NCBI GenBank assembly: GCA_030141605.1
Contig: JAQGDQ010000107.1
Location: 186,001 to 250,000, forward strand
DNA: 64,000 nt
Direction: 5' to 3'
From: Tubiluchus corallicola
Taxonomy: Eukaryota > Animalia > Priapulida
Notes under the pieces: generated by a model
Databases searched by the model: none
What the model was told of the DNA's origin: nothing
What the model saw: the letters and a program-made list of their open reading frames with translations, nothing else
Program-made: the position numbers and the translations under genes
Shown: positions 1 to 64,000 of the stretch, in pieces
Position numbering within the stretch: the stretch's first letter is position 1
How the letters are laid out: every line of letters begins with the position of its first letter

Positions 1-1039
1 ATCAAAGTTTCATTTGTGTGTACTTTACATATATTGCTTTTCTCAAATTTCATCATTATGAATCCTAATACAAATGCGAGTGTTGGACTGACTAATACTA
101 CAAGCGCAAGAAAAATAGCGCATGCCTGCTTCCATGCTGGATGATAGACCAAATTTTTTTTCATAATTCTTGAGAATTTTTTACAAGCTTGCTGCTAATT
201 TTGTGAATATATCCAATTGTCATCAGTGATCTTCAAATGACATCTGACTTCATATAAAGCGATGTATTTGAAATAGTCAACTCACTGGCAGCCTGTAGTT
301 TAGAAAACCAAACTCTTTAAACCACCGACCTCCTCATGAAATCTGGCGTAAGTGAGTAGGACAGGAAGTGACGTAACTAGGAAATGACGTAAGTGAATAG
401 GACAGGAAATGAAGTAACTAGGAAGCCCGGGACACTCTATCTAACGTTGCCACAACCCAGTTTTGAAGTAAAATGAACTAAAAAAATTTCAAATATCAAA
501 AGATTTCAGTGTTGATGATGATTACATCGAGTCTTTTAAATAATAGAACACGATAAAGGGAAAGAAAATGTAAGTCAATTTATCCAAATATAGAAACATT
601 GGTACTATAACGGTCCATTGCCTTTTGGTTCCAATTAATCATAAATTATTACCATAATAATAACAACATAATATGGATATCATTGTGTACTAGCAAACTG
701 AATATAAAATAAATAGATAATCAAGACTTATGAATTATGATTATATATGAGTTAGGCATTAATGTATAAACAAATTATATTTTATCTTAGTATTTTATGT
801 ATTTTTATTTTCTATACGAATGTCAGTTTTCGACCCTCTTTTAAACCTACTTTAGACCTCCCGAATGATCTGTTTGACCTCTAAAGTCGAAGCTGACCAA
901 TTCTGGAACCCTGCTGTAATTTGTAAAAATTTCATAAGCAAAACTTTTATTTCCTGTTATGTAACACAAGGGGATCAAACTTAGCATTCACCCACGTTTG
1001 TTGAATGCGTACTAATCACTTGCCTGACTAAGATAAAAC

Positions 1040-1316
1040 CTGCGCCGGGTTTAGGTATCAGCTGAGTAAGCGACAGCTTAGGGCCTCACAATCTACATGG
1101 GGCCTCAACAAGGTTCCAGATTGGGTTTTATACCCATTTTTATATTTAAGTAATAATTTAGTAATGTTTTAGTCAAGTGTATTGTTCTCTTTGCTATAAA
1201 TAATTAAGCCACGCATATTTTCAAGTTTTCTGGGACCAATTGGCGAAATTTAAAAAAAGAGGGCCTCAGAGCCTTATATAGTGCTTATATCCTCACCAAG
1301 TGTGAATACGGCACTG
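1040..1316. mobile_element. hAT-type MITE
   Basis: Imperfect TIRs (CTGCGCCGGGTTTA ... TGAATACGGCACTG), exact 8-bp flanking duplication GATAAAAC at 1032-1039 and 1317-1324, internal GGGCCTC motifs. Confidence 0.65.
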
Positions 1317-1399
1317 GATAAAACACCGCTTCGGACTTATGGGTCATGTTTAGTCTATTTTATACGTGTTATTGTGAAAACAAAATGGTATATCTGCTT

Positions 1400-1591
<192 letters not shown>

Positions 1592-2189
1592 TCTCTCTAC
1601 CTCTCCGTCTCTCCGTCTCTTTCTCTGTCTCTGTCTTTCACTGCTCCCCAATCCCCCTTCTCAAGCTGAACAGACTGCATCAGCCATTACAGCATAGCAA
1701 CAAAACACAGCATAGTGCTCACAAACGGAAATGTCGGCACCGGCTTATATTTTACATAAATTGTCGTGAGGTGTTAGGCGGTTATTATGCGGCGAGCAAT
1801 AAAGATGGAAATTTGTGGCCCGGGATAATGGCCTGGATTAAATGATTTAAGTTTGGAAAAGGTTAAACGCTGGCAGCAGTTAAACTGCTACATTTCAGAA
1901 TGTATTAGACTTCGGTTAGTTAAATGATTATTGCTCCGTTGTTGTTGTGGCTTCCTAGATTTAAAGCAGCACTGACTGAACGAAACACATGATTGGGTGC
2001 CAAATGTAGATATTACTGATAACCAGACCATATTTAAAATACCATGCCATAATGAAAAGCTTTGTGCAGGTGAAACAAGCTGTGTTCGTTTTGGCGGTCG
2101 TCACGGGTATCTCATACGTACTTAACAATGCACACGCGTATGTGATAAAACACAGATAAAATGCAACTGGTCAGATTTTTTTTAGATTT

Positions 2190-2860
2190 AATAGATTTAT
2201 TTCGCAATAAACATATACATATACATTACATGTGCATCGATAATCAGTTTTTGTTAATACAAACTTATGATACAATTCATGAATTCTGCGCTAGAGACCT
2301 AAGAAGCTAGCTTATGGTAGGCCACTAGAATTAGTTACGAAAAAATTACAATATATACAGATACAATATTACAATATATACAAATATAAATACGGGTGGG
2401 AAGTAATAAAAATATTATTATACTAGAGGGGAAGTTTTTGAAAATGAAAAACAACAAATCATGATTGAGTGATCAGTTATACGTTTCAAGTAAGTTTAAT
2501 TTATAAATTTTTTTAAATATGGGCAGCGAGTTGGCATTTTTAATAGCTGGAGCAATTGAATTCCATTGTATTTAATAGAAAATTTTCTAACATTAGTGTT
2601 GCACTGTATGTAGTGATAGTTCAGTCTATAACGTGTGCCGTAATTATGTATCTCAGCAATTTTACGCTAAATTTACGCCAATTACAGCAGACTCATTTGA
2701 GCTTAAATTTAAAAAATGTTTTCTGCGCTGCTTTAAACTTGCATTTATTGTGCCTCTCAAAGATTTTTTTGCAAAATGGAGGGAAGAGTAATAGTGCTAT
2801 ACTATTGTATTCAAACAACACAGCTATGCGCTCAATAACATTATTAAGTTTTGAATAATG
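2190..2860 (-). mobile_element. Decayed 3' end of a CR1/L2-group LINE
   Basis: Minus strand reads IQWNSIAPAIKNANSLPIFKK, resembling the WN-LP...FK motif at the ORF2 C-terminus, followed by an AT-rich 3' UTR; boundaries approximate. Confidence 0.5.
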
Positions 2861-5335
2861 TGGTGTCGTTAAGCTCCAAAGGATTAAAAACTTTAGCTTG
2901 TGCAACACGAGCCTTTGCCCGTAAGTTGTAATTGTGATATTTCGCGAATAAAATGTTGAAAAAGACTTTGTTTGTACGTCTGTTATACGGTCAGAGTTTA
3001 GCACCTGGAAAGCGAGGAAGCATTGCGTTTCACAAATTGATTTAAAAAAAACTTGGGGCAGTGAGGGCAAATCAATGAGCTCATAGTGGATTCATAGTCG
3101 TTAATTCAAGCAAAAATTATTTTAGCGATTAATCATCAAAATTCGGCAATGCATGTTTCCGATCACTGTACTTAAATACAACCTGCGACATTTTGTTCAG
3201 GTAATAATGAAGTAAATAGATCTGGGTTGCAAGACACTGTCCTGCAGCGTCACAGATAGACTGTACGAAACTCAAAGGCTTGCAAGTGAAGGGCGTTAAC
3301 ATTTTCGTCGCGTCAATTTACTTATTAATTGGCTTGCTTTTATTCCACATGTTGAGTTTTCGTTACTGTTTAAGCTATTTGTCAGTTGAGAAATTAGCTT
3401 TTGAACTCAATCACACATTCAGTGCTGCCGGGGATTCCTTCTATAATCTGTCCTCACACTAATCTGTTGCTTAATACTATTAAGTTTTGAACTTTATTCC
3501 TCTAGTGTTTGAGATGTAATTTTGCGAATTGGCCTTTGACTTTTAATCACAAACTAAAAGTTGCTGGTTGACCTGCTGAAAGTGTCCCCCACCAGGAATT
3601 ATTATTATTGTTATTATTATTATTATTAAAAATCTTTATTGAAAATGATACAATAAGCCCGCTATTTGCAGGGCACATAAGTACAAAAATGTTAAATGAA
3701 TCTTTACATTATGTACATTGAATAAATTTTTACATTAAATTCTTCACAGTTACAATTTCTTACTAAACAAGCTAACAATACTGCATTATGATTTATTAAT
3801 TCTAATTATATATCTAATAATTGCGTACATTGTTTATACATGTTATACTGTATGTACAAATAGTATATGTTGTAGCTTCTACATACATAAATAATGTTAA
3901 GCTAATGTCATTCGTATATAACACAGTATCCTGTATAATCAGTTTACTATAAGATCATTTTGGGTTAGTTCTTTTACAATATCTATATACATTAGTGTCT
4001 CTCTTTCTGTAAATGGTCCGAATGTCATTATTTTCTAAGCCACACAGGAATTATCTCTTGCGGATTACCGGTCTACTGGTTTACATGTTGTATTTTTCTA
4101 CTCCATAAAACTTTGATGTATTTATCCACTTCATTTTTATTATATTTGACGTTTGTATTGTCCAAATTACCGACCGTCAACGTATCATTTCGGGCAATTG
4201 CCACCAGGAATATGATTTATAAGTTATCCAATATAGGTTATGAAACTCTTTTCCAGACTCCCAAAGTCTTCGAGCTGTATGCTTACGTCAAAAATGTCTT
4301 TTCTGTTAACCCATTTTCTTGTGTCGGCATGTTTTGCAAATTTGTCGGTGCATTTCGGTTGGTTCTTTTAAATAAAACTGGCTAATTCTGCTAAGAGAAC
4401 ATGTAATTTCGCTGGTACATATGTAATAATGCACCATTTGCTGGTGCAATCTCAGTTGGTTCGTTTAAATAAGACTGGCGGATTCTGCTCACAGACATGT
4501 TGAAAAGCTTAGTCTAAAATTTAGGATCTGTGCCCTAGTCGGCTCCCAGTATAATGTCTCTGAAGTTTTTTCTTTCTCCGTCAACTGACTTGAACATTGT
4601 TTAATTACTTATTGAATTCTAAACGTTATTCGATAGAATCTCTGTTTACTATAAGAATGCCCTCAGGTATCTACTTTGTAAAACAAAAATTTGGCTGCTG
4701 GTAATTTCTTAACAGGTCATCGAACCTGTGACTCCTTATTTTACATTTTGGCTTCTGTCAGCCGCGCCCACTCACTTGGAGTGACCAATTTAGAGGCGTG
4801 TATTAAATCTCTACACACTTTATTATGTAACTCAGTTTCAAACACCTGTAGTTTAAGCAGCCAACAACTACCACCCTGACTGACCCACCATAGGTCACCG
4901 AGCATCCCTCCAAAATTTTTATTTCCCTTGAGTGTTATAAGCTGTGTAAGTTTAGTTGCCCAACCTTTTCAAGTTTTGCCAATTAGTTTGTTCTTGTCCT
5001 AGTCACATTTTAAGCCAGCCATTTTAAGACCTTGAGTCTGCGCTGGCAAAAACAGACCCAGAGGCGTTTAATTTAGCAATATTTTAGAAACTTTTTTTGC
5101 AAAATCTTCCAAAACAAAATCTAAATTGCACGCGAAATTACGTATTCAAACAGATGGCAGTGTGCATGCGTCGATGCGTCTAGTTTAATTCAGTGTAGTT
5201 TGACTGTAATGCGCAGTGTTGTTGTTTACGAAACGTGATCTTTCAAATGTTTTAAAGACAAACAACTTAATGTACAATAATTGTGATTTTGTTTTTAATT
5301 TTTGTGTTTTGAAAACGGATTGCTGTTTTAAAAGT

Positions 5336-5560
<225 letters not shown>

Positions 5561-6079
5561 ATTAACACTTTAACTCATTTCCTCAAGTTATGTTTTTGTT
5601 CGCTTGTATAAATTAAGTTAATTAGACCGACATTTTCATAAATGTTAAAATTTTACGTCGAATTACTTCAAAATTGTTAACACTAGCCTGCCGCAAGCAT
5701 AGGCTTTCTGTTTTGCCATAAATGGCATCGAAATTACCTTATAATCCATTTGCGTTATTTTAGTAATGCACTTAATGTACATGCGCAAATTGCACGTTAC
5801 GCAATTTGTGGCGTATCAAAAATGCTGCGGGCGTCACTTACCTACGTATGTATGTAATTTATTGACCAACAAAATTATAATAAAATTACAAATTGCAAGG
5901 TAGCTGTAAGAAGTTCGTAACAAGGCATGTTCCTTACTGCTACATCAGTGACGTCACGTAAATGCAAACTGGGTGCATATTAAAAAACACTTTTAGCAAA
6001 ATGCAAGTACTATTATACGCAGCAATATTATACAATAGTAATGCAAAATAGTTTTCGTATGTCTAAATATACAAAGGCA

Positions 6080-6480
6080 TTCGCTGAAATAGCAACTTCT
6101 GCCCGACAACCTTAATATAGCTGCCTTAGGAACTAATGATCTGTTGAAATTGTTATTATTCGGAAAAGATGAACTTAACTATGTTGCTAACTGTACAATA
6201 TTCCAATGCCTACATGACTTTATATTACGTACTAAACGCTTCCAGTAGTTTCTATCTGATATGAAATGCATCAGTCTTAAATATTCGTACATTAATATTT
6301 TCTAACCGTCATTTTCTACTAATGTCTAATGTAATCTTGTAGTAAAACTTGTCAGCTTGTGTAGTTATAGTCTATTCTTACTGTAAATGTTTTTGTAAAT
6401 AGTGTATAAAGTCTGTTGTGATGAGGATCCTAAATAATGTTGTTCAAACTGTCTGATCCAATCCTATAATAAATTATTTT
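6080..6480 (+). mobile_element. 3' remnant of a CR1/L2-group LINE
   Basis: Reads LLKLLLFGKDELNYVANCTIFQCLHDFILRTKRFQ*, the typical LL-G...N..IF...FI..TKRF ORF2 terminus, then a 3' UTR ending in AATAAA. Confidence 0.6.
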
Positions 6481-7061
6481 TAAACTAAATAACAACGAAC
6501 ATCTATGTACATTTTCCACTTGTTTAGCGGTATCATTATGTGCTAATATTGATGTCAGCGATGATGTGTCGATGTCAGAATATTTAGGTAGTTGTCTAAG
6601 ATGAGCGATTATATGACACACACAGAGTACATGGTTCCAGCCATTGAGCAACTACAGGTTCTAGATTGTCTGGGTTAATGTCTCCATCTCCCCGTCTCAC
6701 TATGTAGCCGACGGGCTGATATACCTGGGTGAAGCATATATGCGTCGTTATATTCGCTGGGTGGAGTTAACCTTTTTTCTGTGTTGCAGAAACTTGACCC
6801 TGTTTGTTCAATACATGAAGAAAGTTCCAGTAAACATTGTTTTTATTTCTAACTGCTTTAAGCTAACTGCTAAACGCGGAATTGAACCGGCAACCTTCGA
6901 CATGGAAAAACAGCTTGCAGCCGATTGAGCTATTTCTGTTTATTCTTTTGAAAGACCTGCCAGCTTCGGAAACTAGTTTAAAAGTATAAATAAAATAGTA
7001 AATAAATAAACAAATGTAAATGAATGAATGAGTGACTGAGTGAATGAATGAATGAATGTAT

Positions 7062-7212
<151 letters not shown>

Positions 7213-7881
7213 CCGATAAATAAATAAATAAATGAGTGAATGAATAAATAAATAAATAAATATATAATGAAAACAGAAAGTCTGATGGGTCTTAAATAAG
7301 TATCAAAGAAAGCTGCAGTATTTTGCAAATTCACTGAATGCGGTTTATAGTTTGCAAAAATTTTTCGTTTTCCTGCCAAATACGTATATATACTTTAATT
7401 CAGAATTTGCGAGCTCCTCAGGGCTTTAGTTATGGGATGTCTGTAAGCACACGTTCGGTTCAGTGCTTGTCGACGAATGTCACCGTGAACGTCATCATAT
7501 CATGCAAGTAACAAGTACAGACTGTCACGTGACGCCCGTAACAGGGAAGCTTGTGAAGTTTTTAGTTGTTTCAGAAGTCTATTAGATAGCGGTGAACATT
7601 TATATGTGTTCCCCTTTTTCAATTAGTTCAACATCTCATCAGTTTTAATAAAATTTTAGAACCTTTAGTCGAATTGGTTTTCAGTGATGATTAATTTTCT
7701 TAAATTTTATACCTTGGCGGAAGCCTTACGTTTCATCAAACCTGTCATGCTTAGCGTGCGGTCAAACGTTGGAAACGGTTATTTAAAGCATAAGAAAACA
7801 CTTTTCAGAAATAAAGGTTAAAGAATTAGTCTTGTAATTTTGTATCACCTACATGCTATATTATTGTAAACAGAGCTTGTG

Positions 7882-7987
<106 letters not shown>

Positions 7988-8269
7988 TTATTTCACTCCA
8001 GCAATACATATACAATACATCAACATGCAATATTATTGAAACAAAAAGAAACAGTATAGGTAAAAAAGCGTTGATGAAGTCAAATTAACCAAATAAAAGA
8101 GTTGCCGTATGACACCTTGAAAGCTTGGCTTGTTAAGGTGGCACAAATGAGTGAACGAAAGAATGGTTAGGGTTAGTAGACATGATGGAATGGAAAAAAT
8201 AGTAAGATTAGGGATAGGAAGAAGGAAGGGAGAAGAAGAAATTACTAAGTGTTAGCAGTAACGCTTAGT

Positions 8270-8625
8270 AAAACTTGTAAATATAAACACCCATTTAAAA
8301 AAAGTCATTTGAAACAGGTTTAGATAACACTGCGTGAAGTTTGTAAAAATAATCTAGCCATTTGTAACATATTCTTTGCTAACTAAGCTAAAGTATAAAT
8401 TACTTTATCTTGCTAATAAAATCTGTAATGCGTTTCTAGTGAATCAGCGATACACACTGGAGTGACGTTTTACCAGTTGGCGCGAACATTTTAAATTATT
8501 TTCTAGTTTTTCTCTTTTCTAGTTACATAATAAATGTTTCAAACAGGTAAGTGTAATGCTAAGTTATAAAACTTTATGTGGAAAGTTCTTTGAGATATAC
8601 TTCAAAATTCCCCTTTCTTCCCCTT
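8270..8625. mobile_element. Dispersed repeat, copy of the inverted-repeat family at 26230-26630 and 30425-31409
   Basis: Same orientation as the 31019-31409 arm; reverse complement aligns by eye with 26281-26530 and 30500-30750. Confidence 0.7.
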
Positions 8626-9835
8626 TGTGCGCTCTTCTTTGGCATCTCTTGTGGCGGCGATGGCGACGACGATTAAAGTTATAAGATGTAAACAATTTCA
8701 CCGCATAAATTGCGTTCTAATACTTATCTGTTTAGATGAATTCCTCATGCAGAAATATAACGACGCTGCAACTCTCTTGAATTATTGTACGTGCAAAAAA
8801 TATACGCAATTTATTTTGATGCTGCGCTAGTAGAAATTGCGAAACAATTTAACATGGAGTTTAGTTGAATAAGGAAATTTATTACAGTATGCAGACCATA
8901 TACAAACAACTTCTCAATTAAGCGAACTATAAATTCCACAGGAGACGGACTTCAAAGGAGGAAAAGTATTAAAACGTCTTGCAAAACTGCCTGCGTCGTT
9001 TCAGACGCGCAAAACGTCCTGGACATGAATTTATTCTTTTTATTAGTTATGAGAAAATGACTTTGTTTTGATTGGCTAAAGTCATCGAGTTGTGATAAAG
9101 GCAGAGCGTTCAAAAAGTAACAAATCAATAAAGCTTTTCCATTTCAGTATTTTGAAGATATTCCATATTGTGTTATTTCGATCACTGACAAGTCACTGGC
9201 ATAGCAGTATCTAGTTTTTTGCTTGATTACTGCTGCGTTTACCTGTCTTGAGAGAAGATTTCTTTTATTTTAGAGTTCTGCAATAGAGACACAATAGACG
9301 TAATGGGCATATGATGATGATGATTTAGAGTGTAAATACTTCTATAATTGGTCCTTGACGTTTTGATTAATGTATGCTCTGATGGAGATTTAAAATTTGT
9401 TGAAACAATTTCAGACATACAAGATAAATGACAAAACAAACAGTTTTTATTGCGTGATATACAACGTGAAATCGCGTGAATCAATTCTATTCAATTGCAC
9501 AAGCGAATTTGGCTGTATAAACTTACTGTATCGAAACCAGTAAATACCAGAAATGAGTTTTTTTTAACATATTTACATACTTTTACTTATCAAATGAAAT
9601 GAAAACGCACTAAGCTTCCGGAAACACGAATAGAAGCAATTGAAACCTATTTCAAGCAAGAAACTAACACTATATCTTTATTTTTTAAACATCCTATGTA
9701 TTTTTATTTATTTTACGTATATTTCAGTTCACAATAGGTGTGAATAAATTGAGTTGAATGTGAGTGATTTAGTGACTTTCGGCAATCAAAAAGATTTGTA
9801 CCATTGTTTTGGCGCAGTGAAAGAGTGGCCGTATT

Positions 9836-10240
9836 TTGAAATCGATGTGTTTCAAAGGCGAAATTACAGAAACATTTTGGGTATTAGATGGCCAAAGAAA
9901 ATTTCAAACAAAGATCTATATGAAAAAAATAAAAGAAGAACCTTGGACAAGAAAAATAAAAAGACGCCGTTTAAGATGGATTGGGCATATGTTTAGACTA
10001 CCTGATGATATTCCAGTGAAGATAGCTCTTCAACAAGCCATAGAACCAGCTAAAAAACCTGCAGGGGACAAATGTTAACATATTTAGATTTTGCACAGAA
10101 AGATTTAAACACTTCAGCATTGATCCTTAGAAATAAATGCACTTGGGGCACTGCGGCGAGCAGGGAGACCTGGCATAGAGAGGTGAGCAGAATCATGTCC
10201 CTGGACGTGTGATTCATTGGATGATGGTGGTGGTGGATGC
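9836..10240 (+). mobile_element. Frameshifted 3' remnant of an RTE-like LINE ORF
   Basis: EIDVFQRRNYRNILGIRWPKKISNKDLYEK / IKRRRLRWIGHMFRLPDDIPVKIAL across two frames, matching the RTE C-terminal R.RW.GH..R motif. Confidence 0.75.
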
Positions 10241-11269
10241 TTTGTAGGCTTCTTGGCATCGTTAAAAAGAAAATTTGTCATTTTGCTTAGTTTAATAGAT
10301 CTGATCTCATAAAGTAATTATTGACAATCCTTGTGTTTTAATACTACAATAAATGCCACAAACAAACAATAAACAAATGCAATAAACAAAGCTTAATTAA
10401 AAATCACTATTTAGGACATTTACTGCATGACAAATAAAATAAATATTTCCACAAAGAACAGAGGATTAGTAAGCTAAACATTTAAAAAAAGGTTAGTAAA
10501 TGTATAGTCCAATGGGCAAATATTCCAAGTCAAAATGGCATTAGTATTAAGAAAATAAATATAAGGCCATATGCATACCCATAATGTATACCTCAGTTGC
10601 AATTATTATTCTTTTTAACAGAAATTTAACAGAAATTTAGCGACATTGAACGTGAAACGAAACGTCGATGAATTTCTGTTTACAAGACTAATTATTTACA
10701 AAGGAAAAATGACTGAAAATGGCGCAGTAATCGTGCCAAGTTTAATTTCTCTTAAATGTCCAGTAATTCTTGATCTACCGCTGAATAATCAACAAACGCT
10801 TAAATTATGAATTAATTTATAATTTAAAATTTCAACTCAATCAATGTGTATAGAAATGCCGCCATTGCCGCAAAATTTAAATAGCAATTTTTCCCGCTGT
10901 TCCCACAAAAAGAAGGGAAATTTGTGGAAACACAGGGTCACTGGAGGGATATACCAGCAAACTTTGTCTGCAACAAGATGGCGGCAGATAAACGAACAGG
11001 AGTCAAAAGTGTGTTCTTTGTAAGCTCTATGTATTTATCTGCAAATTCGTTTATTTTATTTATCAAATTTATTTACAGTAATTTGCAGTGGTCGTCTTTC
11101 TATGTGTGCTGATTCAAAGGTTTTGGGTTCGACTCCCACTTGTGTTGGGAATTTACTAGTCATGTTCCACATGAACAGATCTTTCTGGTCGTGTTTCTAG
11201 GACTACTCATTTTTAATTCAATACCTGATCTTAGTCAGTTTGTTAATATGTAAAGTTTAAAGCAAATTC

Positions 11270-11800
11270 GGACCCAATCTTAAACTGTAGGTCAAAATAG
11301 TCTATTCTTTAAAATATTGAAAGGAAACGTACTAGAGTTATTACAACACAAACACAATTTCACATTTTTGATACTAGTTCTTCGCTGTTACACGCATTTC
11401 GCCATTCGCTAGTTAGAGAGGCACTAGCGCCTGCATTTTAGAAACGCATTGCACAAAAACAGGTGCTGTACCTCTCAGTTCAGATGTGTTAGTTTGTGAC
11501 GAACTACACACGTTCGACAGCTCATGCGTGAGCACAACGGTAAATTTGAAATTCTGAATATCTTACGGTAGTACTGCAGTTCAATTTTCGCTTTCGCCAA
11601 CACGTGCAACACGCTCGTCGAATATTTTTGTTGTTGAAAATTATGTTAGTTTGTGTCTGTCATCAATAGTTGGGATCTAAGTTTTTAATCTATTATTTAA
11701 TTATCAGAAACGCTTTTGCAGTATTAATTGTGTTAAAATGTACACGTTTTATCAGACTTGAAAATGGGGTGGTATATGAAAAATCATCCTGTCTTCCTTT
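11270..11800. repeat. Dispersed repeat, also at about 59215-59780
   Basis: Long shared blocks, e.g. CTCAGTTCAGATGTGTTAGTTTGTGACGAACTACACACGTTCGA. Confidence 0.8.
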
Positions 11801-11959
11801 AAGTTTAAAGTTCTGTTTTGTTATTTGTACGTGTAGTTTAGCTTTTCCATTGTCTCATTTGCCTCTAACAGTGTATGTTTTTTAAAACATTCACTGATTA
11901 GGTTTCTTAATTATTTGCTACGATTATTTGTTATGGTAAATAAAGATCTTACTTACTTG

Positions 11960-12530
11960 CTATGGGAGGAGGGAAGAGGGCTCTACCGTAACCATCTACC
12001 CCTGCGCTTCCTCAGTTGCATATATAAGACCAGCCCTCCTTCTCCTTCTCTTCCTTCATTTTTTGTTCTTTTTCTTGTTCTTCCACCTGTTCTTCTTCAT
12101 ATATTTCGCTCAAAGATGTCTAGCAATTTTCACTTCTAGAAGGAGTGTCTAAATACTGTCAGTTTGCAGCGATAAAATTATATTATAATATTCTAATGTC
12201 AATTTTGGGTAAAAACATATGAAGTTACTGTGCAAAGATTGTATTACAATCAAAATCCAAGGTGATTTTGAACGTCTATTGTCAGTGTAGTCGTTTGGGA
12301 TTTATATCGCAAAATGTCAAATATAAATCATTTAACGTTAAGAAATTATGATAGAAATTTGCCGTAATAGGTTGCGTTGAAATGATTATTGAACACTGAA
12401 ATCCGAGTTCCCTGGGAGGCCGCCTAGGAGAAATTTTTTCGGCAATCACGTAAGACAATAACCGCAAAATCCTATATTGCTTAAAACCGTATAGGGCATT
12501 AGCGGGGCAGGTTAGTCCTGCCCTTCTTAG
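11960..12530 (+). mobile_element. Possible Helitron-like non-autonomous element
   Basis: Ends in the hairpin GGGCAGG-TTAGT-CCTGCCC followed by a CTTAG (CTAG-like) terminus; 5' boundary uncertain. Confidence 0.3.
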
Positions 12531-12659
12531 GAAATGTTCGCTTTAAGCACAGTTTGATTCCCTTAAACTAAGTGATATGATATTTGTAATAAGTGTCATA
12601 AATTTCAGTCGTTATCTTAACCACTGCCACATCGCCATCTTTATCGTTAGCAGCATTAC

Positions 12660-13210
<551 letters not shown>

Positions 13211-13517
13211 GATTATGACTATGAATTTATTTCCACACATCAAAGAATACAACATCAGACACATCTATAAATTTATAATAAAATAATTTGAGTAGTACGA
13301 GGTTATGAATTTATTTTAATAAAATACAGCTTTTAGGAGAAACCATAACAGCAATCGCAATGATATTATGAATAATAGAGGGATAGCGGCATTCATTGGC
13401 AAAGTGTGATTCTTAAGCAGAACTAAGGCTACAATAACATGTATTATGTAAATCACTATGTTATCATCATCATCATCATCATCATCATTATCATCGTCGT
13501 CGTCGTCATCATCATCG

Positions 13518-13566
<49 letters not shown>

Positions 13567-16500
13567 TATTATTATATCACCATCGTCGTCATCATCGTAA
13601 TTATCACTGTTACCCTAGTTTCATTATAATCATTGCAGCAAACGCCACTGCCATCACTAAATTCCGCTTCACTGTGTCCTTTGCTGCTGTCAGTAAAAAC
13701 GTCACCACAATGACTAAAACGTGTTGCAGGTAATTTGGTTTTACATATAAGATGTCTAACAAGTTTGGATTTTCAACATCTATCTACGAATGATGCACAC
13801 TAGGAGGTATTTTATTAGAATTATGTAAAATTTTTGAATTTCGAACGAAACGTCACTTAACTGCGCATTCTAATACATTTTTGGACTTAGATTTTTTTTG
13901 GCTTATGTAGACTTGTTGTAGTGTCACTCAAGAATAATGACAACAAAGGCCGTGCCAATGACAGCTGATGATTACTGTCACCAGGCGGCGTTTCAATGAA
14001 GATTTGCGCAAATCAGCGGCAAAAGCAGAATTGTTATAGGGACAGAATTTCAGAAAACTGTGACATAAAATGACGTCAAAATTTATAAAAAGGCAGTTGA
14101 AATAGAATTTTAGAAACAACAGCAACACCAACAATAACAGCTACTTCATCAGCCTGTCTGGTACATCACCCAGATTGAATATTTCTAGTACAAAAGCGAG
14201 TTAGACATTGGCAATACGTTCGTACTTAATCACAAATTCCAGAATATTACAGCAACAGCAACAACGGCAGTAACAGCAAAAAACAACAGGAACAGGAGCA
14301 GCAAAAGTAGGGCAGCAGCAGCAGCAGCAGCAGCAGCAACTGCTGTGCCAACATCAACAACCATGAAGTCAACATTTAATACTATACATAGATAACAATG
14401 ATCATTCATCTTTACATTTGAATCTGACTTTCACTCAAATTACAGACTTGCAGTATAATTATTTTCCCCATTGTGCTTCTGTGAGAATGACCTTTATTAT
14501 GATTTTTAGTTCTACTACTGACAATTCTTTTAATCACTGCCATGCCTCAGGTGTCATGATTAAACGATGACTCGCTCGCTTTACCATACAATCAAGTCTG
14601 TCACAGAAACGTGATCTTTTACACAAGTGTGGTAATTTAAAATAATCAGTGCGTTCAGATGAAAGTATTAAACTCCAGGTGTAGGGTTGATGAAAGGAGA
14701 GTGAAACAAAGCGTTATAATATTGTGAACATCGTGTAGTAAATCGTACTGAATGCAGCTGACATTCTAGCTGCCGTTGGTGTTAAAAATTTAAACAGCAA
14801 AATTAAAAATGGTGGCTGAATAAGGTCATGGGGCGTTAGTGGCAATGATAGTGTTGTTGGCGTTGATGTTTGTGTTAGTTGCGGTGCCACATGGTAGTGA
14901 ATATTGATTATGATGGTGGTGATGACAACGATGGCGACGACGACGACGACGATGATAATTTTAGTATATATTGGAACTTACAGTGTGACTACAACCGACG
15001 AGTATTGACAACTGACTGCTTTGTGGACGTTTGGTTAAGCGACGTATCGACTCTTCAGCTAGTTTTTTTTTGTTTTGCAAAATACGGTCACGTCTCTGAA
15101 TTCAAATGAGATCTGCATCAGAAGCGTCTGAGCTTCACAAAAATGATAATTCTATTTCTATGCTTGTCTACAGTACACACACACACACAGAGGAGCAAAA
15201 ACTTTAATGGTTCCCAGTTTATTTCACTTACACGTGCCTAGAAGTATATACAGCTCAGTTGCTCATTGTCCCAATGGTTGACTATATTTTTACAGCAAAC
15301 TGTAAATTTAAATTTACAAATCCCTGATGCATGATGGCATTAGTAGAAATAATCTACGAGTGTCGTAGCACTCTCCAGTGGGGACCTACTTTAGTTGGTT
15401 AACCTGTACGTTTATAAAACATATTTAGATTTAGATTAATTTATTCATCAATTTAGCACAATACAAAAGTTATACAATTACAAATTAACATTGCATTGCA
15501 GTGCTATGAGCGTAGTAGAAGAAATTAACTTATGAGCTAAGCTCAACATGGACAAGACTTAATTAATGACCTAAACAATAACAAACAAAGACGATATTAT
15601 ATTATATATATATGATATTATAAAATATCATTTAATAGTATTTTATAATAATAACTATTAGCACCTTTCAGTATAACCTGCCAAGATTACTTCTATTGCA
15701 CTTTTAAGTATGTGTACAATACTTTTCTGACCTACGTTATAATAGGTCTTTCTTTTATGGATGACTTTGATGTGCGCAATGATTACTACCCTGTTATTCT
15801 TACCTTTAGGTTTCATTATAGCTATGCATACACGGTGTATAAAGCGTTAGTTTTAGTATAATAGCTATTGCAAGTCATCACAATAGCTATTGTTGCTATA
15901 AATTTTTGGAGTACCAAAAAACAGTGGAAAAGCCTGTTTATGTTAAACAGCATAACTTAAGCAAAACAAAACAGCTCAGTTCAACAAAAAGCTAATATTG
16001 ACCAAATACCATTCTGTCGTGGAATCAACTCGTCTTGATTTTTATTGGAAAATTTTCGTTTCACAATAATTTCTGGCGTATGAAGAGACTTGATTTCGTT
16101 ACCATTCCTCACGCAATTTAATTTTCTTCAGGTAATTCAGTTTTCTGTCAAACAGTATCCACCAATCTTGCTGAATTTAGAATCGAGCTTCTTTTGTCCA
16201 CGCTCTTTGGTTGTAGCTTGAAGCCAACGAAGATCCTGAGTAATTTATTGCTACTTTTAGAAACTTGAAATCCTGCTTAAATTACACGAAAATTACAAAA
16301 CTGACTTTTTAGACACCTTGTATAAAATTTTGCAGTGACCCATTTATGTGGGCGAATTTTGCGTTTTAAATAGCTACTATAAAAAGCTATTACATATAGC
16401 TCAGCACTGCTAGTTCAGCTATTTTTGGCAAAACGCAAATTTTTTTGCTTCTTATTACTGCATTCGCTCGCATAGGTTTTATAAAGCAGGCAAGAAAGCA

Positions 16501-16759
16501 ATAAACTGAAACATAGCATGAACAAATGAACCGGGGGCTTAGTGATAATTTAGTTACAACGAGCAACCAGCCAAGAGGGCACGTAAGTTGTATAAGATCG
16601 TAAGTTAACTGACTGTATTTAAGGCTTTGAAGTCAATCCATCACCTGACAAACACCTACTTACCGTACAGGGGCATCTGTTCCCAATTATTTTTGTGCTC
16701 CGTACTGCGAATGCCTTACATCTTGCGATCACCAATAGAGACATCCTTTGCTGCTTATT

Positions 16760-17010
16760 AGTATCATATATTTAATTTTGGTGTAATTAGCTGATAATTT
16801 GTATGCTTCTATCCAGTTAGCTCTCTGTTATTGTGATGTTGGAACTGAAATGAATTAGTGGATGGATTTGATTAAGGGGTCTGTCATCAGCAAAAAGATA
16901 TGTACTGAAATCAGTAATAAGAAAGAGATCATTGATGTAGCTAAGAAAAAGCAGTTGTCCTACAGTGGATCCTTGTGGTACACCTCCGTTTGTATCCTGC
17001 GTATTAAGTG
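16760..17010 (-). mobile_element. Degenerate CR1/L2-type RT fragment
   Basis: Minus strand reads GGVPQGSTVGQLLFLSYINDLFLITDFSTYLFADD, then after a frameshift WIEAYKLSANYTKIKYMI. Confidence 0.8.
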
Positions 17011-19860
17011 TGATATACTTTAAAATGTGGTTATTTTACATCTTTTTAAAATTGTGATGGTGCAAAAACACACAGCCTGCACCATAGTTAAATATCTGTC
17101 ACAAAGCCCCTACAAGTTTTTCAGAACATGCTACAATTTTTCGCATTTTAATCTAGATGTTGTGGCTCGCACCTGTTTCGTGCTTATGTGCTTTCTATTG
17201 CTTTGGTTTGCATTCCTTTTTTCTACCCTCGGTTTTTATTGCTGTTCGACGTGCGTTTGTGGATGGCTCCAGATTTTTTTTATTTTACCTGGACAATGAG
17301 ATTATGGTTGTACACCGTCTGCAAGTTACCGCTTTCTGCTGCAATGGGTACGTTTGGTTGTTATTTATACATGTATAGCACTGGCACTGCATTATATATT
17401 ACGAATAATAAGCATGCCTTTACCACATTTTTAAATTAGTGCATGAAAATGCTTCTCATACTTTGTAGCAGCGGCTATTGCATGCAGGATCCAGCACTAA
17501 TGTATACGTATTCCACAAAATACGTATGTTACATTTTTAATTACAGTATTATCTTATATTACGATTGCAGATGGCATTTTTGAAACAGCTAATTACAAGC
17601 TAAAATGTATTGCCCAAAATAAATATTACTGAGCGCGTTACTTCGGCGCTCGCTTAAGTGATTCCAAGGGGATATTTATCCTAGATTGCCGCTGGCGGCT
17701 GTATTCGCTTTCTATAGGAGTTGTCTTCGTTCTTGTTCGTCAATCTATCGACTTACGACAAGTTCAAACCAAAAATATCTCGGCATGATGTGAACTGTGC
17801 AACTTTACCCCTTTACCAATATGTGTAGTTTGAGAGCACCATAAATGATGTTGCTTTCTGTAGTGTCTAAACGTCTGAAAGGCTCCGATGACGATGACGA
17901 TGATGATGACAATGACGACAACAACGTGACCATAGCAACAACTACAAAAACGAAAAAATAGAACACTGATCGTGGTGAACATAAATTCCTAAGGCCCACT
18001 TCACACTGAGGACGCAAGGAAAATGACGCTTTCAAAAACACAATTGTAACAATGTTGGCTACATCATGATACTTAGACTAAAAGTAAATATATTATGAAA
18101 AAGCTTTATAAGTATAACTAAGTACACATATTGACGTTTCTTTTAGGCAAAAATAATATTTATGTTGTACATTTTTAAATAGGCTACCATTCCTAAAAAA
18201 AGTGAATTCAGTTTAAAACGTTCATAGGCCAATGTTTTTGTAAAAATCAAAAATTTGAACGTTTTACTCAGAATGCAGAAAATTAAACAAAACCTGGTTT
18301 TGGTTTCGTTTTTTCTTAAACTACGGGGTTAACTTGCCACACAAATGGTCCACTCGTGCTGCGATTGCTATCCGTACTGTTTTCACGAATCCCAAACTTT
18401 TTTATCTGATTTCCACATGAGACGTCTGTATGAAATGCGCCATAAAAAACAATGTGTTCCATGAGGAATGCCCCAAGGAATGCTCCTCACTGTAAGGTGG
18501 GCCAAAGTTTCTCAGTTCTACCGAGTTCACTTTTAAATCAACGAAAATTACGCGATGACAGCAAGAACAGTACCTGTGTACCTGAAGACACCTGGTTCAA
18601 AGCCAGCTGAGACCTTCTTGCCTTTTGCCATTTTACCAAGAGTATTTTATTTTTTATACCGTTCTGCACCTTGTGACTCATTACGAAGTTAACCTGCTAG
18701 GATGAGGTTGGACTGAATCGGCTGGGGCTGCATCTCACTGCACTCAAATCGTCTAGTCTTCGAACGTAAACATCCACAGTTCGTATGGCCAATGAAACCG
18801 CCAAGAGAGAGTATGGAACACAAGCGGTCACAAGTGATTGATTCATCTGCCTGGCGTGGCTTAGCCTTGCTCGCGAAGTACACGCCGTGGCCACTCGGCT
18901 GTTCTGCTTCCCTCATCTCAGAACAACCAACTCAGTGAAAATCACCGGTTGTTTCAAGAAAAATATTTGGACGACTGGGAATCACTGACCGCAGCATCAC
19001 CATTCTGTGGACTCACTCTGTAATTGTGTCGTCACACCGCGTAAACTTTTCCTCATAATTTATTTCCGCTGCTTCAGACTGATAAGTGAATTAGAAAAGG
19101 CACACCGCTGAAGCATCAAACAAGCGTAATGGATTTCGATCTGCACTTTTCAACAGACGTAAGAAACGCTGAAGTTTACTAAATCTCGAATAAAGGAAAT
19201 GCTCGGGGCTGCTGTGACCATAACAATACATGTTATTAGTGACAGTTTGTGTAAGAAAGTTGCTGCCTGCTAAAGCTAAGCATATTTCATCATTCGTCTT
19301 TACCTTTAGGCTTATTTTCTTTAAAGAAATGACAAGTCACTTAGCATGTTGGGTTTATTTTACTGCTATCACCTAAATGTAGAAAAATATAAGAAGTAAA
19401 ATTGCAAAAATTGTCTATAAAGCATAAAGTTAATTTTTACTTTCGCTTTATTTGAAATTTTCCGGCGCGGTGGTTGCCACCGTTCACTTGAAATTGTGGC
19501 GTAACTGGTGGACTTCGTGACTTTTCGTAAGCGCATCGTAAGTTTCCGTAAGCACGCGCTGCATAAACTAATTCAAGCTTCTGCAGCATACCTAATGTTC
19601 GAACAAAAATATCAAAAAATTAGCTGTATAATTTTTTATGAAAACTTACAGTTTTGACGGCAAATAAGAGTGGGCTGCTTTTGATGAACGATGTCATTAG
19701 GGGAAGAACAGGCCTTAAAAATAGCAGCGCCCAACCGTGAAATGATCGCGATTTTAAGGAGATTTTACTAATTACACGAAGCACTTATAGCAATTTTATT
19801 ACTAAATCTTTCTAACATTTTTGAAATAAGCCCAACTTCCTAGAGGGCCTTGCTTTTCTT

Positions 19861-19861
<1 letters not shown>

Positions 19862-19934
<73 letters not shown>

Positions 19935-19971
19935 TATAATAATAATAATAATAGTAATAATAATAGTAATA

Positions 19972-20053
<82 letters not shown>
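19862..20053. repeat. (TAA)n microsatellite
   Basis: Read directly from the sequence. Confidence 0.95.
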
Positions 20054-20054
<1 letters not shown>

Positions 20055-21993
20055 CTTTATTTAAAGATGGTTTTAAACTCAATAGACAACACTAGGCGTT
20101 TATCAGCGGCTGTAAATAACAACTACAGCTACATTACAGAATCGTTAATCCACCCAGGCAGGTGCCACGTAAAAAGTGTTTGTATTACCCCACCGTAGTA
20201 TCGAACCCGCAACCTCCCAACAGAAAATACGCTTGTTGTCCAATAAACTAGCTATGAGTGTTAAAGTTAAAACGACAAAAGCTTTTTTGACTGAGAAATT
20301 GTCAGAATTGTTCATATTTATGCTACTTATTCCATTAACCAACTGGGCATGCATTAACATACAATCATTGTGACTTTATAACATAATCAGTTGTATAGTT
20401 TTTACATCAGGTATAAGTTGGATACAAAAGTGTTTACTCAAGTTCTACTGCAAAAAGAGTTGTTATGCCTTTACATTTTGTATTATACCAAATAAACAGT
20501 TATCATCACTATGTGTAGCTGATTCATTTACTAACTGGCTACTACGACATCCGCAAATGATTATTTGCCATAATTTTTTCCTACTTTTCTCAGAATGGGC
20601 ACTTCTGGTTTTGACATCTACGGTATGCGTGATGGTTTTTCGCTTAATAAACACGTAATTTTCGTCACATCGTACTAACATAATGAAGATAAGTCATTAT
20701 CTCTAGCTGAACCGAGCACTTATCGTGCTGCAATGACGACCTAATTAATGGCTTCATTTTGAAGCTGCGAGAAATTAAACAGACCTCCAACGTTCAACGT
20801 CATATTAATTATTATGCGTTTCAGAACAACTATCGCATGCATGTCACGTGTCTGCATGTAAACTGCATGTAGGTGCAGTGGACTGCATGTCACCAACACA
20901 TTCTTGCAGTTCTAAGCGCCCGCAAATACAATTAATTTAAACACAAAAGCATGATTAACTGTGTTTAATTTTTTATTTGTGAGCAGGGAATTTACATGCC
21001 ATGATTTTTGTAAACTTGATGATGATAAGTCTGCAATTGTTAAATTGTGTGTTGTATTGCACAAAACGGAATTATTATGCCTTATAATAATAATAAGTGT
21101 TATTAGGTTTTAACAATTGAGAATTATTATAATACTGATAATTAACTGCTAGTGTTGGTCTGATTAATTGGTATAATTACTAATACAGAAAACTGCTAAT
21201 AATTAAATTATGCTAATTAATTAATATAATTAGTTTATTATATAGCAATGGTAATGTAGCAGTTATAGCAGCATTAGCTATAGTAATAGCAGTAGCTTGT
21301 ACAGTCAGTTAATAAGCCTTTTCGCAGTTCCAGCGATTGATGATGATCGTGGAAAGGTCAAAGGTTAAATGTACCAGACAACGCATTTGTGTTCACTTGA
21401 CCACACCTCGCAGTCCATGCTATTGGATTAGTAATTAATTCTAATTCATTTTCTCTTGTTCCCAAACAAGATCCCGCACAGACTATTGCACAGTTAAGTG
21501 AAGTCCACGAAAACACTGACGTTACTGAACTGGGCTTTACTTTACCCACATGTCACGTGACGATTGTAGATACGACGGGTTGCTGTGGTACACTTAACCT
21601 ACGACCTACAACAACTGCGCGTGCGCACAACGAAACTGTGAAAGCCTTATTATTGTGTAACTGACTGTTACAGTCGTAATGTAGTTGCCCAGTGCTTATA
21701 ATTACGACTAAAATAAATTTTACATTACATCGCATTGTGACAATTGCTTTTTGTTTTACATTTTTTTAAAACACATTAATTATTGTGAAGGTGCCTAACT
21801 GACTGATGTGATCAAAAACTATAAGCAACGACAATAGCTAATTAATTATTGTGGGTTTAACATTGTTTAGCATTGTTTAACATTAATTATGCTGATGTAG
21901 TGTTATAATTTATGTATAATTATGCATAATCGTTTTATGCATAATGATATTTTTGTTAGTTTATTATTATAACATGAGTGTTTTGTATTATAG

Positions 21994-22093
21994 GTTATCA
22001 GTTCGGCATGATACCATGCAAGTTGGTGTCATGGCTTCAGGGTTTGTCGGTGGCGACATCTGTGTATACTTTGGTGGCAATTTCTCTTGATAG
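21994..22093 (+). CDS. SIFaR: SIFamide/NPFF-type GPCR, cassette A, ECL1-TM3 exon (100 nt)
   Basis: ttatag|GT...GAT AG|gtaag; encodes YQFGMIPCKLVSWLQGLSVATSVYTLVAISLDR with the TM3 Cys and the DR of DRY; phase 1 in, phase 2 out. Confidence 0.9.
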
Positions 22094-22387
22094 GTAAGCC
22101 TGCAAAAGTGGCACTGACATTTGTAAATGTAGTCTTGCAAAGTAAGTTGCCGTCTTACAGGATTGAAAATAGTTTTATTGAATGAAGTCATCAGCAACAT
22201 CCAACTTAATGGTCAGACATTTTTTGTTAACTTTTTCAGTTTAGTCAGTGTTTGCTAACTGTAGTTACCTTCTATCTATTTCCTAGCCTGTCTCCGTTTT
22301 GTTAAAACCCCGCTATATCTGACATATGTTCAACTCCAATCAGCCAACAAGTTTCATATAACTTTGTCTTTATTGTTATTTTTCCAG

Positions 22388-23123
22388 ATACTTTGCCATT
22401 TGCCACCCAATGAAATTTCAGATGACATTGAGGACAGCTAGAAAAGCTTGTGCTGCCATCTGGATTTGCGCCGGGGCGTTTTTTATTCCATGGTTTGCTT
22501 TTTTCCAAATAACTGATAATCCGTCAGCAGATCGCCAAGTAATCATACGCTACTGCATGGAACAATGGCCGAACGGGTACGAACACGCGATGAAGTGGAA
22601 TTTGTTGTTCAATGTCTTCATCCTCTGCTATGTTGCCCCACTTTTAACAATCAGTTTTTGTTACATGAACATTTTCTTGGCTGTGTGGAAAAGAGATTTA
22701 ATCGGCGATGCTCGAGAGTATGAGAATATTGTCCGTCGCCAACGGATCCAAGTCATCAAAATGCTTCTGGTGGTAGTCTTGATTTTCGCCATTTCTTGGC
22801 TACCTTTGTACGCCATCTTCATCGGCTATTACTTCAACAGTTTTGATGACGTGGCACTAAGTTACGTCAATCACGCTGTTCCCGTCCTTCAGTGGGTTTC
22901 CACTGCAAATAGTTGTATTAATCCGTGCATCTATGCCTACTTAAACCGAAAATACAGGCAAGGGTTCAAAGCCATAGTGATGAGTGGGTCTTGTTGTAAG
23001 AAGCTGAAGTATCCTGGAGACAGGATAGGACACTATACCACATCTGCAGTAAATAGTCAGAGGATCGTTTCTGAACAGACCCATGTAGATTACTGTATGG
23101 CGACTTTGAAAGACGATGTGTGA
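22388..23123 (+). CDS. SIFaR: SIFamide/NPFF-type GPCR, cassette A, terminal exon TM4-TM7 and C-tail
   Basis: ttccag|A TAC completes DRY; YFAICHPM, ECL2 YCMEQWP, KMLLVVVLIFAISWLPLY, ANSCINPCIY, NRKYRQGF, SCC motifs typical of SIFamide receptors; AATAAA at 23697. Confidence 0.9.
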
Positions 23124-24951
23124 AGAAAATGAAGAGGAGTTTCTGAAAGCAGCTCCACATGTCGCTAGTGTCATTGATGGTTGTGCATGATGGCGTCTAC
23201 TTGGTACTTTTCTTACATGTGACGGAGCTGCTTTTTTGTTACCAGCAACAATAACAGAAGAGAAATTTACAAGAGAACGTTTTTCTGCACAATGTGCGGG
23301 CTAAGTGTGATGTGTTCGCTTTGTAACTCGAATGGTGACTAGTTTCCAAGATTACCAATACATCTGTTAAATTATTCCCAAATAGTGTACTTGTCATAAT
23401 CCTATTTGCAGATACTGGAATGTGAGCCGAATTTTGTGATGGTCTCTTGGTCATGAAGTGAATCACAGACTATTTGTATAAAACACGCTATATTACATTC
23501 ACAAGTTCAAAGATGTTATTGCACCAATTTTAAAGCAAATGAAACTTGTGCTATTGTCTTCACGATTGGAAAATTTTGTAGCGACAAGCATGTGACCAAA
23601 TATTGTCTTCTGATCTTGCCTAGGTTGAAGTTAGTTGACAATGAAAATGATTGTACACATTAGTGTAATGAGTATGGAATATAGAAGTGTACTTGTAATA
23701 AATGAACTGATGGATTGAGCAGGCTTGTTTAGTAGCCTGTTTAGTTAACACTTGGCAGTATGAGCAATCTTTACGATGTTGTAGCTGCCTGTTATATTAC
23801 ACTATCTAATATAATGTGATGTTACCTTTGTGCAATATTTGAATGTTGTTATTAAGTTATCAGGTATCAGGGAAGATATAAATCACAATGGAGTTTGAAG
23901 CAATCTGAAAAATTATATTTTCAAGACCAGTGTATTTTTTGAGTTGCCCTCACTGTCTGATTTAGGTCTATGTTGATGTTAGTGGTATCATATGTTGTCA
24001 CTGTTTTTCATTGATTATGCTTAACGATATAATTTTTAGTCTGCTCTACGGGATGTGACCATGAGATAGTAAGAAATATTTCATGTGCATTCTCTATTCT
24101 AAAGTTGCAATACTTTCCAGCTTCTTTTGACTGAATCAGCTCTGCAGTTTGTCCGGATGTTGTACTTGGTTTTGGAATTGGCAACAAATGAATTAAAAAC
24201 CATTACTACATGGCTCTGTATCATTGTAGTTAGATCCTACACAAGACAGTAATAATATAGCTTGCAAAAAGTATTAAATCAAGTATGAACTAAACTTTCG
24301 TCATTATGAGTATCTTGGTCAATTGACTGCTGATATTATAAAATTAGGTTATAAAGTTATAAAATTATAAAGTTATTACCGTCTGCCATTTTTGGTTTTC
24401 TATCTTGCTGCAAATAGTGTCATCATTTTTTGATACACTTTCTTTACACTTAGTTTAAAATAAGGTATTGACATTTAAGGACGCATCATAAAGTTAAGTT
24501 GCCATTCCTAGAGACGTAGTTTTCTTACTAGGTGCCAATGATTGGAGAAACCGACAGAACGGTAGCTGATGTCATAGTTACTGCTTAACAGGTTTATTTC
24601 CCCAGTTTATTTCTTCTATGACAGCTCGTATAATTGTACCTTGCGATTGACTGTTCATTTATAAGTCACGCAGGACTGATACTGCTGAAAAGTCAACATC
24701 ACTAGAAATCACTTACATAAGTACCAGTATTTTTGTGGTACATTTAAGATCTATACTGTTTTATCATTAATGTGTCACATTTTTCTGGATTGGATTATTT
24801 TAACTGGCGAATCCTGACGTCATTGTTTATGAAGTGAAAGTTCATATTTGTGAAATATAAAAGTGAAACAGTATTAATCTCATATCTGTTATTATTGTTT
24901 TGTTTTCTCAGAAGTTAAGCGTGATTTTCTAAATTTTACACACGCTAGTGG

Positions 24952-25434
24952 TTACATGCTGCACCAGCACAAATGGTATATCTTTGGACTCTCTGATAAA
25001 TAAATTTGCTCAGCTGGTTGACTAGACAGGTTGGCAGTCATGGGGATTCTCAGGTATTTATACGTATCACTGACTCCCAGCATTGGAATAGGAGTCTGGC
25101 AGATCTTCCATGTGTGCTCTATTAACACTTTCATAGCCTTTCGCTGGTATGCCTTGACTAGCTTCATGGCTTTGCACTTGTTGGCGTTCAGTGTCATACC
25201 TCGTTTCGTGAAGAAGCCATTGGCTGTCTCCAACAAAACTCCCATGCCATGTTTCGAGGCTGAGATTAGGACTAGGTCATCGGTAAAACCAACTATAGCC
25301 ACTTGGTATTCGTCGATCCCATAGCCAAATCGAGAACCGACTTTCGAGATCAGTTCATCGATTACCAGGTTGAAAAGTAGATGGTTAGCTGATCTACTAA
25401 CCGATTGGCAGAGTCGATGATTTTCTGGTGACAC
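24952..25434 (-). mobile_element. R2-like (REL-group) non-LTR retrotransposon RT fragment
   Basis: LLFNLVIDEL...VGFTDDLVL...RGMTLNANKC...DTYKYL; F(A/T)DD core resembles R2/R4 RTs; isolated fragment. Confidence 0.7.
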
Positions 25435-26229
25435 AGACTGACTTTCTGCTTGAACATTTAATTTTTTTCTTATCTATGACATATGCACAAGATTTTTGCC
25501 CCAAAGAATGGGAAGCCATTTATTCTTTCTTAATTCATCATTGTTTGCTGACAAAAGTTACAAAAAAGGACTTGTAGTGCGTCACTGGCGTTAACGTAAC
25601 AAAACTACTCAAGTTTCAATTCTTTGATAGAAGCGCCATCTTTTGTTCAATCTTAATTAATTTCAAATAATACACGGTGTTAATAGGAGGTGCAGGACAA
25701 ACACAGGTAAACAGTGAAACATTTTAGGCCGCAAACATTTGTAACTGCAGTAAGAAAACTCATCTCATGCATAAAATCATCGTAACTTTATCCATTATTA
25801 AATGCAAATTAATACAAAATAAAAAACAGTATATTTCTAGGCGAAAAGGGCGCTGTATTAACCTCAGATAGTATTGAGTCAGTCGGTTAGTCACAACAAT
25901 AATGAAATATGTAAATTATTTGTGTAGCGTTAAGTGAAAGTCATAACGCAGGGCGAATCTAGATCGATTTAGCTGACAAACAGAATTCAGGATGATGCCA
26001 CGACCTGAACTGTTTTGTGACTGACGAAATGAAGCGTGTTTTATTAGCAAATTATTATTGTACAGAATACAGTTCGTAAACATTATAGTAAAAAACATTC
26101 TTTGCTATAACATTACCATGTTAATCACATCATATCATATCATGAAATAAAATTACCAATGCGGTCACCGAAAACCTCATAATAAATTTTTTAACGAGAA
26201 TCAAAACGGTTTTTAAAGTACAGTATGTC

Positions 26230-26630
26230 TCTAGGAACTTTCCATGATATGAAGTTACATTACTTCTGTATGCATCATTCTTATCTGTTTGAAAAACAAA
26301 TGTAACTAGACAAGAAATTTCTTAATAATTTTAAATGCTCGCGACAACTAGTGGAATGGCACTGCATCACCATCCCAGCGTGCACCACTGATTCACCAAA
26401 AACGTATTTTTAATCTTATTGATAATGTAAAGCAATTTATACTTTTGCTTAGTTAGCGAGGAGCGTGTTACAAATGCTCTGATTATTTTTTCGAACTTTA
26501 TGCGATGTTATCTAAATTTGTTTCAAACGACTGACATTACAATGACTGCGCCTAACGCGGGAGTTTAAATTTACGAGCTCTATACAGCGCTACTGTTAAC
26601 GTAAGCCCTGTATGCAATAAGACAGTATGT
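26230..26630. mobile_element. Dispersed repeat copy, same orientation as the 30425-30860 arm
   Basis: Shared blocks such as AAAACGTATTTTTAAT and GCGGGAGTTTAAATTTAC. Confidence 0.75.
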
Positions 26631-26964
26631 AAGCAATATGACCTTTCAAGACGATGTTTAAGCTTTATTTATGAAGAGTGTTCTCTTGTACTTTAATTTA
26701 CAATCAGCATGTAAGTGATATAAAATTTCAAGACGATTTTTTAAACTTTTGTTATGAAAAGTGTTTTCTTGCATTAGCTACTTTCAAATTTGAATAAAAT
26801 ATATCTGTCGTCTTTGCATCACTGGCGCTTTCCTCGGCAGAAAACCACAAAACCTGAATACAGACAAAACAATTAGTAATGATAAATAAAAGATATAATT
26901 AGTACCTTACTAATACAGTAATAGATCTAAACTCTAGTTTGCTAGCACAAGCTTTCTTTTAAAG

Positions 26965-27064
26965 GTTATCCGTTCTCGGATGGGGCGTGCAAAACAGTTG
27001 TCTGGCTTCAAGCTGTTTCCGTTTCCTCTTCCGTGAACACACTGGCTACCATATCTGTAGAGAG
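26965..27064 (+). CDS. SIFaR: SIFamide/NPFF-type GPCR, cassette B, ECL1-TM3 exon (100 nt)
   Basis: tttaaag|GT...GAG AG|gtaag; encodes YPFSDGACKTVVWLQAVSVSSSVNTLATISVER; same length and phases as 21994-22093. Confidence 0.88.
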
Positions 27065-27417
27065 GTAAGCAAATACACACGAGCAAGGGAGGCTTGCTTT
27101 TGAAATCTGGTCTTATTAATCAGTAAGTGTTTAATATAATGAATAAGGAATAAGTCAGTCATGTTTGCTCTTTACCAACGATTAAATAAGTAAGAAAATT
27201 AGTTTGGTGACTGTCTTTTGGGAGACGATGCATGGTGGTTTAATGAATCAATTATTGATGTTATATTAAAGACGACGAAATCTCTAACAAACATGCAAAG
27301 ATTTTTAAAGCTAGTATAACACAGTACAGTATAAAACCTAATGCTGCTTAGTGAGCATTTTCTAGTTGAAACAGCCGTGAATCAGCTGAGTTCTCAAAAC
27401 TCATTAATTGTCTTTAA

Positions 27418-28080
27418 CAGTACCAGATGGGCTGCAGCCCAGCGGCCTTCGCCAGCTGAGGGGCCTTCAGAAATTAAGTGAAAGTAAATTACTGTGAAAA
27501 GTTACTAGAGCATGGGCTTTATGGGCTGCATCCCAGGGGCCTTTGCCAGTTGAGGGGCCTCCAGAGATTCTGAAAGTAAATTACTGTGAAAAGTTACTAG
27601 AGCATGGGCTTTATGGGCTGCAGCCCAGGGGCCTTTGCCAGTTGAGGGGCCTCCAGAAATTAAGTGAAAGTAAATTACTGTGAAAAGTTGCTAGAGAATG
27701 CATTAATATACTGTGTAATAATACACTGAAATTGTTTTCTTGTTCATTATTTGAACTCATTGATACTGCCAAATACACTAGCAATCTGATTACAATGACA
27801 CAATTTTAGAGGAATTGAGGTCACCTCCTGTGACAAAATTACAATTTATTGTAATTCGTATGTATTCCATGTTTTAATTTTGTAAATATCAGAATATTTC
27901 TTCTCTTTTTGTTGTGTTAAACTTTCACCCATCTACGTGGGCCTAATGTTGGCATTATTTTGTAGAATTTGAATAAGCTGATTTGAAGAATCCAACATTC
28001 ACGCTTTTTTTAATTGTCACTGGGGCCGGAGCCTCATGTATCTGTAACCCAGGGGCCTACAAAATTAAAATCCGGCCCTG
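27418..28080. mobile_element. hAT-type MITE in the GPCR intron, with an internal about 95-bp triplication (27430-27700)
   Basis: Starts CAG, ends ATCCGGCCCTG; flanks GTCTTTAA / GTCTTGAA (8-bp TSD, 1 mismatch). Confidence 0.65.
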
Positions 28081-28158
28081 GTCTTGAAAAGGATTTCTCA
28101 CTAGAGACACCTGTTGGCAATTATTGTATTGCAAAAATAATGAGATTTATATTTCCAG

Positions 28159-28825
28159 ATACATTTCTATTGTTTATCCGATGAAGTATGAGATGACGAC
28201 GAAGGCAGCGGGACGATTCATTGCTGTTATATGGATATATTCCTGCCTGACCTTCATTCCTTGGTTGCTGTATTACGATGCCGTAGATATAATATTCAAG
28301 GGTCAATTACTGTCAGTTTGTGGCGAATTCGGATGGCACGATCCCGCTGCAGCAAAATGGTACTTCTTGTGCGTTGTAGCTTTGCAGTGCTACATTGTTC
28401 CCTTAGCTGTCATAAGTGTTTGCTATTTCTTGATATTTCTGCACGTCTTACGACGTCCCGTGATTGGTGAAACACGTGACTTGGAAACGCTGGTTCGAAA
28501 ACAGAAGCTCAAACTTGCAAAAATGGTCCTAGTCGTTGTGATGGTGTTCGCCTTCAGTTGGCTGCCACTGTACTTGACGTTTGCGTTTGTTTATTTTGGA
28601 GTTGTCTCCGATAACAATGCGCAGCTGGCACTGCTCATACCCATATGCCAATGGATATCCACGTCGAATAGTGGGATTGATCCGGTCCTGTACGGATTTC
28701 TGAACCGGAAGTTCCGGTTGGGTTTCATTGCTGTCCTGAAAAGCAGGAGCTGCTGCGGCGAATTGCGATATCCACACGACAGGAACACTAAATACTACAA
28801 TGGCAGATTAACCAATAGCACTCAG
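28159..28825 (+). CDS. SIFaR: SIFamide/NPFF-type GPCR, cassette B, TM4-TM7 exon
   Basis: ttccag|A TAC completes ERY; KMVLVVVMVFAFSWLPLY, SNSGIDPVLY, NRKFRLGFIAVLKSRSCCGELRY; donor CAG|gtattg at 28825 (read-through stop at 28858). Confidence 0.9.
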
Positions 28826-28950
28826 GTATTGTTAGTCTTAAAATATGCTGTTATTTAATGCATAAGAACTAGGGAAAAATTGAGGAGAGCAATACCCGCT
28901 GTGAACTGCGCTGTTAACTTTGCACGATTAGCACTGCCATCACAGCAGTG

Positions 28951-29000
<50 letters not shown>

Positions 29001-29577
29001 CTTTATTGCATAAGTTCTACACATTTACAGGTGTGATAAAATACGTGAAAATACTATATGTGTAACCACTCAATGCCTGTTGTAGGCAATAGTGTTAAAC
29101 TACTATTACAAGAGTTAATTTTTTAAATTGTGAATAAAAGACATAAAATTTACATAGGTAAAATTAAAATTCAATTACAAAATATAACTTCTCAACGCAT
29201 ACGCACAAAAAAATTAAAAATTACTTTTAACATAATATGCATTTATTATACTAAATCTACTGATGCAAAAATCTACAGGCAGTACAGCTTTTGGTTGGTC
29301 GGTATTCTGATGACTAAGGTTACCTCCGTAACTTACTAATTATTATGCTTGTCTTTACATTTATTTTTGAGTTGACTTGCGCATGCGTGCACTCAAATCT
29401 AACAAACTGATGAATACTAATTTCATTGGCAGCACCTGTATGGAAGGAAAAACATGTGCCACATTTTTTACAAATGATGGAAACCTGTCTAATATCTTGT
29501 CTTTTGGCGTTTGCTAATTAGGTCAACCTGCTAGTTACCTTTTTCATCGTCCAGTGTATTTTTTTTATTCTGAAAAA

Positions 29578-29835
29578 TCTCTCTGTGGCGTAATGGTTAG
29601 CAACCCGGATTGTAGGTTATGAGTTCGAATCCCGATGAAGGGATAATTTATACCAGCTTTCGGGCGTTCATAGAATTGATCTTGTACTATGTGGTACAAT
29701 GTAGACTTTAATTCCTCATTCATATACAACTAGTAGCATACGTGCCGTCAAGTAGGTCAAGTGCCTTTGTGGTGTAGCGGCTAGTATAGCTGCCTGGACA
29801 GCATAAGTCCTAGGTTCGAGTCCTAGCGGTGGTTT
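29578..29835 (+). pseudogene. Two adjacent decayed tRNA-like / SINE heads (about 29578-29640 and 29762-29835)
   Basis: A-box GTGGCGTAATGGTTAG / GTGGTGTAGCGGCTAG and B-box GTTCGAATCCC / GGTTCGAGTCC, without an intact cloverleaf. Confidence 0.55.
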
Positions 29836-30424
29836 GAAATTTTTCACACTTTTTAATATAATATTCTTTCGTGCGTTCAAATGATTATTATAAATTGTTG
29901 TGACTGGACGGGATCTTGCTTATTATCGAAGACAGCCCTCTAAGATGGACGCGATTGTACCTCTCTTCAGCAGGGAAAAGAGCCGGGGAAATATAGCAGA
30001 AGAAGCCGCAGAACCAATTTTCATATTGATTATCCATTCATTTACTGCTCAGGATCAGCTGTTGCTTAACTTCGGGCGCTCGATCAGCTAATTGCCTTCG
30101 CTTGCTTTTTTTACTAAATTATCTAGATGACTAGTTTAGTACTACCATTTATAGACGAAAAATTTTAATCGGAAGAAAGCTTTTTCTTAAAAAGTATTTA
30201 TGAAAGTTTAAGTGAAGCGGTGCCAAATGTCAGAATATCCAGGGAGATGTAAAAGCGCTTCCTCAATTTCACCAGCAGTTTGGCCCGCCTCTGCCCTAGT
30301 TTTCAAATGGTGCAACCAGGACTCTAAGTTTGGTTCTTGACTCGTTTGGCTGAATTCCTTCCATTAGTTCCATGTGTGCTAAGCGTGTGGTGCACATTGA
30401 TTTCCTTGAAACAGCAAAAAATGT

Positions 30425-31409
30425 TGAAGGGGAAGAAAAAACATTTTTAAAGAATGTTCACAAAAACTTTCCACACAAACTTATATTACTTAGCTATACG
30501 CTTACCTGCTTGAGGGACTTATGTAACTAGAAAAGAAATTTTTTAGCAATTTAAAATGTTTGCTCCAACTGGTAAATCGTCAGTGTTTCACCAGCCCAGT
30601 ATGCACCACTAAGTTATCAAAAACGTATTTTTAATTTTATTGGTAATGTAAAGTAATTAAGTCTTTTGTTTAGTAACAGAAGAGTGCGCTGCGAATTCTC
30701 TGATGGTTTTTTCAAACTTCACACAATGTCACCTAAAGTTGTTTCAAACAATCTACCGTCAAAATGGCTGCGCCTAACAGTCATCGCGGGAGTTTAAATT
30801 TACATGTTTTATACAGTATTATTGCTAATATAACATCTGTGTGCAATAAGGCAGTATAGGCTGCAAAACATTGTCTACCGAAAGAACTTAATCAAGCGGT
30901 GTGGTGCTTAAAGCACAAGAGAACCCTTCATAAACATAAAGCTTGAAAAATTCGTTTTGAAATTTTGTTTCGCTTACATGCTGCCTTTTTGCATGCAGGA
31001 CTTCAATCGGCAGTCACGCTGTATAAAACCTGTAAATTTAAACTCCCGCGATGACCGTTAGACGCAGCCATTTTCACGACAGGTCATTTGAAACAAGTTT
31101 AGATAACATTTTGTAAAGTTTGAAAAAATAATCAGAGCATTCGTAGCGCGCAAGTCACTAACTAAATAAAATTTAAAATTACTATGTCTTGTCAATAAGA
31201 TTAAAAATACGTTTTTTTGTTAGTGAGTGGTGCACCCTGTAGGGTGAGTCAGCTACATTTTACCAATTGGTGAAAACATTTTAAATAATTAATAATTTTC
31301 TTTTCTAGTTACATAAATCTCTCTAGCAGGTAAGCGAAAATCTAAGTAATATAGATTTGCACGGAAAGTCTTTTGAGATATAATTTAACATTGCCTTTTC
31401 TTCCCTTGA
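30425..31409. mobile_element. Foldback/MITE-like element with about 390-bp diverged inverted arms (30425-30816, 31019-31409)
   Basis: CATCGCGGGAGTTTAAATTTACA versus TGTAAATTTAAACTCCCGCGATG, with complementarity continuing outward. Confidence 0.75.
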
Positions 31410-31756
31410 TTTACGTTTGGTGCATGACGTCATGTAATGGCGACTTCGGAATAGTATTGCGGGAAATTTAAAATGAAAACAAATCAAAATTACTTTCAGT
31501 GCGAGTAAGATATAGGCATAAAATTGCTATAAAGTAATATAATTTTTTAAGGCGATTTTTCTGAAACCTGCTTCAGGTACACCTTTTCTTGTCCTTTAAA
31601 ACGTAAGAAAAACATTTACTTAAGTAAAGATAGGAAAATTCGTGTTATTAACTTATTGTTAAAAATTGTTGTTATTAACTCGTTATTTTTTAACTAACGG
31701 TTCTTGACTGTTGCTAAATAACTAACTCGTGTGCGTATTTATTTTATTTATTATAG

Positions 31757-31838
31757 GTGTGTTCTACAGGTACTTTTGTAGCACGTTCACCAGGTCACAT
31801 GTCTGAAACAAGCTTCAGTGTTTCGAAAAAAATTGAAG
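31757..31838 (+). CDS. SIFaR: Probable C-tail exon of GPCR cassette B
   Basis: ttatag|GTG, phase 0 matches the 28825 donor; VCSTGTFVARSPGHMSETSFSVSKKIE is Ser/Thr-rich; donor G|gtttcg is weak. Confidence 0.5.
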
Positions 31839-32577
31839 GTTTCGTATGGGAATGTTTTTATTTTTGTGTAGCAATAATAACGCAATTCAGTGCTAATTAA
31901 TGTCCTTCTTGCATGCACTGAAAAGTAATTAGAGCTAAGATAAAACTATGTAAATAACAGAGAGTAATTATCACTAATCAAATTAACAATTTGATAGGAA
32001 GGAAAATTTGAAAAGATTTAAAACCGATACTGTATCACAGCTCAATCATGCGGTTATGAGACTATTTGTTTTTGACCTGAAGGCCCATAGTTCGATCGTT
32101 GGTAGAGAGAATTTTTATGCGTTTTTTCTGGTTTTAATGCTTTAAGTTTTTTTGTTTTTTCAACTTTAAACGCGAGAATACGTTTTAGTAAAAGCGCTAC
32201 ACAAAAGTGTGGGTGAAGCCTGTGCAAAAGTAAAATTTGCTTTTTGGATTCAAATTTTCTTCAAAAATAAAATTTGGATTCAATTTTTTTCAAAATCAGC
32301 ATGATATTATAAAAGCATGTCTGACGAGCACAAAAACGCAAATGCCTACTTTTATAAATTTCAATTAAATTGAACGAATAGATTATAGAAGGAACTTTTA
32401 CGGCCATTCCAAAAACACTTATTGTTGCATTAATTATTACAAACTAGAGTTTAGAAAACAAAATTTAGTTTAACAGATTATTTTTGGCAATTTGAAAATG
32501 GCGTATCAGGAATGTGTAATTTTTAAAAATAATAATTTAAGTTTTATAAAACATAATTTTGTTTCTTTTGTGTTTAG

Positions 32578-32666
32578 CAAAAAAGGACAGTGGTGAAGTT
32601 CATGTGCCTGACGTGGATAATAGAGGAAACATTGGGAGGAAGTACAGTTTTCCGATTGAACAATAG
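32578..32666 (+). CDS. SIFaR: Probable terminal exon of GPCR cassette B
   Basis: Strong acceptor ttttgtgtttag|CA, phase 1 compatible; AKKDSGEVHVPDVDNRGNIGRKYSFPIEQ*; AATAAA at 32853. Confidence 0.45.
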
Positions 32667-33827
32667 CCGTAAAGACAATGACAAGCAAGATTGGAATTTT
32701 TGCGATGCCAAGTTGTGATTTCTGCACTTCACATAGACCACGTGGCGCATCTTCTTTCATTCCAGTCATAATTATTAATTTTGTATCACAATGTTACGTT
32801 TTAGTGTGGCAAACTACAAAAAATATATTAGTTTTAACACTGTTTTTCCTGTAATAAATTTTATTTTGCACAATATATTCAATTGTGAATCAGCGACAAT
32901 TAAACGTATTCATTTGTTACATTTTAAAGATGGCGAAAATTGATTCTTAGTTTCGTCAAAATCTGATTTAGCTTGTTGCAATCAATATTATTCGGCTGGT
33001 GAGAAATATTTTCGTATTAGTTGCAAAGACGTAAATCTAAATTAAAAGACGTAGAACGTAATCGTGAAAGAAGGCTTAGTGACCTTTTTGACATTCTACG
33101 TCATCCAACAAAACCCATTGTCTGCCTGAAAAGCAAAAATTAAAAATTCAAGTAATTTATTAAACTTACCTAAAAGGGAATTACATTTACTAAATAAATA
33201 AATAAATAAATAAATAAAAATAATTCAGAATAGTACGAGTATGTAATACTAGCCAGAAAGGTGATATTAGTTTATAGCTACATGCGACCCATAAAATTAG
33301 GTATTCGAGTGGAAATATATGAGCTCAAATGAATCTTCATTAATAAATTCTGCTTTCAAACAACTACGATTTCAATTTCTGCATGTTTACCATAATTTAA
33401 AAACGTGATGGCCAGTTTTACGTGTGTCTAGGCTAAGGTTGTTTTGTGTTCGCCTCCCTCGACCCTCCCAGCCACGTTAAATTGTTAAGCTTAATCCACT
33501 TGGACGCTGGCGAACAAAACCTGAACGCCCGTTCATGTGGAACTTCTAAATTGCCTGAAGATCTCATTTGTGGAAAGTACAGCACGCTAACATGTCTACT
33601 GTTGACGCTTTTTTCGGTCGTTAAAAGGCGTAACCCACACGTGACAATATCTAAGGTGACGCTATATATTTTATTGAAGACATGGAAATAAGCTTTACCA
33701 CAATGGGACAAATGATGTGCAAACAAGAAAGTTCCTTGCGCTTATTAACAACAATATTTGTACAATAACCTTCAGCTGCTGCAAATTTTATAACGCAGTT
33801 TATTCATCAAGATAAAAACGGGTTATT

Positions 33828-33888
33828 ATGCAACTATGCTTGGCGATAACAGCTTTGGTTACAACATGGATGACTCTTTTCATAACAG
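33828..33888 (+). CDS. Cys-rich type-I membrane protein, exon 1 (signal peptide)
   Basis: MQLCLAITALVTTWMTLFIT(G), donor AG|gtaagc in phase 1; joins to give a ...TGNA|VC cleavage-like site. Confidence 0.7.
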
Positions 33889-35035
33889 GTAAGCGTTAAA
33901 CTGTAAAAAGTCTGTTATAATTTCATAAAGTCCTAACTGAATATTCAGTACTGCACTTAATTAAGAAGTAATGAGCAGGGCGAATTATTTTATAGGCTAA
34001 TACAGGCTGCAACCTTTCAAGCTTTGCTACCATTTTAACATTAGTAAAAAAGTCTGTTGTTTCACTGCGGTTATGTTGAAATGTGTACTAATTTGGTTTG
34101 CAATAAATAGTAAAATACTGGCATTTCTTAAAGAATATTTTTATTAACAAACAAAAGAATGCTAATCTAATTTATTTAAAGAATTGCAATAAGCTCACTT
34201 TAATCTATGTAAGTGTCTCTGCATTATATCACGAGTAAACAATGTTCAAGACCGGGTGTGGGACGATTTAGAGGGTGGCTCCATCTGATAGAGGCCCATA
34301 ATTTCATTAGCTTAGGCGCGCGGAAGGTCATAATCCGGTCCTGGGCGATGAGTTTTTAGCACATAATGCAAGTTTGCCGAGAAAAAGATGATAAAAATGG
34401 CCCTTGTAAATGGGTGTACCTCTATGGATGCTGCCACGTAAACATTAGTCAAGGCCTACGTTTAGGGACTCCTGTGTCTGGTCAAGAATAAGTGACGCTG
34501 ATTGTCATAAACTTGTAATGCTGCTAATGAAGTAGGCATTGTTTGTATATTGACTAGAATGAGACACGACCGTTAGTTAGTACGATGAAGCAGGTATTTC
34601 AGTGCAAAGAAGCTGAGTGCGCTCCTACTGTGAAGATAAGCAGACCGCCACGAAAATGATTAGTCTAATTTGCCAGAAGCTGTTTCTTTCCATGAGAAAG
34701 GATGTTTGCCATAAACAAATTTACACAAAGTAGCTAAAACACCTCTGTTGGTTTAAGAAAAGTGAGGTTAAAAAATACGTACTCACTTTATTTAGAATGA
34801 CTATATTTGACAGTGAGCAGATTCCATGTTTCACTTAACGTTTTTGCAAGGACAGTGAAGTAAGTTTTAGTTGCTACAGGGATTGGGAGCAAAAGACAGT
34901 AAAAAGAAAAAAGGAACACTGGGAGAACAGAAGACAGTGAGAGGGGGAAGAGAAAGAAGAGAGACAGTACGAGGGGGATAGAGAGAAAGATACAAAAAGA
35001 GAGGATGAAGCGATGCAAGAGAAAGAGCGGGAGAT

Positions 35036-35084
<49 letters not shown>

Positions 35085-35279
35085 GGAAGAGAGTGAAAGA
35101 GAGAGAGAGAGGGGAGACCAGAACTTACCAATTTCTAACCTTTAATGCAGCATGATAAATTTATGGTCTAGAACTTCTGGTGAATTCTGCAATTCAACAA
35201 GTTCTTTTACTCCATTTAGTAAGCTTAAACTATGTATCTAACTTACTGCAGTTTCTTCTTAGAAAACTAGCAGGATGCC

Positions 35280-35530
35280 CACCAATTTGTGCTGCATTAC
35301 TGAAAAGTCTGGATTGTTGCAACGGGATCGGAATCTAGCTCATTTTCAAGGATATTCTTCCAACTGAAGCTGTGAATTGTTTATTATTACCCGAATGTTA
35401 CTTCAACTATTCCACGTGCTAGGTCAAAGAACATGCGGTACTATTTTTCAAGTCTTTAGTATGACTCGGCCGTGGAATTGAACCCACCACTTCTCGCATC
35501 AGAAGCAAGGACGGCACCTTCGAGCTATTC
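35280..35530 (-). mobile_element. tRNA-derived SINE
   Basis: GTCTTTAGTATGACTCGGCCGTGGAATTGAACCCACC...GAGCTAT is a reverse B-box/A-box head plus body. Confidence 0.55.
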
Positions 35531-36878
35531 CTGTGGTATGCCGTAACCCAAGCACATATCGTGACCATTCAGCTGCTGTGCGTGCTGAAAATGTCACCTG
35601 ATCACATACCTGCACTAAAGCTGTCCGTTGTCCGAGTTACGGCAACCGACTGATGGTTGTAAATTCGCTTTATGGGTATCCCGAGTGTCCTAATCATTCA
35701 CTTCTTAACACTTTAACAAATGATCACTGGAACGCCTGTTACTATGGTGGTCATTAGTGATGTCCAAGCCAGTTAGCGCCCCTTCTGTGCGTTCTTTTAA
35801 CTTAATATAGGATCCTAATTCAAAAAGCAGCCTTCGATGTAAAGTATAGCACGTGTTTTAAGCAGGGTTGTTTAGCGGCATTTTTTCAATCCCACCAAAG
35901 CCATATTCTTCGCAAAAATTCTCTGACGCAGATTGCAAAGTAACAAAAAAAGATGATCAATAATTTTGGTTTGCTGAAACTGGTTTAAAGCGAGATATGA
36001 TCCAAAAACATGGGCACTTTTACCGCTTCCTAGTATTCGGGTCACTTATCTGCTAAAGTTGGAGAACGTTGGAACTGATTTTAGAACCACTTTACACCCT
36101 GCTAGAATACCGTCAGACATGGCGGGGCCAGAACGCTGTTTATTACCAAGGATCATTTAAAATTTTATATTTTTGGCTGGCTTGTATAAATATATATAAT
36201 CGTTGAAGATAAAACATTGAACCGACAAAGCGTCTTAATTATATGTGAATGCGTATGCAACTTCTCGACTTCAGAGCAGAATAGAAGTTGAAACTCTCGT
36301 CAGCAGTTTTTCCGCAACAGGCACTCATCCATTTAACAACTAAGCCCCGAGTTGTTTAACTTTGCATGCAACGGTGACTACTCAGCCCATTCACAAAAAC
36401 AGCATAGAGATTGTTATTCAGAAATAGTGAGAATTCCAAATATATAATAGGTTAATATATATATAAACAGTTGAGTTTTTGCATTTGATCCTTTGTGCAG
36501 TTTGACAAAACAAGACATAGAAGCTGTTTCAGTTTATCTGAATGTGACCTGACTTTGTGTTACATAACACAAAAGACTTGACTCAGCATTGCATGACATA
36601 ACCTAACCTAATATAATTATAACCTATATAATATATATATAGCCTTGTCAATACAGGTAAAAAGTACATATGTCAGATCATAGGTCAAAATGATGCAGAG
36701 TTTGAAACATCGCCCTGTTTTCCTATTTGGTACTTTTTCCTTTAACTATTTTGGTACAATTCTTCTCATAATATTTGCTATATGTACACAGTAAAATTTC
36801 ACTGTTGAAAAAATATGAGAGTAATAAAGCCCTGACAGTGTTTAAATACCTACAACAACCATTATAAATTTTTCAGTA

Positions 36879-36909
<31 letters not shown>

Positions 36910-37119
36910 ATTTAATCCATCCACTTTCTAAGAAATAGAAATGAGGTTTCATTGCCTATAATAGTTACATCAGTAGGTAGTGCATAGCTATAGCTTTTCC
37001 TTAAAATCTCCATTCGTGTATCTGAGATTCGGAATGTCTCTTTACCATCTACTCTTAATGTGTTCATAAAGGTCATCAGTTACCTGCCCCGTAGTAATTA
37101 CCAAATTACTCATTTTCAG

Positions 37120-37284
37120 GAAACGCTGTTTGCACCCGGGACGATTTCTGCAGTCTATTTTGTGCGCGAGTCTGCAAGGTGAAGTTGAACATCGAGTCGA
37201 ATCTGTTTCCAAAATGCCTGGCCGGAAGTTGCGGTTGCTATGCTTCCTGTGAGAATGATTCAAATGTCTGTACGGAACTGCTGT
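37120..37284 (+). CDS. Cys-rich type-I membrane protein, exon 2 (Cys-rich ectodomain)
   Basis: ttttcag|GA ... T|gtaagt, symmetric phase 1-1; NAVCTRDDFCSLFCARVCKVKLNIESNLFPKCLAGSCGCYASCENDSNVCTELL. Confidence 0.82.
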
Positions 37285-37819
37285 GTAAGTACAAAGCAAT
37301 GACACATACTTTTCTTTGGGTTTACATAAATTGATTTATAGGTTTCATTAGTGTATTATGATAAAATCTATAAACTTGATAAAATCTATAAACTTGGGAT
37401 TCTAGAATGATGTGGTCTTTCAAAAACCCTCTTTCAAAAAAAACCACGCAGCACGATGACAAAAAAGACCTAGTCAACCTTTTTATTCTCATTTGTCCTA
37501 CGCAGTGTGGGTCATAACGACTAACGTCTGACATTGCTCCATTAAAAACAGTTACGTCTTAGGTGGGACATTCAGTTCTTTTCTTAATATAGAAATGCGC
37601 CCCTTTTCCCCAGTTAAGTCTTACTGACTATTAATTACTTGAGCTGTTAATATAGTTGATCTGATCAAGATGTGAAACTGATTAAATTAAGACAACGGAA
37701 ATGAAACCTGTTTGGCTTGTTTGTTTCGACAATTTTTGTTAAATAATACATCGTATTTTGATGATGACTTTTTACCGTGGAATATTTTTATTTACGTATT
37801 ATTTATAAATTGATTTCAG

Positions 37820-37912
37820 GCTTACAAAACAATAGTAAGGTGACACTGGTGCCACCCCGTGGAACTACTCCTCTGCCTGCAAATTTTACCTTAACACCAA
37901 CAAAATCAACAC
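37820..37912 (+). CDS. Cys-rich type-I membrane protein, exon 3 (Pro/Thr-rich stalk)
   Basis: tttcag|GC ... C|gtgag; junction codon TGC supplies the 10th Cys; LQNNSKVTLVPPRGTTPLPANFTLTPTKST with N-glycosylation sequons. Confidence 0.78.
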
Positions 37913-38243
37913 GTGAGCATCTATGTTTATTAGTTATAATTTTCTCGTTTTTACAAAGACATACGTGCAAGCGATGTCTTACTGACTGCTTTATTCTTAC
38001 ATTGCAACGATTATTTAACATTCATTTGCTGTCATTGGCATGCAGTTTCAGACCAAAGCACATTGTAGTACAGCGTCATCTATCGCCAACTTTTATAAAT
38101 CATATACAGCAAGCGTTTTGGAGAACTAACTAACTTGCTTTCCATTTTATATACTAATAGCGGGATGGCACTACAAATACGTACCTCTAAAATAGTATAT
38201 CCAAGCATTAGTCGTTGTAAATTACATTTTTTAATGCTTATAG

Positions 38244-38356
38244 ATAAATCTTCGACAACGAGCCTGCAGTCTACGATTTTGCTACTCTTTACGATGGCGT
38301 TTGTAGCCGTTCTAGTCTACAGCTTTTGTTTCTATGTCAGACGACGATATGGACAG
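38244..38356 (+). CDS. Cys-rich type-I membrane protein, exon 4 (TM helix)
   Basis: ttatag|AT ... CAG|gtaatt; KSSTTSLQSTILLLFTMAFVAVLVYSFCFYVRRRYGQ, hydrophobic helix followed by an RRR stop-transfer. Confidence 0.85.
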
Positions 38357-38583
38357 GTAATTATTAATTAGTTAAATAAGCCTAAGTTAGATAGGTGTTA
38401 GTGAGCGATTATACTCAATTATAAAAATGCTAACGCTTAAGAGATAGTGGAATATGCAAGCAGCGGATATATGTTTTTCTTTATATAGAAATGCAGCCCT
38501 AACAGCCCGTTAACTACACCGCTGTTTTATCTACAAAATTCATTTATTGTTCAGCCTACTTCCTGTAACAAATGATTTTTAGA

Positions 38584-39125
<542 letters not shown>

Positions 39126-39357
39126 TTGTTTGTTTGTATCTATCTCTATACCAACTTCAGTTTACAAGTTAACTTGGAACAAACCCTAAATTGAGCCCAG
39201 GAGGTGCCAAGACTGAGGGGACTGATGTAAGACATCATTTATAAGCACCAGGGAATGTCAAACTTGCCTGTTCCACTTATTGTTCACTGTGTATACCTAT
39301 CCATACCCAGATAACCTGTTTTTATACTTTTTTGCTATATATACAATTTTTTTGCAG

Positions 39358-40002
39358 TACCTTGAACAAGTTTCTCCAGTTGCCCATACATCAGCAACGC
39401 ATGAGGAGGGTCAAATGGCGCAGGACCTTCCGCCGTCTTACAGTCAAGCATTAATCCATAGTCGTCCAGTTACATCCGTCCTTGGTCGATCCATCAGCAT
39501 TATCAATCCAAGTCATTCTGTCATTGCTCAACGTCGCGGCCTTTTCACTCGGGAGGAATCCACAATGTCCACCGGAAGTGGAGTGCTCCCACCATATCAG
39601 GAAGCTATCAAACTAAATCCGGCATCCTTAACTCGGTACGTATCAAGGTCGTCGCCAACAGACAACCGCAGAGGAGCTAGGAACAATGAAACGCGTGTTA
39701 ATCTAGCCACACCGAGTGATACAAGTGATATAAACCGTGTAGTATTAGAAGTTAGTGATGGTGCTAGTCAGAATACAATGCGGACGACACGGAGTTCAGT
39801 TGACACTCCAACTGTTACAAGCTGTAGAAACAATTTACAGCATGGCACCACATTTCCATTTCGTCAGCAGCTACGGGATGCTCACGCGTCCTCGTGTCCA
39901 GTAATAAGTTCTGCTGTTCGCCAGGCAGAGGACTTTAGAGACACAGATTCAGCTTCAAATGTTACTTTCACTGTACCTCACTGTGACAGTCAAAAGTTTT
40001 AG
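39358..40002 (+). CDS. Cys-rich type-I membrane protein, exon 5 (cytoplasmic tail with PY motifs)
   Basis: tttgcag|TAC, phase 0; 214 aa including DLPPSYSQA and VLPPYQEA; Ser/Thr/Arg-rich. Confidence 0.85.
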   Translation, partial: YLEQVSPVAHTSATHEEGQMAQDLPPSYSQALIHSRPVTSVLGRSISIINPSHSVIAQRRGLFTREESTMSTGSGVLPPYQEAIKLNPASLTRYVSRSSPTDNRRGARNNETRVNLATPSDTSDINRVVLEVSDGASQNTMRTTRSSVDTPTVTSCRNNLQHGTTFPFRQQLRDAHASSCPVISSAVRQAEDFRDTDSASNVTFTVPHCDSQKF

Positions 40003-40680
40003 CAATGTATGCGCTGTGAGTGATTCAAATAATCAATAGTACCTCACCGTAACAGGGGAAAGTTTTAGCAATGTATGCGCTGTGAGTGATTCAAATGTTC
40101 AACAGTACCTCACCGTGACAGGGGAAAGTTTTAGCAATGTATGCGCTGTGAGTGATTCAAATGTTCAACAGTACCTCACCGTGACAGGGGAAAGTTTTAG
40201 CAATGTATATGCTGTGAGTGATTAAAATGTTCAACAGTACCTCACTGTGACAGTCAAAAGTTTTAGCAATGTATTCGCTGTGAGTAATTCAATTGTTGAA
40301 CAGTACCTCACCGTGACAGGGGAAAGTTTTAGCAATGTATATGCTGTGAGTGATTCAAATGTTCAACAGTACCTCACCGTGACAGGGGAAAGTTTTAGCA
40401 ATGTATGCACTGTGAGTGAGTCAAATGTTCAACAGAACCTCACCGAGACAGGGGAAAGTTTTAGCAATGTATGCGCTGTGAGTGATTCAAATGTTCAACA
40501 GTACCTCACCGTGTCAAGCAAAAGTTTTAGCAATATATACGCTCTGAGTAATTCAAATGTCACTTTGAACAGTACATCACCGTGTCAAGCAAAAGTTTTA
40601 GCAATATATACGTGCTGAGTAATTCAAATGTCACTTTTTTGCACCTTTCCGTGACAGGCAAACACTTTAGCAATAGCTAC
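39953..40680. repeat. 66-bp minisatellite, about 11 copies
   Basis: GTACCTCAC anchor at 39973, 40039, 40105, 40171, 40237, 40303, 40369, 40435 (variant), 40501, then degenerate copies at 40572 and 40641. Confidence 0.95.
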
Positions 40681-41731
40681 ACCAATGTTTTTTACCAGCG
40701 AGCATTCGTCAGGAAACATGTTAACTTTCATAGAGAAAAAGAAATTATGTTTAATTTATCGCAAAATATTATGGCAACATTAAGTATACACAAAATATAA
40801 TGTATAATCTTTCTTAATGTAAAATGATACTACAATATGGTTACATCTAAATAGAATTACTAAAGTTTAATAACATAATATCATGATACCAAACTGAACT
40901 CAAAATTAACTAAATTATTGTTGGTGCTGCCAGTAAAATGAAGAAATTAATCACCGTTCGTCATTGTCTTCATCGTCTTCATCACCATAATCTCAGTCAT
41001 CATCACTGTCTCTCTCACCATCACTATCACAGTCGTGTCATCATCATCGCCAGTGCCATAATACATGCCATCATGTCATCACCATTATTATTATCATCGT
41101 CATCAGCAGCACCAGTAACAGAAGCAGCAACATTATGACTAGCAGGTAAACTGTTATTATTAACATCATTTATTTTCGAACACACGTGTACAGTCAAGTT
41201 ACATAAGTGATTCAATTAAAAGAAGTTAGTAGACTATTAGCAAAAGTATATTAAATATATTAAAAACTGACAACAACAAAAAAGTAGTGAAGTTATTTTC
41301 ATACAAGAAGACAAAGCAATTAATTTAAAAAGATCCCCACATATTCTAACGTTTCTCTCAATTGATACTTTGATAAAAATTAAGATTTGTATTTTCTATA
41401 CAACTTATGCAGTCTTTAGTTAAGTTTATTATCGTTAGCTGCCTTTCATAATCTTACGAGATAATACATGAAAATGTACATCTTTCAGGGTACATTATTT
41501 TTATAACAGTTTTATACAAGTTGAAAAACATTATTGAGTTTACGGCATTTAACGTATGTTTGGTTACAAATTTAATTGTCGAGGTTCTACTATTTTTACA
41601 TGCTACATGGAATTTCATAAAACCGTTTTGCAAAGTGCTTTCTCGGTTGCACGGTACCAGCAATGTGGGGCATAATGTAAGGATGAGCTGTGTACGGCAG
41701 TTTCCATAATAAAATGTAAAACGAAATGGAA

Positions 41732-41962
41732 TTAAATTAAATATTCATAATATAACAACATCAGCAGCACTGCTGTTATCGTAGTTCTGGACGGCAACAT
41801 CAGTAAGGCAAAATTGTCCACGTTGCAAAGAGTTGAATTACAACAGGAAATGCATGATTTTATTGTCACTCCATAACCACTCAGCTCACAGCCAGGTTCA
41901 CATTCTTTAGCACATCTCCGCAGGAGGAGAACAAGAACCCCATTCACTTCTCTTCTCTCCGT
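41732..41962 (-). CDS. Ly6/uPAR three-finger (quiver/sleepless-like) protein, last exon
   Basis: ttttgtag|ACG; TERREVNGVLVLLLRRCAKECEPGC...SCISCCNSTLCN, the Ly6 CCxxxxCN signature, then a hydrophobic GPI-signal-like tail. Confidence 0.88.
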   Translation of the reverse strand, partial: TERREVNGVLVLLLRRCAKECEPGCELSGYGVTIKSCISCCNSTLCNVDNFALLMLPSRTTITAVLLMLLYYEYLI

Positions 41963-42239
41963 CTACAAAAATAACGTAAAATAAATTTTAATAATTATGC
42001 CAATTGAAAGTGATATAAATTTTAGATTTGATATTAGTAATAAAAAGGCATAAAATAAACACTTTTTGTTGCAAGTGTAGTGACGAATTGCCAAACCATG
42101 TCACCTCTTGCACAAGGGTTCGTATAATTCTGATTTGCCGGAGCGAATTCGAGGTGTGAACGTGGCTTTGTTGTGCAACATCATTCGCTTCACTAGCCGG
42201 AAAAACAACAGCAATGATAAGTTTCTCATACATTATTGT

Positions 42240-42545
42240 ATTGCATAATGCGGAGCAATGCTAGCAGGAATGCAGCATTAAACAGCGGGATCACTTTAAG
42301 GTGGTGTTTATGGCGAGATCGGCGTCTTACCTCGTGTCAGTAACCTTAAGTGCAACCCAAGTGAGCTACTGAACCAGAAGGGGCGTCTTAGCCATGTTTT
42401 GATACAAAAGCACAAGGCCAGCAACCAAAAACACTATGGAGAGTGATATATGGCCAAGGGCAAGTATCGAATTCGAGCCCAGGCGGTAGCGTTGCGTAAC
42501 TTCGGTCGTGAGACACACGAACGTCACCACTCAGCTATTAACCTG
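42240..42545 (-). mobile_element. tRNA-derived SINE (CORE-like), intronic
   Basis: GTGATATATGGCCAAGGGCA...ATTCGAGCCCAGG...CCACTCAGCTAT, a reverse-oriented Pol III head. Confidence 0.45.
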
Positions 42546-42748
42546 CTTTAGTGCTGAATATTAATTATAGTATTAATTTGGGCAGTTCAAGTCACCTCAG
42601 CAAAGTAAAGAACTTGTCTGCAGAAATGTCTGTAACATGCAAATTTGAAGCTGCAAGAACAGTCATAAGCAAATTACCCAGAGGATAGATATTAACTATG
42701 ACGTTTAAGACCCACATATAACACATTAGTAATAACTATAGTAGTTAC

Positions 42749-42951
42749 CTGGCAGGTATTGTACTTTTTCGGGCAAAATACCCAATAGCTGCTATTGATG
42801 AGTCTATCTTCACTAAAACAGGTATCATTCGTATTGTACGTCTTGCGAAACGATACTTCACATTCATAACACTGCAAGTAATCTTCAAAGTCTAATAAAG
42901 GGATTCCATATCTTGCATTTGATGAGCTTCCTTCGGTTGTATATGACAGTG
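42749..42951 (-). CDS. Ly6 three-finger protein, middle exon
   Basis: tttgcag|CA ... CAG|gtaact; LSYTTEGSSSNARYGIPLLDFEDYLQCYECEVSFRKTYNTNDTCFSEDRLINSSYWVFCPKKYNTCQ (LxCYxC start motif). Confidence 0.88.
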
Positions 42952-43675
42952 CTGCAAAGCAAAAATAAACATTAGTTCCGTCTCAGTAGGTGAGCCATAA
43001 TTTGTTACAGACAGATATAAATTGCAACTTACCTGTTAATTTTACTACAAAAAATTATTATTTTACCATCTCTTCTATTCCCTTTTCTGTTCTCCTTCTC
43101 TTTCTATCTGTCTCTCTCTTTCTCTTTTTTCTCTCTCTTCGCACTTTTCAAGCTTTGACATTGCTTTCATACCGTTTATCATTTCTCTAATTAACCTATT
43201 AGACAACACAACTTAGCCAACTTTTATTCTCAGTCGCATCAGTCTGTTCGCCTGTCTGTCCGCCCGCCTTCCTGCCTACCTCTGCACGCTACTCCTCGGG
43301 GACGGCTGATACAATTCCAACCAACCAAGCAAGCAACCAAGCCAGCCTGAACACTTGTTATACAGTAAAAAACTGTGGGGCCATGCTGACAACGATCGCT
43401 TACCTGCGGCATAAAAACAACTTCTAAGATTGGTACTTTTCTGACTTCAAAATCTATCTCTATTCCTGAGGTAGTGAAGACGCAACTGGATATTGTGATA
43501 CAATGAACAATTATCTAAAAGTTGTAGGAGTCAAAATTTAGAATTTTTATCTGTCTGACTGTTTGTGTTTGTTTGCTCTTTCTCCGATATCTCTGAAACG
43601 ATTCGAACAAAGCTTACACAGCAGGTAGGATCTGACCTATAGCTGTGCGTTAAAAATGCCTAACAACGGTCATAA

Positions 43676-43900
43676 AACTTAAAATTCTAAAATTAGTACT
43701 TGTCTACTAAACTTCTAAAATTAGTACTTGTCTACTAAACTTCTAAAATTAGTACTTTTCTACTAAACTTCTAATATTAGTACTTGTCTACTAAACTTCT
43801 AAAATTAGTACTTTTCTACTAAACTTCTAAAATTAGTACTTTTCTACTAAACTTCTAAAATTAGTACTTTTCTACTAAACTTCTAAAATTAGTATTTTTC
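43676..43900. repeat. 28-bp minisatellite, about 7-8 copies
   Basis: Unit CTAAAATTAGTACTT(G/T)TCTACTAAACTT. Confidence 0.92.
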
Positions 43901-44142
43901 TGTCTGTATAATCTATCTCCTCCAAAATTGCTGAGCTAGTGTAGACGTTACTCGGTCCTGAAGTACACTGGAAATTATATAAAAACGTGAGAGTCAACGT
44001 TTGAAATTTAGTATTTTCTGACCACCATTATAAAGTCTATAGTAGAGAGTCGAATCACTATCAGGCGACCGGCTTGAGTTACGACTAAAGGTTAGCAAAT
44101 TTACCAAAATCAAAAACAACTTTTTTATGCTGAGTTACTTAC

Positions 44143-44197
44143 TTTGCAGCCAGAGAATGGACAATGTTAGACACAAAGCAACTTTCTTGTCAAACAT
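44143..44197 (-). CDS. Ly6 three-finger protein, first coding exon (signal peptide)
   Basis: MFDKKVALCLTLSILWLQ(T), donor A|gtaagt in phase 1 matches the next exon. Confidence 0.8.
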
Positions 44198-44859
44198 CTT
44201 GAAGGCTAAGCTATCGGCATCAGCAATCTACAGAACTACCACAATGAAAATGTTTATTAATTAAGTTATCTGACATACTTGTTAAGTGTTGCTATCTGAC
44301 ATCAACATGATTTGTGCAACCATCAATGATGAAAACGCGTTACAAGAACTTTGATTTATTTATGTTCATTAGCTTGAAAAGTTTGAAGTGGGATTCGTGA
44401 ATTTCTCACAGATACCAAAAAACATGCTTTAATATCAATATAATCTACTAACCGATTCTATGAATCATAATGAATAAATTAACAGACTATGTTTAGGGCA
44501 ATAATAATGGTTAAATGGAGCTTCGTAGATAATGCGAAGCCATGGTTAAGCAGTCATAGAACTCGACCTATTTAGTAAAATGATGCGCCATTCGCAGGTT
44601 ATTTCTCTCGCTAAGTCGTTGAGGGACCTAGTCTGGTTAAGTCGTAGAGACATCCACGGTGTGCATCTGATTATGCAGGCAGAGGTAGAATTACTTACCT
44701 GTATTTTTTCACTATCTCGTCTCACAGGTTTATCCTTGACAAACAGGTGTGGTCTGAATTCTGGCTCTGCAACAAGTAGCAGTCTGGATCTGCCCTATGT
44801 TGAATACCAGCTATTCCTTTAATACAGACAAATTACGAACAAATTATTTTATTACTAAC

Positions 44860-46509
44860 ATGTAATAGTGGATGGCAAAATGTATAGCAGCATTAAGAAT
44901 ATTCTTTCAGATACCTATAGTGCTGTGAATCTAAATGGTATCCTCACTGATAAATTTAAATGTGAATATGGTGTCAGGCAGGGAGACACTTTGTCACCAA
45001 CCCTGTTCAGCTGGTATATAAATGATATGGCAGATGATGTAAAGTCCCTAAATATTGGTATTCCTGTTGGTAATGATAAGATTTGTATTTTAATGTATGC
45101 TGATGACGTTGTAATTTTAGCAGAATCTGAAGAAGATCTTCAGAAAATGTTAGATAAGATCACTGAGTGGGGAAAGAAATGGAGAATCAAATTTAACAGT
45201 AAAAAGTCAAATGTTGTCCATTTCAGAAAACCCCAAGTGAATCAAACTGATGTACTATTTAAACTTAGTGATCAGATTTTGAGCACTGTAGATAGGTATA
45301 AGTATCTGGGGATTTATCTTAATGAACATTTAGATTATAAGGTTACAGCACTAGTACTGGCAGACTCAGGCAGTAGAGCACTGGATGCCTTGATTGGTAA
45401 ATATAAAAAGTTAAATGGGCTGGGTTATTATTCTTTTACTAAGTTATTCAATGCAGGTGTATGTCCTATACTTGATTATGGTTCAGAAGTATGGGGATAT
45501 AACAAGTACCCTAAAATTGATACTGTCCAGAATAAGGCATTAAGAATATTTCTTGGTGTTCATAATTTTGCTGCTAATCAATGTATACAGGGTGATATGG
45601 GATGGTCACCATCTTCAGTTAGAAGAAAGTCATCTATGATAAGGTATTGGAATCGTCTTTTAACACTTGATAATTCTAGACTTGTTAAGAGAATATTTCT
45701 TTGGGACTGTAATACCAACGTTGGTTGGTCATATGAAATTTCTAAAGTCCTAGAGGAAGCAGGGTTCCAGCAAGCTTTTGTTAATATGGATACTGTACCT
45801 CTTAGCAGAGCATGGGCACAGCTGTATGAGAAACAATGTGTTGATTGGAAAGCAAAAAATGCAGATTACCCTAAACTTAGAACATATATATTGTATAAGA
45901 ACAGCTTTGGAGTAGAACCATATGTTTATATTAATATGCAAGGAAAATACAGGTCTGTGCTTGCAAAGCTAAGAAGTGGTACTCTTCCCCTGGAACTGGA
46001 GCATGGTAGGTTTAGAAATGTTAAGGTTGGTGAACGTTTGTGTAAGATATGTTGCTGTGGAGATGTAGAAGATGAATCTCACTTTATGTTTGTTTGTACA
46101 CATTATAGACTAGAGAGAGAAGAATTTTTCCAAGATATTAACATGGACCCGGAACAATTAGATAATGTAAATAAATGGAAATATATTATGTCAGAAGAGA
46201 ATGTCCTTAGGACTGCAAAATATGCTTATAAGATTTTTAGAATGAGGCAAAGCAAGATATATATTTAATACATGACTTGTCCATTCAGGTATATGTTAAA
46301 ATTCCATATTATATATATTCTTTTATTTGATATTCTATGTAAATGAACTGCACAGTTATTATGTGATAAATTTTCATGAAATTGACTTGTAAGCCCAAGT
46401 GGGCTGGAAACAGCTTTAATAACATTTTACAGTATTAATTAACACATGAATTATTACATCGTTATTATCATATGTTTATGTCAATAAAGATATTCAATCA
46501 TTCAATCAA
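44860..46509 (+). mobile_element. 5'-truncated CR1/L2-group LINE with an uninterrupted 466-aa ORF2 C-terminal part (44868-46268)
   Basis: GVRQGDTLSPTLF, YADD, YKYLG, RLCKIC...EDESHFMFVC zinc motif; 3' UTR with AATAAA and (ATTCAATC)n tail; candidate TSD ACTAAC at 44854-44859 and 46510-46515. Confidence 0.93.
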
Positions 46510-47329
46510 ACTAACGAAAGATCTGATACGCAGCCGTCCGTGTAGAAGGGAGCGCAGCATTAATGACGACCGTACAGCCAAACATTTCGTCACTGTTTAG
46601 TTTTAAGTACTCATGGGTAGTGTTTTAACGTTGAAATTTAGATCTATAATCAATTGTTTAGTGGGTTATCTTGTTTTTTAAGTTCAATTTTTGTATCACT
46701 GCTAGGGTTGCCATCCTCCTGATTTGGCCCGGAGTCTACTGAAATTCAGCCATACATCCGCGATTCGGTTTGGTTTTTGAAAAATTCTGAAGTTTTCTGA
46801 TATCGACCATCACATTACAATTTAAGTGGGAAAAACGGAAATACATCTTGCATAGTATTGAACCGTTGCATAAGGTTACGCTAAAAACTGCGGAATTTTT
46901 GTCAAGTAAAATAGTGAACTTATTAAATCAAGTTTAAATGGTTACATGGCTTCTGTTAAATGCATGATGCAAGTATTCTTCAGGCTTAAGTTAAATTCAC
47001 TTAACATAAACCATCTATCTATTATACGTACAGCATTCATGCATACCGTGTTACAATACGTCGCGGGAAAAGCAAAAACCAATGCTGGAATACTGATCCC
47101 TGATTGGATAAAACCCTTGGCCGGCTGGTGCATACTGTACAAAATAGAACTCATTTCTGTTTTAGAACGGCTGCTGTCTTCACGGCCACTTCCATAAACT
47201 CCGCGTTTCATCTTTGATTTGAAATTAATGTAGTCTAATTTGGGCGGTCATTTTATCACGGCCGACGTCTGCCGGTTTGTCTTGTGGCGGCCGTGTATCA
47301 TTGGCTTAACACAAAATTCTTAAACAATA

Positions 47330-47624
47330 CAGCCGACGTGCACGAGCAAGGGTTGGGGGTGGGGGGTGGCTGTTTGTCTGCAGCCTCCCCCGCCCGGATT
47401 CGGGCAAACACATTTTTTTCGGGCACCGAAATTACTATAAAATAATATTTTTCATAAAAGGAAATCTCGCAATTTCTCCATGCTGCCAAATGAAGTGCCC
47501 GAAATTCGGACATTTTTTTATCATGGGGTGTGGTGAGGCAATTCCCGACGCGGAGGTGACCCTGAATTTTTCCGGCAAAAGTGGCTTACCCTCCCTCCTG
47601 AAAAAATCGGCCCGTTCGCCTATG
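47330..47624. mobile_element. MITE-like element with GC-rich ends
   Basis: GGGGG...CTGCAGCCTCCCC left end, TTCGGGCA subterminal motifs, right end CCCGTTCGCCTATG. Confidence 0.4.
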
Positions 47625-48504
47625 CCGTCATGGTGTCATCAGCACTAGAAAAATTTAAAATAGGCAAGATAAGTTATGTTGATAATTGTGAGTGAAACTT
47701 GAAAATTTGTTCCTATATCAGTGTAATTATCTCGAATAAATACGACAGAAAAAAGTACCACTTCATAGGTGCCGTTTTTTCGTTTTGCCTTCCCTGTTTT
47801 CCTCTTTCATTTATCACGGTTTTTGCATAGGTTTATTAATTTTCATTACTAGCCTTTAACAAAGTTTTTTGTTATTTTTTTTTACAGATTTCTTTTTTAT
47901 TTACTTGTGCTTCTGTCTGTTTAAACTAGTGACGTGACATTTGGTAATTATTTTCTCATAAACGTTTAATTCAGTTTTGTTTCTTTTGTATGTACCAGGT
48001 AGTACCTATATTGTTATACACAGAACTGTTATTGACTGTTATTCGATTTAGTAATATAATTAGGCCTATAAATACAATTAATAGGCCTATGTCGCAGGAA
48101 CAGTGCACTGAAAGCACTTATACCTAACTTAGACTAAATGCTGAATTTTGGCTTTGAACAAGTGTGCCGAATCGTATAAAAATTATTAATAATTCTTTTA
48201 AGAAAGTTAAAACTTCTTATATGATAATATTTGAACACACTACGTAGTTAGCTACAATAAATTATTAGCTTAATAATTAACACAGTAAATGTAACATTTG
48301 CCAGTGGCTAGCGATTACTGCAGCCACTATGCAAGAACAATTTTTAGTAAATAGCTGAACAACCAGCGACGTAGGTCGCGGGGAGCGATATAAATTCTGT
48401 ACAATGATTCTGCGCATAGTACATATTGCGAAAGCGCATGTGCACTGCTATCTGTTAGTAAGCGATGTTTCAGCAAGTTTTATTGCTTTCCTGTTAGTAT
48501 ACTT

Positions 48505-48578
48505 GGCCGGTTAGCTCAGTCGGTTAGAGCGTGGTGCTAATAACGCTAAGGTCGCGGGTTCGACCCCCGTACTGGCCA
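48505..48578 (+). tRNA. tRNA-Ile-AAT: tRNA-Ile (anticodon AAT)
   Basis: GGCCGGTTAGCTCAGTCGGTTAGAGCGTGGTGCTAATAACGCTAAGGTCGCGGGTTCGACCCCCGTACTGGCCA; all four stems pair, and a T-run terminator follows. Confidence 0.95.
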
Positions 48579-49689
48579 TATATTTTTCTTGCAAGTTTAT
48601 TTACAGCGCTACTTAATTTAGCTGTCTTAATTCATACGGGTATTCTAAAGTCCAAACTAACATTTAAAAATTGCACAATATTACTAAATAGTACCTAGAT
48701 TGGCTACAATGTGTTACTCAGTCATAATCTAGGTAAAATGATCTGCATTCGTTGGCCTAGAAAAGCAAAAACCCCTACGTGTCTCTGACTCATGTAATTT
48801 AGGGTTATTGCTGGGTAGATTAACAGAAAATGACAGTGAAAAACGAGTGAAACTTGAAGAATGGGTTATTCTTTATTTATTATTATAACCTGTAACCAGC
48901 AAGTGTTTGTCTTTGGCAGTGTGTATTGCATAGCTGTTACACAACAGATTCATAATTCCAGCGTTGTAGCTTTGTTGATGGTAAGCAGCATTATGCTGTC
49001 ATTTGCAATACATTTGTTATTATGGACAATTATCATAAATAATACTGCAAGTAGAAGTACAGCATGTAACTTGCTAAACTTGTAATTAACCGAACTGCAA
49101 TATAATTATACCCTACATAGGCGTGGCCTAAAAACTATACACAGCATAAAATTGTATAGAATAAAATATATTAGCTGCTGCTTTTCTTTGCGTTTACCTA
49201 CTTACTGAAAACGTCATTAAATGTTCGTTTTTGACAAATTGTCCATTTATCATCCGGGGTTGTACCTTTGCACTGATTTTACCACGGTTATGACCATTTA
49301 ATGGTTTATTAGTTTTATTTGTTTTTAAATTTGATTACCTGGTATGTAACACACTTGGTCCACGAGCAGTTATATAAAATGTCGTTGCCTTATAACTGTC
49401 ATCTTCCTTTCAGCTAAATTTTTATATATCTAAATTTTTGGACAGCAAATTATTAAGAGAAAATTACTAGTTTTACTCACACAGTAATAACCATTATCAT
49501 TGTTGGGCTGTAGTGCAATCAATTAATATTGCATACATTGAAACAAAATATATTACATCTTTATGACAAAAAAAATTGACAAAAACTATGTGTAATAATT
49601 TTCATTGTTATTTTTGGACACCAGCTTCTTTAAGTCAAGATCGCATTGAAAGCAAAATTAAATTTAAACAAAAATAGAACAGAGAGCTC

Positions 49690-50650
49690 TGGAATTGAGG
49701 AAGCTGGGGAACGTTTAATATTTAAACAGCTTATTATTGATACCAAAGTTACTATTGAAATCAAACTACTAATATACAAAAGATTAATAATGCCTCATTT
49801 AACTTATGGCTGCCATCTACTTGAAAACATTTCTAAACCCAAACAGGTAGACTAGATACAACTCAAAATTATGCGCTCAAACATGTACTAGGCCACTTTT
49901 CTAAGAAAATAAATTAACACCATATGTACTCAGCCACTAATAGAAAAAAATTAAGAATACCCAATATAGAATCAAACATTTATTACCATTCCTTAATATT
50001 TCTATTTAAATATATAAATGATATAATTCCAGTTTTCAAAGAAAATGGTTTATTATTTACCCCGATAAACATAAAAACGAACGCACCTATAATCTAAAAC
50101 AGTTACTTACAAAAAATATGGACACAATTCGATAAGCAAAACAAAAATCAACTTATGGAATTCAGCACTCTTAAGTAGAAAATCAAAAGACGGATTAACA
50201 ACGTTTAAAACAGAACTAAAAACAAACTGCTAACTCACAAAAGACCCTTACATAAAAGCGATAAAGTAGAATTCATCAATAATTGAGAATATCAAAAACG
50301 CATAACGCTCTAGACTCACAAATTCATCATAATATAAGTGTCTATACTATAAAAATATGCGACTCATACGGAAACTTGCATGGCAAAAAGTAGCAAAAAG
50401 TATCAAAAAATATTAAAATTTACCATATTTCATAAGTCACTATCATGTCGTCATGTAGATAAATTTGTAGTTATGTAATGTTGTATTTTAATGTTTTTAT
50501 TCTTATGATTTTTAACTTAGACTGACTGACACAACTGTACATAGTGTACATCAGTCTGTCACTGACTGGTTGTACACTGATTTTATGTATGATGTAAAAT
50601 GCTTTACTCTGTACCAGTGTATATATAAATGAAAAAGATAAATGAAATTC
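49690..50650 (+). mobile_element. Heavily decayed LINE 3' portion
   Basis: KLLIYKRLIMPHLTYGCH motif followed by stops and frameshifts; its 3' UTR (50455-50640) recurs at 54497-54670. Confidence 0.55.
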
Positions 50651-51120
50651 ATCATTCTTACTTTATATCAATTCTGATGTTTCTAATATGTTTAACATAT
50701 ACAGTTTTGAATTTTTTTTGGAACTTCAAAAACATCTTCTGTATGATAAATAATCCATCATGTAACAAATTTTATAACATTTTTATATCCTCAGATAATC
50801 GCATTAATTGGTAACCTGCAAATGACTGATAATGAAAATGTTGATTTTCTTAAAAAGTTCACTAAGTACGTAAGCTGTTCAGCTGTTAGTTTTGTGTTGA
50901 TGTTTATTTAGTAAATAAACAATTTTTTACTGTCTACGATCACAGTTTAAAGATTATCAAAACTTATGCAGCAAAGGTAAGGTTGTTAAAATTTTGGAAC
51001 AAACTTAACTGAAGGAAAGAAATATAAAAGTCCTGACTGAATTTGGATTTGAACTGGCGACCTTTTGGTCACGAGTGTAACATCTTAAATCACTACGCGC
51101 AGGCAGCAGCTTGTGATTAA

Positions 51121-51503
51121 TAGGGGTGAGCATTCTCTACCAGAAAGCGAATTCGAATCGAACCGAATTTCTGACTTTCGAATTCGAATCTAACCGAACT
51201 TCAGTGTTTCAAATTCGAACTGAAGTCGAATTGAGATTGAATGATTTTCGAACAAGTTTTCGAACCACCAGTAAAAATTAGTCTTACAAAGATCATGTGT
51301 ATCACTAGATTTTGTTCTGCAATAAAACGACTAGTAATTTGTTTAAAATTGTGCACAGAAATCACTGCTAAATTACGCTAATTGCATGTTGTTTCAATCG
51401 TTTTAGTGATCAGGAACATATGTGATTGAAGTGCTGAATTATTTGAATCTACAGTTTTGGATTCGAATCGAGTTCGAACTCGAACGTTCGATGCTCACCC
51501 CTA
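51121..51503. mobile_element. hAT-type MITE
   Basis: Perfect 13-bp TIR TAGGGGTGAGCAT / ATGCTCACCCCTA, 8-bp TSD GTGATTAA / ATGATTAA, subterminal TTCGAA repeats. Confidence 0.88.
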
Positions 51504-52499
51504 ATGATTAATTAAAACAAATGTAGCTCTGAAACCAATCGGAAAGTGAATGATACTGTAGGCCTATAGTTCATAAAGTAGCGAATATATGTGATACCGT
51601 ATCATGGATTTAAGACTTTGTGTCGAGCCAAAATGCTTGGACTTGTAAAAAGAGCCCATATTCATATCCAAGTGTATTTTTTTGGTTTTCATAAGCCTAC
51701 TTCGTAGTTAATGTGAATTTGCGCATTTATTAATGCGAAACTAACAAACTTTTAACCTTTTCATGTTTAATCCAAATGCTTTAAACACATAGTAAAGCGT
51801 ACTAGTGGTTATATAAGGCAATCAAATTTTATTTCTTGAGCTAAATGATACGTACTTTTGTAACGCGAGTACACCGAGACAAACCCTGGTAGTAATTACA
51901 ATTAATACCGAATTTATGATAACAATAATTACAAGGACATGACTATGTACAAAGAATAAGAATAAAACTTTAAGAATAAAAAGAATTTTTAGACACAAAA
52001 CAATGCCTACCTTTATAAGCAAATTGTTGCATTTCATGTTTTGGCCGTTAATTCACTAAAGTGACAAAAGCTCATCAGCATTATTGCATTTTTTGTCATA
52101 TATCATACAACAATAACCAAACCAAAACGGGAATAATGTAATTCCCTACGCGATCACACCAACACGCACCTTGCCGTTGCCACGGAAACAGCTTCATTTT
52201 CAGCAATTCGCAAAGCAAGGCAGCTTCAATATACCTGCAGCATGCGCGAAATTTTTTCGACTTCTGCCGGCAGATGGCGCACGGGAGTTGAGAAATTCGC
52301 TGGAAGGAAAGTATCGTTTGAGGAAGCACGCTGATTCTGATCATATGGTTTGGCACAATCAAGCGGAACTAAAACTATAGCTATTACCAGTTAGATCTGC
52401 TTTCGAGTATAGCATTTGATGTTGGTGGTGAAACTGTGATAAATGTGTTTTCTAAAAAGATGAAGACGGGGCTAATCAACTAAGCTAAAGGAAGAAGGC

Positions 52500-53197
52500 C
52501 AGTCGAAAGGAGCTAAAGCATACCTGATTTTGAAAGTACCTACGAAAATCTATTGTTTAAAGACAATTTTGTGTCTCTTCAACTTCTCATTGCTATCGAA
52601 GTATTCAAGATTTTGTCCAAAAACTGCCCGTCCTATCTTTATGGACTGATAGAGAGGAACGAAAGCAAAACCGCTACTTCCTCAGAAAAATGAACACTGC
52701 AGAACACCCTACATATGATGGTGTTACATATGGCAAGAAAAGTTTCTCCTATTATGGAGCCACATTGTGGAATGAATTACCAAACTGTCTCCGAATGGCC
52801 GAAAATCTTGGGGAATTTAAACGTCTAATTAAGTCATGGACTGGTGTATCATGTAAATGTGCCATTTGTAAATTCAGCGAACTTCCCAATTTTGTTAAGT
52901 CGTAATTAAATGCTGAAATGTTGGCAGGAAAATTTTTTATTGACCTGGATAGCTTTTTGTGTAAATTTTAGAAAATGTTACTGCCTAAAATTTTTATGTA
53001 GTTATAAATTTTTCTTGTACCAATACCTCTGGTGGCATCCAAAAGATTTTAAGAAGTACATATTATTACCATGTTATCGCTCATATACATTATGTTTGAT
53101 ATCGGTTTACGAGCTTTAAGCTCATGTTTTACAAATATGTACTGTTTATATCATACCGATGAAAATAAATATCATCTTATCTTATCTTATCTTATCA
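52500..53197 (+). mobile_element. 3' remnant of a CR1/L2-group LINE
   Basis: IAIEVFKI...CPSYL, TYGKKSFSYYGATLWNELPNCLR...FKRLIKSW...CKCAIC; ends AATAAA plus a (TCTTA)n tail. Confidence 0.8.
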
Positions 53198-54448
53198 TAG
53201 TTCTAGCTGCTGACATTTGTCCTTTAGTTTGTCAGCAGCTCGATTGCTTAAATGTCCATAAACTGGCATTCATTCAAAAGAACAACGACCCGACTGCATA
53301 ACATGACACTTCAGTGGTGCCATAAATGCAGATTATAATATTGGCATATGGATCATATTCTTCATATCCTTTATATATTACTGACTGGTGTAGCATGGTT
53401 TCAAACTATTATTTATTCGGCTAATTTTCTTATGAATGTTTGCTGAAATTATATCATTGTACGACATCTGCTCCTATTAGACCTGTCCTATATCACAATT
53501 CAAATTCAACTTTTTTATCTCTTTATAGTGTTACAGTAAAACATGATTAATAAAAGAATCTCTAATAAGTTTTGAAAAATGGTTAAAATGTATAGATAGA
53601 TCTAGAACTAGAGAAAGGATAGCGAAAAGACTATAAAGTCACCTAGACTGCAATCCTTTACCGAATATAGATAAAAAGATTTTTTAGACACTGGTGGGCA
53701 TTAATGTTATCAGTTTAATTTAGGAAACATTAGTAATTTTTAAAATTATGACATTTTCCATATAATCCAGAGAAAAGAATATACATGTAGTTTAATTAGC
53801 GGGCAACAAAATAAGGTCAGTCTTGATTAAACTAAAAATTGCATTTAGATTTTATGTGAAATACAGGTCAAAATTGTTATGAAATGATAAAAACACATTG
53901 GGTTAATAATGCTATTAATCAACAACAGGAGTTAAATACATTTTGATTTGAGTTCAACTTCATTATTTCTAGGCTTATTGATTAAGAACAAATCTACTAA
54001 CTTTGACAATAATACTAAATAATATAATTCTTAATATACTGATAAGACAAGCATTTAGCTATACAGTTTTTTTAGTAATTTTATAAAGGAGAGGTAAGAC
54101 TTGAGCAATCTGTGAACAACACCTAAATCTTTACTCATAAAATAATATTGCAGTGTGACTTTAATAGTTATTCTGCTGTAAAGAAGAGATGAAAGACACA
54201 ACATTATTCAATTAAATTTTATTTATTATTTTGCTTGATTTACAAAGCGACAGATTAGCTTGTATTTTTCTCTTGTAGGTGCATCTTGAATTAGCTGAAG
54301 TTTGTCAATGCAGGTAAAATTTAGCAATTACAGGAAAACCTGCGTATTGTAATCAGCAAGAACTTCTACGTTTTGATAAAGTCATGAATGAGAAAGCAGG
54401 AACATAAAAGTCATTTATTTATTTATTTGTTTATTTAAAACGCTTCAC

Positions 54449-54560
54449 TAAGTTAAAAATCATAAGAATAAAAACATTAAAATATTATATTACATATAGA
54501 CAAATTTGTAGATATGTAATGTAGTATTTTAATGCTTTTATTCTTATGATTTTTAACTTA
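54449..54560. repeat. 112-bp near-perfect palindrome
   Basis: TAAGTTAAAAATCATAAGAATAAAA...ACAAA|TTTGT...TTTTATTCTTATGATTTTTAACTTA, centre at 54504/54505. Confidence 0.88.
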
Positions 54561-54675
54561 AACTGACTGACACAATTGCACTCATCAGTCTGTCACTGTC
54601 TGGTTATACACTAATTTTATATATGATGTAATTTGTTTCACTCTGTACTAGTGTATATTTTCTACAATAAAGGTT

Positions 54676-54752
<77 letters not shown>

Positions 54753-54882
54753 GCGTGTGCGTGCGTGTGTGTGTGTGCGTGTGCGTGCGCGTGCGCGTGC
54801 GCGTCCGTCCGTCCGTGTGTGCATGTATGCGGGAGTGCGTGTGCTCGCGTGCGTGTGTGTGTATGTGTGTGTGTGTGTGTGT
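54676..54882. repeat. (AT)n-(GT)n microsatellite
   Basis: Read directly from the sequence. Confidence 0.95.
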
Positions 54883-56239
54883 TTTCAATTTACATCTGCA
54901 TGTTTACGCTCTTATCATAAGTGCAGCTAACTAACTTATGTCTTAGTTTAAATTGTTCACCCACAGTGCACAAGGTAATTAAAAATGAATTACGTATTAA
55001 AAACATGGCTTTTTCATTTTACCTGTAGCAGCATTATTAATTTTGTACGGTTTGCGAAATTTAACCATATTTAGACTTGGGTGCATTGCTTAGAAAGTGA
55101 TTGCTTAGAAAATACCGTGATAGATTCGCTAATTCTTTGATGCGCACCGTAGAGATCACTGTAAACAGTATACTCTTATTGAGAAAGAGAAAAGAAAAAG
55201 TAAGCAAGTGAGGTATCTAAGTTTTCCTAATCGATGTGGGAAGCTTTTGTTTTATGATAAGAGGTTCTTTGAATTTGTATTCCTCACCTGCCATCAAGTG
55301 CCATTCTGAGCACGCGGTTTCACTTGTATTATTACAGGGATAGTTCATATAATTACAGAAAGTGGATAGTGTAATTGTATTTAATACAGAACGATACTTG
55401 CAAATTTTTATTGATAAAATGATATGCCCAAGGAAAAACAACATGGCAATTACTGAGTTTTTGAAACAAAGACTTTTTTACAAATCGCTCTAAGCAAGCC
55501 CAATGGCGACTCTGGGCGGTCTTCCAACAGAAATTAAAGTTGTAATCTGTTTCTGACAAATAAAAACACGTGGCCGAAAAATGCGAACTAGTCAGAATTT
55601 AGCGTGGATTTGAACCGAGGTCCTTTGTATTACAAATCGAACGCTATGTCCACTAGATCATGAAGCTTCTTGTGATCATGATAGGCCTTAGTTTAATTCT
55701 ATTAGTTTAGCAACTACTAAACACGTGAACTTTAAGAGACTAATTCAATGTGTAATTGATTAAATACTAATAATTAACTTATGAGCCATTAATAATTATT
55801 TAAAATCTGCTACGTTCCTAAGGATTGCCTGGTGTAACGCTTAAGCATAAGTCTAATCTCAATCTCGACTTTTTCACATTTTCTGCCTTTCAGTCAAGTT
55901 TAATTTTTAAAATTTATTAATTTGTAAGTGATTTATAATCGAATTCAAATGACTATACCTGGATTATAAAACAAATATTTGAACTTTAACAAATTTACTC
56001 TGCAAGATTTTGTGTTAAGTTGAATGCCCACATATTTAACTACACTAACAATGGGTAACTGAGGCACGTAATCACGTATAATATAAGAGTTAAAATCAAA
56101 ATCCACCAAAGCTACATTTAGGCCTACATAATTACTACAATAAGAAATTTAATAAACAGTGGCTCTGATCATATCAAAAGCTGACTATGACACACGGCCA
56201 TTTTTTTACGTAAGAGACAAAAATATGGTGAGCATATAG

Positions 56240-56560
56240 TACAGGTATATATAATAAAGTAAACATCAAAGGTGCCGAGATTCCGACAAAAGACCCATAC
56301 GGTCAAAAAGGGAAAGGATGCTCTTTGCTGGAACAATACAAAAACAACTTACCTGCCGTACCTGTGAGTTGAAAGCGTGCCTTTATGGAATCGGCGTCAG
56401 CTATTTTTGTTATTGATAGGTGTTGCCTTTGTTCTAATCAATGCCGCCAGGACGTGATTGGTTAAGAAGGTATCTGACTCCTCCTTCTGGTCCAGGTAAG
56501 TTGGGTGTCAGTAGGTGATAAATTGCATGTTGATTCTTATCAGGTGAAAGAAACAACTGA
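56240..56560 (+). promoter_or_regulatory. Putative Wnt8 proximal regulatory region
   Basis: TATA-like TATATAA near 56248, TCF/LEF site ACATCAAAG at 56263-56271, five CAGGTR motifs, T-box-like AGGTGATAA at 56513. Confidence 0.4.
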
Positions 56561-56652
56561 TATCAAGTTGATTAATTAGCAGAAGAAGATAATATCAATT
56601 TGTTAAAAAATATTTACAGAAAAACGAAGTTAATTATCTGTGAACAATTACG

Positions 56653-56732
56653 ATGTGCAAATATCGACACTTAAAAGTGTTGCATGAAACGCTGCTTTTA
56701 ATATCTTTTTGTAGTTTGAGTGCGTATTCATG
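56653..56732 (+). CDS. Wnt8: Wnt8 coding exon 1 (signal peptide)
   Basis: MCKYRHLKVLHETLLLISFCSLSAYS(W), donor TG|gtaagt in phase 2 completes TGG with the next exon. Confidence 0.8.
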
Positions 56733-58737
56733 GTAAGTTTTTGTCACTCTACTAGTTTTTTAAATATTTTAAAAGGGCGTTTGTGCGAAAATGTTTATAC
56801 ACCTGTCTTCGTACATATATAAAAATTTGCTTCATTGTGTAATAATGTTTAGTTTTCTAGGTGATTAATTCGTTAATCCCAAAGATATTCGCTTTTCGAC
56901 ATTTATTATTATTGGTAGGAAAATAGTAATTAGATTATTTAAAATTAAATGTTATTTTTACAATTTAAGAAAAGATTAATACACGAAATTAATTTCAGTC
57001 AGGTTTTGTAATTTGCGTTTACAGTGCGAAGCTTGCATATGTTGACTTTTGACTGATATAAATAATTATATAAACAGTCAAATAATTTTCTTTATTTTGT
57101 ACGTTCGATTTACAACTTGAGTATTTGTACTCCCGCGTATTTTTACAACCTAATTTTGATATACAATTTGGATTTATTTTATTAAGAATAAAATAACTAT
57201 AGGAGAAAAAATTGTGAAACCAACTATTAGTTATTTCATCAATAAAATAATGAAACGAGAAAAAAAGAAAAAGTTCTTGTCACTTAAACTATTGCATATT
57301 GCATATAGACTTAGACTTTCAATATTGCAAATGACGCGGATTTTGTCAAAGGGCTAAAAGTGATGACGAAAACGTTTCTATTGACGTTTCATAGACAAAA
57401 TTAGGTTAAGTAAACGGATATAAAATAAAAACCAAACCTCGATATTCTTGGAATATAGTCCTGTATGATCTCTAATTGGCCATATTTATATAAACAGCCT
57501 AATTAACATTCGTGCGTGCAGGTAAGCCAAAGCCGTCATACATTTTCATAAACTTATTGTGATGTATTTAGTAAGTCTTAAAAAGCAAGGTTGGCAGATA
57601 AATTCACCAAAGTACCAAACTTTATATTTACTCGGTAAAAGTCATTAGTCGGTACAAACACAGTGACATTAGTAACCTCTTTGATTAATGAATACAACTG
57701 TGGGTAAATCTAGAATAAATGTAGAATTTTGATTATGAATATCACCACATTTTACACTATGACAATTACAAAAAGGCGTAGTTAAATTTCCTAAAATAAA
57801 AGAACATGTGAAACAAAGCAGATCAAAGAATTGGTTTGAAATTTGCTCAAATAATTCGAAATTTTTTACCATTATAAAATCGAAATAACTGAAAAGTTAA
57901 CGAAATTGAGAATTTTTTTTCACCATTTAAATAGGCTAAGTTTTCTTCCCTGGTTGTACATTTTATCAGTTAAATAAAATTCATCTCGTATGCAAACTTT
58001 AGATACTGCCGTACTAATAGCAATTAATTTATAATTGGCGTTCTAAGTTATAATTATTATTTATTGTTATGAGAAGCATTTTAACAAACAACAAGTACGA
58101 CTTTAAAACCGTTTACTTTGCCCTAGCAGTACGCAAAACCTTCGAGTTATTTTTTTTTAAATTATAGCGCAGATTTTGGATACTTCCTCCCCAGAATATT
58201 CGTTTTTAAAGCATAAGAAAAACGTAAACGTAGTTTAGCTATAGCAGTTGATATAATATATTAATAACGTTTATAGCATCATGATATGCGTAACAATATT
58301 AGGCGATCCAGTATCCAGCAATCGAGTATCCACATGACAGCTTCAATCTGTTCTTATATCATTTGATGCTACAGTTGTCTACAAATAAGTCTTATAAATT
58401 TTGTTCTTCAATTGAGTTCTTTAATTGAGTGTTATATTTGTTAAACTTTTTATATTTTTAACTATCTGACATGATTTTGTTGTAATCACTTCGTTCATTG
58501 TAAGCCTGTGTTTTTATCCGTGTGACTGACCATTTAGACTCATCGTTACCGCTATTAATTAGGACTAACTCTTTACAACTTTGTATGTGATGTATTGTTA
58601 ATATACTTTATCTCTGTTAGTCAACAAATTCTATTCAATTCAATGTCATGCATACTAGCTAACACGACATTTTTAACACAAGAAATGCGCAAATAATTTA
58701 CACCTAAAACAAATAATCTATTTGTTTTTATTTTTAG

Positions 58738-58771
58738 GACGGTGAACAATTTCCTGATGACTGGTCCCAAG
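58738..58771 (+). CDS. Wnt8: Wnt8 coding exon 2 (34 nt)
   Basis: tttttag|G ... AAG|gtgag; (W)TVNNFLMTGPK, the diagnostic Wnt8 N-terminal motif. Confidence 0.93.
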
Positions 58772-59592
58772 GTGAGAAATTTGTGCGTTTTTTACAAATA
58801 CAAAACATGCAAGTTTAGTTAACATAAAAGCCACTACAATTGCGAGTTAGAAACTTTTAAATAAAGTTTATACGAATTATTAATATAAAAAATCTGTATA
58901 TAAAATTGCAGCGTATATATACGTCAATTAAATTATAATTGGAAAATGTTGAATGTATGGAAAAATTCTTTTAAGATTTTACTCAGGTTAGCTAGTATGG
59001 CCTGTTGTACCTTCTGAATGCAGATTTGGCGTTCACTGTTCAGACTAGCGATTTTTGTTTTGTTCGTTTGTTCCCCTTTATGATGTGTTATAAAGTTTGC
59101 ACAATGCACATCTACTGAAGGCATATTTTTAACGTAAAATAAAATGTTAAGCATTATTAGTGTTCAAAAATTTTTCGTATTAATCATAAAAATGAAAGAG
59201 AATTTAAAGCAAAACCGTATCCAATCTTAAACTTTAAGTCAAAACAATACAGTCTTTAAAATGTTGAAAGGAAACGTACTTTTTTTCAAAAATGACTTAC
59301 GTGAAAGAATTATTACCACACAAACACAATTTCACGTTCTTGACACTAGTTCTTCGCTGTTACATGCATTTCACTATACGCTAGTTATACGGGCAATAGC
59401 GCCTGTACTTCTCAGTTCAGATGTGTTAGTTTGTGACGAACTACACACGTTCGATAGCTCATGCATGAGTGCAGCGGTAAACTTGAAATTTGAACTTTTT
59501 TTTATCTTAAAACTTGCCGAGTTTTAATACAACACACTGAATCTCATACAGAAGTACCGTACTTCAATTTTCCCTTTTACAAACACGTACAA

Positions 59593-60448
59593 CATGTGGA
59601 ATGTATTTGCTGTTGAAAATTACGTTAGTTTTTTATGTAATCAACAGTTGGGCTCGCCCGTTGTTAATTAAGATTTTAATGTATTATATAATTATCAGAA
59701 ACGCTGTTGCAGTATTATTTGTGTTAAAATGTATACTTTTACCGTACTTGAATATGAAAAATCATTCTGTCTTCTTTTAAAGTATGAGAATTATACTATA
59801 TTTGACCCAGTTAATTTTACATAGGCATACCTTTTTTAATTATTATATTTATTAATATATGATTTGGTGATGCACTAATTTTTAAGACGGGCTGAAAGTC
59901 ACCGCCAATTTTTCCCGAAAGACTTCCTTGCAAAAATATTCTCGTGGGAAAATTTGTTCCTTTTTGTGCCCTATTGCAACCGTATAAACTGGATCACAAG
60001 TAAGATGAAAACACTCCATTCATGTGGAATGTATTTGCTGTTGAAAATTACGTTAGTTTTTTATGTAATCAACAGTTGGGCTCGCCCGTTGTTAATTAAG
60101 ATTTTAATGTATTATATAATTATCAGAAACGCTGTTGCAGTATTATTTGTGTTAAAATGTATACTTTTACCGTACTTGAATATGAAAAATCATTCTGTCT
60201 TCTTTTAAAGTATGAGAATTATACTATATTTGACCCAGTTAATTTTACATAGGCATACCTTTTTTAATTATTATATTTATTAATATATGATTTGGTGATG
60301 CACTAATTTTTAAGACGGGCTGAAAGTCACCGCCAATTTTTCCCGAAAGACTTCCTTGCAAAAATATTCTCGTGGGAAAATTTGTTCCTTTTTGTGCCCT
60401 ATTGCAACCGTATAAACTGGATCACAAGTAAGATGAAAACACTCCATT
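59593..60448. repeat. 428-bp tandem duplication (59593-60020 / 60021-60448)
   Basis: The two copies appear identical by eye, from CATGTGGAATG to AACACTCCATT. Confidence 0.93.
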
Positions 60449-61790
60449 TAAACCAGTAAGCCATCCCATTCTGAATGGACTCCGCATAACCTGTCTGCTC
60501 TGCATTATGCCTTTATTAAGCTAATCTCAAGGCTCTGGATTATCTCGCGGTAGATTATCATGTTTAACATAACACATTGGGTGCGTGTAATATGTAATGA
60601 TAGGAAAGTATTGTCTTGTTAATCACCTATTATACCTTGACAATACGGATGCACTATAATCTCTAAACGTCGGTATGTATTCATGGTTTGTTGTTTGGAC
60701 ATGATACAGCCATCCGTCCATAGTCTAGCTTTAGTACATTGACCAGGATATTGGGATTTTAAGTCCTGTGCGATCTTGTTCAACGTGCTCTTGTTTTTGT
60801 TTGTTATTTCTTGGCCCCATTGCTATTTCTTGTTCTGATTGTCTCCTAAGTAAAAATATGATCTGTTCTTGAACACGAATTTGCAGTAGTGGTTTATTTG
60901 CTGTTTGTTGTTAAACTTGAAACTATTCTCTTCGTCAGAGTGCGTTTTATCCAAATTCATTGGACGGCTTTTGAGCAATCTCTGGAGCATAACTGAAAGA
61001 TGAAATGATTAGACCTTTCATTACGCTTGCTTGCTAGTTTTATATACATATTGGTTTTTCGTTTTTTCATAGGGTGCCATCTGTCATTTGCCAAAACTTT
61101 TCTGTACGATGTGTTATCAAAGATCAGTGCTTAGCTGAAATTCGTGCACTTTTGAAATGATTAAAAATTTAAAGAAACGATTAATATACAAAAATGATTT
61201 TAGTTAATTTCTGCAATTTGTATTTACAGAGGCAGACGTTCAGTTGTGAGTACTACAAATAATGGTACATTTTGTGTAAAAAAAGTAATTTTCTTTATTT
61301 TGTACTTAGCGTTTCTTTAGATAGTTTGATATACTATTCGGATTAAGAATAAATCAACATTCTTAGAAAAGGCTGTGGAATGAATTACTAAAAATTATCA
61401 CCAAAAAGGGGAAAATAAAACAGAAAACAAGGAATTCAGAACTTTTGTTTTCCGATACTGCAAACGACGAGCATTTTAGAGGTAAAAGAGGTAACAAAAA
61501 CATTTCTATGGACGTTTTGTAGTCAGATTTTAAAGTTGAGTAAATAGATATAAAATAAAAAGCGAAGCTCAATATTCCTGCGGCATAATATTCTGTATGC
61601 TCTGTAATTGGTCACATTTATTTGTGAAGCACAGCCTGATAAGCATGCAGGGTAAATCAAGTGCAGCCATACCTAATCTAACAAACATTAATGAAGATTT
61701 TATTAATTTTTTAAACAGCAAGCTTAAATAAACTAAATCTTTCTTATACGTGCTTTCTTTCTCACGTTAATCTTATGTGTTAGATAACAG

Positions 61791-61793
<3 letters not shown>

Positions 61794-61828
<35 letters not shown>

Positions 61829-61869
61829 ATATATATATATATATATATACACATATATACACACACACA

Positions 61870-61942
<73 letters not shown>
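61794..61942. repeat. (AT)n/(AC)n microsatellite
   Basis: Read directly from the sequence. Confidence 0.93.
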
Positions 61943-63377
61943 CATTTCATTCGTACTCGTGGAACAATCACATAAAATAAACAAACAGATTAACAAGCAA
62001 AATAACATTAGTCAACAAGAATAGTAAGCAATGTGAATATATACCGTTAAGTGAGAGTAAGATATGCTAGTATGGCGTACAACTCATTCCTGTCAGAAAA
62101 TTAAAACAATTACGTTCTAGAGCCCAAGTAACTTCGGTAATGAAATTTACAGTCCGTATTTGTTCTTTGCTAACATTACTTTTTACATCTCATGTACAGG
62201 AAAAAACTTTAGAAAGAAAATTTTCATTTGTGTAAAAAGTTTTGTACTCGTTACAAATAGATAACAAATTATAACCCATTACAAGAGCCATGAAATCGAG
62301 AATTGTGTGTAAAAAAATTGGCTATGCGATTTTCACTATTTAAACAACTATGGTAAATTTAACAAACGGTTTCTGTAACTGTTTAACTGGCGGAACGATA
62401 TCACATATAAAAGGAAGACAGTATTTGTGTGATCTAAACAGTAAATTCCAAAGTTTTCTTACAGCAACATTCCAAGCTGTACTTAATTTAGATTAATATC
62501 TATTCCTGTGTGATTACAAGCTTTGTTGGAGTATTTATTTCAAAAAATGTTATTAACCCCTTCACCGGAAGTCGGAAATACATTGCTCAACAAGTAGCAA
62601 TGCTTGCTTCTCCTGTTAGGTCCATACTAGTTATTGACCACTGCCTCTAAATCCGACCAGCCAAAGTCTGGACACGCTTGTCGGTAACTTCAGGGGAGCT
62701 GAATTAGGCTAATAACTTCGAATCGTGTTCGAGTATGGTGTAACAATAAGGTAATTGGCGCCTGCCACACGACGAGGTGCAAATAGCAAACAAAAATTTC
62801 CGCAACTCTATTGAGTTTTAGCCGACTGGCAAATTTGGCTTATTAACCCTCGAATGAGTTAATTAATGACGTAGCTACCGAAGCGTTAGATATGATTTCA
62901 CAGAGGAATTGTACGAAAAACGTTGGTGTTCATTTTTGACTTGTTCTATTATACCGAGAAAATAACTAAATGGTCAAGGTGCAGGACTAGTTATGAAGTT
63001 AAGCATCGTCGAGCCTGATGAGTAACAGGCAGGAAATCTGCTTCTTATTACTTTAATTTCCCGTATACTGTCACATGCTACAGTAGCTCTTTTCTTTTGA
63101 GGGGGATGCACAATTAAGGCCAAGGCACCCCTGTTGATTCAGTGTCTCATTTAAAAAAATATCTTTGATATTGAAGAGATTTCATTCCCGCCACAATCAT
63201 TTCACGTTAGTAAAAGACTTTCTCGTTGTGTAGCAGCTTGTAATGTTGGTTGTGGCTTGTGTGACTAATAATGTACTGCTTTATAGGCTGAACGATGTTT
63301 CTATGAATTGATTGACTGATTACTAGCTGATTGATTGGTTTTATTTTCCTTTTCCTTTTTTCTTTCTTTTGGCGACT

Positions 63378-63610
63378 CCATTCATTCATTCATTCATTCA
63401 TTCATTCATTCATTCATTCATTCATTCATTCATTCATTCATTCATTCAGTCAGTCAATCATTCATTCATTCGTTCGTTCGTTCATTCATTCATTCGTTCG
63501 TTCGTTCGTTCATTCGTTCATTCATTCATTCAGTCAGTCAGTCAGTCACTCGTTCATTCGTCCATAGAATCAATAATACATTCGTTCACTCATTCTTTCG
63601 TTTTCATTCG
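63378..63610. repeat. (TTCA)n/(TTCG)n microsatellite
   Basis: Read directly from the sequence. Confidence 0.93.
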
Positions 63611-63625
63611 TCCGTTTGTTTTCAG

Positions 63626-63761
63626 GCGTATTTGACGTTTTCTGCGAGTGTGGCAGCAGGAGCACAAATTGGGATGGAAGAGTGCCAGCATCAGTTTGCC
63701 TGGGAGAGATGGAACTGTCCTCGATCGTCATTACCCCTTTATTCTCACAGTGTTCCTGCAG
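63626..63761 (+). CDS. Wnt8: Wnt8 coding exon 3 (gene continues beyond the window)
   Basis: tttcag|GCG ... G|gtaaaa; AYLTFSASVAAGAQIGMEECQHQFAWERWNCPRSSLPLYSHSVPA with the Wnt ECxxQF..RWNC motif. Confidence 0.95.
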
Positions 63762-63769
63762 GTAAAAAT

Positions 63770-63995
63770 ATTATATTATACTATATTATATTATGTTGTG
63801 TTGTGTTATGTTATGTTATGTTATGCTATGTTATGCTATGTTATGTTATATTATGTTATATTATGTTATATTATATTGTATTGTATTGTATTGTGTTGTA
63901 TTGCATTGTGTTGTATTGTATTGCATTGCATTGCATTGCATTGCATTGCATTACATTACATTACATTACATTACATTATATTACATTACATTACT
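63770..63995. repeat. Compound pentanucleotide microsatellite (TTATA/TTATG/TTGTA/TTGCA/TTACA)
   Basis: Read directly from the sequence. Confidence 0.92.
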
Positions 63996-64000
63996 ACATC

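What the first reader, a model, noticed from the sequence alone, without database searches (positions are those of the whole stretch)
21994..32666. SIFamide-type receptor built from duplicated TM3-TM7 cassettes that appear to share one upstream TM1-TM2 exon
Seen: two tandem cassettes, each a 100-nt phase 1-2 TM3 exon plus a large TM4-TM7 exon. Both are free of stops yet strongly diverged (17 of 33 residues identical in the TM3 exon). I found no TM1-TM2 coding sequence (GN..V, TNYFIVNLA..D-like) in the 3.8 kb between the cassettes or in the 22 kb upstream. Inference: intact frames despite deep divergence imply selection, and a 5-TM remnant would be unlikely to function alone, so both cassettes are probably spliced alternatively to a common exon upstream of the window. 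One promoter and N-terminus would then give two receptors differing in most of the ligand pocket and G-protein face, a constant-5'/variable-3' design that is unusual for neuropeptide GPCRs. More cassettes may lie upstream.
Basis: partly seen in the sequence, partly recalled or inferred. Interest (0 to 1): 0.8.

Follow-up and report, generated by a model that had tools for sequence, protein, structure and literature searches.

The report
Peptide receptor with two swappable bodies
This animal, likely a priapulid worm, carries two intact, very different copies of the last five membrane helices of a SIFamide-type neuropeptide receptor with no first two helices between them, so both are likely spliced onto one shared front end further upstream, a design already known from the insect moulting-hormone receptor but with a larger swapped part.

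Summary
Observation confirmed. Two tandem cassettes, each a 100-nt TM3 exon plus a TM4-TM7 exon, are open and 43% identical (TM3 exon 17 of 33). A TM1-TM2 profile that scores intact relatives at 51-88 bits finds nothing in the 64 kb (best 7.8). Synonymous sites between the cassettes are saturated, and a diverged sample keeps both cassettes' exons without gaps, so both look selected. B's TM3 exon has no start codon and needs an upstream coding exon. Best reading (0.65): one gene with a shared TM1-TM2 exon more than 22 kb upstream and alternative 3' cassettes. A third, A-TM3/B-body form is also in frame. No RNA junction and no upstream exon were seen. The design is not new: insect ETHR-A/B swap end-of-TM4 to the C-terminus and OAMB swaps its last exon. 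New here are the earlier branch point (five of seven helices), the two-exon cassettes and the family. Deep pocket positions are identical in A and B; outer ones differ. New variant of a known kind; interest 0.45.

The parts
1..21993 (+). Inferred part of a long intron between the unseen TM1-TM2 exon and cassette A; microsatellites and repeats, no recognised gene
   Evidence: 0 of 81 stop-free frames of 55 aa or more (low-complexity ones left out) reach a Pfam cut-off; best + strand TM1-2 profile score 4.9 bits
21994..22093 (+). Cassette A, ECL1-TM3 exon (100 nt, phase 1 to 2), ends in the DR of DRY
   Evidence: diverged sample X5 aligns over 21978-22102 only, 6 differences in 125 nt, the 3 listed ones synonymous
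22388..23123 (+). Cassette A, ICL2-TM7 and C-tail exon with stop
   Evidence: one DNA contig of X1 spans 21616-25095
23697..23702 (+). First AATAAA after the stop of A; candidate polyadenylation signal that B transcripts would have to pass (inferred)
   Evidence: use not shown
23124..26964 (+). Gap between cassettes: inferred 3' UTR of A and intron for B; no TM1-TM2 exon found
   Evidence: best + strand scores 4.4 (TM1-2), 6.5 (TM1) and 2.0 (TM2) bits
24952..25473 (-). Reverse-transcriptase fragment inside the gap
   Evidence: Pfam RVT_1 E 3.9e-09; raised read depth
26222..26771 (.). High-copy repeat, with copies at 8303-8625 and 30430-31405; holds the only ATG-started phase-1 mini-exon candidate with a GTRAG donor in the gap (26671-26710, 13 codons)
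26965..27064 (+). Cassette B, ECL1-TM3 exon (100 nt, phase 1 to 2), ends in the ER of ERY; no Met, in-frame stop just upstream in the intron
   Evidence: X3 (another study) contig 26809-27167 with 0 differences
28159..28858 (+). Cassette B, ICL2-TM7 and C-tail exon with in-frame stop; possible internal donor after 28825
   Evidence: X5 pieces 28387-28590 (17 of 204 different) and 28613-28826 (21 of 214), no gaps
32578..32666 (+).
   Evidence: no RNA support

Best explanation
Cassettes A and B are two intact TM3-TM7 halves of a SIFamide/NPFF-type receptor with no TM1-TM2 exon between them, and they are likely alternative 3' ends of one gene whose promoter, N-terminus and TM1-TM2 exon lie more than 22 kb upstream. 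Shown: exon borders, phases, open frames, absence of TM1-TM2 in the window, conservation. Inferred: the shared exon ends in phase 1 and is spliced to TM3 exon A or TM3 exon B; isoform A ends at a poly(A) site in the gap, and isoform B needs read-through and skipping of both A exons. Computed from the frames: A3+A4, B3+B4 and the mixed A3+B4 are open, while taking both TM3 exons or neither shifts the frame into an early stop, which would enforce one TM3 exon per message. Predicted: the shared TM2 supplies the 2.61/2.64 contacts and both bodies keep the same deep pocket for an amidated aromatic C-terminus, so the isoforms would bind the same class of peptide but differ in selectivity (ECL2, ECL3, tops of TM6/TM7) and coupling (ICL2, ICL3, tail), probably in different neurons as with ETHR-A/B.
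For: TM1-2 profile built without priapulid sequences: intact N-termini 51-88 bits, single helices 37-43, four of five 17-22 aa pieces 13-22 bits, best native + strand hit in the gap 4.4. B3 has no Met and an in-frame stop 7 codons upstream, yet keeps C3.25, Q3.32, V3.36 and ERY. A vs B: pS 0.88, pN 0.37 over 235 codons; 8 of 37 fourfold sites identical. X5: B exon 38 of 418 nt different with no gaps, against 40 of 274 in the two longest unique non-coding pieces, Fisher p 0.027. 5 of 5 listed changed codons in A are synonymous. Single-copy depth over both cassettes in X2 (166-186, against 165-205 in other unique bins). No recognised gene in the 22 kb upstream. Precedents ETHR and OAMB.
Against: The shared exon was never seen and no spliced read or contig joins anything to either TM3 exon. 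No listed contig spans the whole stretch; the listed pieces do not bridge 25095-25348 or 26387-26809, both repeats, and X1/X2 may be the assembly's own source. The two named Priapulus caudatus paralogues have different TM2 sequences (9 of 22 identical) on different contigs (156 and 73 kb), so this family has also grown by whole-gene duplication. One 18-aa test piece (start of TM1) scored only 7.3 bits, within background, so very small or diverged exons can be missed. Positions of the differences in B were not listed, so dN/dS for B alone is not measured. No pair with a shared TM1-2 and a body this divergent was found among 209 usable fetched receptors.
Confidence: 0.65

Rival explanations
1. 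Two full genes: B has its own TM1-TM2 exon, which lies upstream of the window (interleaved genes or several 5' exons) rather than in the gap.
For: The P. caudatus paralogues P0003 and P0016 each carry their own TM2, and B groups weakly with P0016 (83/84). The window does not reach any TM1-TM2 exon, so their number is unknown.
Against: Needs an interleaved layout that a plain tandem duplication does not give; the messages would still have to skip cassette A. P0016's TM2 could itself be the shared exon of an orthologous locus.
Confidence: 0.12
2. Assembly fault: sequence holding B's first exon is missing from the gap, or two loci are joined at a repeat.
For: Listed contigs stop at the two repeats in the gap (25095-25348, 26387-26809); none spans the stretch. 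A 428-nt exact tandem elsewhere in the window shows that odd spots exist.
Against: The window has no N. Depth is even on both sides of each repeat, and short-read contigs are expected to break at high-copy repeats.
Confidence: 0.1
3. B is a stand-alone five-helix receptor, started by a short unrelated first exon from a promoter in the gap, acting alone or as a partner of A.
For: TM3-TM7 forms of CCR5 and CXCR4 are reported to function, and a natural TM3-to-C-terminus variant of BLT1 is listed (PMC3477067 passages). One ATG-started phase-1 mini-exon with a GTAAGT donor exists at 26671-26710.
Against: That candidate (1 of 6 GTRAG donors in the gap) sits in a high-copy repeat. NPFFR2 uses TM2 residues T2.61 and D2.64 for ligand contact. 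The same review says most truncated variants are dominant-negative. A equally lacks TM1-2 nearby.
Confidence: 0.07
4. B is an orphan that lost its first exon recently and has not yet decayed.
For: No RNA holder was listed for B; it has D in place of N in NPxxY. Without selection the frame would survive 0.05 substitutions per site in 21% of simulations.
Against: B is gap-free and more conserved than flanking non-coding DNA in diverged sample X5; frame survival falls to 5% at 0.10 and 2% at 0.15 substitutions per site (2000 runs each); all four splice sites and the receptor motifs are intact.
Confidence: 0.06

Closest known systems
Ecdysis-triggering hormone receptor ETHR-A/ETHR-B (PMC8175484; section 5 and passages read)
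   Same: Neuropeptide class A GPCR; common 5' exons and two alternative 3' exons, each running to its own C-terminus; isoforms differ in ligand sensitivity and are expressed in different neurons; conserved in arthropods.
   Different: ETHR branches at the end of TM4 (about 60% of the protein, one exon). Here the branch is at ECL1: five of seven helices including TM3/DRY, a two-exon cassette, and an extra in-frame mixed form. Different receptor family. ETHR splicing is shown; here it is inferred.
Drosophila octopamine receptor OAMB-K3/OAMB-AS (PMC2650798; passages read)
   Same: Alternative last exons change the third cytoplasmic loop and all that follows; the isoforms differ in second messengers.
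   Different: Amine receptor; smaller swapped part.
Protostome SIFamide receptors and vertebrate NPFFR1/2
   Same: Tree places A and B with Priapulus sequences as sister to arthropod SIFamide receptors; C3.25, Q3.32, V3.36, C45.50, E45.52 and W6.48 are shared with NPFFR2, and Y6.52 and Q7.39 with the three arthropod receptors compared.
   Different: About 39-46% identity; A and B have Y6.59 where those arthropod receptors have K and NPFFR2 has D. No shared-5' cassette layout for this family turned up in the paper searches.
Truncated five-helix GPCRs (PMC3477067; passages read)
   Same: A TM3-TM7 unit has been reported as a functional or natural form.
   Different: Those are deletion or splice products of one gene copy, not a second conserved copy.

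Membership tests
Class A GPCR (7tm_1) | Profile match and motifs D/ERY, CWxP-like, NPxxY, TM3-ECL2 disulphide | tested here: met
   (B has DPxxY)
Class A GPCR (7tm_1) | Seven helices in the mature protein | tested here: inconclusive
   Only TM3-TM7 lie in the window; upstream DNA not available
SIFamide/NPFF-type receptors | Groups with named SIFamide receptors | tested here: met
   Careful tree: clade with Priapulus 99/96, joined to arthropod SIFamide receptors 89/86; its only outgroup was NPFFR. Wider quick tree with tachykinin- and GPR54-type outgroups agrees, CCK-type rows were dropped as too short. Top named hits are SIFamide or NPFF receptors
SIFamide/NPFF-type receptors | Activated by a SIFamide-type peptide | not testable with these tools
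   Needs a cell assay; position 6.59 differs from arthropod receptors
ETHR-like alternative 3' cassette genes | Two homologous, intact 3' cassettes in tandem with matching phase and own stops | tested here: met
ETHR-like alternative 3' cassette genes | No separate 5' coding exons between the cassettes | tested here: met
   limit: exons under about 18 codons can be missed
ETHR-like alternative 3' cassette genes | Both cassettes spliced to the same 5' exon in transcripts | not testable with these tools
   No RNA holder listed; no junction in the one RNA-guessed run
ETH receptor orthologue | Sequence orthology and branch point at the end of TM4 | tested here: not met
   Named hits are SIFamide/NPFF receptors; the branch point is before TM3. 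Works like ETHR, is not ETHR

The most novel reading that the evidence does not exclude
A priapulid SIFamide-type receptor gene is a cassette gene in which one N-terminus/TM1-TM2 is joined to two ancient five-helix bodies, and the two-exon cassettes recombine (A-A, B-B and A-TM3 with B-body) to give three receptors with different peptide selectivity and G-protein faces; more cassettes may lie upstream of the window. It would be a larger helix-bundle swap than in ETHR or OAMB and an independent origin of that design outside arthropods.
Probability: 0.3. Interest if true: 0.65.

Novelty: new variant of a known kind. Interest (0 to 1): 0.45.

Why it matters
If true, one TM1-TM2 unit folds and signals with two five-helix bodies only 43% alike. 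That is a natural chimera experiment on where peptide selectivity and G-protein choice reside in the SIFamide/NPFF family. It would extend the ETHR-type design to another receptor family and to a lineage whose neuropeptide signalling was described as barely explored (PMC5818035, passage). In practice, gene predictors would call B a partial gene and miscount receptors.

Tried and rejected
Whole-genome search for the TM1-TM2 exon: no genome held. RNA: no RNA holder listed, which is no evidence on expression. The one RNA-guessed run, X6, lays a single non-repeat piece among those listed, 80 nt at 23074-23153 across A's stop (6 differences); it may be DNA, so it is not counted as expression. An X5 contig ends at 28826, one base past the possible donor, but X5 also holds intron sequence, so this is treated as chance. 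Age of the duplication: the free tree separates A (with P0006, 96/93) from B (with P0016/P0023, 83/84), but A+B as sisters is not rejected (AU p 0.104), so I do not claim that the duplication predates other priapulid lineages. Close orthologues of B: none. tblastn with priapulid N-termini: best E 1.9. Selector or docking elements: no shared repeat near the two TM3 acceptors among the 20 of 31 direct families and 25 of 49 inverted pairs shown; no shuffle control was run, so none is claimed. Same layout in other animals: among 209 of 381 fetched proteins that could be split, 1082 of 21736 pairs had TM1-2 at 95% or more, and the lowest downstream identity was 0.55; the 15 rows seen were cross-species CCK receptors. 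This set is small and biased. Paper searches for a prior description; listings only, except passages of PMC4237046, PMC6585902 and PMC5818035, which did not describe it. Supplements were not read, and most subscription papers are not in the library. No structure prediction was run: the shared exon is unknown.
Full report
Observation. The window is animal DNA (35% G+C, no N). Cassette A is a 100-nt exon at 21994-22093 and an exon at 22388-23123. Cassette B is a 100-nt exon at 26965-27064 and an exon at 28159-28858. All four have AG acceptors and both short exons have GTAAGC donors. Spliced, both frames are open; identity is 17 of 33 in the TM3 exon and 112 of 258 overall. Pfam 7tm_1 matches begin at profile position 81-83.

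Identity. The best named hit of A was Priapulus caudatus 'NPFF receptor 2-like' at 39%, whose own neighbours are SIFamide receptors. A careful tree of 23 rows puts A and B with two P. caudatus proteins and three unnamed Logan proteins (99/96), sister to arthropod SIFamide receptors (89/86). A quick 72-row tree agrees (SH-aLRT 95; five rows dropped as too short). The animal is therefore likely a priapulid (inference). A pairs with P0006 (96/93) and B weakly with P0016/P0023 (83/84), but forcing A and B together is not rejected (p 0.104).

Is TM1-TM2 missing? A profile from 51 full-length relatives gave at best 7.8 bits in six frames of the window, while a TM3 profile found the two TM3 exons at 52 and 40 bits. 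Rebuilt without the priapulid row, it scored five intact N-termini, including tachykinin-, CCK-, GPR54- and QRFP-like receptors, at 51-88 bits. Single priapulid helices scored 37-43 and four of five 17-22 residue pieces 13-22; the fifth scored 7.3, which is background. The best + strand hit in the gap was 4.4 bits and upstream 4.9. So an ordinary or two-part TM1-TM2 exon is excluded in the window, but true micro-exons are not. From recall, not tested: vertebrate NPFF receptors encode TM1-TM2 in one exon followed by a TM3 exon of about 100 nt. None of 81 upstream frames reached a Pfam cut-off, which fits a long intron.

Are both cassettes alive? Between A and B, pS is 0.88 and pN 0.37 over 235 codons. 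Run X5, a diverged sample under the same species label, aligns over A's TM3 exon and its splice sites but not the adjoining intron, with 6 differences in 125 nt. It also aligns over two pieces of B's large exon with 38 differences in 418 nt and no gaps. The two longest unique non-coding pieces differ at 40 of 274, plus 15 gaps (Fisher p 0.027; repeat pieces left out, table truncated). All 5 listed changed codons in A are synonymous; positions in B were not listed. B's TM3 exon has no Met and a stop 7 codons upstream, so its conservation implies an upstream coding exon in phase 1. The only ATG-started candidate among 6 GTRAG donors in the gap lies in a high-copy repeat.

Assembly. X2 depth is 166-186 over the large exons and 165-205 in other unique bins; one X1 contig spans 21616-25095; X3, from another study, matches both TM3 exons with 0 differences. 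Listed contigs break at the two repeats in the gap, and X1/X2 may be the source sample, so a mis-join is not excluded.

Mechanism. Most likely one promoter and one TM1-TM2 exon upstream (inferred). A3+A4, B3+B4 and A3+B4 are open; both TM3 exons together stop at codon 77 and skipping both stops at codon 8. Frame alone would therefore enforce one TM3 exon per message (nonsense-mediated decay is assumed from general knowledge). Isoform choice would couple splice-site choice to the use or skipping of a poly(A) site after A (first AATAAA at 23697). In NPFFR2 the peptide amide contacts T2.61, Q3.32 and H7.39, the last Phe sits on V3.36, L5.42 and W6.52, and subtype selectivity maps to 6.58, 7.31 and 7.35 (PMC12069643, passages). 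A and B are identical at 3.32, 3.36, 5.42, 6.52, 7.39 and 45.52 and differ at 6.58, 7.31, 7.32 and 7.35. ECL2 is 7 of 32 identical, ECL3 2 of 12, ICL2 8 of 17 and ICL3 11 of 27. This predicts the same peptide class with different selectivity and coupling.

Comparison. [quoted passage not shown] OAMB-K3/AS differ by the last exon from the third cytoplasmic loop on (PMC2650798, passages). The design is thus known; this locus would extend it to an earlier branch point, a two-exon cassette and the SIFamide family. My searches found no description for this family. Against the reading: the P. caudatus paralogues have distinct TM2 sequences, TM3-TM7 receptors can work (PMC3477067, passages), and no junction was seen. 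Earlier scan notes on this genome report many other duplicated-exon genes; they are unchecked and are not counted as support.

Verdict. Real feature; shared-exon reading 0.65; new variant of a known kind; interest 0.45.

Noticed in passing
window 41735-41962 and 42695-42982, - strand: Cysteine-rich frames of a Ly6/uPAR (three-finger, quiver-like by recall) gene; weak Pfam UPAR_LY6_2 hit, E 0.0048, below cut-off.
   Followed up: partly
window 38099-38368 and 39226-40002, + strand: A hydrophobic stretch followed by RRR and a donor at 38358, then a 258-codon frame with PPSY and PPY motifs: likely the last exons of a single-pass membrane protein; no Pfam hit. Frames near 37042-37331 are cysteine-rich and may belong to it.
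   Followed up: partly
window 44859-46268, + strand: 469-codon reverse-transcriptase frame (RVT_1, E 4.4e-21) in a stretch almost free of CpG (3 in 45001-46000).
   Followed up: partly
window 30430-31405: About 1-kb palindromic high-copy element (73% self-complementary), with partial copies at 8303-8625 and 26222-26771; MITE-like.
   Followed up: no
window 59593-60448: Exact tandem duplication of 428 nt (100% identical), possibly an assembly artefact.
   Followed up: no
window 39973-40631 and 27427-27700: Minisatellites: 66 nt x 9.9 just after the 39226 frame, and 92 nt x 2.9 in B's intron.
   Followed up: no
window 23367-23520 and 23948-24082: Non-coding pieces after A's stop that still align in diverged sample X5 (85-87%); possible conserved 3' UTR segments.
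   Followed up: no
proteins P0003, P0016, P0006, P0008, P0023: Three or four SIFamide-receptor lineages in the Priapulus clade, an expansion not found described in the papers searched.
   Followed up: partly
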